From: Clostridia bacterium
GTDB lineage: Bacteria > Bacillota > Clostridia > Oscillospirales > CAG-272
Direction of reading: 5' to 3'
Assembly (NCBI GenBank): GCA_017612655.1
Contig: JAGAFM010000086.1
Coordinates: 1-53,212, forward strand
Length of the DNA stretch: 53,212 nucleotides
Shown here: positions 1-53,212 of the stretch, one piece after another
How positions within the stretch are numbered: the first letter of the stretch is position 1
Layout: the number at the start of each line of letters is the position of its first letter
The notes under the pieces: model-generated
Seen by the model: the letters and a program-made list of their open reading frames with translations, nothing else
Databases searched by the model: none
What the model was told of the DNA's origin: nothing
Translations under genes and position numbers: made by a program

Positions 1-486
1 AACCGTTCCGAGCGTCGTATAGAGCTGGAAGGTTTTGGCGCCGACGTTGTACACCATCATGTAACGGTCGCCGCAGAGAAGGTGGGGAGAAGCATTTGCG
101 ACGGAGACATCGATCGTGGTTTCCCCGGTCAGATCGTAGATCTGAACCGCTTCGTTGGAAACAACGACCAATCCTCCCTTGAAGATTCCGAACTGAACGG
201 GGGAATCAATCCCGGAATAGGTAATGGTATCCGTTGTCGCGGATTTTTCCGCATTTCTCGTATCGATATAGCGGAAAAAGTACTGAAGGTTCTCCGCAGT
301 CATTTCCTCCCGGTACAGGACGAAAGCGAAGACGAGGAAAGCGACGAACATGCCGATTGCGAAAAACTTCCCGATCCGCAGATAACGGGCAATCCGGAAA
401 TAGTACAGCCGTCCCAGAGACCGCTTTTTCTTGGTCTCGGCGCGTGTTTCCGCCTGCTGCTGGATGATCTGCTGGGTTCTGGTCAC
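1..486 (-). CDS. hypothetical membrane-anchored protein, N-terminal part (gene continues past window start)
   Basis: Absent from the ORF track because it runs off the window. The rc of 481-500 reads AAGGAGGAAAAAGTC then GTG (first base 486). I translated the frame by hand and it stays open to base 1: VTRTQQIIQQQAETRAETKKKRSLGRLYYFRIARYLRIGKFFAIGMFVAFLVFAFVLY..., a basic N-terminus plus one TM helix. The listed + ORF 82..555 is its antisense. Confidence 0.6.
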   Translation of the reverse strand, partial: MTRTQQIIQQQAETRAETKKKRSLGRLYYFRIARYLRIGKFFAIGMFVAFLVFAFVLYREEMTAENLQYFFRYIDTRNAEKSATTDTITYSGIDSPVQFGIFKGGLVVVSNEAVQIYDLTGETTIDVSVANASPHLLCGDRYMMVYNVGAKTFQLYTTLGTV

Positions 487-521
487 GACTTTTTCCTCCT
501 TTCCGGAACGGATGACGGGAA

Positions 522-1298
522 TCAGACGGAAAGACCGGTGTCTTTCCTGTATTGAACGCGGCTCAGGTAAAGGCCGCAGGCCGGAGCTGTCTCTCCCGCT
601 TCGGATCTGTCGGCGGAGCGCAGAATATCCGGAATTTGCTCAGGAGAGATCCGGCTCAGTCCGCACGCTACGATGGTTCCTGCCAGAATGCGAACCATAT
701 TGTACAGGAAACCGTCCGCGCTCACCGCGAACCGGATCAGATCTCCGTCCGTTGTCACTTCGCTTCTGAAAACCGTCCGGACCGTGTTCCGGACGGAGGA
801 GCCCGACGCCATAAACGCGGAAAAATCATGGGGCCCGCGAAAGAAGGACGCAGCGGACTTCATCCGGTCTCTGTCCAGTGCCGGGATGACGTGCCAAGCC
901 CTTCCCTCCCAGAACGGGTCTCTGATCCTCGTGTTTAAAATCAGATACTCGTATTCCTTCTGCTCCACATCGTAGCGGACATGAAAGGAATCGGGAACGG
1001 AGCAGGCGGACAGCACCGAGATGTCGGGAGGAAGAAAGCGGTTCAGTGCCTCCGGCAGCTGGGGGAACGGGATTTCCGGCATTCCGGGTTCTGTCCGGTA
1101 TGTCAGCTTGAAATCTTTTGCATGAACGCCGGAATCGGTTCTGCTGCAACCTTTTACCGGAATTTCCAGACGGTAGAGAGAAGCCAGGGCTTCCTGAAGA
1201 ACCTGCTGGACGGTTTTCTTTCCGAAAGATCCGTTCTGGACCTGAAACCCGGAATAGTTTGTTCCGAGGTACGCAACTGTCAGAAGTATCTGAGACAT
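522..1298 (-). CDS. truA: tRNA pseudouridine(38-40) synthase TruA
   Basis: 258-aa ORF with N-terminal YLGTNYSGFQVQ and the catalytic-Asp motif RTDSGVHA. It lies directly downstream of ecfT, the usual Firmicute context. Confidence 0.93.
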   Translation of the reverse strand: MSQILLTVAYLGTNYSGFQVQNGSFGKKTVQQVLQEALASLYRLEIPVKGCSRTDSGVHAKDFKLTYRTEPGMPEIPFPQLPEALNRFLPPDISVLSACSVPDSFHVRYDVEQKEYEYLILNTRIRDPFWEGRAWHVIPALDRDRMKSAASFFRGPHDFSAFMASGSSVRNTVRTVFRSEVTTDGDLIRFAVSADGFLYNMVRILAGTIVACGLSRISPEQIPDILRSADRSEAGETAPACGLYLSRVQYRKDTGLSV

Positions 1299-1304
1299 CG
1301 CCGG

Positions 1305-2117
1305 TCACCAGAAAGAGACGGAATTGCAGAGCAGAACGAGGGCGAACAGCGCGAGCATGAAGAAGAGGAACAGGTAGTCGCGTCCGCTCAGATGAAGCTG
1401 CGTCATTCGGGTTCTTCCCTCCCCTCCGTGGTAGCACCGGCACTCCATGGCGACGGCAAGTTCATCCGCCCGGTGAAAAGCCGAAACGAACAGAGGAACC
1501 ATCACGGGGACAAGGGCATGCATTCTTTGAAACAGCGACCCCGATGTGAAATCCGCCCCGCGCGCTTTCTGCGCGTTGATGATTTTATCCGTTTCCTGAA
1601 TCAGGGTCGGGATGAACCGGAGGGCGATCGTCATCATCATCGAGAATTCATGGACCGGGAGATGGAGAACCCGGAGCGGGGACAGCACGCGTTCCAAACC
1701 GTCCGTCAGGGCAATCGGCGAAGTCGTGTAGGTCAGGAGCACCGAGGAGCCGATAATCAGCGTAACCACCCTGACGATCATAAACAGTGCATACCAGAGG
1801 CCTTCCGCGTAAATCTTTACGAAGCCCCACTGCCAGAGGAGGTTCTCCCCGGAAGTCCAGAAAATATTCAGGATCGCAGTGAAAAGCATGATCAGAAAAA
1901 GCGGCCGCAATCCCTTCAGGATCTGCCGGAGAGGGATCCGCGACAGGATCGTCAGAAAAGCGGCGCTCCCCAGAACCAGACAGAACGAAAGCAGGGAGGA
2001 AGCGCAGAAGATCGTAACGATGAAGAGGATAATCAGAAAGATCTTCATCCGGGGATCCAGTTTGTGAAGCGGAGAGTTGCCCGGAAAAAACTGCCCGAGG
2101 GTGATGTCACTCAGCAT
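1305..2117 (-). CDS. ecfT: energy-coupling factor transporter transmembrane (T) component EcfT
   Basis: ORF 1305..2162 trimmed to ATG 2117, which is preceded by GGAGGTGA at 8 nt. Polytopic membrane protein with the CbiQ/EcfT coupling motif (QKARGADF). Overlaps the ecfA2 stop by 11 nt. Confidence 0.9.
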   Translation of the reverse strand: MLSDITLGQFFPGNSPLHKLDPRMKIFLIILFIVTIFCASSLLSFCLVLGSAAFLTILSRIPLRQILKGLRPLFLIMLFTAILNIFWTSGENLLWQWGFVKIYAEGLWYALFMIVRVVTLIIGSSVLLTYTTSPIALTDGLERVLSPLRVLHLPVHEFSMMMTIALRFIPTLIQETDKIINAQKARGADFTSGSLFQRMHALVPVMVPLFVSAFHRADELAVAMECRCYHGGEGRTRMTQLHLSGRDYLFLFFMLALFALVLLCNSVSFW

Positions 2118-2994
2118 GGCTTCGCTCACCTCCAAACAGTCGCAGAACCGCCTCGAAGGCATCGCCTACGGTATAGATTCCTTCTCCGGCGTCCAGTCCC
2201 TCCCGCTTCAGTTCCATCATGAATTTGGTAATCTGGGGGCGGGAAAGGCCGACCTGTTTCAGTTCTTCCGCATGGCAGAATATTTCGTGACTGGTCCCGT
2301 ATCGGAAAAGATGTCCCTGATTGATCACCATCAGTTTGTCCGCGTAGACGGCAAGATCCTCCATGGAGTGACTGATGATGATAACGGTTGCGCCGTTTTC
2401 TCTCTGATACTCCCTGATCCCGCCGAGAATCTCCCGTCTCCCCTGGGGATCCAGACCTGCGGCCGGCTCGTCGAGAACCAGGATCTCGGGACGCATCGCC
2501 ATGATGCCCGCGATGGCCACTCTTCGCTTCTGGCCTCCTGAAAGCTGAAAGGGCGATTTCTCAAGGCATTCGGCCTCCAGCCCGGTAAAACGGGCGGCAT
2601 CCAGCACTCTCGCCTCGATTTCAGATTCCTCAAGTCCCATGTTTCTGGGCCCGTAGGCGATGTCTTTCGCTACGGTTTCTTCAAACAGCTGATACTCCGG
2701 GTACTGAAAGACCATTCCGACCCGGAAACGAATCTCCCGGATTTTCTTCGGGTCTTCCCAGATATCCTTTCCGTCGATCCGAACCGTCCCGGAGGTCGGT
2801 TTGAGCAATCCGTTCAGGAGCTGGGCAATCGTGGATTTTCCGGAACCGGTGTGCCCCATCAGTCCGGTGATAATCCCGCCCTCGAAGGAAAGGGAAACGT
2901 CATCCAGAGCCGTCTTTTCAAACGGAGTGCCGACGGAATATTTATATGTTACATGTTCCAGGGAAATCTTCCCGCCTGTCACGGTCTCACCCAA
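2107..2994 (-). CDS. ecfA2: ECF transporter ATPase EcfA2
   Basis: Walker A GHTGSGKST, signature LSGGQKRRVAIAG, Walker B ILVLDEPAAGLD. Start placed at TTG 2994 (GGAGGGAG SD 5 nt upstream); GTG 3000 is an alternative. Confidence 0.9.
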   Translation of the reverse strand: MGETVTGGKISLEHVTYKYSVGTPFEKTALDDVSLSFEGGIITGLMGHTGSGKSTIAQLLNGLLKPTSGTVRIDGKDIWEDPKKIREIRFRVGMVFQYPEYQLFEETVAKDIAYGPRNMGLEESEIEARVLDAARFTGLEAECLEKSPFQLSGGQKRRVAIAGIMAMRPEILVLDEPAAGLDPQGRREILGGIREYQRENGATVIIISHSMEDLAVYADKLMVINQGHLFRYGTSHEIFCHAEELKQVGLSRPQITKFMMELKREGLDAGEGIYTVGDAFEAVLRLFGGERSHAE

Positions 2995-3898
2995 GGGCAC
3001 TCCCTCCGTTTTCTTTCGCGTACAGCAGTTTCAGTGCATCCACCGCTTCGCGGGAATGCAGAATATCATACGGAACCTCAAGGTGCGCGTCTTTGTGCAG
3101 GCGGTACATTAGTTCCGTGACCTGTGGGACATCGAGTCCCACCTCCTTGATCTTTTCCACCTGAGAAAACACTTCCCTGGGAGTTCCGTCAAGGATGAAG
3201 GAACCGTGATCCATGACGAGAACCCGGTCCGCCTGAACGGCCTCGTCCATATAGTGGGTGATGAGAAGGACGGTGATCCCCTTCTCGCGGTTCAGTTTCA
3301 GGATGGTATCCATCACCTCGGCTCTGCCCGCAGGATCGAGCATGGAGGTCGGCTCGTCGAAAACAATACAATCCGGAAGAAGCGCCAAAATCCCGGCGAT
3401 GGCGATTCGCTGTTTCTGACCTCCCGAGAGCTGGCTCGGTGAGTGCTTTGCAAACTCCGTCATATTGACGGCTCGAAGAGCGGAATCAACCCTCTGTCGT
3501 ATTTCCTCCGGGGGGATTCCGATGTTCTCCGGCCCGAAAGCCACGTCCTCTTCCACGATGGTTGCTACCATCTGATTATCGGGATTCTGAAAGACCATCC
3601 CGATTTTTCTCCGCAGAGCGAAGATCTCTTCCTCCGTAATGTCTTCCCGGAGCGTTTCCGTTCCGTCGATGCGGAGCGATCCGGACTGAGGGGTTAAGAT
3701 CATATTGAGCAATTTGGCAAATGTGGATTTTCCGGAACCGTTGTGGCCCAGAATCGCAACGAAAGATCCTCTCTGAACAGAGAGGGAGACATTTCGAATG
3801 ACGGGGGTCAAGGTTCCGTTTTCCGCCTTGTAGGAGTAACAGAGATCCCGGACTTCCAGAATCTGATCCCGCACGGCATCCGGATTCCTGCATTCCAT
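2987..3898 (-). CDS. ecfA1: ECF transporter ATPase EcfA1
   Basis: Walker A GHNGSGKST, signature LSGGQKQRIAIAG, Walker B CIVFDEPTSMLD. ORF 2987..4024 trimmed to ATG 3898 (AAGGAG SD). The 42 upstream codons overlap the preceding gene and look non-coding. Confidence 0.9.
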   Translation of the reverse strand: MECRNPDAVRDQILEVRDLCYSYKAENGTLTPVIRNVSLSVQRGSFVAILGHNGSGKSTFAKLLNMILTPQSGSLRIDGTETLREDITEEEIFALRRKIGMVFQNPDNQMVATIVEEDVAFGPENIGIPPEEIRQRVDSALRAVNMTEFAKHSPSQLSGGQKQRIAIAGILALLPDCIVFDEPTSMLDPAGRAEVMDTILKLNREKGITVLLITHYMDEAVQADRVLVMDHGSFILDGTPREVFSQVEKIKEVGLDVPQVTELMYRLHKDAHLEVPYDILHSREAVDALKLLYAKENGGSALG

Positions 3899-3903
3899 AG
3901 CAA

Positions 3904-4797
3904 CTATCTCCTTTCCGTTCTGAGATCCGTTTCCCACCTGGCGGAGGATCCGCAGGGGAGAACGTTTCCGGTCTGAACAACAGGGAGACCGATTTCGTCC
4001 GCGGAAACAGAACCCCCGAGACAATCCAATGACAGGTGCAGCAGATATGCCATCGTGGACGGTGAAAGGCCGGCAGTATAGGAATTCAGGAGGACAAACA
4101 GCGGCTCATCCGAGAGGACCCGCGTCACCAGATCGAGAAAATCACCGATCGAGTCCTCCAGTTTCCAAACCTCTCCGCGTGCTCCCCTGCCGTAGGACGG
4201 GGGATCCAGAATCACGGCGTCATACCGGTTTCCGCGACGGATTTCCCGCTCCACGAACTTGCGGCAGTCCTCGACGATATACCGAATCGGAGCGTCATCC
4301 AGGCCGCAAAGATGCGCGTTCATCTTCGCAGTGGCTACCATGCCTTTGGCCGCATCCACGTGAACCACCGACGCGCCCGCCCTGGCGGCTGCGACGGTAG
4401 CACCTCCCGTGTAGGCAAACAGGTTGAGAACACGAGGCTCTTTTCCTGCTTTCCTCGCGTTTCGGATCTTTTCGGAAAACCATTCCCAGTTGACGGCCTG
4501 CTCCGGGAAAAGGCCCGTGTGTTTGAACCCCATCGGGTGGATATAAAAACGAAGATCGAGCGACTCGTAAGAAACAGTCCAGGATTCCGGAAGAGAACGT
4601 ATCTCCCAGTTTCCCCCTCCGGACGGACTTCTGTTATAACGGGCATTTGCGTGATTCCAGTCCGGATGGGTTCTCCGGTTCTTCCAGATTACCTGAGGAT
4701 CCGGCCTCTCCAGAATATAGTCCGCCCAGCGTTCCAGACGCATTCCGTCTGAAGTGTCAAGCAGGCTGTAGTCCGTCCATCTGTCCGCTGTCAGCAA
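3904..4797 (-). CDS. class I SAM-dependent methyltransferase (RlmI-like catalytic domain, no PUA domain)
   Basis: SAM motif I NLFAYTGGATVAAARAGA and motif IV VILDPPSYG. 297 aa. Confidence 0.8.
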   Translation of the reverse strand: MLTADRWTDYSLLDTSDGMRLERWADYILERPDPQVIWKNRRTHPDWNHANARYNRSPSGGGNWEIRSLPESWTVSYESLDLRFYIHPMGFKHTGLFPEQAVNWEWFSEKIRNARKAGKEPRVLNLFAYTGGATVAAARAGASVVHVDAAKGMVATAKMNAHLCGLDDAPIRYIVEDCRKFVEREIRRGNRYDAVILDPPSYGRGARGEVWKLEDSIGDFLDLVTRVLSDEPLFVLLNSYTAGLSPSTMAYLLHLSLDCLGGSVSADEIGLPVVQTGNVLPCGSSARWETDLRTERR

Positions 4798-4832
4798 TTT
4801 TCTTTCTCCTCCAGGAATCTCGGATGGAAGGA

Positions 4833-5969
4833 TCAGTTCTGATCCTCCGGCAATCCGTCAAACAAACGCATCTGCCGGTCCGTTCCTCCGTATTTCACCT
4901 CTGTGCGGTAGGGAAGGTTCAGATGCTCGTAGGCAAGCCTTGTGGCAACCCTGCCGCGGGGAGTTCTGTTCAAGAAACCGATCTGCATCAGATAGGGTTC
5001 GTAGACATCCTCCAGGGTGATTGATTCTTCCCCGACGGTCGCGGCAAGCGTCTCGAGTCCGACAGGGCCGCCGTCATAGGCACGGATAATGGTCTCCAGC
5101 ATCCTCCGGTCAACATTGTCCAGACCAAGTTCATCCACTTCGAGGGCCCCAAGCGCGTATCTTGCGATTTCCCGCGTCACAACGCCGTCTCCCTTGATCT
5201 GGGCAAAATCCCTGACGCGTTTGAGGAAGCGGTTTGCAATTCGCGGGGTTCCTCTTGAGCGGGAGGCAATTTCTCTTGCTCCGTCCTCATCGATCTCCAC
5301 GCCCAGAATCCGGGCGGAACGAAGGACGATCGTGGTCAATTCCTCCGTCGTATACAGTTCCAGCTTAAAGAGAACCCCAAACCGATCCCTCAGCGGAGTG
5401 GTCAGCTGACCTGCCCTGGTTGTTGCGCCGATCAGAGTAAACTTGGCAAGAGGCAGCCTGATGGAACGGGCTGCGGGACCCTTCCCGATAATGATATCCA
5501 GAGAATAGTCTTCCATGGCGGGATACAGAATCTCCTCAACCGGCCGGGGGAGACGGTGAATTTCGTCGATGAAAAGGACATCGTTTTCCGAAAGATTGGT
5601 AAGGAGAGCGGCAAGATCTCCCTGTTTTTCAATCGCCGGTCCCGAGGTCACGCGGATATTCACGCCCAGTTCGTTTGCGATAATCCCGGAAAGAGTGGTC
5701 TTTCCGAGCCCGGGCGGTCCGTAAAGCAGGACATGATCCAGCGGTTCGCCCCGTTTCCGGGCTGCGTCAATATAGATACTCAGGTTCTCTTTAATCTTCT
5801 CCTGCCCGATATAATCCGCGAGGTGTCTGGGACGAAGTCCGATCTCGAGTTCGGAGTCCTCTTCCTTCTTTTCTTCGTCGACAAGACGGTCTTCCCAGGC
5901 CGCGTAATCTCCGCCCTCGGCGGGAATCCCATCGAGACTGTCAACGGACGGATCAAAAAGATTCTTCAA
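4833..5969 (-). CDS. ruvB: Holliday junction branch migration DNA helicase RuvB
   Basis: Walker [10 protein letters not shown], Walker B FIDEIHRL and a RuvB C-terminal winged-helix region. Acidic ~45-aa N-terminal extension. Confidence 0.95.
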
Positions 5970-6006
5970 CAGTCAGACACGCTCCTTTCCCCTATCCACG
6001 GTTCTC

Positions 6007-6603
6007 TCAGGACAGTTTTTTCAAAGCAAGCGGGATCATCTGCTCCACCGTCAGGCCTGGGTCCACCCCGCGAAGCGCTGCCGCAGACTGGGCGCGGGAA
6101 TAGCCCAGAACCATCAGGGCGTTCAAAGCTTCCGACAAGGCGGAAGATGCACCGGTATCGGGTGCGCCGCCGCTGTCCTGCGCGTCGGATCCAATCTGTC
6201 CGGCCAGTTTATCCTTCAGTTCCAGAATGATACGGGCTGCGGTCTTCTGCCCGACTCCGGGGGCCCGCGCGATCGCCTTTGCGTCGCCTGTGGCCACCGC
6301 AACGGACAGCTGCTCCGCCGTCATCTGGGAAAGGATCGCCATGGCGGCCTTCGGACCCACCCCGGAGACCGCAATCAGGAGACGGAATGCCGAGAGTTCC
6401 TCCTGGTTGAAAAACCCGAACAGCTCCAGCCCGTCCTGGTAAACGTGAAGGTAGGTGAAGAGCCTGACATTCTCGTTCATTTTGGAGGAAAGCCTGGCGA
6501 GGGTGGTAGCGGAAGCGGTCATCCGGTAAGCGACACCGTGGTTGTCGATGACCGCCGCTCCCGTCTCGGTCGCGACGAGGACGCCTGAGATGTAGTAGTA
6601 CAT
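6007..6603 (-). CDS. ruvA: Holliday junction DNA-binding protein RuvA
   Basis: MYYYISG start, two HhH motifs (GVGPKAAMAIL, APGVGQKTAARIILELK) and a C-terminal domain III. Confidence 0.93.
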   Translation of the reverse strand: MYYYISGVLVATETGAAVIDNHGVAYRMTASATTLARLSSKMNENVRLFTYLHVYQDGLELFGFFNQEELSAFRLLIAVSGVGPKAAMAILSQMTAEQLSVAVATGDAKAIARAPGVGQKTAARIILELKDKLAGQIGSDAQDSGGAPDTGASSALSEALNALMVLGYSRAQSAAALRGVDPGLTVEQMIPLALKKLS

Positions 6604-6651
6604 TCAAAATCCTTTCCGAAAAAAGACGGAATCGGTCGAAAAACCGGCCCG

Positions 6652-7167
6652 TTAGCTGAGAACCGTCTTTTTCTGGTTATAAAAACTGCGAAGCTTGGAA
6701 CTGCCGGAATGCGCGTGACAGACTGCAATCGCAAGAGCATCCGCCACATCGTCGGGTTTCGGCATCTGCTTCAGCCTCAAAAGAGTTGTCACCAGCGTCA
6801 TAACCTGCTGCTTCTCCGCCTTACCGTATCCCACAATTGCCTGCTTGACCTGCATCGGCGTATATTCCGCGAGATACAGCTCATGCTGGGAAGCGCAGAG
6901 AAGAATCACCCCGCGCGCTTCCGCGACCGCAATTCCGTTGGTAACGTTTTTTGTAAAAAAGAGTTCCTCAACGGCAACCTCATCGGGGCGGTAACAGTCA
7001 ATGATTTCGTTCAGTTCCTCATAAATCTTTTTCAGCCGGAGTTCGACTTCCATCCCGGATTCGGTTGTTATCGCGCCGTAGGCAATCGTCCGAAATCTGG
7101 AATCGGAATAATCAACGACGCCCCAGCCGACAATGGCGATTCCGGGATCAATACCGAGAATAATCAT
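6652..7167 (-). CDS. ruvC: crossover junction endodeoxyribonuclease RuvC
   Basis: ORF 6652..7221 trimmed to ATG 7167 (MIILGIDPG, first catalytic Asp). VAVEELFF and ADALAIAVCH motifs present. Confidence 0.92.
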   Translation of the reverse strand: MIILGIDPGIAIVGWGVVDYSDSRFRTIAYGAITTESGMEVELRLKKIYEELNEIIDCYRPDEVAVEELFFTKNVTNGIAVAEARGVILLCASQHELYLAEYTPMQVKQAIVGYGKAEKQQVMTLVTTLLRLKQMPKPDDVADALAIAVCHAHSGSSKLRSFYNQKKTVLS

Positions 7168-7207
7168 GAAAGAGGTCCTTTCTCCATTTCTTTTCCTGTC
7201 CCCAAGC

Positions 7208-8245
7208 CTAGTCAAGGACACGATAGACGCCTAGCGTTGTGAACTGAGGAGTCTGAAGAGTCAGAAAAACCAGCATGGAAAGCAGATCTCCGCCTCCGAC
7301 CCGGAAAATCAGATCATAGGAAAGGGTTCCCTCCCGGTAGGGTATGGTGCTCGCATCAGCACGGACGAGAGAGAGGCCATAGAGCGAAGACGCGAGGAGG
7401 ACATCGGAGAGGGTTGTCGTTTTTTCGAGAATGACACGGCATTCAAAGAATAAATCCTGACGCGCATTCTCCGAAGGGATTTCAATCGTTCTGCGCAGCA
7501 GTCCGTATTTGGTAATCCTTTCCCCTTCGCGGGATGGGATTTCTGTCGCCATGACGATCCGAAGATCATAGCGGTCGATGAGATGGTAGAAGCGGAGCAG
7601 TTTCCCGTCTTCCGAGTTTTCAAGAGGAAGAATGCTGGCGGTAATCACTCCGTAGGACAGCGCCTCGCACATTCCGGCAAAATCGGAGTAATAGGTTGCC
7701 GTACAGCGGGAGAGTTGTGCCGAAAACCGTTCGTAGGCGAGGTCCGTATAGAGATTGCTCAGAAAGGCGATCCTCTCCCCTCCAGGCCTGGCATCAGCCG
7801 TTTCGGACACCGGGGAGTCTTCCCCGGCTTCTCCCAGGAGCATCGCAATCAGGGCCCAGGGGTCGAAGGGGGAATCTTCTGTCTGCGGAAACCATTCCGT
7901 TTCCCTCGCGAGAATGCGGCAGATCTCAATCCGGTCCATCATGTTGATCATGCGATTCGTCAGGACAGGGCTGGATACGGATTTTCCGGGAACACCGCCT
8001 GCCGTTCGGGTCACGGGCAGACCGCCCTCGCAGAGGAGAGAAAACCTGCCGTAGGCAGCTTCTTCCCGAACCGCTCTCAGCAGTCCGAGTTCTCCTTCCT
8101 GCGAGAAGGAATCGGAGAACAGCTTCGCTTTTTCCTGAAGAAAGGCATCCCGCATCGCAGAATTACGGAACAGCCTCTGGCGGAGGCGGCTCAAGTTATC
8201 GTCAATAATCCGAACCTGTTCCTCAAATGCGTTCTGGTCAATCAA
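7208..8245 (-). CDS. hypothetical protein; C-terminal half distantly resembles a shortened prephenate dehydratase (PDT) plus ACT-like region
   Basis: 345-aa ORF with coding-like composition. RIAFLSN...ASILPLENSEDG resembles the PDT blocks (V.YLG / VP.ENS.EG). ITKYGLL lies where PDTs have TRFVIL. The C-terminus LGVYRVL resembles the PDT C-terminal LG.Y. The middle of a normal PDT domain is missing. Confidence 0.55.
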   Translation of the reverse strand: MIDQNAFEEQVRIIDDNLSRLRQRLFRNSAMRDAFLQEKAKLFSDSFSQEGELGLLRAVREEAAYGRFSLLCEGGLPVTRTAGGVPGKSVSSPVLTNRMINMMDRIEICRILARETEWFPQTEDSPFDPWALIAMLLGEAGEDSPVSETADARPGGERIAFLSNLYTDLAYERFSAQLSRCTATYYSDFAGMCEALSYGVITASILPLENSEDGKLLRFYHLIDRYDLRIVMATEIPSREGERITKYGLLRRTIEIPSENARQDLFFECRVILEKTTTLSDVLLASSLYGLSLVRADASTIPYREGTLSYDLIFRVGGGDLLSMLVFLTLQTPQFTTLGVYRVLD

Positions 8246-8447
8246 ATGGCGTTCCTCCGTTCCGAATCAAGTCACGGCAAGGGGCACTGCAACCCGAACA
8301 TATTACCTTATAGTATATCATAAACCTCCCAGTTTTTCAATGGCAAACGGAAGATTTAACGGCGGATGCAAATTATTTTACAAAATCAGGCAGATGCGGA
8401 TCAGAGTGCTTCGGATCACTCCCGGACCGGACATTTTCCGCAGGCAA

Positions 8448-8476
8448 TTGACAAAAGACGGGAAGGAGACTATAAT
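8448..8476 (+). promoter_or_regulatory. sigma-70-type promoter (TTGACA-17-TATAAT)
   Basis: TTGACA at 8448-8453, a 17-nt spacer and TATAAT at 8471-8476, about 64 nt upstream of the GTG start at 8540. Confidence 0.55.
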
Positions 8477-8539
8477 GGGGAGGCTGGGAGAACACTCCCG
8501 GAACACTACAAATTCAACGGTCCGGGAAGGAGTGACACG

Positions 8540-9613
8540 GTGGAAACAGCCAGTTTTGACGTCGCGGTCATCGGCAGCGGTCCGTCCGGCGCGACTTTTG
8601 TGAGAGAACTTGCACGCTCCGCTCCCTCACGGAAAATACTTTTGATCGGCCGCTTCTCAAAAGAAAAAATGTGCGGGGGCCTGCTGGCGCCGGATGCACA
8701 GAAGGCGCTCGCGCGTTTCAATCTGACTCTTCCGAAAAACGTACTGTCCGATCCGCAGATCTTTGCCGTCGAAACCGTGGACCTTTCCCTGAAAACCACC
8801 CGCCTGTATCAGCGTCATTATCTGAACATGAAACGAAAAGCGTTCGATGACTGGCTGGTTTCCATGATCCCGGAATCCGTCACTCTGATTGATGCGGACT
8901 GTACCGCGATTGTCCGGGAAGAAGGAGGGTTCCGCATCCAGACGAATGCAGGAACGTTTTTCTCCGCTTATCTGATCGGTGCAGACGGGGCAAATTCCAT
9001 CGTTCGCAGTACGTTTTTTCCGAAATTGTCAAAGCAGTACGTCTCGATTCAGCAGTGGTTTGATCCGATCGGGCGGTCTTTCCCCGCCTACGCCTGCATT
9101 TTCGATCCGTCTACCAGCGACAGCTGCTCCTGGATCATTCAGAAAGAAGATGGTCTCATATTCGGAGGCGCCTTTCCGAAAAGGGACTGCAGAAAACGGT
9201 ACGAAACGCAGAAACGGAATCTTGAGACGAAACTTCACTGTTCTCTGGGGACTCCCAGGCGAACCGAAGCCTGTCTGCTTTCCAGCCCGCGGAAACCGAC
9301 CGATTTCCGTCTTGCCAAAGGCTCCGTCTTCCTGATCGGAGAAGCGGCGGGACTGATCAGTTCCAGCTCTTTTGAAGGAATCAGCAGTGCCATGCTGAGC
9401 GGAAAGCATCTGGCTGACGCCTTTTCCTGTGGAAAGAATGACCGAATCATTCGGCGAAAATACCGTATTTCGGTAGCGCCTCTGATTCTTAAACTGTATT
9501 TAAAAATCGGAAAGCGGTTTGTTCTCTGCTCCCCTCTCCTGCGGAAACTGATTCTGCTGACCGGTTTGAAAAGCATCAGGCGTTACCCGGGTCCGGGCTC
9601 TTCCGGCATCTGA
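8540..9613 (+). CDS. FAD-dependent oxidoreductase (geranylgeranyl-reductase / flavin monooxygenase-like family)
   Basis: ORF 8366..9613 trimmed to GTG 8540 (GGAAGGAG SD 7 nt upstream). Dinucleotide fold FDVAVIGSGPSGATF, plus LIGADGANSIVRS and FLIGEAAGLISSSSFEGIS blocks. Confidence 0.8.
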   Translation: METASFDVAVIGSGPSGATFVRELARSAPSRKILLIGRFSKEKMCGGLLAPDAQKALARFNLTLPKNVLSDPQIFAVETVDLSLKTTRLYQRHYLNMKRKAFDDWLVSMIPESVTLIDADCTAIVREEGGFRIQTNAGTFFSAYLIGADGANSIVRSTFFPKLSKQYVSIQQWFDPIGRSFPAYACIFDPSTSDSCSWIIQKEDGLIFGGAFPKRDCRKRYETQKRNLETKLHCSLGTPRRTEACLLSSPRKPTDFRLAKGSVFLIGEAAGLISSSSFEGISSAMLSGKHLADAFSCGKNDRIIRRKYRISVAPLILKLYLKIGKRFVLCSPLLRKLILLTGLKSIRRYPGPGSSGI

Positions 9614-9725
9614 ACGTTTCCGGAACGTTCTCCCTTCTCCGCCTCCACAGCCCTTTTTATCACTTTTGCGAGAAAAGAATCCGCTTTCTGCCGTTAGATT
9701 TGTCACGAAAAAAAAAGAAAAGCTC

Positions 9726-9754
9726 TTGATTCTCCCTTCCTTCTCTGATATAAT
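9726..9754 (+). promoter_or_regulatory. sigma-70-type promoter (TTGATT-17-TATAAT) for ptsH
   Basis: TTGATT at 9726-9731, a 17-nt spacer and TATAAT at 9749-9754, in an AT-rich patch. Implies a ~215-nt leader before ptsH. Confidence 0.5.
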
Positions 9755-9976
9755 ATCCGTAGGTGTAGTGTTTGATTTGGCCGGCTTCTTTTCATTCCCT
9801 GCAGATCCGTCCTTTTCCCGTCCTGTTGATGTACCCGGGGCGGACAGCAAAAAACAATGCACCGCAGTTCGAGAACCTCCCTGGTACGCTCTCTCGGTTT
9901 TCGTCTGCACATCCCTTGAGCAGAGCGTAACTATCTTGAAAGGACAGGATATAGCCCGACTATATCAGGAAGAACC

Positions 9977-10240
9977 ATGATTTCACGCGACATCACCATT
10001 CAGAACAGTGTGGGTTTGCATGCACGTCCTGCCACGTTCTTCATTCAGAAGGCAAACTCTTACAGAAGCACCATTTGGGTGGAACTGGAAGACAGGCGTG
10101 TGAATGCGAAATCCCTGCTCGGTGTTCTTTCGTTGGGCATCACATCCGGAACAACGATAACGCTGATCGCAGACGGAGTCGATGAAGTAGAAGCATTGAA
10201 CGGAATTGAGGAACTTGTTACAAGCGGTTTTTCTGACTGA
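9977..10240 (+). CDS. ptsH: phosphocarrier protein HPr
   Basis: 87 aa. His-15 site VGLHARPA and the Ser-46 regulatory site NAKSLLGVLSLG. Confidence 0.93.
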   Translation: MISRDITIQNSVGLHARPATFFIQKANSYRSTIWVELEDRRVNAKSLLGVLSLGITSGTTITLIADGVDEVEALNGIEELVTSGFSD

Positions 10241-10343
10241 TCGCCGCTTCGCAAACGAACCATTTCGTTTGACGGTAAAGATGATAGAAGCGAGCCTTTG
10301 CAAAACAGGAATTCCGTTTTGAAGGCCCGTTTTTGTTTTAGAA

Positions 10344-12221
10344 ATGGAAAATGTAAATTCTGACTCTGTCAGGCACCGCGAGGAGCTCCTGTCCAAACTA
10401 CGGGAGAAGGCAAATCTACTTCCTCCGACACCGGGGGTCTATCTGATGCAGAACAGCCGGGGCGTCATCATTTACGTCGGAAAATCAAAGGTTCTGAAGC
10501 ATCGGGTGTCCCAGTATTTTCAGTCTCATTCGGAGCTTTCTCCGAAAACGGCGAAGATGGTTTCCAGCGTGTCGGATTTTTCTTATATTCTCTGCGACTC
10601 GGAGATGGAAGCCCTTACACTGGAAAACAGTCTCATCAAGCTTCATTCCCCGAAGTACAACATTCGTCTGAAGGATGACAAAAACTATCCGTACATCCGC
10701 GTTTCCGTCAATGATCCCTACCCTACTGTTACGATGGTTCGCAAACGCGCGGGAGACGGAGCAAAGTACTTCGGTCCGTACTCTTCCGGTCAGGCGGTGA
10801 GCCGCATTCTGGCAACCATCCGGAAGACTTTCTCCCTTCCCTCCTGCAGCCGTCAGTTCCCGAGAGATATCGGGAAAGGACGCCCCTGCGTCTACGCGCA
10901 ACTCGGTCAGTGCTGCGCGCCCTGTTCCGGTCAGATTTCCAGTGAGGAATACCGGGAGCGGTTTCGGGACATCTGCGCAATGCTGAGGGGGGACTACATA
11001 GAGGCCGAGGAAGAACTGACCCGGAAAATGCAGGAAGCCTCGGATTCCCTTTCCTTTGAAGCAGCGGCCGTGTACCGCGATCGGATCCAGAGCCTCTCAT
11101 TTCTGCGGCAAAAGCAGAAAGTGGTTGCGGATCCGGATACGGACCAGGATATTATCGGCATCTATCGAAGCGAAATGTGCACGGTCCTTTCCGTGCTTTA
11201 TGTCCGTTCCGGTGCGCTGATCGATTCCGAGAATCTCGAATTCGGCGCCGATCAGATTGCGGAAGACGAAGACCTGACCTCGTTTTTGTCCGCCTTTTAC
11301 GGAAAACGCGAGTCCGTTCCGCGTGAGATTCTGATCGGGTTTCCTTTTCGGGTGGAAGAGAGCGTCTCCCTTTCCGCCTTCCTCTCCTCTCTGTCAAACA
11401 GAAAAACAATCGTCCGTGTTCCTCAGCGCGGCGATTCCAGGAAGCTCTGCGAAATGGCAAACGAAAATGCCGCGCAGCACGGGAGACAGCTGCAGCAGAC
11501 GGCGGAAAAAAATCTGGGAACCGCCGTCACTCTTGCGGAGCTTCTTGCACTGGACAGCGTTCCCGAGCGGATCGAAGCGTACGATATTTCAAATCTCGGT
11601 TCCGAACACATCACGGCGGGGATGATCGTCTGGGATTCCGGAAGATTCTGCAAAAAGGACTACCGTCTCTTCTCGATTCGCGGCGCCGGGGATTCACCCG
11701 ACGACTACGGATCCATGCGCGAGGCCCTTCGCCGCAGACTTGAGCGTCTGATGGCAAATGAGCCGGGCTTTGAACAGCCGCCGGATCTGATCCTGCTGGA
11801 CGGCGGAAAGGCGCATGTTCACGCGGCGGAAGCCGTGATGGAGGAGTTGGGGCTCTCTCTCCCCGTTTTCGGAATGGTGAAAGACGCATACCACAAAACG
11901 CGTGCGCTGACCGACTCGGACCGGGAAATCAGCATAGCCTCTCAGCAGTCCGTTTACAACTTTATTTTCAGGATTCAGGAGGAGGTCCACCGGTTCACTC
12001 TTTCGCGCATGATGAATGCGAAGCGGAAAACCGTCCGCACATCCTCGCTGGAGAAAATCAAGGGAATCGGTCCCGCAAAGGCGCGTCTCCTGCTGGAAAC
12101 GTTCGGCTCCATGGATTCCCTTGCGGGCGCATCGGAAGAGCAGCTTCTTTCCGTCAAGGGAATTCAAAAGGAACTCGCACAGGCAATTATGGATTACTTC
12201 AAGGAGAAATCAACCAGATGA
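10344..12221 (+). CDS. uvrC: excinuclease ABC subunit C
   Basis: GIY-YIG domain (GVYLMQNSRGVIIYVGKSKVLKHRV), a Cys cluster CVYAQLGQCCAPC and a C-terminal (HhH)2 (IKGIGPAKARLLLETFGS). Confidence 0.95.
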   Translation: MENVNSDSVRHREELLSKLREKANLLPPTPGVYLMQNSRGVIIYVGKSKVLKHRVSQYFQSHSELSPKTAKMVSSVSDFSYILCDSEMEALTLENSLIKLHSPKYNIRLKDDKNYPYIRVSVNDPYPTVTMVRKRAGDGAKYFGPYSSGQAVSRILATIRKTFSLPSCSRQFPRDIGKGRPCVYAQLGQCCAPCSGQISSEEYRERFRDICAMLRGDYIEAEEELTRKMQEASDSLSFEAAAVYRDRIQSLSFLRQKQKVVADPDTDQDIIGIYRSEMCTVLSVLYVRSGALIDSENLEFGADQIAEDEDLTSFLSAFYGKRESVPREILIGFPFRVEESVSLSAFLSSLSNRKTIVRVPQRGDSRKLCEMANENAAQHGRQLQQTAEKNLGTAVTLAELLALDSVPERIEAYDISNLGSEHITAGMIVWDSGRFCKKDYRLFSIRGAGDSPDDYGSMREALRRRLERLMANEPGFEQPPDLILLDGGKAHVHAAEAVMEELGLSLPVFGMVKDAYHKTRALTDSDREISIASQQSVYNFIFRIQEEVHRFTLSRMMNAKRKTVRTSSLEKIKGIGPAKARLLLETFGSMDSLAGASEEQLLSVKGIQKELAQAIMDYFKEKSTR

Positions 12222-12799
12222 GAATCATAACCGGGAAGGCACGCGGCACGAAACTCCTTTCTCCGGAAGGGGACTCCACAAGACCGACTCCGGAGAGGGT
12301 CAAAGAAGCGATCTTCAGTTCGATTCAATTTCAGCTGGAGGGGACCCGTTTTCTCGATCTGTTTGCCGGTTCCGGACAAATGGGACTGGAAGCCGTCAGC
12401 CGCGGCGCTTCTCTGGCTGTGCTCGTTGACTCTTCCGCGGAAGCGGTAAGCCTGATCAAGGAAAACGCGAAAAAGACCCGTCTCTTCGAATTCTGCCGTA
12501 TCGTCCATTACCAGTATCCGGACTATCTTCGCGGATTCCGCCGCTCCGGTGAATCCGCTTTTGACTACATCTATCTGGATCCGCCGTTCCGTTCGAATCT
12601 GTATGCGGATGTCCTGGAAAGGATCTCGGAATCCGGAGCCGCCGATCCCCATACTCTCGTCATCGTGGAGAGCGAAGCGTCCGATTTGTCTGAACTCGTT
12701 CCGCAGGACTCTCTGAAGCGATATGGAATCGTTAAGACATCCAAATACGGCAGAATCAGCATTACCTGGCTGATGTTGAGAAAGGAGGAAGTCCTGTGA
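12218..12799 (+). CDS. rsmD: 16S rRNA (guanine966-N2)-methyltransferase RsmD
   Basis: MRIITGKARG start, DLFAGSGQMGLEAVSRGA and YLDPPF motifs. ATGA overlap with the uvrC stop. Confidence 0.9.
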   Translation: MRIITGKARGTKLLSPEGDSTRPTPERVKEAIFSSIQFQLEGTRFLDLFAGSGQMGLEAVSRGASLAVLVDSSAEAVSLIKENAKKTRLFEFCRIVHYQYPDYLRGFRRSGESAFDYIYLDPPFRSNLYADVLERISESGAADPHTLVIVESEASDLSELVPQDSLKRYGIVKTSKYGRISITWLMLRKEEVL

Positions 12800-13284
12800 C
12801 GGACTCATACCGTCCCTGCGTCATTCCCGGCAGTTTTGACCCGGTCACAACGGGCCATCTTGACCTGATCCGCCGCTGCACGGTTCTGTTTCCGGCAGTC
12901 TATGTCACCGTTTTTCGCAATTCCGCCAAAGACGGCTTGTTTTCCTACGAGGACCGGCTCGCCATGCTGAAACTCGCCACTTCCGATCTCCCCTCGGTCA
13001 AATGCTCCTTTGAAGACGGCCTTCTGGCCGAGTTTGCCGGGAAACTGGGCGCCGTAATTGTGAAAGGTATCCGTTCCGCCGCTGACGCAGAGATGGAAAC
13101 CTATCTTTCCCTGACGACGCGCGCGATTTCCCCGGAAACGGAAACGCTGTTCCTTCCTGCCCGGCAGGAATATCTTCACCTCAGTTCCTCCTACGTAAGA
13201 GAATTGATTCGTTATGGAGGTTCCCTCCGCGGAGCGGTCCCTCCTGAAGTTGAAACCTTTATCAAAACAAGAAAAGAGGGATGA
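12796..13284 (+). CDS. coaD: phosphopantetheine adenylyltransferase
   Basis: IPGSFDPVTTGHLDLI (HxGH nucleotidyltransferase motif) and SSSYVRELIRYGG. 4-nt overlap with rsmD. Confidence 0.93.
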   Translation: MTDSYRPCVIPGSFDPVTTGHLDLIRRCTVLFPAVYVTVFRNSAKDGLFSYEDRLAMLKLATSDLPSVKCSFEDGLLAEFAGKLGAVIVKGIRSAADAEMETYLSLTTRAISPETETLFLPARQEYLHLSSSYVRELIRYGGSLRGAVPPEVETFIKTRKEG

Positions 13285-13288
13285 CTCA

Positions 13289-13885
13289 ATGCCGCAGCTG
13301 ATGATGTTATGGAAAAACGAAGAACCGACGGTTCCGTCCAAACTCGCACCGGGTTGCAGGGTGATCGACGCCACCTGCCCGGACTACACACCCGAACAGT
13401 ATGCAGATGCCTGGAATGAGATCTGCACAGAACTGAACGGGGTTCCCTGGACCAGAGAGCATTTCTTCGAAAGGCACTGGAACGCCCCGGAAATTCCGCG
13501 TGACGGGATCTTCTTTGCGGTCACCCCGGAGGGGAGGCTGTTTTCCACGGCAACCGTTCAGCAGTACCCGGATCACGCAAATCTTCACATGGTCGGAACT
13601 TCTATGGACTGCAAGGGAATGGGCGGCGGAAGAGCGGTATGCCTTGCCTGCGTCCGGTATTTTCAGTCGCACGGCATCACCCGTGCCGAACTGCTGACGG
13701 ACGATTTCAGAATTCCGGCCATCAAGATTTACCTTGGCCTCGGATTTCGTCCCTATCTGTACGAACCCCACGCGGAAGAGATGAAGGCACGCTGGGAGGC
13801 TTTGGCTGACGTTCTCGGAATTCCGGAGCTCCCTGCCTACGATGATAATTCCTGCGAAGTCCTTCTGCACGCCAAAGCGGTCTGA
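13289..13885 (+). CDS. GNAT family N-acetyltransferase
   Basis: ORF 13214..13885 trimmed to ATG 13289, just after the coaD stop. Acetyl-CoA P-loop-like CKGMGGGRAV and a C-terminal YLGLGFRP block. Confidence 0.75.
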   Translation: MPQLMMLWKNEEPTVPSKLAPGCRVIDATCPDYTPEQYADAWNEICTELNGVPWTREHFFERHWNAPEIPRDGIFFAVTPEGRLFSTATVQQYPDHANLHMVGTSMDCKGMGGGRAVCLACVRYFQSHGITRAELLTDDFRIPAIKIYLGLGFRPYLYEPHAEEMKARWEALADVLGIPELPAYDDNSCEVLLHAKAV

Positions 13886-15421
<1,536 letters not shown>

Positions 15422-15480
15422 AGACAACCGGTAACATCGCATCCTCTCATCAACGGCTCGCTTTCGATGCGGATCCGAAG

Positions 15481-15512
15481 AAAAAACGCGGAACCGCTTC
15501 GTTCCGCTTTTT
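15481..15512. terminator. bidirectional rho-independent terminator between the convergent guaB and ABC transporter genes
   Basis: AAAAAA-C-GCGGAAC-CGCTTC-GTTCCGC-TTTTT: a 7-bp GC-rich stem flanked by an A-tract and a T-tract. Confidence 0.65.
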
Positions 15513-15522
15513 GCAAAATGCC

Positions 15523-15561
15523 GCAGGGCTCTCCTGAAATCAGGGAGCCCTGCTTGTTTTT
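15523..15561 (+). terminator. second hairpin plus T-tract downstream of guaB
   Basis: GCAGGGCTC(T)CCTG-AAAT-CAGGGAGCCCTGC followed by TTGTTTTTG. Confidence 0.6.
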
Positions 15562-15591
15562 GTTCGGATTTGGCCTTTTCTCCCGGAGATC

Positions 15592-18570
15592 TTATTCCGT
15601 TCGAAGCGCGACCACCGGATCCTTTCTGGCTGCGCTGCGGGAAGGGATGATTCCGGCGAACAGGGTCAGAATCATGCTGATCAGAATCAGCAGACCCGCC
15701 ACCCCAACCGGAAGTGCCGCGTTGAGCGTATGAATTCCCGTCAACGCATGAAGGATGCGGTTAATCACGAGGATCAGCAGCTCCGTGATCAGAATTCCGA
15801 GAACTCCCGACGCAAATCCAATCAGGACCGTTTCCGCATTGAAAAGATTTGAAACGTTTTTCTTGGACGCACCGATCGCACGAAGAATTCCGATTTCCTT
15901 GGTTCGTTCCTGAACGGAAATCAGGGTTATCACTCCGATCATGATGGAGGAAACGATAAGGGACACGCTGACGAAAGCAATCAGCACATAGGAGATTGCA
16001 TCGATGATCGTCGTTACGGAGGACATCAGAATTCCGACATAGTCCACATATCGGATCTGCTTCAGTTCCTCCACGGAGTCATTGTACGAGGCAATCGCCT
16101 GAAGCATGCGGTCCTTCTGGGCAAATGAGGAGGCGTACAGAGAGATGGTTGAGGGAGAATTCTGATCCGCACAGCCCAGAAGAATCAGATTCTCTTCGTA
16201 ACTCGTTTTTGCAAAATCAAGAACCGATTCATATAACTCGGCGCATTTTTCGTCAGAATACGAAACGATTTCTTCGTTCAGCGCCGCCGCCAGCTGTTCC
16301 GGGGATACGTCCCTCAATTCGGAGAAAACGCCGGCAGCAAATTGGGCGGTAAACTGTTGCTCAAGATAACCGCGGTACAGGGAGAGCAGATCCTCCTCCG
16401 TCATCGACGCGAGATACTCCAGGACAGCGGCCTCATCCATTTTCATCTGCATCCCGACAATCCTTGACAGGGACTGCTCGATCTGTTCTCTCGTCATGTC
16501 TGCAAGGGCGGTATCCGTTTTCTCCTGAACCCATTCTTTGGGCGGGAGGGATTTGATTTTCACATAGAGTTCCGCCTGTCTGCCCGTATCCAGTGATTCG
16601 GCGTGAGACCGAAAGGCCTCCGCCTTCTCATCCGTTTTCAGATTGCGGCCGTTTTGAAAAGGAAGTCCGGAGAAGATGTCGGTTGAGGGGTCAGCCAGCT
16701 GAGCCTTTGCGGCTTCTGTCCGGTAGGCATCTTCCAGTATTTTTACCGTCAGTTTGTATGTGTAGCCGATAAAGCCGCTGCCGGACGGAGAAACGGCATC
16801 CTCATTCGGACGGACGATGCCGACCACATGAAGGTCTGTTCCGTTATCGTACAGGTATTTTTTCCCGGGTTCGGAATCCCGCAGGTCTGAATACAGCCCG
16901 GTCTTCTCGTCAAGAACGAAGCAGTTCCCAGCGAGAACCATCCGGAAGGACTTGTCGCAGATTTCCTCGTAAGTCCACTTCTTCGTCTCGTATTCCACAG
17001 ATTCCTGATGAACCGCAGCATCCATCAGGGCGTCGATTTCCTCCTGCGACTTCAAGCCGAGCGCATACAGGGTCAGATCGCTGAGTTCATTGTCATCCCC
17101 CAACATCAGAACGATCTCGTCGAATCTGGCAGGCCAGCTCCCATAGACCAGGTCGTACTGTTTCAGCGTTACCGGACTGATCAGACTCCCGTTTTCGCCC
17201 GAAAGCAGTTCGCGCCAGATCTTCCGGGAGGAGGACATCAGGGAGGAGCCCATCATACTCTGATTTCCGACAGTTCCCAGGTCCGTTCCCATATACTTCC
17301 GGATCAGTTCCACCATCAATGCCTCGGAATCCGACTGAATGATTTTCCCGTCCGCAGTTTCGGTGAAGATGAGCAGATTCGCATCGTAGGTATACTGAAC
17401 CGCACTGACCGATTCCGAGAGAACGGACCCCGGCTGCGCTCTCTGTTCGTCCAGATAGGTTTTGAAGCTGGCGAGATCGTTGTCGCGAGATTCCAGTGCG
17501 CTGAGCGCATTTACCATCTCGTAAAGGGTTCCTTTTTCGTAGACTGCGTCATTTTCATGTTCGGATGAGGACTCTCCGCGTCCTGAATACGTCTCGAGCA
17601 GACTGGAGATATCAACCGTTTGCGCCTCGATCGTCAGAGGGTAGGAACTCAGGGTCTCCTCCTGGACGGAGTTAATATAGGCGGTCGTGCCATAGGAAAC
17701 AGAATAAATCAGAGCAATTCCGATGATTCCGATCGACCCGGCAAAGCTGGTCAGGGCAGTCCTTCCCTTTTTCGTGAACAGGTTCTTTAGAGACAAGCCG
17801 AAAGAAGTCACGGGAGACATTGAGGGTCTCTTCTGCTTTCGGGACGGTTTTGTCTCGTCGCAGTCCGCGGATTCTTTCCGATATTCATCCTCGGTCAGGG
17901 GGTTGGAATCTCCGGTAATCACGCCGTCCAGCATCGTGATGATCCGGGTGGAATACCGTTCCGCGAGCTCCGAGTTGTGGGTCACCATGATCACCAGCCG
18001 GTCTGCCGCGATCTCCTTCAGAATACCGAGGACCTGCACACTGGTTTCCGAATCCAGTGCTCCGGTCGGTTCATCGGCCAGAATGATATCCGGGTCATTT
18101 ACGATGGCCCGCGCAATGGCGACCCGCTGCATCTGTCCTCCGGACAGCTGATTCGGCTTTTTCCTCAGTTGAGAACCGAGTCCGACCCGTTCCAGTGCTT
18201 CCGTTGCCTTTTTTCTCCGTTCCTTTTTGGAAACCCCTGTCAGAGTCAGCGCCAGTTCGACATTCTGCAGAACGGTCTGGTGTGGAATCAGATTATAACT
18301 TTGGAACACAAAACCGATTGAATGGTTCCGGTACGAGTCCCAGTCTCTGTCTCTGTATTCTTTCGTCGATCTCCCGTTAATGATAAGGTCCCCGCTCGTA
18401 TACCGATCCAGCCCTCCGACCAGATTCAGCAGCGTGGTTTTCCCGCATCCGGAAGGACCGAGAATGGAAACATACTCATTCTTCCGAAACGTCAGGGTAA
18501 TTCCTTTCAGAGCCCTGACCGTTTCGCTTCCCGTCTCATAGTCTTTTCGGATGTTCTGCAGTTCAAGCAT
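15592..18570 (-). CDS. fused ABC transporter ATP-binding protein / FtsX-MacB-type permease with a very large extracytoplasmic domain
   Basis: N-terminal Walker A GPSGCGKTT, LSGGQMQRVAIARA and ILADEPTGALD. First TM near residue 270-295, about 550 non-hydrophobic residues, then the FtsX-type C-terminal bundle (ERTKEIGILRAIGASKKNV...). Confidence 0.9.
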   Translation of the reverse strand: MLELQNIRKDYETGSETVRALKGITLTFRKNEYVSILGPSGCGKTTLLNLVGGLDRYTSGDLIINGRSTKEYRDRDWDSYRNHSIGFVFQSYNLIPHQTVLQNVELALTLTGVSKKERRKKATEALERVGLGSQLRKKPNQLSGGQMQRVAIARAIVNDPDIILADEPTGALDSETSVQVLGILKEIAADRLVIMVTHNSELAERYSTRIITMLDGVITGDSNPLTEDEYRKESADCDETKPSRKQKRPSMSPVTSFGLSLKNLFTKKGRTALTSFAGSIGIIGIALIYSVSYGTTAYINSVQEETLSSYPLTIEAQTVDISSLLETYSGRGESSSEHENDAVYEKGTLYEMVNALSALESRDNDLASFKTYLDEQRAQPGSVLSESVSAVQYTYDANLLIFTETADGKIIQSDSEALMVELIRKYMGTDLGTVGNQSMMGSSLMSSSRKIWRELLSGENGSLISPVTLKQYDLVYGSWPARFDEIVLMLGDDNELSDLTLYALGLKSQEEIDALMDAAVHQESVEYETKKWTYEEICDKSFRMVLAGNCFVLDEKTGLYSDLRDSEPGKKYLYDNGTDLHVVGIVRPNEDAVSPSGSGFIGYTYKLTVKILEDAYRTEAAKAQLADPSTDIFSGLPFQNGRNLKTDEKAEAFRSHAESLDTGRQAELYVKIKSLPPKEWVQEKTDTALADMTREQIEQSLSRIVGMQMKMDEAAVLEYLASMTEEDLLSLYRGYLEQQFTAQFAAGVFSELRDVSPEQLAAALNEEIVSYSDEKCAELYESVLDFAKTSYEENLILLGCADQNSPSTISLYASSFAQKDRMLQAIASYNDSVEELKQIRYVDYVGILMSSVTTIIDAISYVLIAFVSVSLIVSSIMIGVITLISVQERTKEIGILRAIGASKKNVSNLFNAETVLIGFASGVLGILITELLILVINRILHALTGIHTLNAALPVGVAGLLILISMILTLFAGIIPSRSAARKDPVVALRTE

Positions 18571-18699
18571 AGGGGGTATCCTTTCTGTGTCCTGAATTCA
18601 AGTCTCATTCGTCAGCCCGGAAATACGTGCCGCGGGCAGTCTTCGCGAAGGAGAGAGCGGCATCCAGGCCGCCGCGATTCCGCACCTGAATCAGGAGAG

Positions 18700-20139
18700 T
18701 CACTCTGCGCTCTTTTGCCAGATACGAAGATAATCCACAGCCATTTCGACGCGTCCGCTTCCGGCGGTTTCAGGGGGTTCGCCCTGCGTGTTCTGACATT
18801 CCAGACTCAGCACAACTTCCTCTTCCGCCGGTGAGGTTCCGCTGTAAAAATCCGTGCATGCGATGAGCAGCCCGTCGATGTAAATCCGATAAAACTCCTC
18901 GTCCCAGATCAGCGTGTAGGTGTGAAAGTCCTTGGCGTAATCATAGCCGAGATTATAGACCTCATAGAGTTCGTTGGAAAGATTGTCCTTGCCGGCGATT
19001 CCCTTTTTATTCTCAACGCCGCTGACCCAGAAGTTGCTGGTATGATAATCGGGCCCGAAGTTTTCCACAATATCAATCTCCGTACCCCCGGGGCCGGCAC
19101 CGCCCTGGGAAAGATCGTCGACGTACGGGTTGGGACCCTGAAGCCAAAAGGCAGTCCAATATCGTCCGTATCTCCCGTCAGGCGCTTCGCTGCAACGGAT
19201 TTTCGCCTCGAAAACGCCTCTCGCGTAGCGTTGGTTGAGTGCAACCGCGCTCCCGTACCAGCCGGCTCCGGCAGAACCGTCCGCCAAATAATCCCCGGCC
19301 AGGAAGAGGATTCCGTCCTCCAGGCGGACAAGGGACCTCTCGTTAAAATCCACCGCCTGTCCGCCCATGCGAAATCTCCATACGTCCCAGTCAAGGTCTT
19401 CCCCCTGAAACTCATCTTCAAAAACCAGAGCGTATCCTTCCCTCTCCAGTTCCGCATGGTTCAGAGTCGGGACTTCCCGATAGCATTCGGTAACCGCACA
19501 TCCGAGAGACATACTTTCGCTCCCGACGGGAACCCCCATGAATTCTTCGAGGAACAGTCTCCACATGTAGGGATAAAGCATGGGAGAGGGGGACTGGAAA
19601 TAAACCGTCCCGTCCGCCGTGACCCCGTAGCAGGACCTGGAGCTGTCATATTCAGGGATTCCCTCTCTCCGAAACTCTTTTCCGAAGAGGATTTCGTGAT
19701 CGGAACGTCTTTCCGTAAGATACTTGTCAACCTTGATGACCTTGATGCTCCACTCCAGCCCGAGTGCGGAAAGCGCCGATTTCTCGATTCCTCTCGTAAT
19801 GGAGGGACGGTTCAGTCTGGCGTACTCACCCGAACCGGTGAAATACAGCATGGGAGCGTATTCGCTCAGATCAATCCCGCAGATCGTGAAGGAACCGTCT
19901 TCCGGAGGGGTATAGACCGGTTTCGGATCTTCCGATTCCGGCCCTGACGGTTCCGTCTGTTCCGGCTCGGATTCAGCGGGTGAGGAAGAGGAGGCAGAAT
20001 CTGCAGTTTCCGAAGTACCGCCTCCGGCAGAAGGGTCGGTTTCAGGGGGATTTGTTCCCGATGCGGCTGCGCAGGAAACCAGAAGGACTACGGAAAGAAT
20101 CAGGGAAACAAACAGGATCAGACAGCGACGTTCAAACAT
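18700..20139 (-). CDS. glycoside hydrolase family 16 lipoprotein
   Basis: Signal peptide with lipobox LLVSC, then a Ser/Pro/Glu-rich linker. The C-terminal domain carries the GH16 catalytic motif E-I-D-I-V-E (GTEIDIVENFG). Confidence 0.85.
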   Translation of the reverse strand: MFERRCLILFVSLILSVVLLVSCAAASGTNPPETDPSAGGGTSETADSASSSSPAESEPEQTEPSGPESEDPKPVYTPPEDGSFTICGIDLSEYAPMLYFTGSGEYARLNRPSITRGIEKSALSALGLEWSIKVIKVDKYLTERRSDHEILFGKEFRREGIPEYDSSRSCYGVTADGTVYFQSPSPMLYPYMWRLFLEEFMGVPVGSESMSLGCAVTECYREVPTLNHAELEREGYALVFEDEFQGEDLDWDVWRFRMGGQAVDFNERSLVRLEDGILFLAGDYLADGSAGAGWYGSAVALNQRYARGVFEAKIRCSEAPDGRYGRYWTAFWLQGPNPYVDDLSQGGAGPGGTEIDIVENFGPDYHTSNFWVSGVENKKGIAGKDNLSNELYEVYNLGYDYAKDFHTYTLIWDEEFYRIYIDGLLIACTDFYSGTSPAEEEVVLSLECQNTQGEPPETAGSGRVEMAVDYLRIWQKSAE

Positions 20140-20213
20140 TTTCTTATTGCACCTCGTAACAATTCACACGTTTCGGCTGCAGTCTCCGGAAAACCCCGGA
20201 ACCCTCAGCTGAT

Positions 20214-21545
20214 TCAGGCAAGTCCGTCCTCGCACGGTTTTCCGATCTCTCTCCGGTAACGGTAGTACAGTTCCTCCGTTGCGAGCGCCATCTTCGTCAC
20301 GGAAAACGGAACTTCTTCCGGAAAAACGTACCAGGTGTCGTCCAGCGTATTGAGATCCACGCAGTCGCCGTAGCGGAACAGATATTCATACTCAATGTGG
20401 CAGGAATACAGAGAGGGAACGGTTTTTCTCATCTCCTGGGTCTGACCGTTTTCCCTTTCCACTCTGACGGTAAATCCGTTTTCATCATGGATCATGGTTC
20501 CATGACCGAGGTCGATAAACCGTTTCGCATTGGGCAGGCTCTTCACATGCACGGGGAGAAGCCCCGTCGAATAGGTCCCTGATTCAACCTCGTGCCTGAC
20601 ATTGTCACGCTCCCACTCGTACCAGTCCGGGATATGAGAAAACTCGGTCTCGCCGTTTTCGGCGGAGAGTTCTCCCAGTTCGCTCATCCTCCACCGTTTC
20701 CCGCAGGCATCGCAGAACAGTTCTACCCCCTCGGATCTCATCCTGTATTCCGTACGGCAGCAGGGACACTGATACAGGATCTTTTCCAGCCCCTGTGCCC
20801 GGTTCGGATCGGCAACCCGAATTCCCCGGTCCTTCTGCCACTGGAAATCATCGTACTGAAACTGTTTCACCAGAAGACGGTTGATCTCCGCCTCGCTCAT
20901 CTTCTGAAGGTCCTCGGGACGGAGAAGCAGTTCCATCGTCGCTTCCGTCGGCTTCACCCCCCGTTCCCTCCTGGTATTCCAGAAAGGATGGTTGATGTGA
21001 TGCCCGTGACATATCAGGGTCACAACCGGAACGTTGAGCATCTTGCACAGTCTTCCCAGCCCCCCCGGGAGAGGAGCGGTTGTCCCGCAAAGGGAATAGC
21101 GGGCCTCAGGATAGATAACTGCGATTCCCTTCTGATCGATCACGCGACGGAGATGCTTGATCAGATACAGGTCGTTGGTAAACTTCCGTTTGCAGATGCA
21201 TCCGATGCTTCGAAGGAGCCATTCCCTTCCGATGAATCCGTCTATGGCCACCACGTAATTCCCGAATTTGGGGAAGGTCGCCCATCCGGAAACCTTCATA
21301 TCGAAAAAGGCGTTGTGGTTTCCGAGAAGCAGATAGGGCGGCTTCAAACCCTTGATCCCGATCTTCTCAATTTTCGTCCTGTGAGCAATCACACCTGGAA
21401 TGCACAGCAACCAGGCGACAGGCTTCAGAAACCACATGCATTTCCGCGGCGGTTTCTTCATATCAAAGCGAACAATCGAATCTTCCATGCTGTTTGCCCG
21501 AACCCTTAGGCCCTTTCTTTCAGTTATTCGTTTTTCAGAAGGCAT
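20214..21545 (-). CDS. PlsC-family lysophospholipid acyltransferase with C-terminal extension
   Basis: HX4D motif (GNHNAFFD), IYPEARYS block, and an internal CxxC...CxxC (CPCCRTEY...CDACGKRW). The start is uncertain (ATG 21545 or ATG 21488). Confidence 0.8.
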   Translation of the reverse strand: MPSEKRITERKGLRVRANSMEDSIVRFDMKKPPRKCMWFLKPVAWLLCIPGVIAHRTKIEKIGIKGLKPPYLLLGNHNAFFDMKVSGWATFPKFGNYVVAIDGFIGREWLLRSIGCICKRKFTNDLYLIKHLRRVIDQKGIAVIYPEARYSLCGTTAPLPGGLGRLCKMLNVPVVTLICHGHHINHPFWNTRRERGVKPTEATMELLLRPEDLQKMSEAEINRLLVKQFQYDDFQWQKDRGIRVADPNRAQGLEKILYQCPCCRTEYRMRSEGVELFCDACGKRWRMSELGELSAENGETEFSHIPDWYEWERDNVRHEVESGTYSTGLLPVHVKSLPNAKRFIDLGHGTMIHDENGFTVRVERENGQTQEMRKTVPSLYSCHIEYEYLFRYGDCVDLNTLDDTWYVFPEEVPFSVTKMALATEELYYRYRREIGKPCEDGLA

Positions 21546-21593
21546 CCTTTCCGTTCACTCGGCGAGACTCCGTCTGCAGGAATCTGCATGACG

Positions 21594-22520
21594 TTAATCG
21601 TTGTTTTGTTCCAGGAATCGGACGATGTCCGCGATTACCTGTTCCCTGCTGGTATCGTTCAGGATCTCATGTCTGCAGCCTGGATACAGGATCATTTCCG
21701 CATTCTTCCCGGCTTCTTTCAGCCTCTCGAAAACCGTCCTGACGCCTGCGCCGTATTCCCCCACAGGATCCTCTTCTCCCGAGAGCAGAAGGATGGGGAG
21801 AGAATCTCCCACCTGATTTGACCACTCCGGTCTGTTGCACTCACGGGTAAGACGAATCAGGTCCCCCATTGCGCTGGCGGTAAAGGAATAGGAGCAGAAC
21901 GGATCTTTCAGATACCGCTCCCGGACTTCCGGATCCTTCGTCAGCCAGGCAACGCTCCCCTCATTGGGAAACCGTTCGTTGTACTGACCGAAAGACAGGT
22001 TGTCCAGCAAAGCGGAAACGTGTTTTTCTCCCCGGAACGTTTTCACGGCTGAAACCACGCCCGAGCCGAGTCTTGCGATCGGATTGGGGCCTCCGGTGCC
22101 CATAATTATGAGCTTCGTTGCAAGCCTCGGATATTCCGTCACGGCCAGTCTGACGACGAAGGATCCCATACTGTGTCCCATCAGATAATAAGGGAGAGGA
22201 GACGGATACTCGCTCTTCATCGCATTTCCGAATGCCGCCACGTCGTCCACGAGGCGCAACCAGCCGTCTTTCGGGGCGATGTATCCAAGCTCCGACGCGT
22301 CTTTTGCCGTTCTTCCGTGGCCGAGATGGTCGTAGCCAAAGGCAAGGTACCCCTTTTCGGCCATTGTTTTGAGAAAGCCGTCGTATCTTCCGATATACTC
22401 CTTCATACCGTGAACAACATGAAAAAACGCCTTGGGAGCTCCGTCCGGAAGATAAACCGTCCCGACCAGCTCATGCTCCCCGTCTGAGGACAATACTCTT
22501 TTTTCTCTGACTTCCGCCAT
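21594..22520 (-). CDS. alpha/beta hydrolase (lysophospholipase / monoacylglycerol-lipase-like)
   Basis: HG oxyanion motif (VVHGMKEY), nucleophile elbow GHSMGS, and a late EEDPV and CRHEI (Asp and His of the triad). Confidence 0.85.
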   Translation of the reverse strand: MAEVREKRVLSSDGEHELVGTVYLPDGAPKAFFHVVHGMKEYIGRYDGFLKTMAEKGYLAFGYDHLGHGRTAKDASELGYIAPKDGWLRLVDDVAAFGNAMKSEYPSPLPYYLMGHSMGSFVVRLAVTEYPRLATKLIIMGTGGPNPIARLGSGVVSAVKTFRGEKHVSALLDNLSFGQYNERFPNEGSVAWLTKDPEVRERYLKDPFCSYSFTASAMGDLIRLTRECNRPEWSNQVGDSLPILLLSGEEDPVGEYGAGVRTVFERLKEAGKNAEMILYPGCRHEILNDTSREQVIADIVRFLEQNND

Positions 22521-22538
22521 GACACCCCGTCCTTTCTG

Positions 22539-24035
22539 TTACTTCCCGGAATCCGATAAAATGCAGCGGATCGCGCGATGCCACCCTTCCATCTTTCTGT
22601 CCCGCTCAGAAGGGTTCATCACCGGTTCGAAGGAGACTCCCTCCTCGCTGAGTCTGCGGATCTGATCTCTGCTGTCGAAGAAGCCCGTCGCCAGACCGGC
22701 CAGAAAGGCGGCGCCAGCGGCAGTCGCTTCCTGATTGGCGGAGCGAAAGACTTTCGTTTGCGAGATATCCGCCTGAAACTGCATCAGAAACGAGTTGGCG
22801 GAAGCACCCCCGTCCGCTTTCATGCAGGGAACGGCTTCTCCACTGTCTTCCGCCATGGCAGACAGCAAATCCGCCGTCTGATAGGCGATCGACTCCAGTG
22901 CCGCCCGGATAATATGTTCCCGTTTGGTGCCGCGCGTGATTCCCGTAATGATGCCCCTCGCGTGCATATCCCAATACGGTGCCCCCAGACCTGTAAAAGC
23001 CGGGACCACATAGACCCCTTCCGTGTCTTCCACCTTTTTCGCGAAGTACTCGCTGTCCCTGGCCTCATGAATCAGGTGCAGCCCGTCCCGAAGCCACTGA
23101 ATCACGGCGCCCCCGACGAACACGCTCCCCTCGAGGGCATACTCCAGGGGTTTTCCCGCTTCCGTTGCGGCTGCCGTCGTGACCAGCCCGTGAGAGCTGA
23201 GGACCGGCTTCGTTCCGGTGTGCGAGAGCAGAAAGCAGCCTGTTCCGTAGGTTGTCTTCGCATCACCGGGAGAAAAACACCCCTGACCGAACAAGGCGGC
23301 CTGCTGATCTCCCGCGATTCCGCAAATGGGAATCTCAGCTCCCATGATCTGGACGGTTCCGTACAACTCGCTGCTGCTCCGGACTTCAGGAAGCATGCAG
23401 CGGGGAACGTCCAAAACGGAAAGGAGTTCCTCATCCCAGTCACCCGTATGAATATTGTAAAGCATCGTCCGGGAGGCGTTGGTTCGGTCTGTCACATGAA
23501 CCCTGCCCTCCGTCAGCTTCCAGACCAGCCAGGTATCCACCGTACCAAACAGGAGGTCTCCGTTTTGCGCCTGTTCTCTCGCGCCCGGAACGTTGTCCAG
23601 AATCCATTTGATTTTCGTCCCGCTGAAATAGGCGTCCGGACGCAGTCCCGTCTTTTTGCGGATCAGTTCGGAATATCCTTCTCTTTCGAGCTGTTCGCAG
23701 AGTTCAGCCGTTCTTCTGCACTGCCAGACTATGGCGGGAAACACCGGTTTCCCGGTCCTGCGATTCCAGACAATTGTGGTCTCTCTCTGGTTGGTAATCC
23801 CGATCCCGGCTATCTCTCTGGGATCGATTCCACTTTTCGCAACGCACTCCATCATGGCCGCAAACTGATTGCCGAAAAGATCCATGGGATCCTGTTCGAC
23901 CCATCCCGGTCTCGGATAGCTTTGGGCAATTTCCTGTTGGGAAACACTGACAGGACGGACAGCACGGTCAAAGAGAATCGCCCGAGCGCTGGTGGTTCCC
24001 TCGTCCAGCGCCAACAAATACCGACTCACGTTCAC
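22539..24035 (-). CDS. glpK: glycerol kinase
   Basis: [28 protein letters not shown] and [10 protein letters not shown] motifs. The start may be the second GTG (24029), which has better spacing to the GAGAGGAG SD. Confidence 0.95.
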
Positions 24036-24064
24036 AATCTCCTCTCAGCAGTTCACTCTGAGAC

Positions 24065-24093
24065 GATTGTAACACAAGAATCAGAAAAAGTAA
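24065..24093 (-). promoter_or_regulatory. candidate glpK promoter (TTTACT-17-TACAAT with extended -10 TG)
   Basis: The minus strand reads TTTACT-TTTTCTGATTCTTGTGT-TACAAT, about 30 nt upstream of the glpK SD. Confidence 0.4.
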
Positions 24094-24158
24094 ATGGTGT
24101 TATGAGAAAAATCCCTCTTCACGGCAGATCCGCCAGGCAATGCGAAGAGAGACAGCAT

Positions 24159-24194
24159 AATCCCGGTCTGCCGAAAATGCAGCAGACCGGGATT
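24159..24194 (-). terminator. strong hairpin downstream of the ECF/DUF4430 operon (13-bp stem, weak U-tract)
   Basis: AATCCCGGTCTGC (24159-24171) pairs with GCAGACCGGGATT (24182-24194). A second 10-bp hairpin, CCCGTCAGAT/ATCTGACGGG, lies at 24228-24260. Confidence 0.4.
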
Positions 24195-24288
24195 CCATTT
24201 CTTCGACGACTCTGTCAGACTGCTCCTCCCGTCAGATTTCCTCTCAAACAATCTGACGGGTATCCGTCTCACACCGTCTTCTTCTCTT

Positions 24289-25968
24289 TTACGGACAATA
24301 TGACTCCGTCTCCGATCTCAGATCCTCTCCGAGATTGCAGGTATAAATCCATTCGATCCGATCGCCGTCAAGGCAGACATACTGACCGCAGCCGATCATG
24401 GGGGATTCTCCGTTCACCTCGTACATCCAACCGGAGAGGGGCCCGTATTCCTGTTCGTAAAGATATCCGATCCCGCGAATATAGGCGGATTCGGCGGAAC
24501 CTGTTTTATCCAGGGCAATCCGGCGGGCCGCGGTCACTTCAGACAGCACCGTGTAGACGGTGTCTCCGAGGCGGATCTCCCACTCCGTCTCCGCCAAAAG
24601 AATCCCGTCGTCCGGAACAACGGGGCTGCTCCGGTCCTCGATGGTGTCGCACCGGATAGAAATGGTAACGACCCCGACGGGCTCCGCTTTTTCGGCTGTT
24701 GCGGACGCATAGTACTCTTCCGGAAGCTGAATTCTCGCAAGGAGAAGAAGGACTGCCAGCCCCGTGCATCCCGCCAGGATGATCAGATAGTTTTTGACAG
24801 TCCGCTTCCCGCGGAGGAAAAGAATCACGCATGTGACGATTCCGGCTCCAAAAAGAAAGAGAGAGGCCCAAATTCGGATTCGGTCCCAGCCGGAAGAGTT
24901 CTCATGAACTTCCGGCTCTTCCTGTGCGGAAGGCTCTTCCTTTTCCGATTGAGGTTCGGTGTCACTTTCCGGTACGGGATCAGTCTCCCCGGGTTCAGCC
25001 CGGGTCTCCGGGCGGTCCAGAATGTAAAAGGGGGATTTTCCTTCCGCCATCCTCAGATAGGCAATCAGTGCAGAGAATACCTGAACGGTCGCAGTTTGAT
25101 TCGACTCTCCTCCTTCGGTATGCGAATAAGAGCCGTCCGAAAGCCGGTACCGTTCCAAAACATCGAGCAAATCCTCTCCGTCCTTCCGGAACCGCTCATC
25201 GGCCGTGCAATCGATGCCGAGAGAAGAGAGCGCAAGAATCACCTGAGCCGTACTCTCCGCCGATTCCGCTCCGAAGCTGGAAAAACCGCCGGACGGATTC
25301 TGCCTCAGCGAGAGGAACTCTACCGCATGGTCCACAGCCTCCCGGACCTCGGGAAATTCGGTGCAGGACGGAGCAAGCGCCTGAATCGCCATTGCCGTCA
25401 CATCGACGTCTCCCATGGTTCCGAACACAGCCCAGCCGCCGTCTTCGGTCCTAAGCGAGAGCAGCTGCCCGCACGCCTCGGAGAGCGAACAGGTCTCTGA
25501 GGCGATCCCGTTGTTCAGAAGATGAATCCCGTAGATCCAGCTCATGACCCCCTGGGCGCCTATCGTGTCCTGGATCTCCAGCTCATCCTCCACATCCTCC
25601 AGACCGCATGCGAAAAGAGTCAGGGCATATTTCTGCCATGAGGTCGGAGAGGGATTGCTCTCCGTCTGCCTGAGGCTGGTCAGCAATGCGTCGGAATACC
25701 CGGAATAATCCAGTTCCTTCCACTGACGCAGCGCGATCACAAACCATTCCGAACCGTTTCCCGCTGCATCCAGCAGGGGTCCGTCGACCCACTCCTGCGG
25801 AGTCAGGACCCCGGCCCTTTGCAGCTGACCGTTCAGAAGTTCTTCACACAGGAAGGCAGCCTGCTCTGCCTTGCCGTCCGGAATCTCCCCTGCGCCGCTG
25901 ACCGGGCAGAGGGCGGAAACCGCAAACAGAAAAAGCAGAAGCAGAGCTGTGCAGATACGTTTTTTCAT
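24289..25968 (-). CDS. surface protein: prenyltransferase/terpene-cyclase-like alpha/alpha-toroid repeats + two TM helices + C-terminal DUF4430 (transcobalamin beta-domain-like)
   Basis: Signal peptide MKKRICTALLLLFLFAVSA. Repeats LSLRTEDGGW, LSLRQNPSGGFS and YRLSDGSYSH. Glu/Pro-rich linker, then TM helices IRIWASLFLFGAGIVTCVILFL and YLIILAGCTGLAVLLLLARI. The C-terminus SGWMYEVNGESPMIGCGQYVCLDGDRIEWIYT is typical of DUF4430. Confidence 0.8.
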   Translation of the reverse strand: MKKRICTALLLLFLFAVSALCPVSGAGEIPDGKAEQAAFLCEELLNGQLQRAGVLTPQEWVDGPLLDAAGNGSEWFVIALRQWKELDYSGYSDALLTSLRQTESNPSPTSWQKYALTLFACGLEDVEDELEIQDTIGAQGVMSWIYGIHLLNNGIASETCSLSEACGQLLSLRTEDGGWAVFGTMGDVDVTAMAIQALAPSCTEFPEVREAVDHAVEFLSLRQNPSGGFSSFGAESAESTAQVILALSSLGIDCTADERFRKDGEDLLDVLERYRLSDGSYSHTEGGESNQTATVQVFSALIAYLRMAEGKSPFYILDRPETRAEPGETDPVPESDTEPQSEKEEPSAQEEPEVHENSSGWDRIRIWASLFLFGAGIVTCVILFLRGKRTVKNYLIILAGCTGLAVLLLLARIQLPEEYYASATAEKAEPVGVVTISIRCDTIEDRSSPVVPDDGILLAETEWEIRLGDTVYTVLSEVTAARRIALDKTGSAESAYIRGIGYLYEQEYGPLSGWMYEVNGESPMIGCGQYVCLDGDRIEWIYTCNLGEDLRSETESYCP

Positions 25969-25999
25969 GATAACAGGCAAAAGACAGTCTTACCCGTCT

Positions 26000-26860
26000 T
26001 CAATCGTTGACGCCTCTCTTTTTGCCGAAAGAAACGAGAACGCCTGCGGAAAGAATCAGAACAACGGAAACCGCGACGAGGGAAGAGTCTCCGGTTTTCG
26101 GAGGCTGTTCGGCAGAAGCCGCCGTGATCTCGACGGAGCAGAGGGGCGCGACCAGATTCTGCGTCTCGGAAGAAGCGCTGATCCAGTGGCTGCCGGCCGC
26201 CGTCAGGGACAGCGTCACCTTTCCGTCCTCGCCGGTCGTGTACGACGTCGGTTCATCGTCCACCAGAATGGTTGCGCCGGAGACAGGGGCCGCGGACATG
26301 TTGTAGTTTTCATCATAAGCGTAAGCCTGTAGAGTAAGAGAAACGGACTGTCCCGCTTCTGCCGACTGATCGCCCTCGGCAAACCAGCAGAACGTATCGC
26401 TCCATGCCGTCAGATCCGTATAGACAAAGGCAGTTACGCGATCGCCGTCCTGAATCGGATCCGCCAGACTCCACGCGGCGACATTGTTGACGTAATAACC
26501 GTATCCTCCCCCGTTTTCCGTTCCGCAGAGTTTTGTCAGGGAAAGACCGTATTCTCCGATTTCTGCGCCGTAAGCGGCTGCGGCGCCTCCCTCAAACAGC
26601 GCCTCATGTGCGGCAAACAGAGCATCGGATATCGTCAGCGAGCCGTCGGCGTCGGAATCCGTCACCTCAAAAGGCTGATTCCGGGAGACAAAGTTCCCTT
26701 CCGCATCCAGCAGCGTGACGAAGACGGTGGGAGCCTCAGGGGAAGAAGCGCCAACGGTAGGTATCTCTTCCTCGGGGGAAAGATCATCCGCAGAAGCCGC
26801 AACCAGAAGAGATCCGGTCACAAGAAGCAGGGAAAGCAAGACAACGAGTACTTTTTTCAT
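26000..26860 (-). CDS. cell-wall-anchored DUF4430 domain protein (LPXTG-like sorting signal PKTGD)
   Basis: Signal peptide MKKVLVVLLSLLLVTGSLLVAASA. C-terminal QPPKTGD followed by a hydrophobic stretch and the basic tail KKRGVND. The internal region resembles DUF4430 repeats. Confidence 0.75.
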   Translation of the reverse strand: MKKVLVVLLSLLLVTGSLLVAASADDLSPEEEIPTVGASSPEAPTVFVTLLDAEGNFVSRNQPFEVTDSDADGSLTISDALFAAHEALFEGGAAAAYGAEIGEYGLSLTKLCGTENGGGYGYYVNNVAAWSLADPIQDGDRVTAFVYTDLTAWSDTFCWFAEGDQSAEAGQSVSLTLQAYAYDENYNMSAAPVSGATILVDDEPTSYTTGEDGKVTLSLTAAGSHWISASSETQNLVAPLCSVEITAASAEQPPKTGDSSLVAVSVVLILSAGVLVSFGKKRGVND

Positions 26861-26909
26861 GACAACCTCCAGTTTAACAAAAATCTATCTCAGAGAAAAA
26901 CGGCCGGTG

Positions 26910-27614
26910 TCAGGGATTCTCTTTGCTGAACAAACCGTATTTCTTCTTGAGCCGTTCCAGCTTTTCTCCGAACGGTTTGGAGAAAAGAAGCAGAAAAAGG
27001 ACATTTGATACCGCGTAGACGGCAGTCATGCCGGCGGAAGTCAGAACAATGGATCCGTATCTGGACAGAGTAAACGATCCTTCCATCCAGAGGGTAGACC
27101 AGATATCCATCGTGAAAGAATAGAACAGTCCGGCAAGAGCGCCGAAGAGGCACAGAAGGAAGCGCGACCGTTTCAACGGGGCGGACATCACCCCTGCTAG
27201 AAATCCGATCATTCCCCAGGAGAACATCTGAAACGGCGTCCAGGGTCCCTGACCGAAATAGAAATTCGAGATCACTGCGGAAAGCGATCCGACCGCGAAT
27301 CCGGCTTCTCTCCCGAGATAGACCGCCGCGAGAATCGTAATCGCGGTTACCGGCTTGAAACCCGGAAGCCAGGCGAAGAGAAACCGTCCTGCCGCTGAAA
27401 GCGCAACCAGGGCAGCCAGGGCAGTCAGTTCTCTGGAAGTGTTTTCGCGCCGTTCAAAGGAGTAGAACAAGGGGACGCATGACAGAACCGCAACACAAAG
27501 GGAGGTAAAGGCATAGTGTTTCTCCCGGAACACCAGGGTCCCGATTGTCATCAGCACGGGAATCAGGATCAGCCACAGGACAAGGGTGACGATCGCCTTT
27601 GCGCGTTTATTCAC
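26910..27614 (-). CDS. ECF transporter substrate-specific (S) component, putatively corrinoid-specific (CbrT-like by context)
   Basis: ORF 26910..27782 trimmed to GTG 27614 (GGGAGGGTG SD), which overlaps the ATPase stop by 8 nt. A ~234-aa protein with about six TM helices and no soluble domain. Confidence 0.7.
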   Translation of the reverse strand: MNKRAKAIVTLVLWLILIPVLMTIGTLVFREKHYAFTSLCVAVLSCVPLFYSFERRENTSRELTALAALVALSAAGRFLFAWLPGFKPVTAITILAAVYLGREAGFAVGSLSAVISNFYFGQGPWTPFQMFSWGMIGFLAGVMSAPLKRSRFLLCLFGALAGLFYSFTMDIWSTLWMEGSFTLSRYGSIVLTSAGMTAVYAVSNVLFLLLFSKPFGEKLERLKKKYGLFSKENP

Positions 27615-29295
27615 GGCGCTCACCCTCCCGCTTTCCGTTTCTTCTGCAAAGCGAGACGACTTCCTCACAGGAAACCGCGTTCCGGAAATGATTTCTGGAG
27701 ATCCGATTTGCGGCCGTGGTATAGAAGGTATTCCCTGCAAAGAATTCGGCAGCGGGTGCGCTGGAAAGGATTTCTCCGTCAAAGAGGATTCCGCAGCGAT
27801 CCGCGACGGAAGCGGCGAACTCCACGTCGTGCGTGACCGTGACTAGCGTCACCCCGGTTTTCTTCCACTCGTAAAACAGATTCGCAAGAATTCGCTTCCC
27901 GTGAGCGTCTATGCCTTTGGTCGGCTCATCCAGCAGAAGGATTCTCGGCGACTGGAGAATGAGTTTGGCCAGGGCGGTCTTCTGCTGTTCCCCGCCGCTC
28001 AGATCGTAGGGATGGCGGTCCAGAAGCCGGTTCAGTCCCAGAAGATCCGCAACTTCCCGTATGCTCTCCCGGGCGGAATCGCCCGAAATCTCCATCATTC
28101 GGCACATGGACTCGAGTTCCAGCTCCACCGTCTGCTCCAGAAAAACGGAACTGATATCCTGCGGGAGTCTGGCAAGAGTATGCCGGTAGAGGGAGTTTCC
28201 GGAAAAGGACTGCAGTTTCCTGCCGAGAACGGAAACGGATCCCCGGTAAGGACGAATGAGACCGGACAATAAACGCAGAAGCGTGGTTTTTCCCGAACCG
28301 TTTCCTCCGAGGATACAGAGGTGTTCCCCGCGATGAACGGATAATGAGAGTCCGCGAAGAACGTCCGGGGATTCCTTTTCGAAGCGGAACCAGAGATCCC
28401 GCGCCTCCAGGACGGGCTCCCCGTCGAAGGGGGCAGCCTCCCGCGGCACGGTGTCGAAACGGTTCCCGTACGTCCCGGAAAGAAAGAGGCTTCCCTCCCG
28501 AACCGTCAGAGGGGCATCTCCCTCTTCACCCAGCTGATAGAAAATCCGCATGGAAGAGGGGAGACTGTCGAACATGGGGTGGTCCGAGAAACTTGAGAGT
28601 TGTTTCCCGACTTCCGCCGGACTTCCCGTACAGAGAATCCGTCCCTGTTCCATGAGAACAACCCGGTCGGAAAGCGGGAAAACCTCATCCAGACGATGCT
28701 CCGCGATCAGGATGGTCAGTCCGAGTTCCCGGTTCAGTTTTTCGAGCGTCTGCAGGAAGGCGGAGGCGGAAACCGGATTCAGCTGCGCGGTCGGTTCATC
28801 CAGGAGAAGGATGTTCGGCTCCATCGCCATGACGGAAGCCAGATTCAAAAGCTGCTTTTGCCCGCCGGACAGCTCCGCCGTCTTTTTGTGAAACCACTCC
28901 TCAATTCCGAAAAAGCCGGCGATCTCCGCAACCCTGCGGCGGATTCTCCCGCTTTCCCATCCGAGGCTCTCCAGTCCGAAAGCCAGTTCGTGCCAGACTT
29001 TGTCCGTCACAATCTGCGTCTCCGGATTCTGTCCCACAAACCCGAGCCGCGCTGCGCACCCCCTGTCGGGATAATCCCGGAGCGGTTTCCCTTCCAGAAA
29101 AATCTCTCCCTCCAGTTTTCCATAAGGGGCTATCTCACGCTTAATCAGTTGGAAAAGAGTAGTTTTTCCGCAGCCGGATTCCCCGCAGAAACAGACGAAT
29201 TCGCCGGGTTCCACCGCAAGGCTGAGCCCGTCTATCGCTTTATTCTGCTCCTGAGAATAGGAAAAACTCAGATTCTGGATCTGTAGAAGCGCCAC
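27607..29295 (-). CDS. fused tandem ECF-type ABC ATPase (EcfA-EcfA')
   Basis: Two complete nucleotide-binding domains: GESGCGKTT / LSGGQKQLLNLAS / LLLDEPTAQLN, and GGNGSGKTT / LSGGEQQKTALAK / LLLDEPTKGID. Start at GTG 29295 (GGAGAA SD). Confidence 0.9.
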   Translation of the reverse strand: MALLQIQNLSFSYSQEQNKAIDGLSLAVEPGEFVCFCGESGCGKTTLFQLIKREIAPYGKLEGEIFLEGKPLRDYPDRGCAARLGFVGQNPETQIVTDKVWHELAFGLESLGWESGRIRRRVAEIAGFFGIEEWFHKKTAELSGGQKQLLNLASVMAMEPNILLLDEPTAQLNPVSASAFLQTLEKLNRELGLTILIAEHRLDEVFPLSDRVVLMEQGRILCTGSPAEVGKQLSSFSDHPMFDSLPSSMRIFYQLGEEGDAPLTVREGSLFLSGTYGNRFDTVPREAAPFDGEPVLEARDLWFRFEKESPDVLRGLSLSVHRGEHLCILGGNGSGKTTLLRLLSGLIRPYRGSVSVLGRKLQSFSGNSLYRHTLARLPQDISSVFLEQTVELELESMCRMMEISGDSARESIREVADLLGLNRLLDRHPYDLSGGEQQKTALAKLILQSPRILLLDEPTKGIDAHGKRILANLFYEWKKTGVTLVTVTHDVEFAASVADRCGILFDGEILSSAPAAEFFAGNTFYTTAANRISRNHFRNAVSCEEVVSLCRRNGKREGERRE

Positions 29296-30149
29296 AGCAG
29301 ATTCTCCTTTCCCTCCAGAAGAACCGGAAGAAGACAAAGAACGGAAAACAGCAGAATTGCCGCCGAAGCCAGGAGATCCGGCTTCGAGAGAACGATACTC
29401 GGGAAGAACTGGTAGGAAAGCCTTCCCGTAATCATGGCACAAAGGACACCCGCATCCAGCAAAAGGAGAAAAGCCAGCAAAACAGCATCTCTTCTGCGGA
29501 ACCGAAACAGGGAAAACCGGGTCCGTCCCGGGAGTCCGTACCCTCTGGCACGCATGAAGGTCCCCGTTTCGACCGCATTTTCCAGGATCCAGGTTACGGT
29601 TGCCGAAAAAACCCGGACGGTCCCCCTCCAGCGACTGGTCCAGACATCCTCTGTGTACAGTCCCAGAGATTTCTGCGCTTCGCGGATCGACTGAGCCTTC
29701 TGGCGGATCCGGGGGAGAAAACGCAAAGCCGTGGAAAGAACCAGCGCCAGCTTCGGCGACAGTCTGCCGAACAGATCAAGAAGTTTGTCTTCCGTCATGA
29801 TCTCTTTCAGACAGCGAAACCAGAAGAAAACCGAAACCAGCATCACTCCCAGATTGATTCCGTACAGAAGAGATTCCAGGGTAAGGGGGTCTCCGTTCAG
29901 GAAAATCAGGGGCGTCGCCCCGTTGTGGGAAACCAGAGGATTTACCAGTGTAACAAGGAGGACAAAGCAACAATAGGGAGCAACCGCCCGAAAGGAGCGG
30001 ACCGCGGGACAAATCCGGAAGCAGAACAGAACCCCGCCGATCAGGGAGATTCCCGTCAGAACCGGATTGCCGGAAAACATCGCGAAAAACAGAACGGAAA
30101 AGAAGAAAAAGGCAGAAACCAGAGGATGGCAGTCTGACAGTCTTGGCAT
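29268..30149 (-). CDS. ECF transporter T component (CbiQ/EcfT family), dedicated module
   Basis: ORF 29268..30386 trimmed to ATG 30149 (GGGAGGG SD 8 nt upstream). Polytopic protein. Its upstream 79 codons lie in the riboswitch and terminator. Confidence 0.85.
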   Translation of the reverse strand: MPRLSDCHPLVSAFFFFSVLFFAMFSGNPVLTGISLIGGVLFCFRICPAVRSFRAVAPYCCFVLLVTLVNPLVSHNGATPLIFLNGDPLTLESLLYGINLGVMLVSVFFWFRCLKEIMTEDKLLDLFGRLSPKLALVLSTALRFLPRIRQKAQSIREAQKSLGLYTEDVWTSRWRGTVRVFSATVTWILENAVETGTFMRARGYGLPGRTRFSLFRFRRRDAVLLAFLLLLDAGVLCAMITGRLSYQFFPSIVLSKPDLLASAAILLFSVLCLLPVLLEGKENLLWRFYRSRI

Positions 30150-30201
30150 TCGGGTTCCCTCCCTTTCCGCGTTCCGCATTTTTCGCCCGCCGACACTCGT
30201 C

Positions 30202-30259
30202 AAAAAGAAAAAAGTGAAGCCGGAAGATCGCGCATCGCGGCGATCCGCTGGATTCACTC
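30202..30259 (-). terminator. riboswitch expression-platform terminator
   Basis: The minus strand reads GAGTGAATCCAGCGGATCGCCGCGATGCGCGATCTTCCGGCTTCAC followed by TTTTTTCTTTTT. It is a long imperfect hairpin with an inner GATCGC/GCGATC stem and an outer AGTGAA/TTCACT stem. Confidence 0.6.
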
Positions 30260-30261
30260 TT

Positions 30262-30470
30262 CGCACCAAAGAGGCAGAATTCCACAGAAGATACGGCAGG
30301 GGTCCTGACTTATGATGGGGCAGAAAGCCCGAAAGCAACAGATCCCTCCTGCAAAAATAGCAAAGAGACTGCGCTCCTCCCGTCAAATACAGTAATGGCG
30401 GTTGCTCCGGATTCGAACCGGATTACCTTTTCATCTACTCAGTTAACAACTTTTCAAAACCGTATCTTCC
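30262..30470 (-). ncRNA. cobalamin (B12) riboswitch
   Basis: The minus strand reads AAAAGGTAATCCGGTTCGAATCCGGAGCAACCGCCATTACTGT ... CATAAGTCAGGACCCCTGCCG. This matches the conserved core (AGGGAA / GGTG.AA.TCC / GC.G..CCGC.ACTGT) and the B12 box (AGTCAGGA.ACCTGCC), followed by a terminator and the ECF operon. Confidence 0.8.
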
Positions 30471-30496
30471 CGACATTATTCTTTTTTCCGGGGAAC

Positions 30497-30525
30497 AGTA
30501 TAGCACGGCGGGTTCAATCTGTCAA
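30497..30525 (-). promoter_or_regulatory. promoter of the riboswitch-ECF operon (TTGACA-17-TATACT)
   Basis: The minus strand has TTGACA (30525-30520), a 17-nt spacer GATTGAACCCGCCGTGC, and TATACT (30502-30497). Confidence 0.55.
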
Positions 30526-30630
30526 GTCCGAGTTTTGATCTTCTGAAGAATGCCTTTCCGGGACTCGCATCCCTGATGCGGTCCGAACGGAAGCGCCCGG
30601 GGAAAGTTCTTCCCGATTTTCGAAAATCCC

Positions 30631-30659
30631 TTGCTTTTTTCCCTGTCATTTGATAGAAT
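30631..30659 (+). promoter_or_regulatory. promoter of the DUF4838 operon (TTGCTT-17-TAGAAT, extended -10 TG)
   Basis: TTGCTT at 30631-30636, a 17-nt spacer ending in TGA, and TAGAAT at 30654-30659. Divergent from the ECF promoter about 105 nt away. Confidence 0.5.
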
Positions 30660-30823
30660 GTTTGCTGTCCGAAAAGCGGTTGCGAAATTCCATGCAGCCG
30701 TATTTTCAACTGAACAACGACGGGGCATTCGCCGCCGGGAAGATCTGCTTTTCGCACGGAAAGAAGGCGAGATCGGATCACGGAAAACCCTTTGGACGGA
30801 TTGGCTCCGGGAGGAGGTCTGGA

Positions 30824-32614
30824 ATGAGAGCAGTAACAATCGGCGGACACGATCTTTCCGCGTTTCGGATTGTCCTTCCGAAAGAACCGAAAGGCGCGGA
30901 AAAAACCGGTGCAGCCTTTCTGCAGAAAGCCCTGCTTCAGTCCAGCGGGCTTGTCCTCCCCGTCGTCTCCGAGCCGGGGGAGCATAACATCTTCATCGGT
31001 GGAGAGAGACATTCCGAACGAATCCGCTGGGACGGATTCTGCATACTGACGGACGATCGCAATCTGTATCTGTTCGGCAACGAGGAAAGGGGCACGCTCT
31101 ATGCCTGCTACGAATTTGCCGAATCCAGACTCGGATACCGTTATTTCGCTGTCGGAGTCACCCGCATCTCCCGCGAGGGAGAGGTTCAGGTTCCGTCCGG
31201 ACTGGACGAAATCCACAATCCAGGATTCGAGGTTCGCCGGGTATCCTGGGCGGATCTCGCCTATGATCCGGAATTCGCCTCCCATGCGCGCGTCAATTCC
31301 CATCTGGAAGCTGACATGGAGGCATACGGGGGGACGGTCTACGACTTCATCCCCTGCCATACTTTCTACCAGTATTGTCCCGCGGACGAGTATTTCCGGG
31401 AGCATCCCGAGTACTACTCCGAGCGGGGCGGAAAACGAATCCCGTGCCGGGACGCCGGAGGACCCGGTCAGCTCTGTCTGACCAATCCGGATGTCCTCCG
31501 AATCGTCACAAACCGGATTCTGGAAGAGCTCAGGGAACATCCCGAGCGGAAACTGATCGACTTTTCGCAATGCGACTGCGGCAATTACTGTCAGTGCGAA
31601 AAGTGCGCGGCAGTAGATGCGGAAGAGGAGAGTCCCGCCGGAAGCATCGTCCGGTTCGTCAATGCGGTGGCGGAATCGGTGGAGCGCGAGTTCCCGGATG
31701 TTCTCGTTCAGACTTTTGCCTACGAATATTCCGTGAAGCCGCCGAAGTTCACGAAAGCCAGGAAGAACGTCCTGATCCGCTACTGCACCTACGACGCCTG
31801 TTTCCGGCACGCGCTGGACGACACGGACTGCGAGATCAATTCCGCAACCGTTCGGCCGGAAATGCTCGGCTGGAAGGAGCGCTGCAGTCAGCTCTCCCTG
31901 TGGGACTATCTGTCCAACTACAACTGCTATCTGGCGCCGTTTCCGAATCTTTACTCTCTCTGGAAAAACGCTTCGTTCTACGCGGAATGCGGGGTCCGTC
32001 ATCTGTACGAATCGATGGACACTACCCATTCCACGACCGGGCCTTACGGGGATCTGAAGACCTATCTGGCCGCAAAACTCTGCTGGAACCCAACCGTCAG
32101 CAAAGATGATTACCTGATCTGGATCGATGAATTCCTGGAGGCCTTCTACGGACCGGGATGGGAAGACATTCGCTCGTATCTGAAGCTGGAGCTTGAGACC
32201 ACGGAAGGACGCTGCTTTACCTGCAAGGAGCCGATCGACATCTGCTTCCTGTATTACAAAACCATTCCGGAGGTACCCAATCTGAAGCGCTTCCTTCGGA
32301 GGAGCTACACCGCCAAGCCGTATCAGCCGGTATATCCCAACCACGCGCTGTCCCGCCTTTGCGAGCGTCTGGACGAGGCAAAGGGCTGTTTTGACCGGGC
32401 CTATGAAAAGGCGGAAACCGATTTGCAGCGATACCGGATCAAACGGAGCAGGATCGCTCTGACCTATCTGGACCTGTTCTGCACCGAACACGACGAAACT
32501 GCCATGACCCCGACGGAGCGAAACGCCTACGAAGCGGAAGTGGAACAGTTCTACCGGGACAAGAAAGCTTACAACTACTACTACAACATTCACACCGAAT
32601 TCATGAGAAACTGA
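30824..32614 (+). CDS. DUF4838-type putative glycoside hydrolase, paralog 1 (no signal peptide)
   Basis: ORF 30650..32614 trimmed to ATG 30824 (GGAGGAGG SD). Blocks RGTLYACYEFAESRLGYRYF, GPGQLCLTNPDVLRIVT, CDCGNYCQCEKCAAVDAEEESPAGSIVRFVNAV, KARKNVLIRYCTYDACFRH, WDYLSNYNCYLAPFPNL and IDEFLEAFYGPGW. Confidence 0.85.
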   Translation: MRAVTIGGHDLSAFRIVLPKEPKGAEKTGAAFLQKALLQSSGLVLPVVSEPGEHNIFIGGERHSERIRWDGFCILTDDRNLYLFGNEERGTLYACYEFAESRLGYRYFAVGVTRISREGEVQVPSGLDEIHNPGFEVRRVSWADLAYDPEFASHARVNSHLEADMEAYGGTVYDFIPCHTFYQYCPADEYFREHPEYYSERGGKRIPCRDAGGPGQLCLTNPDVLRIVTNRILEELREHPERKLIDFSQCDCGNYCQCEKCAAVDAEEESPAGSIVRFVNAVAESVEREFPDVLVQTFAYEYSVKPPKFTKARKNVLIRYCTYDACFRHALDDTDCEINSATVRPEMLGWKERCSQLSLWDYLSNYNCYLAPFPNLYSLWKNASFYAECGVRHLYESMDTTHSTTGPYGDLKTYLAAKLCWNPTVSKDDYLIWIDEFLEAFYGPGWEDIRSYLKLELETTEGRCFTCKEPIDICFLYYKTIPEVPNLKRFLRRSYTAKPYQPVYPNHALSRLCERLDEAKGCFDRAYEKAETDLQRYRIKRSRIALTYLDLFCTEHDETAMTPTERNAYEAEVEQFYRDKKAYNYYYNIHTEFMRN

Positions 32615-32626
32615 GGTGCCCGAATC

Positions 32627-34429
32627 GTGAGAACACTGTCGATCTGCGGAATCCCGGTCCGGTTCTTCACCCTCGTGATCCCGTCCTTCCCCGATCCGGC
32701 CGTTCAGACCGCGGCGCGTTTTCTTCAGGATTCGATCCGCAGATCCTGCGGGATCGAACTCCCCGTCCGAAACGAAACCGCCGAGCATGGAATCTACCTA
32801 AACTCGAGCGGTCCCTGCGATCAGATCAGATGGGACGGATTCCGGATTCGCACCGACGGCGGAAACCTCTATCTGGACGGGAATCTTCCGCGCGGAACGC
32901 TGTACGCTTCCTTCGATTTTGCCGAGAGGTTTCTCGGCTACCGCCACTTTGCGCATGAAACCGAAGTAATCCGGACGGACGGCGAGGCGGACGTTCCGCC
33001 GTTTTTCGACCGGATCGACAACCCATCTTTTCAGGAACGCCGCTCCAACTGGTACTGGTTCGAAAAAGACCCTGCCCTTCACGCGCACTGCAGAATCAAC
33101 ACCGATCCGAAGTTCGGCTGGGAGAAAACCCCGGCCGAGTGGGGCGGATCTCTGGCTGCGCCTTCCTCGTGCCATGAACTCTGGCGCTTCTGCCCGGGCA
33201 GCCTGTACTTTGAAACGCATCCAGAGTACTTCTCTTTGGTGGACGGTGAGCGGATCCCCTGCAACGACAACTACGGTCCCGGCCAGCTGTGCCTGTCCAA
33301 TCCGGACGTAATCCGGATCGTTACGGAGAATGTACTGAAGGAGCTGAGGAATCACCCGGATCTTCCGCTGGTCGAACTGTCCCAGTCAGACAACGGGAAC
33401 TATTGCCGGTGTCCCTCCTGCGCGGCGATCGACCGGGAAGAGGAAAGCCATTCCGGCACGCTGATCCGGTTTCTGAACGCGGTCGGGGAGTCGGTGGAAC
33501 GGGAATTCCCCTCCGTTCTGCTCCGCACGTTTGCCTACGGATATTCCACAAAGCCTCCCAGACATACAAAAGCCAGAAGGAACATCCTGATCCGGTTCTG
33601 CACGTTTGAAGCCTGCTTCCGGCACGGGATCTCGGACCCGTCCTGTCCGACGAACCGGGAAAGAACGTTTCCGGAAATCACCGCCTGGGGAGAAGCCTGT
33701 TCCCAGATGTCAATCTGGGACTACGCAGCGAACTGGAACTGCTACATCGCTCCCTTCCCGAATCTGATTTCTCTGAGAGAAAACGCCCGTCTCTATCAAT
33801 CCTGTCATGCAACATCCGTTTTCGTGGAAGACTGCAGCGGCAGGTATCAGGGAGGAATGCACCCCGATCTGAAGGCCTATCTGATCGGGAAGCTCCTCTG
33901 GAACGCCTCCATGAGCGAAGAAGAGTACCGTACGCACATTGACGAGTTCCTGGAGGCCTTCTACGGTCCCGGCTGGAAATCCATCCGGCGGGTCATCGAA
34001 ATCGAGCATGAAACGACCGCCGAACGGTGCTTCAGCTGCTCCGAAAACCTGGATTACTGCTTCGTTCCTTTCGAAACCGACCCTCCCGTTCCGGGGCTCG
34101 TCGAATTCCGCAGACGAAACTACAGGGTTTTTCCTTTTCAGCCATTTCTCCCCGACCACGCCCTGACCGAGTTCGTCCGTCACATGGACGAACTGACGCG
34201 GCTGTTCGGAGAAGCGATGGAACAGGCGGAAACGGATCAGCAGAGGGATCATATCCAGAGAAGCCGGTTTTCCCTTTCCTACGCGGAACTGTTCGGGAGC
34301 GGACATGTCAAGCGCGAAATGACAAAAGAGCAGCGGAAGGAACACATTCTCGCGGTCGAGCAGTTCTGCCGGGATAAGGACGCCTACGGAATGGCTTACA
34401 ACATTCAAACCGAAGTCAACGGCCATTGA
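32627..34429 (+). CDS. DUF4838-type putative glycoside hydrolase, paralog 2
   Basis: GTG start 8 nt after a GAGGTG SD, 12 nt after paralog 1. Same conserved blocks (RGTLYASFDFAERFLGYRHF, GPGQLCLSNPDVIRIVT, NYCRCPSCAAIDREEESHSGTLIRFLNAV, WDYAANWNCYIAPFPNL). Confidence 0.88.
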   Translation: MRTLSICGIPVRFFTLVIPSFPDPAVQTAARFLQDSIRRSCGIELPVRNETAEHGIYLNSSGPCDQIRWDGFRIRTDGGNLYLDGNLPRGTLYASFDFAERFLGYRHFAHETEVIRTDGEADVPPFFDRIDNPSFQERRSNWYWFEKDPALHAHCRINTDPKFGWEKTPAEWGGSLAAPSSCHELWRFCPGSLYFETHPEYFSLVDGERIPCNDNYGPGQLCLSNPDVIRIVTENVLKELRNHPDLPLVELSQSDNGNYCRCPSCAAIDREEESHSGTLIRFLNAVGESVEREFPSVLLRTFAYGYSTKPPRHTKARRNILIRFCTFEACFRHGISDPSCPTNRERTFPEITAWGEACSQMSIWDYAANWNCYIAPFPNLISLRENARLYQSCHATSVFVEDCSGRYQGGMHPDLKAYLIGKLLWNASMSEEEYRTHIDEFLEAFYGPGWKSIRRVIEIEHETTAERCFSCSENLDYCFVPFETDPPVPGLVEFRRRNYRVFPFQPFLPDHALTEFVRHMDELTRLFGEAMEQAETDQQRDHIQRSRFSLSYAELFGSGHVKREMTKEQRKEHILAVEQFCRDKDAYGMAYNIQTEVNGH

Positions 34430-34451
34430 GAAGGAAAAGGGAGACACAACC

Positions 34452-36263
34452 ATGAGAAAGCTGACAATCTGCGGAGTCCCCCTGGAATCCTTCTCGGTCG
34501 TTCTGCCCCCTAACCCGCCGGCCGCCGTACAAACCGCCGCGGACTTTCTCCTGTCCTCTTTTGAAAAAAGCTGCGGGGTCAGACTTCCCGTTACGGAAAC
34601 CGCGGAGGAACACGGCATTTTTGTGGGAACAGGCGTCCCCTGCGATGCCGTTAAATGGGACGGATTCCGGGTCCGCACAGACGAACGCAGCCTCTTCCTG
34701 GACGGCAATCATCCGAGAGGCACTCTCTACGCCGCCTACGATTTTGCGGAGCGTTTTCTCGGATACCGGATGTTCGCTCCGGATACCGAAGTGATCGCAT
34801 CCGACGGAACGGCGGACGTCCCCCCGGGCTACGACCGGGTCGACAACCCGTCTTTCCGCGAACGGATCAGCGACTGGGCTGCCTATCAGAAGGATGAGGC
34901 TTTTGCCTCCCACAGCCGACTGGTAACTCTCTCCGGAAAGTTTGCGGAAGCTTACGGAGGGACCGACGCTCCGTCCTGGGGATGCCACACTCTTGCTTCC
35001 CTGTGTCCCGCGGAACTGTATTATCAGGACCACCCGGAGTATTATGCGCTCCGGGACGGGGAGCGGATCCCCTGCAGGGACGGCTCCGGACCCGGGCAGC
35101 TGTGTCTCACCAATCCCGACGTACTCAGAATCGTTACGAACAATGTCATAAAGATTCTGAGAGCAGATCCGAGCCGGGAACTGGTCGAGGTCTCACAGGC
35201 AGACAATCAGTCTTTCTGCCAATGCGAAGCCTGCGCTGCAATCGACCGCGAGGAGGAGAGCCACTCCGGAACCCTGATCCGCTTTGTCAACGCGATTGCG
35301 GAAGCCGTCGAGCCGGAATTTCCGAAAACGGTGATCCGAACGTTTGCCTATCAGTACACGAGCAAGCCCCCGAAACACACAAAAGCCAGGAAAAACGTTC
35401 TGATCCGGTACTGCACCATTCACGCGTGCTTCCGCCACGCGATCGACGACCCGGACTGCGGCACTAACCGGGAGCAGGTATTCGGGGAAATGAAGCAGTG
35501 GGGCTCCATGTGCGACCAGATGTCCGTCTGGGACTATGTGATAAACTGGTGGTGTTACCCCGCACCCTACCCGAACCTGATTTCTCTCCGGGAGAACGCC
35601 CGGGTATTCGACGAATGCAAAGCGGTGAGCGTCTTTGAAGAAGACGCCTCGGACGTCAATCAGGGCGGGATGCATCCGGAGCTGAAAGCCTACCTGATCG
35701 GCAAGGTTCTCTGGAATGCCCACATGAGTCAGGAAGAGTACGACCGCCACATCGACGAGTTTCTCGCCGCCTATTACGGCGACGGATGGAAATCGATCCG
35801 CAGAATCATCGAACTGGAGCATGCCTCAACCGCATGCAGGTGCTTCAGAGATCTTGAGCCGATCGATTTCAATTACATCACCTACAAAGTCGAACCGGAA
35901 ATCCCCTGGATCCGGGGCAACTGGCGCCGAAACTACCGGCCCCTTCCCTATCAGCCGGCCGTTCCAGGGCACCCCCTGGCAGAATTCCTGAGTCATTCCG
36001 AGGAGATCCGTTCCCTGTTTCGGGTGGCGACGGACGCGGCGAAAACGGAACTCCAGCGGGAGCATATCCGCAGGAGCAAGCTGTCCTTCGACTACGTGGA
36101 TCTGTTCTGCAGCCCCCACGACCGGTCCTCCATGACGGAAGAAGAGGCCGCTGCCTACGAAGAAGCCGCCGACACGTTTCTCTGCGATTTTGACAGATAC
36201 GGAATGGCGTACAATCTGGATGTCTGGTGGGAAAGAAAAGGGAGAGAAGAGGATCTGTCCTGA
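34452..36263 (+). CDS. DUF4838-type putative glycoside hydrolase, paralog 3
   Basis: ATG after an AAGGGAGA SD. MRKLTICGVPL N-terminus nearly identical to paralog 4. Blocks RGTLYAAYDFAERFLGYRMF, GPGQLCLTNPDVLRIVT, SFCQCEACAAIDREEESHSGTLIRFVNAI and WDYVINWWCYPAPYPNL. Confidence 0.88.
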   Translation: MRKLTICGVPLESFSVVLPPNPPAAVQTAADFLLSSFEKSCGVRLPVTETAEEHGIFVGTGVPCDAVKWDGFRVRTDERSLFLDGNHPRGTLYAAYDFAERFLGYRMFAPDTEVIASDGTADVPPGYDRVDNPSFRERISDWAAYQKDEAFASHSRLVTLSGKFAEAYGGTDAPSWGCHTLASLCPAELYYQDHPEYYALRDGERIPCRDGSGPGQLCLTNPDVLRIVTNNVIKILRADPSRELVEVSQADNQSFCQCEACAAIDREEESHSGTLIRFVNAIAEAVEPEFPKTVIRTFAYQYTSKPPKHTKARKNVLIRYCTIHACFRHAIDDPDCGTNREQVFGEMKQWGSMCDQMSVWDYVINWWCYPAPYPNLISLRENARVFDECKAVSVFEEDASDVNQGGMHPELKAYLIGKVLWNAHMSQEEYDRHIDEFLAAYYGDGWKSIRRIIELEHASTACRCFRDLEPIDFNYITYKVEPEIPWIRGNWRRNYRPLPYQPAVPGHPLAEFLSHSEEIRSLFRVATDAAKTELQREHIRRSKLSFDYVDLFCSPHDRSSMTEEEAAAYEEAADTFLCDFDRYGMAYNLDVWWERKGREEDLS

Positions 36264-36364
36264 CCGCCGCGGAAGGAACGCCCCGGGCTATACCGGGCCG
36301 GAACTCCTACCGCCTCACGTTTTCTTTTCCCGTCTCCTCTATCCGTATCGAATAGGAGGCCAAT

Positions 36365-38149
36365 ATGAGAAAACTGACAATCTGCGAAACCCCTCTCGAA
36401 CAGTTTACGCTGGTTCTTCCCCGTGAGGTTCCCCCCGCCGTCCGGACTGCTGCCGACTTCCTGCTGAAATCGTTCGAGGAAAGCTGCGGAGTCATACTTC
36501 CGGTTTCGGAATCCGCGCCGGAACACGGGATCTTTCTGGGAACAGGATCCCCCTGCGAAGCCGTAAGATGGGACGGATTCCGGATCCGTACGGATGACCG
36601 TCACCTCTACCTGGACGGAAATATCCCGAGGGGCACTCTCTACGCTGCCTACGATTTTGCGGAGCGTTATCTGGGATACCGGTCGTTTACGCCGGACACG
36701 GAAATCATTTCCTCGGAAGGAAGCGCAAGTCTCCCGTCCGGGACCGACCGCATCGACAATCCCTCCTTTCAGGAAAGGCTGAGCGACTGGTACGCATTCA
36801 GCGATCCGAAACTCGCATCCCGGTTCCGGCTGTTCAATCTTCATGAGATTCCCGAAGAATACGGCGGTTCCGGAGCGCCTTCGTGGTCCTGTCACAGCAT
36901 GGCGAGTCTTTGCCCGTCTGACCTCTATTATGAAGAACACCCCGAGTATTACGCTCTGGTGGACGGACAGCGAATTCCCTGCAGAGACGGCGGTGGGCCG
37001 GGCCAGCTTTGCCTGACCAATCCGGATGTCCTGCGCATTGTCACGGAAAACGTTCTCCGGCAGCTTCGGAAGAATCCTCATCAGCGTTGCGTCGAAGTCT
37101 CCCACTGCGACAACCAGAACTATTGCCGCTGCGAACGCTGTGCCGCCGTTGACGAGGAGGAAGGCAGTCACTCCGGAACCATGATCCGGTTCGTCAACGC
37201 GGTAGCAGAGGCCGTGGAACAAGAGTTCCCGGGGGTTCTCGTCCGAACCTTTGCCTATGAGTACACGATCAAGCCCCCTAAGATCACAAAGGCGAGGAAA
37301 AACGTCCTGATCCGCTACTGCACCTACGACACCTGTTTCCGGCACGGGATCGACGATCCGAACTGCAAAGTCAATCGGGAAACCACCTACCCGGAAATCC
37401 TGGGGTGGAAGGAAAAAAGCTCCCAGCTGTGCATCTGGGACTACGTCACAAACTGGGACTGCTTCCTGGCGCCGTTTCCGAATCTGGTCTCCCTGCGGGA
37501 AAACGCCCGGTTTTTCGCGGACAGCAACGTAACCAGCGTTTTCGAGGAAGACCAGTCTTCCATCCGGCAGGGCGGCATGCACCCGGAGCTGAAATCCTAT
37601 CTGATCGGAAAACTCCTGTGGAACGCCCGGATGAGCGAAGAGGAATACCGCCGTCACATCGACGAATTTCTGGAAGCCTACTACGGACCGGGATGGAAAT
37701 CGGTTCGGAGAGTGATTGAGATCGAGCACGAAACCACCGGGGGCCGCTGCTTCGGCTGCAAAGAGGAACTGGATATCTGCTTTGTTCATTACGTGACTTA
37801 TCCCCCGATTCCCGGAATCAAGCAGTTCCTTCGGCAGAACTACCGCGCCTGCGCGTTTCAGCCGATTCTTCCGAATCATGCCCTGACCGAGTTCTGCACC
37901 CGGATCGAAGAATGCCGCAGGCTTTTCGGGGAGGCCCGCGAGGCGGCCCAGACCGACCTTCAGAGGGAACATATCAGACGGAGCGAATTCTCCCTCGACT
38001 ATCCGGAGCTTTTCTGTACGCCGCACAACCGTTCCGAAATGAGCCAAGAAGAGCAGGACCGCTATCTGGAGGCGGTCCAGAAGTTTTACGAAGACAAAAA
38101 AGAATACGGAATGTATTTCAATCTGTCTTCGTCCTTTACAAAACAGTAG
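36365..38149 (+). CDS. DUF4838-type putative glycoside hydrolase, paralog 4
   Basis: ATG after an AGGAGG SD. Blocks RGTLYAAYDFAERYLGYRSF, GPGQLCLTNPDVLRIVT, NYCRCERCAAVDEEEGSHSGTMIRFVNAV and WDYVTNWDCFLAPFPNL. Confidence 0.88.
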   Translation: MRKLTICETPLEQFTLVLPREVPPAVRTAADFLLKSFEESCGVILPVSESAPEHGIFLGTGSPCEAVRWDGFRIRTDDRHLYLDGNIPRGTLYAAYDFAERYLGYRSFTPDTEIISSEGSASLPSGTDRIDNPSFQERLSDWYAFSDPKLASRFRLFNLHEIPEEYGGSGAPSWSCHSMASLCPSDLYYEEHPEYYALVDGQRIPCRDGGGPGQLCLTNPDVLRIVTENVLRQLRKNPHQRCVEVSHCDNQNYCRCERCAAVDEEEGSHSGTMIRFVNAVAEAVEQEFPGVLVRTFAYEYTIKPPKITKARKNVLIRYCTYDTCFRHGIDDPNCKVNRETTYPEILGWKEKSSQLCIWDYVTNWDCFLAPFPNLVSLRENARFFADSNVTSVFEEDQSSIRQGGMHPELKSYLIGKLLWNARMSEEEYRRHIDEFLEAYYGPGWKSVRRVIEIEHETTGGRCFGCKEELDICFVHYVTYPPIPGIKQFLRQNYRACAFQPILPNHALTEFCTRIEECRRLFGEAREAAQTDLQREHIRRSEFSLDYPELFCTPHNRSEMSQEEQDRYLEAVQKFYEDKKEYGMYFNLSSSFTKQ

Positions 38150-38230
38150 ATTTTCGTATTCCCTTTTCTTTCCGGGACACGGATCGAAAAACACATATCT
38201 CAGAGAATAATTGTGATCGGAGGATCGTCT

Positions 38231-40096
38231 ATGGCACATTTTCTTATTACCGCCAACTGCTGCGCCTGGAAATCCGCGGAGTGGACAGCCCGTACGGAAA
38301 CGCTTCTTTCGTACGGAGTCCGGAACCTGAATTGCTCCCTTGGAAAATCGGATCTCGGAAGCAGCGCCGCCGAAGAGCTCGCTTCTCTTCTTTCCGAGAA
38401 GCGGAAGCAGGGGAAGGCACTGTCCGCGGTTTCTATCTCCTACACCGATCCCGAACTCCCTTCCGAGGAACAGTTCGGACAGATCGCAGAGGCGGCAAAA
38501 CAGCTTGGGGCGGCAAAAATCCGGGTTTTCGTCCCGTTCGAAGGTCTCGGATCCGGATCGGCGGAAACCGCTTCCTGTCTGAGCAAACTTGCAGATATCG
38601 CTCGTGATAGCGAACTGACCCTCTGCCTGGATAATCAACCCGGGGGAGCTGCGGCATCTGCCGCTGAAATCAAAGCATTTCTCGATGGCATTCCGGATCT
38701 TCGTCTCATCTTTGACCCGGCCGCTTTCGCTTCCGGCGGGAATGATCCCCTCTCTTCCTACCTTGAACTGGAGGATCGGATCGACGGGCTTCTCCTTACG
38801 GAATCTGAAACGGAAACCAGAATTCCCGAAATGATTTCTCTCCTCGCCAAAACGGACGGGGTTCGACTGCTGATTCTTCCGAAAGGCTGTGCGAATCTTT
38901 CCGAGGCGGCGAAAACGGCAAAGCGGTGCGCGGAAGACGCGCAGCCGATCCGTCTCGGCATTATCGGACTAGGCAACATGGGAAGAGGCCACTCCGACAA
39001 CTTCCTTTCCGGCCATATCAAGGAGATGCGGATCACCGCGGTTGCGGATATCAATCCGGACAAACTGTCCTACGCCACCGAAAAACTCCCCTGGGCCAAG
39101 CAGTACGCAACGGCGAGCGAACTCATGGACAGCGGCGAGGTCGATGCGGTCATTGTCTGCACTCCGCACTACTTCCACCCCCCGCTTGTCATTGAGGCAC
39201 TTTCCAAGGGTCTGCACGTCATCTCCGAAAAACCGGCAGGCGTCTACACCAAACAGGTGCGGGAGATGAACGAGGCGGCTGCAAAATCCGACAAAGTCTT
39301 CGCCATGATGTTCAACCAGAGAACCAACCATGTCTACCGGAAAGTCAAGGAAATCGTGGATTCCAAAAAGTACGGCGAGATTCGGAGAGTCAACTGGATC
39401 ATCACGGAATGGTACCGTCCTCAGTTTTATTACAATTCCGGCGGATGGCGCGCCACCTGGGCGGGCGAAGGCGGAGGGGTTCTGCTAAACCAGTGCCCGC
39501 ATCAGCTCGATCTCTGGCAGTGGATTTGCGGCATGCCCTGCAAAATCCGGGCTTTCCTCCACGAGGGAAAATGGCATGACATCGAAGTGGAAGACGATGC
39601 GACGATCTATGCTGAATATCCGAACGGCGCAACCGGCGTATTCGTCACCTCGACCGGCGATTATCCCGGCTCCAACCGTCTGGAAATCACGCTGGACGGT
39701 GCGAGAATTCTCTGCGAGCACGATCAGATCCGTCTGACGGAACTGGACGAACCGCTCAGTTCCTTTACCGTAACCTGCAAATCCGTCTTCGGAAAAGTCG
39801 GATATCACGACGTTCCCGTGGAGACGGACGGCAAGAACGAACAGCATGTAGGAGTAATGAATGCGTTCTCCGCGCATATTCTGTACGGTGAGCCGCTGAT
39901 CGCTGCGGGTACCGAGGGGATCAATGGTCTGACCATTTCCAACGCGGCGCATCTTTCCAGCTGGACGAACCAGACCGTAACCCTTCCTCTGGATGAGGAT
40001 CTTTTCTACGAAGAGCTGAAAAAGCGAATAGCAACATCCCGGGCGAAGGGACAGGTGCAGGAAGTCGTCCAGGACGACATGAGCAGCACATATTGA
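38231..40096 (+). CDS. fusion protein: xylose-isomerase-like TIM-barrel (sugar phosphate isomerase/epimerase-like) domain + Gfo/Idh/MocA NAD(P)-dependent oxidoreductase
   Basis: ORF 38213..40096 trimmed to ATG 38231 (GGAGGA SD). The N-terminal ~235 aa carry LGAAKIRVF, LTLCLDNQPG and LRLIFDPAAF blocks typical of AP_endonuc_2 TIM barrels. From IRLGIIGLGNMGRGH onward it is a Rossmann fold with EKP (VISEKPAG) and a Gfo/Idh/MocA C-terminal domain. Confidence 0.8.
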   Translation: MAHFLITANCCAWKSAEWTARTETLLSYGVRNLNCSLGKSDLGSSAAEELASLLSEKRKQGKALSAVSISYTDPELPSEEQFGQIAEAAKQLGAAKIRVFVPFEGLGSGSAETASCLSKLADIARDSELTLCLDNQPGGAAASAAEIKAFLDGIPDLRLIFDPAAFASGGNDPLSSYLELEDRIDGLLLTESETETRIPEMISLLAKTDGVRLLILPKGCANLSEAAKTAKRCAEDAQPIRLGIIGLGNMGRGHSDNFLSGHIKEMRITAVADINPDKLSYATEKLPWAKQYATASELMDSGEVDAVIVCTPHYFHPPLVIEALSKGLHVISEKPAGVYTKQVREMNEAAAKSDKVFAMMFNQRTNHVYRKVKEIVDSKKYGEIRRVNWIITEWYRPQFYYNSGGWRATWAGEGGGVLLNQCPHQLDLWQWICGMPCKIRAFLHEGKWHDIEVEDDATIYAEYPNGATGVFVTSTGDYPGSNRLEITLDGARILCEHDQIRLTELDEPLSSFTVTCKSVFGKVGYHDVPVETDGKNEQHVGVMNAFSAHILYGEPLIAAGTEGINGLTISNAAHLSSWTNQTVTLPLDEDLFYEELKKRIATSRAKGQVQEVVQDDMSSTY

Positions 40097-40144
40097 TGTT
40101 CCAAAAGCCCAAAGGCCTCCGGAGCAGAAGGAGGGGGTTGTTTC

Positions 40145-40867
40145 ATGATTGCTGAGCAAACTGTCCGGGATATTCCCTTTCAAAAAAGCGGGGATGCTTT
40201 CCTTTCCAACCAGTCGATTCTGGAACTCATGACAAGAGTTGCCGGTTATCATGAATCTTTGGTTGAAAACCGGAGCAACGGTCCGGACCGGTGCGGTTCC
40301 GCCTGGGTCGTTCAGGCATGGAAACTGAAAGTGTTTTCCCGTCCTGTTTCCGGTACTCCCGTCACCGTCAGAACCTGGTCCCGAGCATTTACAAGAGTCC
40401 AGGGGTTTCGCGACTTCGAGCTTACGGATCCTGGAGGGGAACGGTTCGCTGCAGCCACCTCCGTCTGGGCTACAATCGACCGCTCCACCCGTTCCCTGCT
40501 CCGTCTGGACCCGTTGCGCATGGAATCCTACGGGTCCGAACCGGAACGGTTTTCCCTGCCCGGATTCCGTTTTTCCAGAATCCTTCCGGATGCCGCTCAG
40601 TCCCCCGGAGTCCTTCTGACCGTTGGCGACAATCTGATTGACGAAAACGCCCATGTTCACAACTCCGCCTATCCGGAACTGATTCTTCCGGCGTTTCCCG
40701 AGGGGATCAACCCGGAGTTCTTCCATGAGACTGAGATCCAGTACTTCAGAGAAATCCTCCCGGGACAGCAGATTCTGATCGAGCGAACCGAAAAAAGCGG
40801 TTCTCATTATGTCTGGATTCGAGATGCCGGGGGAACAGCCGTCCATGCAGTCATCATTCTGAACTGA
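40145..40867 (+). CDS. acyl-ACP thioesterase family (tandem hotdog) protein
   Basis: 240 aa. WVVQAWKLKVFSRPVSGTPVTVRTW...RDFELTDPGGERFAAATSVWATIDRSTRSLLRL matches the acyl-ACP thioesterase N-terminal hotdog pattern, with a second hotdog half C-terminally. Confidence 0.75.
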   Translation: MIAEQTVRDIPFQKSGDAFLSNQSILELMTRVAGYHESLVENRSNGPDRCGSAWVVQAWKLKVFSRPVSGTPVTVRTWSRAFTRVQGFRDFELTDPGGERFAAATSVWATIDRSTRSLLRLDPLRMESYGSEPERFSLPGFRFSRILPDAAQSPGVLLTVGDNLIDENAHVHNSAYPELILPAFPEGINPEFFHETEIQYFREILPGQQILIERTEKSGSHYVWIRDAGGTAVHAVIILN

Positions 40868-40871
40868 ACGA

Positions 40872-40920
40872 AAACCGCTCCCGAGATTCTTTTCTCTCAG
40901 GGAGCGGTTTCTGTTTGTTT
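40872..40920 (+). terminator. rho-independent terminator of the DUF4838 operon
   Basis: AAACCGCTCCC (40872-40882) pairs with GGGAGCGGTTT (40900-40910), followed by CTGTTTGTTT. Confidence 0.75.
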
Positions 40921-40942
40921 CTCAAGCGTAGGGGCAAAAAAG

Positions 40943-41088
40943 AAAAAGCGGAAAAAGAGAAGGAGTTAAAGCCCGGATAATTCCGGGATGTACGAGGCCG
41001 TACATCGGTCGACTGCCTGCGAAGTCTGTTTCAAGGACCGGTGCCTGACCCGCCACAGGCGCTGAGCGTTCTCTTTTCCGCTTTTTTT
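40943..41088. repeat. 19-bp inverted repeat (one bulge) enclosing a 107-nt hairpin-rich core; candidate small RNA or MITE-like element
   Basis: AAAAAGCGGAAAAAGAGAA (40943-40961) is the reverse complement of TTCTCTTTTCCGCTTTTT (41069-41086), with one extra A. Inner hairpins are CCCGGA-TAAT-TCCGGG, ATGTACG-AGGC-CGTACAT and GCCTG...CAGGC. It lies between two convergent gene ends. Confidence 0.6.
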
Positions 41089-41104
41089 CAGATGAAAACC
41101 GGGC

Positions 41105-41638
41105 TTACCGGGAAGCCATTGCCTCTCTTACCCGTCTGACCACATAGGAGCGGGTGTTCCACCATCCCTCATGGTCGTAATAGAAACGGAGGTAGGGTGT
41201 TCCCTGTGCATGACAGTTTTCCCTCAGTTTCTTCGACGCACTGGACTGGGGAAGGATTTCCGCGACAAGCGCCGTTTTCCCGGCGGAGCGCAGGAAGAAC
41301 ACAACACGTTTCCCGCCCTTCTGAAATTCTTTGGTGCATTCGAACGAAGGAAACTCCTCGCGGAAGATCTTTTCAAAATAATCCGGATAGGACAGGCCGG
41401 AATTAAACTGATTCGGCTCGTCCGGCATCCTTTCGCCCCAGGAATCGCCGCAAGGGGAATCCGAGACGGATGAGGAAAAAACCGTTTTGTCTTCCTCGGG
41501 TTTCCCGGCGGTCTGAGCGCCAGCGGAAGCATTCGAATCCTGCTTGCCTACCCCGTCCATAAGTCCCTGAAGGAAACTCTCGACGGCCTTTTTCCCTTCG
41601 GATGCATTCCCTCCCAGAAGTTTTGAAAGAAATCCCAT
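41105..41638 (-). CDS. hypothetical protein
   Basis: 177-aa ORF. Amphipathic N-terminus MGFLSKLLGG, a low-complexity linker and a ~100-aa C-terminal globular region (YPDYFEKIFREEFPSFE...LRFYYDHEGWW). No family recognised. Confidence 0.6.
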   Translation of the reverse strand: MGFLSKLLGGNASEGKKAVESFLQGLMDGVGKQDSNASAGAQTAGKPEEDKTVFSSSVSDSPCGDSWGERMPDEPNQFNSGLSYPDYFEKIFREEFPSFECTKEFQKGGKRVVFFLRSAGKTALVAEILPQSSASKKLRENCHAQGTPYLRFYYDHEGWWNTRSYVVRRVREAMASR

Positions 41639-41822
41639 ATCCTATCCTCCCAAACAATCACTGGCTTCAGTGGCAGTCGGTCAGGCGTCCCGGCGGCCCT
41701 GTGCCCCTCTTCTTCGACTTTACTCCGTCTAATTGTAACACATCCGACGGTAAAAAAGCAACCGTTTCCGAAAAAAAAACAAACGATTCCTTCCGTATTT
41801 CCCCCGCCCTTTCACCCGGGCG

Positions 41823-42272
41823 TCATTCGTCTCCCGTTTGATCGGAGATCTTTTTCTCAGCGGAATCGATTGAGTTGCCAAACACGACGATCCTTTGAAA
41901 GAGGAACTCGGAAATGAGATTCAGAAGCATGGCCAGCCCGTCCGCGAAAACAGGGTGCCACCCGCATGTTTCCGTGAGAAACCGAACCCCGAAGGTGGAA
42001 AGAGGGGTAAAAACGAGGTAGTATGCTGCAACTTTCAGCATCGCCACCGGGACGTTTGCCGTGGAGCGGAAGGTGAACCTGCGGTTCAGCGTGAAGTTCC
42101 AGAGTACCGAAAGAACCAGCCCGATCAGATAACAGCTCCAGCTGGGAAGCGGTGTCAGAAGTTCGAGAAGAGAGATGGTGCCAGCCTGAATCAGTCCGGC
42201 ACTGGCGGAAAAAAGCAGGAACTTTACCGCGCGGATCGACTCTTCCCTTTTGCTTCCCATGGATTCTCTCAA
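41823..42272 (-). CDS. GtrA family membrane protein
   Basis: 149 aa with four TM helices. KFLLFSASAGLIQAGT and NFTLNRRFTFRS are typical of GtrA-like proteins. Confidence 0.85.
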   Translation of the reverse strand: MRESMGSKREESIRAVKFLLFSASAGLIQAGTISLLELLTPLPSWSCYLIGLVLSVLWNFTLNRRFTFRSTANVPVAMLKVAAYYLVFTPLSTFGVRFLTETCGWHPVFADGLAMLLNLISEFLFQRIVVFGNSIDSAEKKISDQTGDE

Positions 42273-42282
42273 CCTCCGTCTT

Positions 42283-43443
42283 TCAGTTCAGAGACCGTAC
42301 AAACGATCTGAGGCGGTCCAGTCCGTCCTCCAAAACGGAAGCCGGGCAGGCCAGGTTCATCCGGAACCAGTCCATTCCCTGCGATCCGTAAACATTTCCC
42401 GGGGTCACGAAAAGTCCCGTAGCGTTCCGCAGTTCCCGGGAGAACTGTTCGCCGCTTTTTCCGGTTCCTGCTGTGGAAACCCACAGCAGATAGGTCGCCT
42501 CCGCGTGAGGCGCGCTGAGAGCGGGCATTTCCGTTCGGATCACTTCCTCCGCGGTCGTTCGGTTCGTCCAAAGGACGCTTCTCAGTTCATCCAGCCACTC
42601 CGCGCCGCGTTCAAAGGCCGCGATTGCAGCCGGGCAGGCGATCGCGTTGGGCTCCGCGACCTCGTCCGTGTTCAGAGCCCTGCAAATCTTCTTCCTGAGT
42701 TCCGGATTCGGAACGGACACCGCCGCGGTCTGAATCCCCGCCAGATTGAAGGCTTTCGTCGGCGCAAGACAGCTGACGCTGATCTCGCGGCAAACCTCGG
42801 AAACGGAGGCAAACGGGATATACTCCTTTCCCGGGAGCGTCAGATCGCAGTGAATTTCGTCGGACAGAACGGTTACGCCGTGGCGTGAGGCAAGTTCCCC
42901 GACCGCAGCGAGCGTTGCTCTGTCCCAGATTTTTCCGACGGGATTATGCGGATTGCAGAGAATCATAACCCGAACCAGCGGATCGGACAGCTTCCGGTCC
43001 AGATCCTCCAGGTCCATCCGGTACGAGCCGTTTTCGTATATGAGCGGATTCTCAACGACTTCGCACCCGTTGTTCACGATGGAGTTCCAGAAGATGTTGT
43101 AAACAGGCGGCAGTATCAGAACGCGGTCACCGGGGGAGGTCAGCTTTCGAACCGAGGAGGACAGCGCCGGAACGACCCCGGTGCAAAAAATCAGCCACTC
43201 GGGATCCAGGCGGAAGGAATGCCTTCTGTCCCACCAATCCGAATAGGCCCTGTACCAGCGTTCCGGAACGACGGAATAGCCGAATACGCCGTGACGGATC
43301 CGCGCCGTAACAGCCTCAAGAATCTCCGGAGCAGTCCGGAAATCCATGTCCGCGACCCACATCGGAAGATCCCCTTCCGGGACGTTCCATTTATAGGAAT
43401 CGGTTCCGCGCCGATCGATCACCGAAGTGAAATCGTATCTCAT
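42283..43443 (-). CDS. MalY/PatB family PLP-dependent C-S lyase (cystathionine beta-lyase-like)
   Basis: N-terminus MRYDFTSVIDRRGTDSYKWN is diagnostic of PatB/MalY. Aminotransferase class I/II fold with the PLP-Lys region (APTKAFNLAG). Confidence 0.9.
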   Translation of the reverse strand: MRYDFTSVIDRRGTDSYKWNVPEGDLPMWVADMDFRTAPEILEAVTARIRHGVFGYSVVPERWYRAYSDWWDRRHSFRLDPEWLIFCTGVVPALSSSVRKLTSPGDRVLILPPVYNIFWNSIVNNGCEVVENPLIYENGSYRMDLEDLDRKLSDPLVRVMILCNPHNPVGKIWDRATLAAVGELASRHGVTVLSDEIHCDLTLPGKEYIPFASVSEVCREISVSCLAPTKAFNLAGIQTAAVSVPNPELRKKICRALNTDEVAEPNAIACPAAIAAFERGAEWLDELRSVLWTNRTTAEEVIRTEMPALSAPHAEATYLLWVSTAGTGKSGEQFSRELRNATGLFVTPGNVYGSQGMDWFRMNLACPASVLEDGLDRLRSFVRSLN

Positions 43444-43452
43444 AAAGCACCT

Positions 43453-44328
43453 TTATTCCGAAAAATCTGGCTCGTCTGCCACAGCGTCAATCCGCAGGCA
43501 TTCCATACGGGTGCGGGATGCATCCACACGATCCTTCTGAAGGATCAGCTTCCCGATGCGTTCTGCCCGAATGATTCCGCCGGCAGGGTTGAATACGCTC
43601 TTGATTTCCGAGCAGTCCGCGTCAACCGTGCTGTATTCGAACGCGAGCGAAGTGTCCCCGAGATCGCACCGTTCCAGAACCAGGGAATCGATGTAGCAAA
43701 GCCCCTGCAGGGACTTCAGCACGCAATTGGTGAAAGTCAGATTGCGGGAATTCCATCCCAGATATTCCGACTCGATGTAGGAATCAGAAACGGTCACGTT
43801 CTCGCTGTTCCAAAATGCATCCTTCGTGATCAGCCTCGCATTCCGGAGCGTCACGTTTTTGGCACCGTCGAATGCGTACTTTCCCTGCAGATCCAGGTTC
43901 TCCGCAACGATATTTCTGCTGTTCATTGCGAAATAGTCGGCCGACTGAAGCCGGACATCGGACAACCGGATTCCGTCGCAGGCCCAGAGCGTTTCTTCTG
44001 CCAGCGGGATGTCCAGATCTTCCAGAATCAGATTGCTGCATCTGCGAAACGTTTTCGGAGCAAGAATTCTGGAACTGCGGATCCGGACGTCTTCCGTATA
44101 CCAGATCCCCGCTCTGGCGGTTTCCTCAAGAAGGATCTCCTCTGCAGACACCCCCTTGACATACCAGAGGGGATATTTCGAACGGATGGTAACTCGGGAG
44201 AGCGTGAGATCGGCACCGTGTTTGAAGGAAGACTCTCCACCCTCAAACAGACAGTCCGAAACCGTCGTGTTCCGCTCTGCGAAGAGCGCTCTTTCTTCCG
44301 TAAAATGACGATTCCCGATGAATGACAC
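43453..44328 (-). CDS. DUF3737 family (right-handed beta-helix) protein
   Basis: Real gene inside the 872-aa ORF: GTG 44328 with a GGAAAGGA SD. FTEERALFAERN, KYPLWY, GIWYT, ETLWAC, DAFWNSENVTVSDSYI, EYLGWNSRNLTFTNC and QGLCYI fit my recollection of DUF3737. Confidence 0.75.
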   Translation of the reverse strand: MSFIGNRHFTEERALFAERNTTVSDCLFEGGESSFKHGADLTLSRVTIRSKYPLWYVKGVSAEEILLEETARAGIWYTEDVRIRSSRILAPKTFRRCSNLILEDLDIPLAEETLWACDGIRLSDVRLQSADYFAMNSRNIVAENLDLQGKYAFDGAKNVTLRNARLITKDAFWNSENVTVSDSYIESEYLGWNSRNLTFTNCVLKSLQGLCYIDSLVLERCDLGDTSLAFEYSTVDADCSEIKSVFNPAGGIIRAERIGKLILQKDRVDASRTRMECLRIDAVADEPDFSE

Positions 44329-44520
44329 TGGTCGGTCCTTTCCATGGTTCAGGCAATACCCGCGGCGTCTGTCCGGAGTCTCATATCTCTTTGGTTCCGA
44401 ACCGTCGTCCGGAACCGGAGATTCCTGAAAGACTCCGTTCTTATTATAAACGAGCAGGAAGAAAAAAGCAACGTTTTTCGGTTCGTTTCGCTTTTTTCCG
44501 TCCTTTTTGCACTCCTTTGC

Positions 44521-44549
44521 TTGCGAAAAAGGCAGAAAGGCGGTATAAT
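44521..44549 (+). promoter_or_regulatory. promoter (TTGCGA-17-TATAAT) for the BNR-repeat gene
   Basis: TTGCGA at 44521-44526, a 17-nt spacer and TATAAT at 44544-44549. The ~90-nt leader contains the hairpin CCGTTCC-GAACGGA-GGAACGG. Confidence 0.55.
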
Positions 44550-44640
44550 GTGAGAGACGGGAGCCGTTCCGAACGGAGGAACGGATCTTAGAAACCACCC
44601 CGTGCGGGAAGATAGACAGAACAGATAGGAGAATAACCCG

Positions 44641-45966
44641 ATGAGACGCATTCAGGTATCCGCAATAATGAGATCCTCCAATCCAAACTGCGAGGAGACT
44701 TTTATCCGAACCTATGAGAAGAACGGCGATCTTCTGGAAACCCGCATCCTTTCCAGCGAAGAAGACTACGCTTCCGGTGAATTCCGCCGCATCAGCAAGG
44801 ACAACGGCCTGACCTGGGGCGAATGGGAGAAGCGGTACGACGATAAAACAGACGGAAGGCGCGGGAAGATTTCCGGTTCCGAAGAAGGAGACGAACTGCT
44901 CACCGGTTCTTTCTCCTCGTGCGAAGATCCGAAAACCGGATGCAAAGTCAGCGTCGGTTCCACGTTCTTCTACCTGAAGGGTCACGACGTCGGTTACTTC
45001 AACATGTGGAGCAAGGGAGAGGACAATGTCCGTCCCCACGCCTATTATGCAATCGAGCGGCAGGACGGATCGAAAGAATGCAGGCTGATCGAACTGGAAG
45101 AAGGGGGAGCGGACTTTGATCCTCAGAATCCCAGAAATCCGGCTTTCATCGACAAAAACCGCGCAATGGCGAGCGACCTGATGATCCTCCCGGACGGCGA
45201 CCTTTCCTTCGTCCTGTATCCCTCCATGCGGATTTGCTGCCAGCGCGCCTCCCAGGACGTCAGTGCATTCTTCCCTTCCTGTCCCGATATGCAGCACGGT
45301 CTGATCATCGTTCGTCTGCACTGGAATCCCTCCAAAAGCGACTACGATTTTACTCTGTCCAATCCGATCATGCTCTGCGACCTTCAGAGTTCCCGCGGGA
45401 TTATGGAGCCGAAGGTTCTCCTGCTTGAAGGAGGAAGATGGATGGTCATCTTCCGGGGATCCAATACCATGATCGACGCATGGCACACCAGAACGATGAC
45501 CTGCACACCCGGATTCAAGTGGTTTGCCGTCTCCGACGACGAAGGGAAGACCTTTACCCCGCCGATGGTCTGGACCTTCGACACTCGGGAAGCGGTTTAC
45601 TCTCCCGCCTCCATCTCCGCATACTACGAGAACAAGAAGACGGGCCGCCTCTACTGGATTGGCAACTACGTATCCGAGCCTAGGACCATCTTCGGAAACA
45701 CCCCGCGCTGGCCGCTCGTAATCTGCGAGATCGACCGTCAGAAGGGCTGTCTGATCAAAGAAACGCTCACCGAGATCGACTCTCTCCGGGAAGGGGAAAC
45801 CGCGACGGAACTGTCCAATCCGAATCTGATCGAAAACCGGGAAACGGGGCTGCTTGAGATTCGTCTGACAAAAATCTGCATGTCCTGGAAGGATCCGGAA
45901 CTGACCGCATCCAGGGGCAACTGGTATTCCGAAGCATGGGAATACCTCCTCAATTTTGAGGAATAA
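44641..45966 (+). CDS. BNR/Asp-box repeat (sialidase-fold) protein, no signal peptide
   Basis: Asp boxes SKDNGLTW and SDDEGKTF (S-x-D-x-G-x-T-W/F) in a 441-aa beta-rich sequence. The start may be the downstream Met at residue 10. Confidence 0.8.
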   Translation: MRRIQVSAIMRSSNPNCEETFIRTYEKNGDLLETRILSSEEDYASGEFRRISKDNGLTWGEWEKRYDDKTDGRRGKISGSEEGDELLTGSFSSCEDPKTGCKVSVGSTFFYLKGHDVGYFNMWSKGEDNVRPHAYYAIERQDGSKECRLIELEEGGADFDPQNPRNPAFIDKNRAMASDLMILPDGDLSFVLYPSMRICCQRASQDVSAFFPSCPDMQHGLIIVRLHWNPSKSDYDFTLSNPIMLCDLQSSRGIMEPKVLLLEGGRWMVIFRGSNTMIDAWHTRTMTCTPGFKWFAVSDDEGKTFTPPMVWTFDTREAVYSPASISAYYENKKTGRLYWIGNYVSEPRTIFGNTPRWPLVICEIDRQKGCLIKETLTEIDSLREGETATELSNPNLIENRETGLLEIRLTKICMSWKDPELTASRGNWYSEAWEYLLNFEE

Positions 45967-45979
45967 TCTCCTTTTTCCC

Positions 45980-46008
45980 TTGTTTTCCCGCAGGAAACGT
46001 GTTATAAT
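45980..46008 (+). promoter_or_regulatory. promoter (TTGTTT-17-TATAAT, extended -10)
   Basis: TTGTTT at 45980-45985, then TGT-TATAAT ending at 46008. Confidence 0.45.
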
Positions 46009-46106
46009 GAACCTGAGGAAACAATTCGGTGGGTGCTGCCGATTCATCCCGAAGCGGTGGAGAGTTCCCACATAGACGGGTTCCCAGGAAAGGAAAAGGC
46101 CAACTC

Positions 46107-46394
46107 ATGGACATTGGAATTGACGAAATCATCGGGGTCAGCCATTATCCCGACCCGGACAAGGAAGCTGAAGGCGAACTGGAAGTTTCCGACCTGATTC
46201 CCGCATCGAAAGAAAGCGTTCCCGAGCAGGATAGTTCCAGACTGCCGGAATCCGACCCTTCCGCAGAAACCGGAAACGAAAAGAAAAACCTGTTCTGGAA
46301 GATCTTCGCCATCTGCGCCGCCGTGGTCATCATGGCCGTTGGCGTCTATGCTCTGTTCCGGTTTCTGTCCAACCGTAAAAAAGCGGAACCGTAA
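46107..46394 (+). CDS. small C-terminally TM-anchored acidic protein
   Basis: ORF 46029..46394 trimmed to ATG 46107 (AGGAAAGGAAAAGG upstream). Acidic N-terminal region, one TM helix (IFAICAAVVIMAVGVYALF) and a basic tail. Confidence 0.5.
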   Translation: MDIGIDEIIGVSHYPDPDKEAEGELEVSDLIPASKESVPEQDSSRLPESDPSAETGNEKKNLFWKIFAICAAVVIMAVGVYALFRFLSNRKKAEP

Positions 46395-46461
46395 TTGAAA
46401 AAAAAGACATTCTATTTCGGCTTCGGAATTCTGCGGATCCTGTTCCGGCTTCAAAAGCAGT

Positions 46462-46497
46462 GAGAGTCAGGCTGAACACGCCCGGCTCTCTTTTTTT
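46462..46497 (+). terminator. rho-independent terminator
   Basis: GAGAGTCAGGC-TGAACAC-GCCCGGCTCTC (one mismatch) followed by TTTTTTT. Confidence 0.7.
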
Positions 46498-46531
46498 GCC
46501 TCATGATCGGTGTGCTTCGGCTGAATCGCTC

Positions 46532-46560
46532 TTGACTTTCCCCTTCTCAAATGCTATAAT
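46532..46560 (+). promoter_or_regulatory. promoter (TTGACT-17-TATAAT)
   Basis: TTGACT at 46532-46537, a 17-nt spacer and TATAAT at 46555-46560. Followed by a ~170-nt leader. Confidence 0.6.
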
Positions 46561-46731
46561 GCTGAAGGATCCCCCAAAGGGGTGCTGGATGATCAAAGCA
46601 GCCCATTCTCTTCGGGATACGGGATCCCCATAAGGGTTGAACGGCGGAGCGCAGTCAGGCCAGGCTCCCCGAAGCAAATTCAAGCAGAAAAAGGAGTGAA
46701 AAGGCCGGGTCGGTCTGCTCGGCAGGACATC

Positions 46732-47289
46732 ATGAGTGCATCTGTGAATTTTGCGGAATATCACTACGAAAAAAGAAAAGAAGGTCCCTATAAGATCCGT
46801 CTGATTGTAGGACGCGCGCTCTGTATTCTGGTCGGCCTTCTCCCCATCCTTCTTCCCGCCATTAACGTCGCCAAATTTGGAATCCTTCTGATTCCCGCCA
46901 TGGTTATTTTCGGTTTCATGCTGTACTTCCAGATTTTCGTGGGAAAACTTCTTTCCATCGAGTACAGTTATACCGTTGACACGGGAATCTTCAAAATGGA
47001 CCAGGTCAACGGACGAGGCAAGCACAAGGAACTCCTGAGCGTCCGCGTTCGCGACATGAGCATCATTGCCCCCTATACGGATGACAAAAAGGCGGAACTG
47101 GACGCCTGCGAAAAGGTCTACGACTGTTCCATCTCCATGACCCACCCGACTCCCGACATTTATTACTGCATCTTCGATCTGAACGGTACGAAGACCGCAT
47201 GTGTTTTTGAAGCGACGAACAAAGTGGTCAGTGTCATGAAGTTCTACAATGCGGATAACCTGATTATCAAGAAAGATCTGCGCTACTGA
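46732..47289 (+). CDS. two-TM membrane protein of unknown function
   Basis: ORF 46582..47289 trimmed to ATG 46732. Two adjacent TM helices (LCILVGLLPILLPAI, ILLIPAMVIFGFMLYFQIFV), then a soluble C-terminal domain. Ends 6 nt before alr. Confidence 0.65.
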   Translation: MSASVNFAEYHYEKRKEGPYKIRLIVGRALCILVGLLPILLPAINVAKFGILLIPAMVIFGFMLYFQIFVGKLLSIEYSYTVDTGIFKMDQVNGRGKHKELLSVRVRDMSIIAPYTDDKKAELDACEKVYDCSISMTHPTPDIYYCIFDLNGTKTACVFEATNKVVSVMKFYNADNLIIKKDLRY

Positions 47290-47295
47290 CGTTTT

Positions 47296-48450
47296 ATGGA
47301 ATCACTGCCTTTGGAAGGACACCCGAAAGTATGGGCGAGGGTGTTCCTCGACCATCTTGTCCACAATTACCTTTCCCTGCTTCATGCGTCCCAGGCAGAA
47401 CGCTTCTGCTGCGTTGTGAAAGCGGATGCCTACGGACACGGGGCTGTCCCCTGTTGCCAGGCGCTCTGCAAGGCGGGAGCCGACTTTTTCGCCGTCTCCT
47501 CCCTGCAGGAAGCGATTCAGGTTCGATCCGCGACAGAAGCATGGCCCGGGGTCTCGATTCTGATCCTTGGCTACACGCCTCCGGAGGACGCGGATCTTCT
47601 GATCCGGTACGATATTCACCAGGCAATTCTCTCCGAAGCATATGCAAAAGCGCTGAATGCCTGTGTTGCCGAGGCGCGTGCCGCCGGAACAGTGCCGGCC
47701 AGGTCCCGGGTGAAAGCCCATATCAAACTCGACACCGGGATGAACCGGATCGGCTTTTCTCCGGAAGAACCGGAGACGATCGCAGAGGTCTGTTCTCTGG
47801 ACGGGCTGGAACCCGTCGGCATTTTCACGCATTTTGCCAAGTCGGACGAACCGGAGTCCGGAATGACCGAAGAACAGTATTCCCGCTTCACACACTGTCT
47901 CAGAGACCTGGAAAAGAGGGGAATTGTCTTCCGAATCCGTCACGTTTGCAACTCCGCGGCCATCACCAACGATCCGGATATGCATCTGGACATGGTGCGG
48001 GGCGGGATCGAACTGTATGGGATGATGCCTTCGCCAGAAACGGCAGTCCCGAAAGAGGGACTGCTTCCCTGCATGGCCTTTGAGACGGTCGTCTCTCATA
48101 TTCACACGGTGAAAAAAGGGGAGACAATCGGCTACGGCGGATCCTTCCGTGCGGAACGGGATCTCCGCATAGCCACCCTTCCGGTCGGGTATGCGGACGG
48201 TTTTATCCGTTCCTACGCCAAGGGATGCGTCTACATCGGCGGGCGTCCGGCACCGATTCGCGGAAGAATCTGCATGGATCAGTGCATGGCGGACGTCACC
48301 GACATTCCGGCGGAAATCGGAGATACGGTCACGCTGTTCGGAACCGAATATCAAACAGCGGACGATCTCGCAAATCTGATCGGAACCATTTCCTATGAAG
48401 TCCTCTGCCTGGTCGGAAAGCGGGTTCCAAGAATCTATTCCGGCTTTTGA
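47296..48450 (+). CDS. alr: alanine racemase
   Basis: PLP-Lys motif VVKADAYGHG, plus HIKLDTGMNRIG, and YGG...R and CMDQ blocks. Confidence 0.93.
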   Translation: MESLPLEGHPKVWARVFLDHLVHNYLSLLHASQAERFCCVVKADAYGHGAVPCCQALCKAGADFFAVSSLQEAIQVRSATEAWPGVSILILGYTPPEDADLLIRYDIHQAILSEAYAKALNACVAEARAAGTVPARSRVKAHIKLDTGMNRIGFSPEEPETIAEVCSLDGLEPVGIFTHFAKSDEPESGMTEEQYSRFTHCLRDLEKRGIVFRIRHVCNSAAITNDPDMHLDMVRGGIELYGMMPSPETAVPKEGLLPCMAFETVVSHIHTVKKGETIGYGGSFRAERDLRIATLPVGYADGFIRSYAKGCVYIGGRPAPIRGRICMDQCMADVTDIPAEIGDTVTLFGTEYQTADDLANLIGTISYEVLCLVGKRVPRIYSGF

Positions 48451-48466
48451 CAATGTCTGATTCTGC

Positions 48467-48510
48467 AAAAAACTCTTATTGTTCCGCATTGCAAACAATA
48501 AGAGTTTTTT
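48467..48510. terminator. bidirectional-type rho-independent terminator after alr
   Basis: AAAAAACTCTTATTGTT-CCGCATTGCA-AACAATAAGAGTTTTTT: a perfect 13-15-bp stem with flanking A- and T-tracts. Confidence 0.8.
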
Positions 48511-48556
48511 CTGTGAGGGAATTCAAAACCTTTTCCCCGTCCCCTATCGTTCGAAC

Positions 48557-50509
48557 ATGGAGGTGATCCGATTGTCCGAAATCCATTCTCTTCTGGATTC
48601 CATTCAGGGCCCGGAAGACCTGAAACGGCTTTCCCTGGACCAGGTCCGGGAACTGGCGGACGAACTGCGCTCCTTCCTCGTTCAGACCGTGACGGAGAAG
48701 GGCGGTCATCTCGCTTCCAATCTGGGCGTAGTCGAACTAACTCTGGCGATGCACCGGGTCTTCGACTCCCCGAAGGATCACTTCATTTTCGACGTCGGAC
48801 ACCAGGCGTATGTCCACAAGATTCTGACGGGGCGAAAAGAGGCGTTCCGGGACAGCCTCCGGAAAAACGGAGGTATTTCCGGGTTTACCCGAAGGGTGGA
48901 AAGCGAACACGATCCGTTCGGCGCCGGACACGCTTCCACGTCCGTCTCCGCAGGTCTGGGAATGGCGACCGCGGACAAGAGAAAAGGAAACGACTCCTGG
49001 ACCGTCTGTGTTGTGGGCGACGGAGCCTTCACCGGCGGGATGATTCACGAAGCTCTGAACAACATTGATCCGGATCTGCACCTGATTGTCATTCTCAACG
49101 AAAATGAAATGTCGATTTCCCGCAACACGGGAATCTTTGCGAAACGACTCTCTTCCATCCGTTCCCGGGAGGGATATTACGCTTTCAAGGATACGACGGG
49201 AAAGGTCATCCAGCGGATCCCGCTGATCGGGAAGCCCCTGTTCCGCGCTCTTCACCGTCTGAAGACCGCGATCAAGGACGCCGTTTACGGCTCCAATTTT
49301 TTCGAAGACCTGGGGCTCTTCTATCTCGGGCCTGTGGACGGGAACGACCCCGAAAAAACAGAGACGATTCTGCGAATCGCCAAGGAACTTCGGAAGAGCG
49401 TCCTGGTTCACGTCAAAACCGTCAAAGGAAAAGGATGGAAACCGTCCGAGGAAGAACCGGACCGGTTCCATGCAGTCGCACCGGGCAGATACTCCCCCGA
49501 GGACGGCGCCCTGCTGAGCGGAAGCAGACTCGCAGGTTTTACAGAAACGTTCGGAGAGACTGTCTGCTCCGCAATGGAATCCGAGGAAGACCTGGTCGCC
49601 GTGACGGCGGCCATGACCGAAGGGACCGGCCTGTCCGAAGCCGCTTCCCGCTTCCCCGACCGAGTCTTCGATGTCGGAATAGCGGAAGAGCATGCGCTGA
49701 CCTTTGCCGCCGGTCTTTCCGCGGGAGGACTCAGTCCGGTTGTGGCGATTTATTCTTCTTTTCTACAGCGCGCATACGACAACCTGATTCACGATCTTTC
49801 CCTACAGGATCTTTCCGTTTTGCTCTGTATTGATCGGGCAGGGCTGAACGAAGGAGACGGGGTCACGCATCACGGAATTTTCGATGTTTCCATGCTGCTG
49901 CAGCTCCCCAACGCCACGGTCTTCGCCCCGATCTCCGAGTCGTCTCTTCGGAACCTGTTTCTCCGCTCCGTGCACGCACAGGGGATTACGGCAATCCGCT
50001 ATCCGAAAGGATGCGATGACCCTCGTCTGCTTTCCCGTTTTCCAGGCAGTGAATCCGGGGAGTGGCACCCGATCCGGACCGACTATCCGTCCGGGACCAG
50101 GCTGGATCTTCTGTTCGTCACCTACGGAAGAATCGCCGCTGAGACGATCGAAGCCGAAACGCTCCTGCAGTCTGAAGGCATTGCTTCCGGAACGGTTCTG
50201 TTGGAACAACTGACTCCGGTTATCACCCGTTCAGATGAAATTGCCGGGCAGATTCGGGACACAGGCGTGGGGGCGGTCCTTCTAGTTGAAGAAGGCATTC
50301 TTTCCGGAGGATTGGCCGCAGCCGTTCTGGAGGCACTTCTGAATCGAACCGCGCCAAACGTAAAGTGCGGCGTTTGCGCCGTTGAAAATCCGTTCGAACC
50401 ATCTGTCCCCGGAAAACGGATGGCGGAGGTCATGGGTCTTGACTCCTTCTCGCTGGCAAAGCGTGCACGTATCCTCCTGAAAGAGGATTCTCTCTCGGAA
50501 ACGAACTAA
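48557..50509 (+). CDS. dxs: 1-deoxy-D-xylulose-5-phosphate synthase
   Basis: GGHLASNLGVVELTLAMH, DVGHQAYVHKILTGR, the TPP motif GDGAFTGGMIHEALNN and a transketolase-like C-terminus. ATG 48557 or TTG 48572 (the latter 8 nt after GGAGGTGA) could be the start. Confidence 0.95.
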   Translation: MEVIRLSEIHSLLDSIQGPEDLKRLSLDQVRELADELRSFLVQTVTEKGGHLASNLGVVELTLAMHRVFDSPKDHFIFDVGHQAYVHKILTGRKEAFRDSLRKNGGISGFTRRVESEHDPFGAGHASTSVSAGLGMATADKRKGNDSWTVCVVGDGAFTGGMIHEALNNIDPDLHLIVILNENEMSISRNTGIFAKRLSSIRSREGYYAFKDTTGKVIQRIPLIGKPLFRALHRLKTAIKDAVYGSNFFEDLGLFYLGPVDGNDPEKTETILRIAKELRKSVLVHVKTVKGKGWKPSEEEPDRFHAVAPGRYSPEDGALLSGSRLAGFTETFGETVCSAMESEEDLVAVTAAMTEGTGLSEAASRFPDRVFDVGIAEEHALTFAAGLSAGGLSPVVAIYSSFLQRAYDNLIHDLSLQDLSVLLCIDRAGLNEGDGVTHHGIFDVSMLLQLPNATVFAPISESSLRNLFLRSVHAQGITAIRYPKGCDDPRLLSRFPGSESGEWHPIRTDYPSGTRLDLLFVTYGRIAAETIEAETLLQSEGIASGTVLLEQLTPVITRSDEIAGQIRDTGVGAVLLVEEGILSGGLAAAVLEALLNRTAPNVKCGVCAVENPFEPSVPGKRMAEVMGLDSFSLAKRARILLKEDSLSETN

Positions 50510-50597
50510 ATTCTGAACCGTTCACGAGAAAAGCCCCTTTTTCCGAAAAACCGTTCGGAGAAGAACAGATTGAACTGCCGAATTCCCATCCCGACAC

Positions 50598-50626
50598 TTG
50601 ACATTACAGCCTGGATGTGTTATCTT
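50598..50626 (+). promoter_or_regulatory. promoter (TTGACA-17-TATCTT, extended -10 TG)
   Basis: TTGACA at 50598-50603, a spacer ending in TGT, and TATCTT at 50621-50626. About 100-nt leader. Confidence 0.5.
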
Positions 50627-50729
50627 AGTTACCGGTAGAGTCAGGGCTCTATGTCCGAATCTCCGGGAAAAACGTCCCGAAGCGGACCGGAAGCCGAAAC
50701 AAATCTCCCGAAAGGAAGCGTGAGAGTAT

Positions 50730-51347
50730 ATGGCAACTTGCCCGAACTGCGGTTATGAAATCTCCGAAACCGCATCCTTCTGCACCAACTGCGGAGCCAG
50801 TATTGAACATCCTGCCCCTCAATCCACCCCGAAAGAACATACTTCCGAGACACCGGTTACACCAGCTCCCGCTCCTCAGCAGCCCACCCAGTCTCAGCCT
50901 CAGGCACAGGCACAGCAGCCAAAACCCCAGCATCCCGCTGCCATTCCGGCCGCGGAAGTCCCTTCCTCCAAGGAAACTGCCGTTGCTGGCGTCGGAGCGT
51001 TCTTCGGCCTGATGATCCTGTTCTCTCTCCCGATCATCGGATTTATCTGCTGCATCGTTTTCTGTTTTGTCCCTGAGAATAAAAACATCCGGCATTTTGC
51101 GATCGGTTATCTCCTGTATTCCCTGCTCTGCACTCTGATTACCATCCTTATCGTCGTCGGAATCGTCATGCTCCTGAAACCCCTCGTCGAGGAAACCATC
51201 CCGAAAATGATTGAGGAGTTCAAGGAACAGTTTCAGGATATGATCCCCGGCCTCGCCAATATTCAGGATCTTGGGGATCTCGGGAATCTCAGCGCCCAGG
51301 ATTGGCAGAAGATTCTGGAGGGCTTGGAGACAGCAGGCGTCAACTGA
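50730..51347 (+). CDS. zinc-ribbon domain membrane protein
   Basis: N-terminal CPNCG...FCTNCG zinc ribbon, a Pro/Gln-rich linker (PAPAPQQPTQSQPQAQAQQPKPQ), then three TM helices. Confidence 0.75.
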   Translation: MATCPNCGYEISETASFCTNCGASIEHPAPQSTPKEHTSETPVTPAPAPQQPTQSQPQAQAQQPKPQHPAAIPAAEVPSSKETAVAGVGAFFGLMILFSLPIIGFICCIVFCFVPENKNIRHFAIGYLLYSLLCTLITILIVVGIVMLLKPLVEETIPKMIEEFKEQFQDMIPGLANIQDLGDLGNLSAQDWQKILEGLETAGVN

Positions 51348-51375
51348 GGGCGGCCCTCGTAAAACAGTTTTAATC

Positions 51376-51945
51376 GGGCAGGAGGTCACCCATTAGTTGA
51401 GTGACCGACCTCCCACACCACCGTGCGTACCGTTCGGTACACGGCGGTTCAATCAACTTGCAAGGACTCGTATTTGGCGAGGATATCAAAATATCCTGCC
51501 TGTACGAGTCTTTTGTCCGTTATTGTGGTACTCAGGATTCCACTTCCGGCAACTGCCCAATATCCTTTTCTCGTGTTTCCGTACCTGTATGCCAGCCACG
51601 GTTCCATTTCAAGTTTAATCAGGTTTTGTACTCTGGTTTTCGGTTTCTTCCATTGTTTCCATATGTACATACGGATTCGTCTCCGGAGCCATCCGTTCCA
51701 CTCTGCTATCGTGTTCTTCATTCTTGCAATTCCGAAGTAAGCAAGCCAACCCGTCATGTATATCTGTTCTTTCTTCATGACTGCTCGGACATTTCTGCCC
51801 TGACTGCGGGAAGTCAGTTCTTTGAGTTTCTGACAGAATCCGTTCCACCCCTTCTGCTCAGATCGGTCGTCTTCCCGGGAGGTTGTCGGATATGAAAAAA
51901 CGGAGCCCCGGAGGACTCCGTTTCTATGGGTTGAATCATTTGGTT
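51376..51945 (-). mobile_element. 5'-truncated group II intron remnant (C-terminal part of the IEP ORF, domain V, domain VI)
   Basis: Immediately after the ORF stop, the minus strand gives domain V: CCGCCGTGTACC-GAAC-GGTA(CG)CACGGTGG (51447-51418), with the canonical 2-nt bulge and a CGC triad. A DVI-like hairpin GGAGGTC...GACCTCC follows (about 51414-51381). Only ~30 nt separate the frame's upstream end from the neighbouring gene, so domains I-III and most of the RT are absent. Confidence 0.75.
51449..51943 (-). pseudogene. truncated group II intron reverse transcriptase/maturase (thumb/X domain only)
   Basis: The frame is open from 51943 with no start codon. It reads ...FCQKLKELTSRSQGRNVRAVMKKEQIYMTGWLAYFGIARMKNTIAEWNGWLRRRIRMYIWKQWKKPKTRVQNLIKLEMEPWLAYRYGNTRKGYWAVAGS.... 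This matches the maturase consensus (GW..YF, W.RRR.R...WKQWK, KGYW). RT domains 1-6 are missing. Confidence 0.8.
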
Positions 51946-51977
51946 AGCAGGGGATTGGGGTGGAAACCTCAGAAGCC

Positions 51978-53207
51978 TCAGAAAGCCCACGTCCCGTCCC
52001 GGAAGATCGGGACTTCCCGTCCGTCCTCCGTTGTCGCGGTGATGCTCAGGTCCGGGGTGCCGATCATGAAGTCTTCGTGAATCATGGAATCGTTAATCCC
52101 CATCTCCCTGCACTGCTCCAGCGTGTAGTTCTGGTAATTCCGGATTGTATCGGCAAATCCGTGACCCAGCGCGAGATGGCAGCAGGCGTTTTCGTCAAAG
52201 AGCGTATTGTAGAACAGGATTCCGGTCCGGTTGACCGGCGAATCGAACGGAACCAGCGCGCATTCGCCCAGATAGGCGCTGCCTTCGTCCATCCCGATCA
52301 GTTTGTCCAGCAGATCGCGGTTTCTCTCCGCATCCCACTCCACGGCGCGTCCTTCCCGGAAACGGATCCGGAAGCCTTCGATCAGCTGACCGTCGTAGGA
52401 AAGCGGCTTGGATGCCACCACGAGTCCCTCCGCTACGCCGCGCATCGGGGAAATGAAGCACTCCTCGGTCGGGATGTTGGGATTGAAATAGATGCCCTGA
52501 AGACTCGTGTCTCCCCCGCCCTTGAATTCCGCTTCAGGAATCATCCCGACGGTGAAATTGGTTCCGTTGGAAGCCTCATAGTGCAGGGAGCGGATCCCCA
52601 GCGAGTTGAGGTAGGCGCAGCGGGCGGCAAGGTTCCGGTTGTGCTCCTCCCAGGCGGCGACGGGGTCTCCGTCGACCCGCGCGGTTTCCAGAATCTTCCC
52701 CCAGAGGGTCTCCACGGCCTGACGCGCCGTCAGATCCGGAAACAGCTTTTTCGCCCATTTTACTCCGGGCACGGCCGCGATGCACCACTGATACCGGTTC
52801 TCCATCTGGTCCCGGTATCCCTTGATCACGCGGTAGGTTTTCTGTCTCGCTTTGGCGAGTTTTGCGGTATTAATTCCCTTCAGGCCGTCCGGATCTTCCG
52901 AAACCAGATAAATTCGGCAGGGCAGTTCCTTCACATAATGTTTCCAGCGCTCCTCCTCATAGTCCGAAAGTTCGGACAGCGTGCGCAGCGAGCGGTACCG
53001 GACGTGGGTTTTCTGCAGCGGCTGGTAGGACCAGTCCACCACGACCTTTTTCGCGCCGAGTTTGTAGCACTCCTCCGTCAGGGTCTGGACGAACTCCGGC
53101 TGATCCAGCTCCGCGTAAATGAAAACTTCCTGGCCCTTCTGGACGTTGACGCCGCATTTCGCGATCAGCCTCGCGTAGTCTCTCAGTACTGTCTTCTTCA
53201 CTGTCAT
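51978..53207 (-). CDS. M29 family aminopeptidase (AmpS/PepS-like)
   Basis: 409 aa. N-terminus LRDYARLIAKCGVNVQKGQEV, and HLALGHGF and EDFMIGT blocks typical of thermophilic metalloprotease M29. Confidence 0.9.
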   Translation of the reverse strand: MTVKKTVLRDYARLIAKCGVNVQKGQEVFIYAELDQPEFVQTLTEECYKLGAKKVVVDWSYQPLQKTHVRYRSLRTLSELSDYEEERWKHYVKELPCRIYLVSEDPDGLKGINTAKLAKARQKTYRVIKGYRDQMENRYQWCIAAVPGVKWAKKLFPDLTARQAVETLWGKILETARVDGDPVAAWEEHNRNLAARCAYLNSLGIRSLHYEASNGTNFTVGMIPEAEFKGGGDTSLQGIYFNPNIPTEECFISPMRGVAEGLVVASKPLSYDGQLIEGFRIRFREGRAVEWDAERNRDLLDKLIGMDEGSAYLGECALVPFDSPVNRTGILFYNTLFDENACCHLALGHGFADTIRNYQNYTLEQCREMGINDSMIHEDFMIGTPDLSITATTEDGREVPIFRDGTWAF

Positions 53208-53212
53208 TCTCC

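Follow-up and report, generated by a model that had tools for sequence, protein, structure and literature searches.

A Predicted Membrane-Anchored, Transcobalamin-like Protein Encoded with a Riboswitch-Controlled ECF Transporter in a Clostridia Bacterium

Introduction

In 2007, Burroughs, Balaji, Iyer, and Aravind described bacterial proteins in which an α/α-toroid is fused to an SLBB domain; their genes lie in CbiO/CbiQ operons that also encode another anchored SLBB protein (Biol Direct, PMC1796856). The scavenging of B12 by these systems was predicted computationally, and it was proposed that the architecture had been transferred to animals (PMC1796856). The idea that toroid-SLBB proteins are B12 scavengers was published there and is not new to this report. 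In the passages of that paper that deal with these fusions, the hosts are Gram-positive and lack B12 synthesis. The protein that is described here (hereafter the target) shares with the earlier examples a signal peptide, an N-terminal toroid combined with an SLBB/DUF4430 domain, and a location in a CbiO/CbiQ-like ECF operon. The earlier systems and the target locus also have in common a second anchored surface protein and the predicted extracellular scavenging of B12. The same passages, which are purely computational, make no mention of a transmembrane (TM) hairpin between the domains, of control by a riboswitch, or of split and fused forms of the anchor.

The animal B12 carriers transcobalamin (TC), intrinsic factor (IF), and haptocorrin (HC) are soluble proteins with a short interdomain linker. 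The Pfam family PF14478 (DUF4430) also covers their C-terminal domain. Both of the carrier folds (2bb5, 2bb6, 2pmv, 4kki, and 4zrp) are found in the identical order in the target, which differs from the animal proteins by having a 43-residue acidic disordered tether and two TM helices between the domains. TCN proteins have been reported to carry a DUF4430 domain toward their C-terminus (PMC4350170).

ECF transporters are generally described as being without extracytoplasmic binding proteins (bioRxiv 10.1101/864751). ECF-CbrT of Lactobacillus delbrueckii (6FNP), which transports cobalamin and cobinamide, is a shared group II module that was studied without an extracytoplasmic binder (Santos et al. 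2018, PMC5997447). Its S component is related in sequence to that of the operon described here, and ECF T and A components are present in both; unlike ECF-CbrT, the module reported here is a dedicated one that is controlled by a riboswitch and encoded with two surface proteins. In Lactobacillus sakei, the extracellular proteins Lsa1839 and Lsa1840, which resemble the α and β domains of transcobalamin, are encoded with an ECF transporter (bioRxiv 10.1101/864751), as is the target. The L. sakei halves are separate and secreted and their claimed substrate is haem, whereas the target is one chain that passes through the membrane and is encoded behind a B12 riboswitch. The BtuG, BtuH, and BtuJ proteins of Bacteroides provide a functional analogy, since they are riboswitch-linked surface proteins that capture B12 and feed a transporter (PMC8941943, PMC13616437). 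These are outer-membrane lipoproteins with folds unrelated to the target and a TonB-dependent transporter (BtuB), and homology is not implied. The extracellular cobamide-capture roles in the Firmicutes were called "entirely uncharacterized" in a 2026 review (PMC13616437), and our literature search for experiments on the protein family of the target found none beyond the L. sakei haem study.

Results

The window, which is the whole stretch of 53,212 nucleotides that was analyzed, contains an operon in the order riboswitch, ECF T component, fused A-A' ATPase, S component, a 286-residue surface protein (P2), and target. The coordinates of the individual features are collected in Table 1. The preliminary description had placed the target as the last gene of a B12-riboswitch ECF operon. 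This is correct for the window but does not hold as a general order: across 82 related loci, the order partner-target-T-A-S is found in 57 and that of the window in 12.

Table 1. Coordinates of the operon features and of the segments of the target in the window
Feature	Position	Strand	Basis
Promoter-like TTGACA-17-TATACT	30497..30525	-	11/12 consensus positions; consensus match only
Cobalamin riboswitch aptamer (RF00174)	30278..30479	-	54.4 bits vs gathering score of 31.5; match spans the whole model
Hairpin and U-tract, terminator-type expression platform (putative)	30202..30262	-	RNA fold of 30170-30300
ECF T component, CbiQ-like	29268..30179	-	weak TIGR02454 match; conserved in 69/82 loci (tblastn)
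Fused ECF A-A' ATPase	27607..29442 (ORF bounds; true start probably further 3')	-	two PF00005 ABC_tran, E 4.7e-58
CbrT-like ECF S component	26910..27782 (ORF bounds; homology from ~aa 115)	-	PF07155, E 8e-8
P2: signal peptide, beta-grasp N-domain, Ig-like domain, PKTGD sorting signal, TM, basic tail	26000..26860	-	adjacent to target in 79/82 loci; AF2 pLDDT 88.5
Target ORF, 559 aa	24289..25968	-	ATG start
Target signal peptide, aa 1-26	25891..25968	-	MKKR and hydrophobic core, aa 5-23
Target α/α toroid, aa 27-317	25018..25890	-	helical repeats, pLDDT mostly >90; fold matches TC/IF/HC
Target acidic Pro/Glu-rich disordered linker, aa 318-360	24889..25017	-	composition; pLDDT <50
Target TM hairpin (TM1, loop LRGKRTVKNY, TM2), aa 361-413	24730..24888	-	hydropathy and model helices
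Target stalk and DUF4430/SLBB domain, aa 414-559	24292..24729	-	PF14478; beta-grasp secondary structure, pLDDT 84-98

The Cobalamin riboswitch of the window is the only one that was found in the whole 1.46-Mb assembly. The RNA fold of positions 30170-30300 (minus strand) contains, after the aptamer, a terminator-type hairpin with the stem GAAGAGUGAA...UUCACUUUUU followed by UCUUUUU, and this hairpin would act as the expression platform. Scanning generically for terminators gave no excess over background (16 vs 10.2 expected), and the terminator assignment is based on this particular hairpin with its U-tract. The co-occurrence with B12 riboswitches, which the preliminary description had offered as a check, was found in 26 of 34 related loci, where the riboswitch lies upstream on the same strand; there was no riboswitch at the gathering score in the other 8. 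In seven related loci (L002, L020, L030, L037, L040, L050, and L054), ECF genes were not seen beside the pair formed by the target and its partner, although three of the contigs are perhaps too short. The riboswitch of these pair-only loci ends approximately 55-265 nt before the pair.

The identity of the transporter was examined from its components. Homologues of the ECF T component in related loci (e.g., L003) are called as PF02361 CbiQ. The S component was found to match chain A of 6FNP, the vitamin B12 transporter ECF-CbrT, with a phmmer E-value of 9.9e-10.

From the N-terminus to the C-terminus, the target is composed of a signal peptide, an α/α toroid, an acidic disordered linker, a TM hairpin, a short stalk, and an SLBB/DUF4430 domain. 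These elements had largely been anticipated from the letters alone, and each of them was recovered. The signal peptide has its hydrophobic segment at residues 5-23 after MKKR. The toroid repeats LRTEDGGW, LRQNPSGGFS, and LSDGSYSH are located at residues 171-179, 221-230, and 276-283, respectively. The linker contains 15 Asp/Glu, 7 Pro, and 3 Lys/Arg among its 43 residues (318-360), and the two TM helices were identified by hydropathy at residues 366-384 and 395-413 and in the model at residues 361-385 and 391-410. The C-terminal domain carries the SGWMYEVNG and DGDRIEWIYT segments that had been noted and matches PF14478 with an E-value of 3.3e-15 over residues 468-543 (56.7 bits vs a cutoff of 23.8); PF14478 is also matched by 58 of 58 homologues. 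In the homologue alignment, 77 positions of the toroid and 34 positions of the DUF4430/SLBB region are conserved at ≥90%, and no position of the linker is conserved. An alternative TTG start is found 12 nt 5' of the ATG codon and would add four residues. A lipoprotein signal was dismissed on reading the sequence, because the -1 residue before Cys21 is Leu, which does not fit a lipobox.

The toroid scores below the Pfam thresholds in the target, with 20.6 bits for PF13243 (vs 26.1; E 2.6e-4) and 16.6 bits for PF13249 (vs 26.2). Among the 58 homologues, however, PF13243 is matched by 48 and PF00432 by 32 at E ≤ 1, and a phmmer search of the PDB aligned residues 160-302 with a β/γ terpene-cyclase-like drimenyl-PP synthase (E 4e-12). 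Judged by these matches, the toroid is genuine despite its sub-threshold score. PF01122 (Cobalamin_bind) was not matched by the target at E ≤ 0.1, nor does it appear for any of the 58 homologues among the matches listed with E ≤ 1. No transcobalamin chain was retrieved from the PDB at E ≤ 10, either by phmmer with the target or by hmmsearch with the 58-sequence profile, and the chains that were found are all terpene-cyclase-like. By sequence comparison, the target is outside the family of the eukaryotic carriers. Of the three kinds of profile proposed in the preliminary description, PF14478 was found, PF13243 reached only a sub-threshold score in the target, and PF01122 was absent among the matches listed.

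An AlphaFold2 model of the target was built from the 58-sequence alignment and has a pLDDT of 86.7 and a pTM of 0.68, with values below 50 for the linker. When this model was compared with the PDB using Foldseek, the best 15 matches were all to transcobalamin, intrinsic factor, or haptocorrin, with E-values of 4e-9 to 5e-7, as the comparison suggested in the preliminary description had anticipated. The alignments to these carriers cover both domains of the target, the α6/α6 toroid and then the C-terminal beta-grasp. Terpene cyclases and prenyltransferases rank below the carriers, starting at an E-value of 5e-6. The superpositions are loose, with rmsd values of 12-17 Å, TM-scores of 0.3-0.5, and identities of 10-15%, and the high rmsd and low TM-scores mean either that the two domains are placed relative to each other otherwise in the model than in holo-transcobalamin or that the inserted hairpin distorts their arrangement. 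The model supports the assignment of the toroid as the counterpart of the α domain of transcobalamin and of the DUF4430/SLBB domain as the counterpart of its β domain. The claim that the protein is a bacterial counterpart of the complete eukaryotic carrier architecture is upheld by the modeled fold but, for the α domain, not by sequence.

A TM hairpin with a Lys/Arg-rich loop of the KKRNxK type (4-10 residues) and acidic flanks was found in 120 of the 120 top homologues. By the positive-inside rule, the basic loop and acidic flanks place the loop in the cytoplasm and both domains outside the cell, in agreement with the topology that had been proposed. In two related loci (L089 and L090), the hairpin corresponds to two separate single-pass anchors. 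The split relatives are encoded by adjacent genes: in one product a toroid is anchored at its C-terminus, and in the other a β domain is anchored at its N-terminus. Because both halves occur as adjacent anchored genes, the hairpin can be understood as two single-pass anchors joined by gene fusion, and it would have no function of its own.

P2, whose anchor is either of the PxTG type or a TM segment, adjoins the target in 79 of the 82 loci. Its AlphaFold2 model (pLDDT 88.5) gave one match to the β domain of human transcobalamin (5no0), at rank 37, in which the N-domain is superimposed over 108 columns with a TM-score of 0.66 and an rmsd of 3.0 Å. PF14478 was found by Pfam in none of 47 members of the P2 family. 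The alignment of P2 with the β domain of the target by hhalign, in both profile-sequence and profile-profile modes, paired only the TM segments and revealed no similarity of the domains, and hmmsearch of the P2 profile against the PDB gave no match. The assignment of P2 as a DUF4430/SLBB paralogue is supported by none of these sequence comparisons; the likeness to the transcobalamin β domain is one of fold only.

Clustering at 50% identity (E ≤ 1e-30) divides the family of the target into at least 1,129 clusters, and confirmed relatives occur at no fewer than 536 places in a collection that holds one genome per species. Within the bacterial family of the host, approximately half of the genomes sampled carry the gene, and the cultured Ruminococcus flavefaciens Y1 has an orthologue (L058). 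Among 60 high-quality genomes from the same family, the 28 with the gene are all without CbiC and the 3 with CbiC are all without the gene, an anticorrelation that is not statistically meaningful because CbiC occurs in only 3 of the 60. CbiC and CobS were not found in the source assembly, and three ORFs with B12-binding domains were; this assembly is only 59% complete and for that reason does not establish auxotrophy of the host.

Discussion

The analysis indicates that the target is probably a membrane-anchored bacterial corrinoid binder, resembling transcobalamin in its modeled fold, that serves a dedicated, B12-repressed ECF importer of the CbrT type. In the corresponding mechanism, low B12 would allow the riboswitch, through its terminator-type platform, to permit transcription of the genes for T, A-A', S, P2, and the target. 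The toroid and the SLBB domain would both be extracellular on flexible tethers and could clamp a single corrinoid between them, in the manner of the α and β domains of transcobalamin. The CbrT-like S component would then receive the corrinoid, and ATP would drive its import. P2 probably forms an outer capture layer at the level of the wall, or an alternative cap for the toroid.

To the proposal of 2007, the present analysis adds that the hairpin can be read as two fused single-pass anchors, that a wall-anchored partner, with an N-domain similar to the transcobalamin β domain in fold only, is nearly always adjacent, and that the high-quality relatives bearing the gene are without CbiC.

The nearest sequence relatives of residues 160-302 are terpene-cyclase-like proteins, and the α/α toroid repeat is common to the target and to the class II terpene cyclases and prenyltransferase β subunits (SsDMS, 7xr7/8zg0; SHC, 2sqc). 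These matches, together with the strong conservation of a D-x-D-[VT]-T-A-M motif and many polar residues in the toroid, would be expected if the toroid were an extracellular enzyme, either terpene-cyclase/prenyltransferase-like or corrinoid-remodeling, to which the DUF4430 domain merely presents a substrate. We regard such an enzyme as very improbable. The DxDD motif is absent from the target and occurs in the toroid region of only 2 of 120 homologues, and the DDxxD motif is likewise absent and is found in the first 340 residues of 3 of 120. The toroid is also predicted to be extracytoplasmic, remote from isoprenoid diphosphates, and by Foldseek the structure of the whole protein is nearest to nonenzymatic carriers. 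A pocket forming hydrogen bonds to corrin amides would equally give conserved polar residues.

If the target is a binder, its ligand might be another tetrapyrrole. The lsa1836-1840 genes of L. sakei are associated with haem-uptake phenotypes, and haem was docked between the α-like and β-like proteins (bioRxiv 10.1101/864751). Binding and delivery of haem or a similar ligand by the pair at the present locus is nevertheless highly unlikely, given that the genes of the window and most of the related loci sit behind a riboswitch of the cobalamin class, the S component matches CbrT, and the operon showed neither a gene nor a regulator related to haem. A corrinoid could also be bound for reasons other than import, such as a surface store, withholding from competitors, or the selection or proofreading of cobamides. 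Extra roles of this kind are known for the surface B12 binders of Bacteroides (PMC13616437), and in five loci where the sequence extends far enough to either side the riboswitch-controlled pair stands alone, with no ECF genes adjacent. This possibility is unlikely, since ECF T-A(-S) genes directly adjoin the pair in 69 of the 82 loci and repression by B12 suits acquisition better than storage. Corrinoid capture on behalf of the importer is thus the function that we favor.

Capture for import may be extended to a three-tier corrinoid relay across the Gram-positive envelope, in which the wall-anchored P2 captures the corrinoid, the membrane-anchored α/β clamp receives it, and the S component is loaded. 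The two halves of the clamp would each have a tether of their own, whether as a pair of neighboring single-pass proteins or as one chain fused through the hairpin. The system would then be a binding-protein-dependent ECF transporter and the main high-affinity B12 route of many auxotrophic gut and rumen Clostridia, and the animal carriers could plausibly derive from its fused α-to-β form. This scheme is tentative, and we hold it as possible rather than probable.

Corrinoid binding by the target and hand-over to the CbrT-type transporter, if true, would explain how the dominant Clostridia of the rumen and gut compete for B12. They would also provide an experimental footing for the 2007 proposal that animals obtained their B12 carriers from such bacteria. 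If the relay is true as well, a class of transporters thought to work without extracytoplasmic binders would include one that depends on a binding protein.

Domain Organization of the Target Protein

The architecture of the 559-aa target protein is summarized in the table. Two domains with a transmembrane hairpin between them had been described previously, and the open reading frame, motifs, hydropathy, and PF14478 match demonstrate that this description was accurate. The linker has no conserved positions among the homologues and is disordered in the AlphaFold2 model. The toroid falls under the Pfam cut-off for PF13243 (20.6 vs 26.1 bits), a family matched by 48 of the 58 homologues at E ≤ 1. 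Using phmmer, the toroid was matched to PDB chains of the terpene-cyclase-like drimenyl diphosphate synthase (E 4e-12). PF01122 was found neither for the target nor among the matches listed for the 58 homologues, and no transcobalamin chain in the PDB was retrieved by phmmer or hmmsearch. Judged by sequence, the target is outside the eukaryotic carrier family.

Two cysteines of the DUF4430 domain, C440 and C527, are invariant or nearly so in the 58 homologues and are retained in split 184-aa beta proteins. These residues could form an extracellular disulfide or be a source of a cobalt ligand; a cysteine supplies the cobalt ligand in BtuM. His283 of the toroid is likewise invariant in these homologues. 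The 693-aa frame antisense to the target gene is probably a by-product of sequence composition and not a gene.

Features of the window and of related loci (L-numbers) in other genomes
Locus	Feature	Position	Strand	Remarks
Window	Promoter-like TTGACA-17-TATACT	30525-30497	-	consensus match
Window	Cobalamin riboswitch aptamer, full-length	30278-30479	-	54.4 bits
Window	Hairpin and U-tract	~30262-30202	-	downstream of aptamer
Window	Target ORF	24289-25968	-	559 aa
Window	Signal peptide	target N-terminus		MKKR, then hydrophobic core aa 5-23
Window	Helical repeats (toroid)	~290 residues after signal peptide		contain the motifs quoted in the preliminary description
Window	Linker	43 residues after toroid		15 D/E and 7 P
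Window	Two hydrophobic helices	aa 366-384, 395-413		joined by LRGKRTVKNY
Window	C-terminal domain			Pfam DUF4430 (PF14478), E 3.3e-15
Window	C440 codon	24649-24651		RCDT
Window	C527 codon	24388-24390		GCG
Window	693-aa open frame	22578-24659	+	antisense to glpK and 3' end of target gene
Window	RT-5 RNA (RF03026), full-length	40958-41064	-	80.4 bits, gathering score 45.7
L089	Giant 1875-aa surface protein	5848-11475	-	toroid domain; ends in SGKTGDS and TM segment
L089	561-aa secreted protein	4132-5817	-	DUF4430-like GSGWMY.VNN motif, C-terminal TM anchor
L090	452-aa secreted protein	4188-5546	-	same motif and anchor
L024	Cobalamin riboswitches	5819-5989, 8692-8824		one before pair, other between target and ECF T
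L035	AdoCbl-II riboswitch (RF01689)	5889-5964		before pair
L038	AdoCbl-II riboswitch (RF01689)	5786-5861		before pair
L003	83-aa ORF	3637-3888		called PF18780 HNH_repeat
L004	83-aa ORF	39-290		called PF18780 HNH_repeat

Predicted Structure

The target was modeled with AlphaFold2 from an alignment of 58 sequences. The model has a mean pLDDT of 86.7 and a pTM of 0.68 and drops below a pLDDT of 50 only at the signal-peptide junction, in the acidic linker, and over the final residues. When compared with the PDB using Foldseek, the best 15 matches were transcobalamin, intrinsic factor, and haptocorrin (E 4e-9 to 5e-7), followed by drimenyl-PP synthase, squalene-hopene cyclase, and farnesyltransferase beta subunits from E 5e-6. 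The carrier alignments are ~530-580 columns long and thus cover both domains, so that the proposed structural likeness to cobalamin carriers is supported. The modest TM-scores of 0.3-0.5 and the large rmsd values reflect the inserted hairpin or a differing placement of the domains.

Predicted Topology and Possible Origin of the Hairpin

Two internal hydrophobic helices were found in each of the 120 best homologues, connected by a KKRN(I/K)K-type loop 4-10 residues long, and the stretch before TM1 is strongly acidic. From the signal peptide and the positive-inside rule, the basic loop is predicted to be cytoplasmic and both globular domains to be outside the cell, which supports the extracellular location previously assigned to them.

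When 60 high-quality genomes from the host's taxonomic family were searched with a profile, 28 proved to contain relatives; about half of these relatives are one-piece proteins like the target, and the rest are split. At L089 and L090, from two genera, a protein of 625 or 636 aa is composed of a signal peptide, toroid, coiled-coil region, C-terminal TM helix, and basic tail. Directly downstream of it is a gene for a 184-aa protein in which a single N-terminal TM helix precedes a DUF4430 domain; ECF T comes next. Because these loci encode separately anchored halves in adjacent genes, the hairpin of the target would be the equivalent of two single-pass anchors placed end to end, with its basic loop representing the remainder of their two cytoplasmic ends. 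This correspondence argues that the hairpin may be a tether and not a functional module, and that the alpha (toroid) and beta (DUF4430) halves would act as a pair, covalently linked or not. ORFs of 1,400-1,970 aa containing the toroid were also found in several genera.

The Operon and Its Conservation

The cobalamin riboswitch of the window is the sole one found in the 1.46-Mb assembly. The gene order after its hairpin is ECF T, a fused A-A' ATPase (two ABC_tran domains, E 5e-58), the S component, the partner surface protein P2, and the target; P2 lies 49 nt beyond the S component, and the target 31 nt beyond P2. The S component is matched to chain A of 6FNP (E 1e-9), the structure of ECF-CbrT, which is an experimentally characterised ECF importer of vitamin B12 and cobinamide (PMC5997447). 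The RT-5 RNA of the window is unconnected with this operon.

Relatives of the target were confirmed at no fewer than 536 places in a collection in which each species is represented by one genome. They come from Oscillospiraceae, Acutalibacteraceae, Ruminococcus, Lachnospiraceae, and other Clostridia of the rumen and gut, including the cultured Ruminococcus flavefaciens Y1. A P2 homologue is directly upstream of the target gene in 79 of 82 loci. ECF genes follow this pair in 57 of the 82 and precede it, as in the window, in 12; the pair stands without ECF genes in 5 loci with room on both sides, and contig ends cut 8.

Upstream sequence was available for 34 loci, and 26 of these have a B12-class riboswitch ahead of the genes and in the same orientation, in line with the suggested co-occurrence; it is RF00174 or, in loci of the R. 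flavefaciens type, RF01689. For seven loci, three of them cut by a contig end, the pair was found without neighbouring ECF genes; there the riboswitch ends ~55-265 nt before P2. Since the background is one such riboswitch per 1.46 Mb, the association is far beyond chance, and it ties the pair itself, besides the transporter, to corrinoids.

Individual loci vary. Each of the two riboswitches in L024 precedes its own gene group, and the binders and the transporter therefore seem to be separately controlled units. The R. flavefaciens-type loci L035 and L038 have RF01689 and not RF00174; no riboswitch was found at gathering score in the locus of strain Y1 (L058). The 83-aa ORF of L003 and L004 is located between the riboswitch and ECF T.

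Partner Protein P2

P2 is a 286-aa protein encoded at 26000-26860 (-). Its signal peptide leads into an N-terminal alpha/beta domain and then an Ig-like domain, which is of the CarboxypepD_reg type in 18 of 47 members; at the C-terminus lie PKTGD, a hydrophobic segment, and a basic tail. Its homologues end in SPKTG, PETGD, or PQTG signals, or in a plain TM anchor. The model of P2 is confident (pLDDT 88.5), and its fold matches are mostly Ig domains. At rank 37 by E-value, the N-terminal domain is matched to human transcobalamin, namely to its beta domain in the apo state (5no0); the TM-score is 0.66 and the rmsd 3.0 Å (21% identity, 108 columns). This is a match of fold, and no link to DUF4430 was found by any sequence method (Pfam on 47 members, hhalign, hmmsearch vs PDB); the domain is accordingly treated as a likely candidate for a second SLBB.

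Proposed Function

With the predicted folds, anchors, gene linkage, and riboswitch association in hand, the most likely function of the target is that of a tethered corrinoid clamp feeding the CbrT-like S component. The toroid and DUF4430 domains would be held outside the cell on flexible tethers, sandwich a corrinoid in the manner of transcobalamin, and pass it on to the S component; P2 would work in the wall layer, and B12 would turn expression off. The ligand of the protein itself, the alpha/beta clamp, and the transfer to the S component are inferred.

Split alpha-like and beta-like proteins adjoining an ECF transporter have been described in L. sakei, and haem was proposed as the ligand of this pair, Lsa1839/1840 (bioRxiv 10.1101/864751). 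The window pair, in contrast, is tied to a B12 riboswitch, and haem is disfavoured by the riboswitch evidence. The toroid might instead be an enzyme, but the catalytic DxDD and DDxxD motifs are absent from the target and almost absent from the family; for this reason, and with the domain placed outside the cytoplasm, a terpene-cyclase role is unlikely. Sequestration of the ligand, rather than import, is disfavoured by the tight linkage to ECF genes.

Three ORFs with B12-binding domains, and neither CbiC nor CobS, were found in the assembly, which is 59% complete. CbiC is present in only 3 of the 60 same-family genomes, all 3 without the transcobalamin-like gene, and all 28 carriers of that gene are without CbiC; this pattern fits scavenging B12 auxotrophs, at a base rate too low for a statistical claim. 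G052, the only other sampled genome of the same genus, is 4.2 Mb in size, with CbiC and without the transcobalamin-like gene. In most of the family, the genome measures 1.5-2.6 Mb and CbiC is absent.

The SLBB superfamily was defined by Burroughs, Balaji, Iyer and Aravind in 2007. That paper describes bacterial proteins in which an N- or C-terminal alpha/alpha toroid is fused to a transcobalamin-type SLBB, with signal peptides and Gram-positive anchors, in operons that include a second SLBB protein and CbiO/CbiQ genes and in hosts without B12 synthesis; B12 scavenging and lateral transfer of the toroid and SLBB form to animals were predicted there (PMC1796856). The membrane-tethered, carrier-like corrinoid catcher of the preliminary description is supported computationally by fold, topology, and riboswitch linkage, and had already been published as a prediction. 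The target adds a member to this kind. New here are the hairpin with its basic loop in all 120 homologues examined, its equivalence to two separately anchored halves in relatives, the nearly obligatory partner gene, and the riboswitch control of the pair itself.

No biochemical study of any family member was found in the literature, and extracellular cobamide capture is described as uncharacterised in Gram-positive Firmicutes in a 2026 review (PMC13616437). This widespread, ecologically relevant family poses a clear, testable biochemical question.

Follow-up and report, generated by a model that had tools for sequence, protein, structure and literature searches.

What four adjacent genes of a single protein family do in the genome of an uncultured Clostridia bacterium of gut or rumen is the question raised by this locus. 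Within the window (the whole stretch of 53,212 nt that was analyzed), four consecutive + strand genes encode proteins with the DUF4838 domain, for which the earlier note gave no assigned activity. That description is superseded, since DUF4838 is the catalytic domain of CAZy families GH163 and GH185 (PMC10570127). The GH163 enzyme BT1035 of Bacteroides thetaiotaomicron is an endo-beta-N-acetylglucosaminidase cutting the GlcNAc-beta1,2-Man linkage of complex N-glycans, and the GH185 enzyme Sp_0475, which is cytoplasmic, is a retaining 6-sulfo-beta-GlcNAcase inhibited by thiazolines, with Q174, H227, D309 and Y436 important for its catalysis (PMC10570127). We consider it probable that the four genes arose by tandem duplication long ago and encode cytoplasmic, three-domain DUF4838 glycoside hydrolases of the retaining HexNAc type with divergent specificity.

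Structure, localization and age of the array

Gene 1 (30824-32614, +; 596 aa, ATG start, Shine-Dalgarno sequence GGAGGAGG), gene 2 (32627-34429, +; 600 aa, GTG, GAGGTG), gene 3 (34452-36263, +; 603 aa, ATG, AAGGGAGA) and gene 4 (36365-38149, +; 594 aa, ATG, AGGAGG) are separated by 12, 22 and 101 nt. Each start codon is preceded at 5-9 nt by its Shine-Dalgarno sequence, and the sizes, gaps and ribosome-binding sites given in the earlier note were all borne out. Residue numbers below refer to protein 4, the gene 4 product, which was the one modelled, unless stated otherwise.

The Pfam search placed all four proteins in PF16126 (DUF4838), as the earlier note had proposed, at 248-283 bits, the gathering cutoff being 26.6 bits (E 8.7e-81, 2e-73, 2.1e-80 and 3.6e-84 for genes 1 to 4); the matches spanned profile positions 3-324 of 325. 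A GH20b N-terminal domain was matched weakly and below threshold in two copies, gene 2 among them. No GH20, GH84 or GH67 catalytic domain was matched in the four proteins by Pfam, and the GH20 motif H-x-G-G-D-E was absent, the sequence after beta4 reading S-H-C-D-N-Q-N-Y-C instead. Single-sequence and profile searches of the PDB returned no solved DUF4838 structure and only marginal matches to the N-terminal domains of GH67 and GH84. None of the four proteins was matched in NCBIfam, PADLOC or PHROGs, and a reading of the array as a defence system was rejected as unsupported.

None of the proteins has a signal peptide, in agreement with the earlier note, and this held when alternative upstream starts were checked. 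Upstream of genes 2 and 4 the frame stays open for just 4 and 3 codons, that of gene 3 is open for 43 codons, none of which is a start codon, and an alternative TTG start of gene 1, 58 codons upstream, would add a charged and not a hydrophobic stretch; the profile alignment starts at residue 1 in each protein. As the N-termini are not hydrophobic and no upstream start could be used, any activity of these proteins would be intracellular. The family comprises 16,842 cluster representatives at E<=1e-3, and the view that its members are mainly secreted Bacteroidota proteins was not supported, as 46 of 147 diverse representatives look cytoplasmic in a crude N-terminal test. A signal-less DUF4838 cluster had already been singled out in the GH185 paper (PMC10570127). 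The clusters of 10 cytoplasmic representatives bear member names that are all Clostridia MAGs, and a Firmicute host is indicated by the best match of protein 4, which is 94% identical to P0001 from the 'Clostridia bacterium' MAG GCA_017401265.1. On plasmids, tblastn detected DUF4838 members only in Parabacteroides, Bacteroides, Burkholderia and Gemmatirosa.

A candidate sigma-70 promoter (30631-30659, +) can be seen directly in the sequence as TTGCTT, a 17-nt spacer and TGaTAGAAT, with a TG preceding the -10 box, and a leader of about 164 nt separates it from gene 1. A consensus promoter scan did not report it, because its -35 box matches at only 3/6 bases. Thus, of the claim that one promoter here serves one operon, the boxes stand, but as they fall below the scan threshold both the promoter and the single-operon reading stay unproven; the array may be co-transcribed. 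No Rfam family matched the leader. A nearby cobalamin riboswitch was rejected as array leader, as it belongs to a divergent transporter operon on the opposite strand. Gene 5 (38231-40096, +; 621 aa) encodes a fusion of a truncated xylose-isomerase-like TIM barrel with a Gfo/Idh/MocA oxidoreductase (Pfam AP_endonuc_2 and GFO_IDH_MocA domains) and may be co-transcribed with the array. Its ATG at 38231 has the Shine-Dalgarno sequence GGAGGAAG, while a GTG at 38213 has none, and its ORF of 627 codons is intact also in a close relative, L084.

The four proteins are 48-63% identical in pairs, so that an assembly duplicate is excluded, as the earlier note had argued, and the motif blocks listed there were all found and are invariant across the four. 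Synonymous sites between the paralogs are saturated at these amino-acid identities. The gene 1 product is 48-52% identical to the other three, and in the tree it clusters with copies of other arrays, apart from genes 2-4. Copies paired between genomes are 75-84% identical, whereas identity inside one array is about 55%; the copies thus date from long ago and have been kept, and genes 1-4 would have arisen by old tandem duplication. Divergence is uneven along the proteins: loops 143-176 and 396-406 show 33% and 36% identity among the paralogs, compared with 83-92% around C216 and in beta6. The most divergent loops are placed on the catalytic face of the barrel and are candidate substrate loops.

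Such arrays recur. In the signal-less clade, tandem arrays of 2 to 9 copies were found in uncultured Clostridia/Oscillospiraceae MAGs, one MAG having at least 13 copies split over two arrays; at a single syntenic site the copy number ranges from 2 to 6, and single-copy relatives are common. Assembly duplication and pseudogene decay were each rejected in view of this recurrence, the divergence of the copies and their intact invariant residues. The genes flanking the arrays at nine loci code for an esterase, ribosomal proteins and regulators, besides housekeeping functions. Neither here nor in other genomes does the array adjoin a sugar transporter, kinase or deacetylase gene, and no sugar transporter occurs within the whole 53-kb window. 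Genomic context was rejected as a substrate clue, the nine loci giving nothing consistent.

Fold, candidate catalytic residues and cysteine sites

Protein 4 was modelled with AlphaFold2 (pLDDT 95.4, pTM 0.93). Each protein is read as having three domains, the N-terminal one resembling GH20b/GH67N, the second a (beta/alpha)8 barrel and the last a helical bundle at the C-terminus. The model supports the TIM-barrel glycosidase fold proposed earlier, and its best Foldseek matches were GH67 and GH115, followed by GH138 and, further down, GH84 and GH20. GH67 and GH115 are inverting alpha-glucuronidases, and the fold alone therefore leaves the chemistry unfixed.

H177, D249 and Y360 show little or no variation among 148 diverse representatives. 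We infer that D249 (after beta4) is the candidate acid/base, with H177 beside it and Y360 (after beta7) as further candidate catalytic residues. They are separated by 72 and 111 residues, compared with 82 and 127 for H227, D309 and Y436 of Sp_0475, in identical order, and the putative equivalence of the two triads is drawn from order, spacing and conservation only. Position 136, the best guess for an equivalent of Q174, varies: the four copies read E, Q, R and Q there, and 78 of the 116 clade members have E. By analogy with the characterized members, the four proteins would perform retaining, substrate-assisted hydrolysis of beta-linked N-acetylhexosaminides.

In the sequence, the residues of a four-cysteine (Cys4) site flank the candidate acid/base. 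In gene 4 the codons of C216, D249 and C254-x-C256-x2-C259 lie at 37010-37141 (+), assigned by conservation and predicted secondary structure; in the model C216 stands 4 residues ahead of helix 220-236 (alpha3), and C254, C256 and C259 follow strand 242-244 (beta4). These five residues were invariant in a 120-sequence close-homolog alignment, in 100 GTDB-locus proteins and in 148/148 diverse representatives, and C216 was present in all four proteins and in 116/116 clade members; the cysteine positions are thus kept in wider homologs, as had been expected. A cluster with one Cys before alpha3 and C-x-C-x2-C after beta4 was described in 2024 in GH163 (PMC11776370). By its residue pattern, the Cys4 site of the window proteins is the four-Cys, GH163/GH42-type version, and the notion of a metal site unusual for a glycosidase was not upheld, the same cluster being known in GH163, in GH42, where it binds Zn, and in some GH20 (PMC11776370, PMC8573354). 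The site probably binds zinc, most likely in a structural role, and the metal would tie the loop before alpha3 (C216) to the D249-bearing loop (C254, C256 and C259).

In gene 4, conservation also points to a candidate second metal site (37319-37366, +), formed by C319 at the end of beta6, C324, H327 and C334. The spacing C...C-x3-H given earlier is corrected to C-x4-C-x2-H-x6-C, and the four residues look like a second metal-binding motif. Among the 148 representatives, C319 was found in 137, C324 in 122, H327 in 127 and C334 in 71. C324 and H327 were both present 207 times and both absent 56 times, and C324 never occurred without H327, indicating that the two were gained and lost together across the family.

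Alternative readings and possible role

The same fold could carry another chemistry or act on another sugar, as in alpha-glucuronidase- or galacturonidase-like enzymes of the GH67, GH115 and GH138 type, phosphorylases or lyases, so that the HexNAc mechanism would not apply. The Foldseek ranking given above, the variable position 136, which would be the putative oxazoline-stabilising one, and the absence of HexNAc catabolic genes nearby all agree with this, and the authors of the GH185 work emphasize how highly diverse DUF4838 is and expect more activities (PMC10570127). We nevertheless hold it unlikely: both characterized DUF4838 enzymes cleave beta-GlcNAc linkages (PMC10570127), the His, Asp and Tyr of Sp_0475 match family-wide invariants here, and the TM-score to GH67 and GH115 is just about 0.5 at 10-13% identity. 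It is improbable that the cysteines bind iron, in a rubredoxin-like Fe(Cys)4 or Fe-S form, making these enzymes redox-sensitive or redox-regulated with C319/C324/H327/C334 as a further redox or regulatory module. Crystals of this cluster type (GH42, TrdeGH20) show zinc in every solved case (PMC8573354, PMC11776370), and C-x-C-x2-C with one distal Cys is the GH42 zinc spacing and no classical Fe-S motif. Solutions of related GH20 enzymes that have a three-Cys site show a pale pink, EDTA-resistant color, but Sp_0475 is colorless (PMC11776370); chloride inhibits Sp_0475 only in the absence of reductant, but its activity was unchanged by EDTA treatment and a metal screen. Iron would also fit the cytoplasmic location, a host presumed to be a strict anaerobe, the seven Cys and one His invariant in 116 clade members and the strict co-variation of C324 and H327.

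The paralogs might instead be kept together as subunits of a hetero-oligomeric complex, or some copies might be non-catalytic partners. The short gaps of 12-22 nt point to coupled expression, arrays of 2-9 copies are seen repeatedly in different genomes and related GH families are often oligomeric (GH42 trimers, GH115 dimers). However, all copies keep D249, H177, Y360, the Cys sites and the other family invariants, and therefore none looks like a dead subunit; a range of 2 to 6 copies at one syntenic site fits a fixed stoichiometry poorly, and single-copy relatives abound. We judge this very improbable. As the invariant residues are all kept and the catalytic-face loops are the most divergent, the array is best read as a varied-specificity set, whose members would differ in substrate or linkage preference on oligosaccharides already in the cell.

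More speculatively, and with considerable doubt, a narrow clade of uncultured gut/rumen Clostridia may repeatedly have expanded a GH163-like cytoplasmic enzyme with a clade-enriched Cys3-His site into operonic arrays of long-diverged copies, giving either an intracellular 'glycan-trimming battery' with several undescribed DUF4838 activities or enzymes under metal or redox control whose target would be an endogenous glycoconjugate and not food glycans. Only two activities are known among the many DUF4838 proteins. The arrays hold 4-9 natural variants of one scaffold, with core and metal sites intact and candidate substrate loops that differ, and are a handy panel for new hexosaminidase-type specificities, e.g., for use in glycan analysis or remodelling, which the GH185 work names as its motivation, as well as for probing the roles of the conserved Cys4 and additional Cys3-His sites. 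Otherwise, the chief effect would be to correct the outdated 'function unknown' label.

Comparison with known systems

The window proteins share the N-terminal alpha/beta domain, TIM barrel and helical domain with GH20, GH84, GH67 and GH115 (Foldseek E 1e-13 to 1e-9), but at a sequence identity of just 9-14%; the weak Pfam and PDB-profile matches were likewise to GH20b, GH67 and GH84 N-terminal domains. The zinc site of GH42 (Gal42 C113, C153, C155 and C158; e.g., Bca-beta-gal, PDB 3TTS) is near-identical in Cys pattern and placement (PMC8573354, PMC11776370). In both, the distal Cys lies about 38-40 residues upstream of C-x-C-x2-C, which begins five residues after the acid/base (E148 in GH42, D249 here). 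GH42 belongs to another GH family and clan, uses a Glu/Glu pair on galactosides and does not have the cluster family-wide, so the likeness concerns the metal site only.

Like GH185 (Sp_0475), the window proteins are signal-less DUF4838 proteins of a Firmicute with C-x-C-x2-C after beta4 and, in the same order, a conserved His, Asp and Tyr that would correspond to those of Sp_0475. GH185 is reported to have no Cys before alpha3 (PMC11776370), whereas C216 occupies this place in all window proteins, which thus agree with GH185 in being signal-less and differ from it in this Cys. Sp_0475 is also longer, carrying the sulfate-binding R633, and is located in a PTS/GH1 sugar locus.

GH163 has the same DUF4838 domain and the same four-Cys cluster. 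Protein 4 shows 33% identity over about 520 residues (E 5e-84) with P0303, which is secreted, comes from Bacteroidota and combines DUF4838 with F5/8C in the manner of BT1035. The window proteins differ from GH163 in lacking a signal peptide and a C-terminal F5/8 type C domain, in length (about 595 aa versus about 780 in BT1035) and in having the extra C324/H327/C334, a motif that was absent from Bacteroidota proteins of the BT1035 domain architecture. Their genes stand in tandem arrays amid housekeeping genes and in no polysaccharide utilisation locus. We found no description of tandem arrays of the signal-less clade, nor of the C319/C324/H327/C334 motif, in the DUF4838 papers found. The proteins and their probable Cys metal site are ordinary, and what is new is the repeated expansion into arrays of up to nine copies.

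The four-gene array and its surroundings

Four consecutive ORFs on the + strand were called where the earlier note had placed them: gene 1 (30824-32614, 596 aa, ATG start), gene 2 (32627-34429, 600 aa, GTG start), gene 3 (34452-36263, 603 aa, ATG start) and gene 4 (36365-38149, 594 aa, ATG start). They are separated by gaps of 12, 22 and 101 nt, and a Shine-Dalgarno sequence was located 5-9 nt upstream of each start. The proposed membership in PF16126 (DUF4838) was confirmed for all four proteins by a Pfam scan (E 2e-73 to 3.6e-84), and no fifth copy emerged when all ORFs of the window were searched with an HMM. The paralogs displayed pairwise identities of 48-63%, with genes 2-4 mutually closest and gene 1 as the outlier. 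The family profile aligned from residue 1 of the window proteins and alternative upstream starts of all four genes gave no signal peptide, which is in agreement with the cytoplasmic location suggested earlier.

The promoter proposed at 30631-30659 (+), TTGCTT-17-TGaTAGAAT, can be read in the sequence but is weak; on this basis transcription of genes 1-4 as a single unit is plausible. Between genes 3 and 4 (36264-36364, +) there is a short GC hairpin (CCCGG-gctata-CCGGG) with a T-rich stretch about 25 nt downstream of it. This is not a canonical terminator and was not flagged in the scan; the gap may harbour a site for internal regulation or processing.

The window (53 kb) is an ordinary stretch of chromosome. 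Its genes include those for RuvAB, UvrC, IMPDH, Dxs, alanine racemase and a GH16 protein; none for a sugar transporter was found. Arrays from other genomes were also located among housekeeping genes, often beside an Abhydrolase_3 esterase gene. The context therefore offers no hint of the substrate, which is where any specific claim on function is weakest. The intergenic region upstream of the array is shared with a divergent cobalamin riboswitch (RF00174, 30278-30479, -, 54 bits) with a promoter-like site at 30525..30497 (-). The riboswitch heads an ECF-type transporter operon (24289-30386, -) encoding a CbiQ-like T component, a double ABC ATPase, an ECF S component, a CarboxypepD_reg-like-domain protein and a DUF4430 protein; this operon probably serves the uptake of B12 or corrinoids.

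Directly downstream of the array, a 621-aa ORF (38231-40096, +) fuses a truncated xylose-isomerase-like TIM barrel (AP_endonuc_2) to a Gfo/Idh/MocA oxidoreductase, and is followed by an acyl-ACP-thioesterase-like gene. The fusion is conserved, being intact in the close relative L084, a MAG that encodes a protein 94% identical to protein 4 and has downstream synteny in common with the window. Weak NCBIfam matches of the fusion were to inositol 2-dehydrogenase, glycoside 3-dehydrogenase and levoglucosan dehydrogenase. We take this domain pair to be reminiscent of oxidative, eliminative glycoside-cleavage systems. A single-copy DUF4838 homolog at another locus (L089) likewise has GFO and AP_endonuc_2 genes nearby. 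A full-length RT-5 RNA (RF03026, 40958-41064, -, 80 bits) lies immediately 3' of a 177-aa ORF (41105-41638, -) that matched RTasCOG2852 of PADLOC (E 5e-53), labeled there as DRT (defence-associated reverse-transcriptase systems). This ORF, kept at the same position in L084, had no Pfam match, and no Pfam reverse transcriptase match was obtained among the larger ORFs of the window, including the neighbourhood of 41105-41638.

DUF4838 arrays in other genomes

Besides the four tandem copies on this contig, five were detected at L001 (JGI sample 3300029305), nine at L003/L083 (GCA_052832245.1) and at least four in a GTDB MAG (L004). The MAG GCA_054265275.1 carried two separate arrays, one with eight tandem copies (L086) and one with five intact copies and a broken sixth in pieces of 98 aa and 465 aa (L091). 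The site syntenic with L091 in GCA_054280495.1 (L092) had only two copies, which shows that copy number per locus is dynamic and that copies decay. At 90% identity the close clade formed roughly 3,000 clusters, largely within two 50%-identity representatives; almost all belonged to MAGs of uncultured Clostridia, Ruminococcaceae and Oscillospiraceae, typically in arrays.

Copy pairs between genomes were 75-84% identical, compared with about 55% within one array. Therefore, the duplications are old and their copies have been kept, although copy number is still changing. The distant homologs from Kiritimatiellia, Lentisphaeria, Armatimonadota, Planctomycetota and Bacteroidales were almost all single-copy and mostly longer, many with an N-terminal extension ahead of the domain. 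In loops 143-176 and 396-406 (numbering of protein 4 throughout) the window paralogs are only 33-36% identical, compared with 83-92% near the catalytic and Cys motifs, a pattern consistent with a catalytic core that stayed conserved while substrate binding diverged.

A BD-FAE/Abhydrolase_3 esterase gene was located immediately upstream of, and divergent from, the arrays of L001, L083 and L086 (five, nine and eight copies). No such gene adjoins the window array, although a Hydrolase_4 gene was located at 21594-22520 (-). The array-paired esterase could be a deacetylase partner.

Candidate catalytic residues and predicted structure

The earlier view of DUF4838 as a domain without assigned activity is outdated, as it is the catalytic domain of both GH163 and GH185 (PMC10570127). 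The GH163 founder BT1035 is a surface endo-beta-GlcNAcase acting on the GlcNAc-beta1,2-Man bond of complex N-glycans. The GH185 founder, Sp_0475 of S. pneumoniae, is a signal-peptide-less 6-sulfo-beta-GlcNAcase that acts with retention of anomeric configuration; a thiazoline inhibits it, and its activity relies on Q174, H227, D309 and Y436 (PMC10570127). The family is very large: a search with a profile built on the window proteins plus relatives yielded 16,842 cluster representatives at E<=1e-3, and 5,886 remained at E<=1e-30. Among the best 147 representatives, about 46 were cytoplasmic-looking and 86 secreted-looking by a crude N-terminal test, indicating that cytoplasmic members are common; a sequence cluster of 252 signal-peptide-less DUF4838 proteins had already been noted (PMC10570127).

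Conservation was counted in 148 diverse representatives chosen independently of the motifs. C216, D249, C254, C256, C259, N278 and Y298 were present in all 148, R138, W348 and Y360 in 147, H177 in 146, C319 in 137, H327 in 127, C324 in 122 and C334 in 71, and each of the four window proteins carried every one of these residues. H177, D249 and Y360 follow the order of H227, D309 and Y436 in Sp_0475 at similar spacing and, on this basis, are their obvious candidate equivalents. Position 136 is the best guess for Q174, a weak equivalence because this position is E, Q, R and Q across the four copies.

The AlphaFold2 model of protein 4, built from a 120-sequence alignment (pLDDT 95.4, pTM 0.93), predicted a barrel of eight strands between an N-terminal alpha/beta domain and a C-terminal helical bundle. 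The top Foldseek matches in the PDB were GH67 and GH115 alpha-glucuronidases (E about 1e-13, TM about 0.5), followed by GH138, GH84 and GH20. Sequence, profile and Foldseek searches found no solved DUF4838 structure in the PDB.

Cysteine motifs and relation to GH163, GH185 and GH42

The Cys cluster singled out earlier as an unusual metal site is real and conserved, but not new. GH163 proteins were described as having [quoted passage not shown], a type that binds zinc in five of 11 solved GH42 structures and has a three-Cys version in some GH20 enzymes (PMC11776370). In the protein 4 model C216 is placed four residues ahead of helix 220-236 and C254/C256/C259 after strand 242-244, exactly the described arrangement. 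The cluster was kept in Parabacteroides and Bacteroides members; it was missing altogether in far-diverged proteins from Gemmatirosa and from a Burkholderia glycosyltransferase cluster. The latter (L093, B. pyrrocinia plasmid NZ_CP150851.1, CDS 1300-3672, 25% identity) is encoded between GT1, GT2 and GT4 glycosyltransferase genes and also has H177 and Y360 substituted; it may represent a non-hydrolytic or differently acting branch.

The second residue group, C319-x4-C324-x2-H327-x6-C334, lies in the loop after beta6. C324 and H327 were both present in 207 sequences and both absent in 56, and C324 never occurred without H327. The full CCHC pattern was found in 116 of 116 close relatives and was absent from 120 Bacteroidota proteins with BT1035 architecture, which kept only C319. 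From its sequence pattern it looks like a second metal-binding loop confined to part of the family, and we found no description of it in the papers that were searched.

We consider it reasonably probable that genes 1-4 form an operon and encode cytoplasmic retaining glycosidases of the hexosaminidase type, GH163-like and with diverged specificities. The DUF4838 assignment, cytoplasmic location, diversification and Cys/His conservation of the earlier interpretation stand, while the lack of a known activity and the singularity of the Cys site do not. The family activities (GH163, GH185) and the Cys4 cluster type are known already; the genomic organisation is the new part of the finding, the recurrent arrays of two to nine copies and the co-varying second Cys/His motif being the only undescribed aspects.

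Protein 4 was 33% identical over 520 residues (E 5e-84) to a Bacteroidota homolog (P0303) with the architecture of BT1035, namely signal peptide, DUF4838 and F5/8 type C domain. This similarity and the four-Cys cluster place the window proteins nearer to GH163 than to GH185, in which C-x-C-x-x-C is present and the alpha3 Cys absent (PMC11776370). In Gal42 of GH42 the cluster consists of C113, C153, C155 and C158, with five residues from the acid/base E148 to the C153 motif (PMC8573354), and C-x-C-x2-C of the window proteins likewise begins five residues after D249. The Cys4 site is probably the described structural zinc site shared with GH42, and the window proteins have the four-Cys form of GH163 and GH42, which GH185 lacks.

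Follow-up and report, generated by a model that had tools for sequence, protein, structure and literature searches.

The window analysed here is a 53,212 nt stretch of a Clostridia bacterium contig; the source genome is about 55% GC. On its + strand lie four tandem genes for DUF4838 proteins (GH163/GH185-type glycosidases; refer to PMC10570127 for the function of the family), which together span positions 30650–38149 and singly occupy 30650–32614, 32627–34429, 34452–36263 and 36365–38149. Each matched PF16126 (E-values 2e-73 to 4e-84), as a sequence-only reading of the same DNA had held. Directly downstream of this array is the open reading frame that concerns us (38231–40096, +; protein P0001), separated from the last DUF4838 gene by an 81-nt gap with no predicted terminator and with a weak promoter-like site inside; an acyl-ACP-thioesterase-like gene (40145–40867, +) follows 48 nt further on. 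The ORF is translated without a stop into 621 aa and comprises two domains: a degenerate xylose-isomerase-like TIM barrel of the PF01261 type, derived from the Iso1-type lyase domain of its family (aa 1–235; 38231–38935, +), fused to a Gfo/Idh/MocA oxidoreductase of the P2B11-Oxido1, i.e., glucuronide 3-dehydrogenase, type (aa 236–621; 38936–40093, +). The motifs from which both domains had been read by eye (LGAAKIRVF, LTLCLDNQPG, LRLIFDPAAF, IRLGIIGLGNMGRGH and VISEKPAG) are all present, and Pfam returned the same two assignments (PF01261, marginally; PF01408, PF02894 and PF22725).

Two independent gene callers left out the TIM domain and gave a 421-aa product starting at an internal ATG (38831, M201), which is what might be expected if the long ORF were an assembly or frameshift artefact joining two genes. 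The source caller's start lacks a Shine-Dalgarno site comparable to the GGAGGA (38219–38224, +) that can be read 6 nt ahead of the ATG at 38231, and translation from that ATG opens with MAHF, a start that alignment shows to be conserved in the homologous family. An independent assembly (L132, NCBI contig JAFPQH010000115.1; 97.1% DNA identity to the window) has the same uninterrupted 621-aa frame, with the thioesterase-like gene in the same position; the same two-domain ORF is found at 30/82 species-representative homolog loci; and the family homology is colinear across the domain junction. Since L132 has the same open frame and 30 of the 82 loci are fused, we take the 621-aa fusion to be real, and an artefact, which the sequence-only reading had itself named as one of the things that would refute it, is effectively refuted.

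The C-terminal domain has the features of a Gfo/Idh/MocA enzyme: its Pfam domains, a glycine-rich NAD(P) motif and an EKP motif. Over aa 240–585 the matches to PF01408 (72.5 bits), PF22725 (92.3 bits) and PF02894 (46.2 bits) were all above cut-off (E-values 6e-12 to 3e-26); the NAD-binding motif, GIIGLGNMG (aa 243–251; 38957–38983, +), lies in the PF01408 match, and SEKP occupies aa 332–335. The domain is 45% identical to P2B11-Oxido1 (PDB 8tdi) over aa 239–602 (E-values 1.5e-100 to 7e-100), and Foldseek comparison with the 8tdi fold gave TM scores of 0.83–0.86, bearing out the earlier proposal that the protein is connected with glycoside cleavage of the oxidative, non-hydrolytic kind. The active-site residues listed for P2B11-Oxido1 (N147, W179, R181, Y185, N205 and H209; bioRxiv 10.1101/2024.03.25.586180) correspond, in a HMMER alignment to 8tdi, to N362, W394, R396, Y400, N420 and H424 (39314–39502, +), so that the set is kept 6/6; likewise, 138 of the 141 family columns that are conserved at ≥95% in this domain are kept. 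The NCBIfam equivalog models each scored below the curated cut-off: inositol 2-dehydrogenase IolG (108.8 vs 355 bits), levoglucosan dehydrogenase (59.7 vs 650 bits), BT_2158_fam (47.4 vs 750 bits) and BT_2159_fam (42.1 vs 650 bits). Judged by these residues and motifs, the domain most likely still oxidizes the C3 hydroxyl of a sugar or glycoside with NAD as cofactor; and, with the P2B11 system as the model, the substrate would probably carry an anionic group at C6.

The homology of the N-terminal domain is weaker throughout. Its Pfam match to PF01261 (aa 46–191, profile positions 29–187 of 249) is marginal at 31.7 bits against a cut-off of 31.1 (33.4 bits in the genome scan). Searched by tblastn with intact homolog domains, the region returned a single colinear, in-frame (frame 1) HSP of 24–27% identity (E-values 1e-14 to 1e-27), and nothing significant in any other frame, so that compensated frameshifts within the domain could be ruled out. 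AlphaFold2 predicted eight beta/alpha units (pLDDT ~82), and the model matched AsbF, Art22, UlaE and D-allulose 3-epimerase in Foldseek (TMq 0.68–0.75). The TIM fold that had been proposed from the letters alone is thus also what the prediction gives; because intact homologs make up most of the alignment from which the model was built, the predicted barrel is no independent proof that the fold is retained. With its strong Shine-Dalgarno site, its MAHF start and the haplotype variants described below, the domain would still be translated, and it probably keeps a trimmed barrel fold.

Few family-conserved features survive in what remains of the barrel. Only 21 of the 77 columns conserved at ≥95% in the N-terminal domain are kept, and 56 are lost. 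Identity to the fused homologs is 23–30% in this domain, compared with 42–80% in other homolog pairs with the same C-domain identity, and dividing N-domain by C-domain identity gives 0.38 (mean 0.90, minimum 0.65 for the other pairs); about 25% identity is observed where about 58% would be expected. Five in-frame deletions (1, 5, 4, 11 and 28 aa; 49 aa in total) have removed loops on the catalytic face. The metal site would be formed by an E-D-H-E tetrad, which we take, from general knowledge of PF01261 epimerases and isomerases together with its conservation in the family, to be metal-binding and catalytic; the tetrad positions are conserved in ≥90% of the fused family. Three of the four are substituted or deleted here. 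At the first metal-ligand/catalytic Glu position, D134-N135-Q136 (38630–38638, +) replaces the family E-N-E (alignments A1 and A2); FDPAAF (aa 161–166; 38711–38728, +) holds the one retained position, D162, with the family N165 changed to Ala; the junction I184/D185 (38780–38785, +) lacks 11 family residues (EYMHIKD...), among them the conserved His of HIKD; and the junction L216/P217 (38876–38881, +) lacks 28 (EPHLKVFDGL...), with P standing where the conserved Glu of LEPH was lost. The family DES motif is also gone. The sequence-only reading had suspected a divergent or non-catalytic TIM domain from LDNQ, and the further losses (HIKD, LEPH, DES and 49 aa) go well beyond that sign. Codon usage differs in step: GC3 is 0.57 in the N-terminal domain vs 0.69 in the C-terminal domain, and codon periodicity in the former is flattened, with GC3 minus GC2 within the lowest 3.5% of the genome's windows.

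These losses bear on the reading that both halves of a bifunctional protein are at work, in which the TIM domain would eliminate or hydrate the 3-keto product of the Gfo domain and the protein would be functionally coupled to the DUF4838 enzymes. The architecture, lyase plus dehydrogenase, is the right one, and the intact relatives very probably work in this way; the residual D134 and D162 could in principle bind metal. The loss of metal-site positions, of conserved columns and of the catalytic-face loops speaks against it in this copy, and because metal-binding and catalytic residues and the loops of the active-site face have gone, the TIM half is most likely dead as a lyase. The covalent fusion of two activities that had been ascribed to this ORF is accordingly not upheld for this copy, whose lyase-type domain is without most family-conserved features.

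Population variants were compared among three haplotypes: the window, L131 (an ENA contig, 99% identical) and L132 (97.1% identical); an exact 35-mer search of JGI metagenomes for further haplotypes gave no match. The C-terminal domain showed 0 nonsynonymous and 15 synonymous variants, and the dehydrogenase half is under strong purifying selection. The N-terminal domain showed 6 nonsynonymous and 8 synonymous variants where neutrality predicts 75% nonsynonymous (p = 0.011), and differed from the C-terminal domain (Fisher p = 0.007); its dN/dS of ~0.25–0.3, which is based on just 14 variant sites, reflects weak but real purifying selection. L131 carries a 34-nt deletion (38451–38484, +) that causes a frameshift, with a stop reached at codon 105; although this is one short metagenome contig, the allele suggests that the N-terminal domain is dispensable in at least one haplotype. 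Some constraint on the N-terminal domain would agree with bifunctionality, and the frameshift allele would not. The same dN/dS would also fit a new N-domain function, where the barrel has been remodelled for a different ligand, for a partner (e.g., a DUF4838 protein) or as a regulatory module. A burst of divergence (25% vs ~58% expected identity) followed by present constraint (dN/dS ~0.28, p = 0.011), a barrel core retained in the prediction, and a new genomic context common to the three haplotypes are what such remodelling might leave behind; against this, no positive pointer to any particular function was obtained, the L131 allele suggests dispensability, codon periodicity is flattened, and the form is known from one species-level lineage only. 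We regard remodelling as rather unlikely.

Homologs of the fused protein number in the thousands. The fused forms (669–676 aa, PF01261 plus Gfo domains) are common in Clostridia, as ~670-aa proteins encoded by MAGs of Acutalibacteraceae and Oscillospiraceae from gut and rumen, and in a tree of C-terminal domains our protein falls in a 19-member clade (100/99 support) whose other members are fused in 18/18 cases. The usual gene order around the fusion is fusion, Oxi2, Iso2/UxuA, SDR, PfkB (KdgK) and Eda, i.e., a uronate/KDG operon, as seen in L001, L002, L038–L044, L048, L051 and L052. Three close, apparently stand-alone Gfo homologs (P0052, P0058 and P0088; 392–411 aa, 69–74% identity) were considered as TIM-domain losses, an interpretation rejected for P0052, which is a miscalled start because a complete fused ORF of 686 aa is present at its locus (L001); P0035 and P0071 are also N-terminally truncated calls with their motifs intact. 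The literature searched contained nothing relevant on fused TIM-Gfo enzymes and no experimentally characterised member.

The DUF4838 adjacency was not seen in this wider family. No DUF4838 gene was found within 10 kb of the homologs at 82 loci, nor near those of 12 relatives (11.7–20 kb stretches, E ≤ 1e-3), making 0/94 loci overall; the arrangement is limited to one species-level lineage, where it is kept in the three haplotypes, and the source genome has 25 DUF4838 matches. A general connection between the fusion and DUF4838 genes, for which the sequence-only reading had proposed co-occurrence among homologs as a check, therefore fails in the 94 loci examined, the fused clade normally residing in the uronate/KDG operon. 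For bifunctionality coupled to the glycosidases, the shared strand, the 81-nt spacing without a predicted terminator and the persistence of the arrangement in three haplotypes count in favour; the 0/94 count adds to the case against, and we judge that reading improbable.

The operon's usual members were also looked for in the source genome. Orthologues of Oxi2, Iso2/UxuA and Eda were not found in the recovered 59% of it, nor was a second, canonical copy of the fusion; because of that incompleteness the partner genes may sit on unrecovered contigs. Same-genus genomes have only unfused homologs, of 50–53% identity, and a search of 10 of them for the orthologous locus (with the thioesterase as query) gave no match at E 1e-20, indicating that these genomes are too divergent for locus comparison. 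The absent partners, the unfused homologs of the genus, the decayed N-terminal domain with its frameshift allele, and a C-domain terminal branch roughly double the length seen in the nearest relatives could mean that the whole gene is a functionless relic heading for loss after displacement or after horizontal acquisition without its partners. A relic would hardly show 0 nonsynonymous against 15 synonymous variants in its C-terminal domain, keep nearly all conserved columns and every active-site residue there, or retain a strong Shine-Dalgarno site, and the missing partners are judged on a genome only 59% complete; we consider this reading very improbable.

The reading we think likely, from the sequence evidence taken together, makes this gene a derived representative of the fused family, displaced from the uronate operon, with an active dehydrogenase and a TIM half that is dead but kept. 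Its ancestor would have joined an Iso1-type TIM barrel, a 3-keto-glycoside lyase/hydratase module, to an Oxido1-type glycoside 3-dehydrogenase. By analogy with P2B11, the intact fusions would head a four-part system that oxidizes glucuronides at C3, carries out beta-elimination and hydration, and feeds the keto-deoxy-gluconate route. In the lineage of the window the gene would have left the uronate operon and come to lie between the four-gene DUF4838 array and the thioesterase-like gene. Weaker selection may preserve the dead half in a non-catalytic role, be it structural, as a scaffold or for solubility. With the TIM half dead, elimination could be spontaneous, could be performed in trans by stand-alone TIM-barrel proteins of the genome, or could be unneeded.

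A more ambitious variant holds that the gutted barrel is a pseudoenzyme domain under selection, scaffolding or regulating an active 3-dehydrogenase that was recruited to a cytoplasmic array of GH163/GH185-type glycosidases. We offer this only tentatively and think it unlikely. If true, the operon would join Koshland hydrolysis to 3-keto oxidation on anionic (sulfated or uronic) fragments of host or plant glycans, and to our knowledge the combination of these two chemistries in one operon has never been described.

The 3-keto route (oxidation, elimination, hydration) was described only in 2024 and has barely been mapped in Gram-positive gut bacteria. The very frequent Iso1-Oxido1 fusion in the uronate/KDG operons of Acutalibacteraceae and Oscillospiraceae provides an annotation handle for this pathway, one whose TIM half gene callers often miss, both at this locus and in intact homologs. 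The locus itself amounts to a natural experiment, in which the lyase half has been gutted, the dehydrogenase half is strictly selected and the population carries a segregating frameshift allele; it lets one ask whether the dehydrogenase alone serves the cell, and what role it plays beside DUF4838 glycosidases. What we report is a refined annotation together with experimental leads, and the locus is a variation on a P2B11-type system, not a new kind of system.

The substrates that the P2B11 cluster (Iso1, Oxido1, Oxido2 and Iso2) cleaves via 3-keto intermediates include alpha- and beta-glucuronides as well as 6-phospho and 6-sulfo glucosides, and the partners of Oxido1 are two TIM-barrel "isomerase" proteins (bioRxiv 10.1101/2024.03.25.586180). 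TIM-barrel "isomerases" function as 3-keto-glycoside 1,2-lyases. Our C-terminal domain shares with P2B11-Oxido1 its fold, the six active-site residues and 45% identity over the full length, and the wider fused clade keeps the four modules (TIM barrel, two Gfo proteins, second TIM barrel); unlike in P2B11, where Iso1 and Oxido1 are separate, the first two form a single polypeptide here and in the fused clade, the Iso1 part of this copy is without the conserved site, and the gene has DUF4838 glycosidases as neighbours instead of an adjacent Oxido2 and Iso2. The intact ~670-aa fusions (L002, GCA_965348915.1; L001, GCA_024404115.1) have the same MAHF start and domain order and C-terminal domains 70–75% identical to ours, whereas they keep DES, ENE, FDPAN, HIKD and LEPH, have an N-terminal domain 49 aa longer, and are located in uronate/KDG operons, annotated merely as "TIM barrel protein". 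The AL/BT pathway known from Alistipes and Bacteroides (AL3/BT3 dehydrogenase, AL1/BT1 TIM-barrel 3-keto-beta-glucoside 1,2-lyase, and a DUF1080 lyase/hydratase) likewise has a Gfo/Idh/MocA enzyme oxidize C3 first, after which a xylose-isomerase-like TIM barrel uses a metal to carry out elimination and hydration; its sequences are distant from ours (BT_2158_fam and BT_2159_fam below cut-off), no DUF1080 partner is present here, and that system is periplasmic whereas the window protein is cytoplasmic. DgpA with DgpB/C (C-glycosides) and LgdA with LgdB (levoglucosan) are further cases in which a TIM-barrel enzyme accompanies a Gfo/Idh/MocA dehydrogenase; DgpA (7xr9) is much more distant (E 9e-14), and our protein belongs to neither the DgpA nor the LgdA family. 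We know of no reported link between GH163/GH185 DUF4838 hydrolases and 3-keto chemistry. The DUF4838 enzymes BT1035 (GH163) and Sp_0475 (GH185) are Koshland-type, substrate-assisted, hexosaminidase-like hydrolases (PMC10570127), and it is these enzymes that the four upstream genes resemble in their strong PF16126 matches.

The gene under study reads without interruption for 621 codons (38231–40096, + strand), with a perfect GGAGGA placed 6 nt 5' of its ATG, and its product opens with MAHF, the N-terminus that the homologous family conserves. Three Gfo/Idh/MocA domains gave strong Pfam matches (aa 240–585); the PF01261 TIM barrel (aa 46–191) gave a marginal one, 31.7 bits with the cut-off at 31.1. 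Upstream are four + strand genes, all DUF4838 (PF16126; 30650–38149), and directly 3' is an acyl-ACP-thioesterase-like gene. The sequence-only reading had described the 621-codon frame, its two domains and the four DUF4838 genes correctly. Two independent annotations called the gene as 421 aa from internal M201, which has no Shine-Dalgarno, probably because GC differs less between codon positions in the N-domain (aa 1–235): at positions 1, 2 and 3 it was 0.62, 0.49 and 0.57 there, and 0.58, 0.40 and 0.69 in the C-domain (aa 236–621). The N-domain value of GC3 minus GC2 fell within the lowest 3.5% of 996 equal-length windows from the genome's long ORFs. Very long antisense open frames (30476–32788 and 36155–38638, - strand; 770 and 827 aa) run opposite the DUF4838 array and the beginning of the fusion gene; such frames are typical of GC-rich third positions and were not counted as genes.

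The N-domain has decayed from an intact barrel. In a maximum-likelihood tree of C-domains the window's protein fell inside a clade of 19 (support 100/99) whose other 18 members are all fused, and this nesting indicates that its ancestor was an intact fusion. Identity to 29 fused homologs was 23–30% over the N-domain and 60–75% over the C-domain; other homolog pairs at equal C-domain identity shared 42–80% (mean 58%) of N-domain residues. The N-domain/C-domain identity ratio was 0.38 for the window, compared with a mean of 0.90, and never below 0.65, for all other pairs. Of the columns conserved at ≥95%, the window kept 138/141 in the C-domain and 21/77 in the N-domain. C-C-A-W stands in place of the family's N-terminal D-E-S, MELRG is gone, E-N-E is D-N-Q, and N165 of FDPAN is A. 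Five in-frame deletions (1, 5, 4, 11 and 28 aa; 49 aa in sum) take out GKI(N)I, the His-bearing EYMHIKD segment (this His being conserved), and EPHLKVFDGL..., to which LEPH's conserved Glu belongs. The family consensus holds an E...D...H...E pattern spaced by 29, 26 and 40 residues, which we take to be the four metal-binding and catalytic residues of PF01261 epimerases/isomerases; only the Asp is unchanged in the window. Compensated frameshifts were ruled out as the cause of the divergence, the homology being colinear in a single frame.

AlphaFold2 models of the full-length protein (92 homologs) and of the N-domain (37 homologs), built on alignments of intact homologs, both predicted eight strand/helix units at pLDDT ~82, and the N-domain model matched the xylose-isomerase-like barrels AsbF, Art22, UlaE, D-allulose 3-epimerase and AtHYD (TMq 0.63–0.75). 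Two further haplotypes of the locus were compared. L132 (NCBI contig JAFPQH010000115.1) is 97.1% identical to the window over 6.7 kb, has the same order (DUF4838, DUF4838, fusion, thioesterase) and keeps the 621-aa frame open. L131, an ENA contig 99% identical over 1.3 kb, came to light when 1.84 billion representatives were searched exhaustively and a 105-aa product proved 93% identical to residues 1–76; this search otherwise returned 19 weak matches only, so that the degenerate N-domain is restricted to this lineage. In L131, 34 nt (window 38451–38484) are deleted between imperfect short repeats, a frameshift that terminates the product at codon 105; at least one allele thus has a broken N-domain. 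Across the three haplotypes there were 6 nonsynonymous and 8 synonymous variants in the N-domain, and 0 and 15 in the C-domain. Small as these counts are, the nonsynonymous share in the N-domain was below the 75% expected without constraint (binomial p = 0.011), its Nei-Gojobori dN/dS for window and L132 was 0.28, and the two domains differed (Fisher p = 0.007). From these few variants the dead N-domain is not entirely junk, but is translated and still mildly constrained, far less so than the dehydrogenase. A 127-nt stretch (39487–39613) holds 13/15 of the synonymous window–L132 differences of the dehydrogenase domain, which suggests a short recombination tract.

The closest solved relative of the C-domain, by far, was PDB 8tdi, the P2B11 glucuronide-3-dehydrogenase Oxido1 (E 7e-100, 45% identity over aa 239–602; target-normalised Foldseek TM-score 0.83–0.86); no NCBIfam equivalog was reached by the window's protein. 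The P2B11 fosmid derives from a Gram-positive gut bacterium; the Iso1, Oxido1, Oxido2 and Iso2 that it encodes jointly cleave alpha- and beta-glucuronides and, more slowly, 6-phospho and 6-sulfo glucosides and sulfoquinovosides, by C3 oxidation followed by elimination and hydration; activity depends most on Oxido1 (bioRxiv 10.1101/2024.03.25.586180). The six pocket residues listed by those authors (N147, W179, R181, Y185, N205, H209) align with N362, W394, R396, Y400, N420 and H424 of the window's protein.

Searching 5.8 billion proteins gave 8000 scored matches, the best full-length ones being two-domain (PF01261 + Gfo) proteins of 669–676 aa from Clostridia MAGs at 48–56% overall identity. 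Across the GTDB species representatives, 579 related stretches were confirmed, most of them labelled Acutalibacteraceae, Oscillospiraceae or Ruminococcaceae and of human or ruminant gut origin. With ORFs reconstructed, 30/82 homolog loci had a fused ORF and the remainder stand-alone Gfo genes. P0052 (393 aa) was rejected as a stand-alone close homolog since it sits within an intact 686-aa fused ORF, and some seemingly stand-alone close homologs are gene-calling errors. Public calls for L001 (GCA_024404115.1; 9122–11182), L132 (3663–4928) and the window (38831–40096) all begin at an internal Met and so leave out the TIM half, even when it is intact (393 aa called within a 686-aa ORF in L001); these repeated internal starts make database counts of stand-alone and fused forms unreliable. 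Unfused versions occur within the taxonomic order to which the window's genome belongs, with a separate Iso1-like gene just 5' of the Oxido1-like gene (e.g., loci L127 and L129), so the fusion plausibly arose from such an adjacent pair. The permuted locus L116 (JAEDIH010000076.1, 859–4050) reads Oxido1-like Gfo, separate Iso1-like TIM (63% identical to the N-domain of L002, GCA_965348915.1) and Oxido2-like Gfo, so modules shuffle as well as fuse.

No DUF4838-like HSP was found within 10 kb of a homolog in the 82 loci, or around homologs in 12 same-genus, -family or -order genomes (11.7–20 kb stretches), even at E ≤ 1e-3; the same queries matched 15 contigs of the window's own genome. DUF4838 is the catalytic domain of CAZy GH163 and GH185, distant relatives of GH20 hexosaminidases (PMC10570127). 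The genome, a 1.46-Mb MAG 59% complete, has 25 PF16126 matches (on contigs C2, C13, C28, C40, C46, C47, C68, C72, C130, C131, C135, C144 and C153–C157), an unusually large expansion of GH163/GH185-type genes that makes such neighbours comparatively easy to come by. The last DUF4838 gene is separated from the fusion gene by 81 nt with a weak promoter-like site and no predicted terminator, and co-transcription is plausible. This fourth DUF4838 gene (36365–38149) differs from its L132 counterpart (1194–2981) by 102 synonymous and 42 nonsynonymous changes and a 3-nt indel (dS 0.31) between flanking genes ~99% identical; the pattern resembles a tract of recombination or gene conversion between paralogs. 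Same-genus genomes hold unfused homologs only (50–53% identity); the usual partners Oxi2, Iso2/UxuA and Eda did not turn up in the recovered 59% of the genome, and the base composition of the fusion gene is no different from its surroundings. We infer either that a fused-clade lineage was the source of the gene or that it is all that is left of a lost operon.

The strong conservation of the C-domain suggests that it most likely still carries out NAD-dependent C3-OH oxidation on a sugar or glycoside; given what P2B11 cleaves and the uronate setting of the fused clade, one may reasonably guess at a substrate that is anionic at C6. Judged from its residues, the N-domain most likely cannot do metal-dependent elimination or hydration, and the role left to it is probably structural. 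If a 3-keto-glycoside is cleaved here, elimination could be spontaneous, or it could occur in trans through one of eight other PF01261 genes found in the genome; or the enzyme may use the free sugars that the DUF4838 hydrolases release, with elimination not needed. A possible trans-acting partner is the stand-alone TIM barrel on contig C68 (124–4300), whose PF01261 match (3580–4218, - strand) lies ~2.6 kb from a DUF4838 match (358–960). A second cluster on contig C91 (~9600–12940; Gfo, PF01261 TIM barrel, Gfo) is only distantly related to the fused clade (25–28% identity).

Loci of the fused MAHF clade run fusion, second Gfo (Oxido2-like), UxuA/PF01261 TIM barrel (Iso2-like), SDR, PfkB (KdgK-like) and KDPG-type aldolase, sometimes with an LRR protein between SDR and PfkB. 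This is the module set of P2B11, but with Iso1 and Oxido1 as one polypeptide and a keto-deoxy-gluconate route attached; the clade itself seems uncharacterised, and its database annotation is generic only. Domains, chemistry and fused architecture are all of known kinds; particular to the window's locus are the gutted lyase domain beside a conserved dehydrogenase, the move to a DUF4838 array and the segregating frameshift allele.
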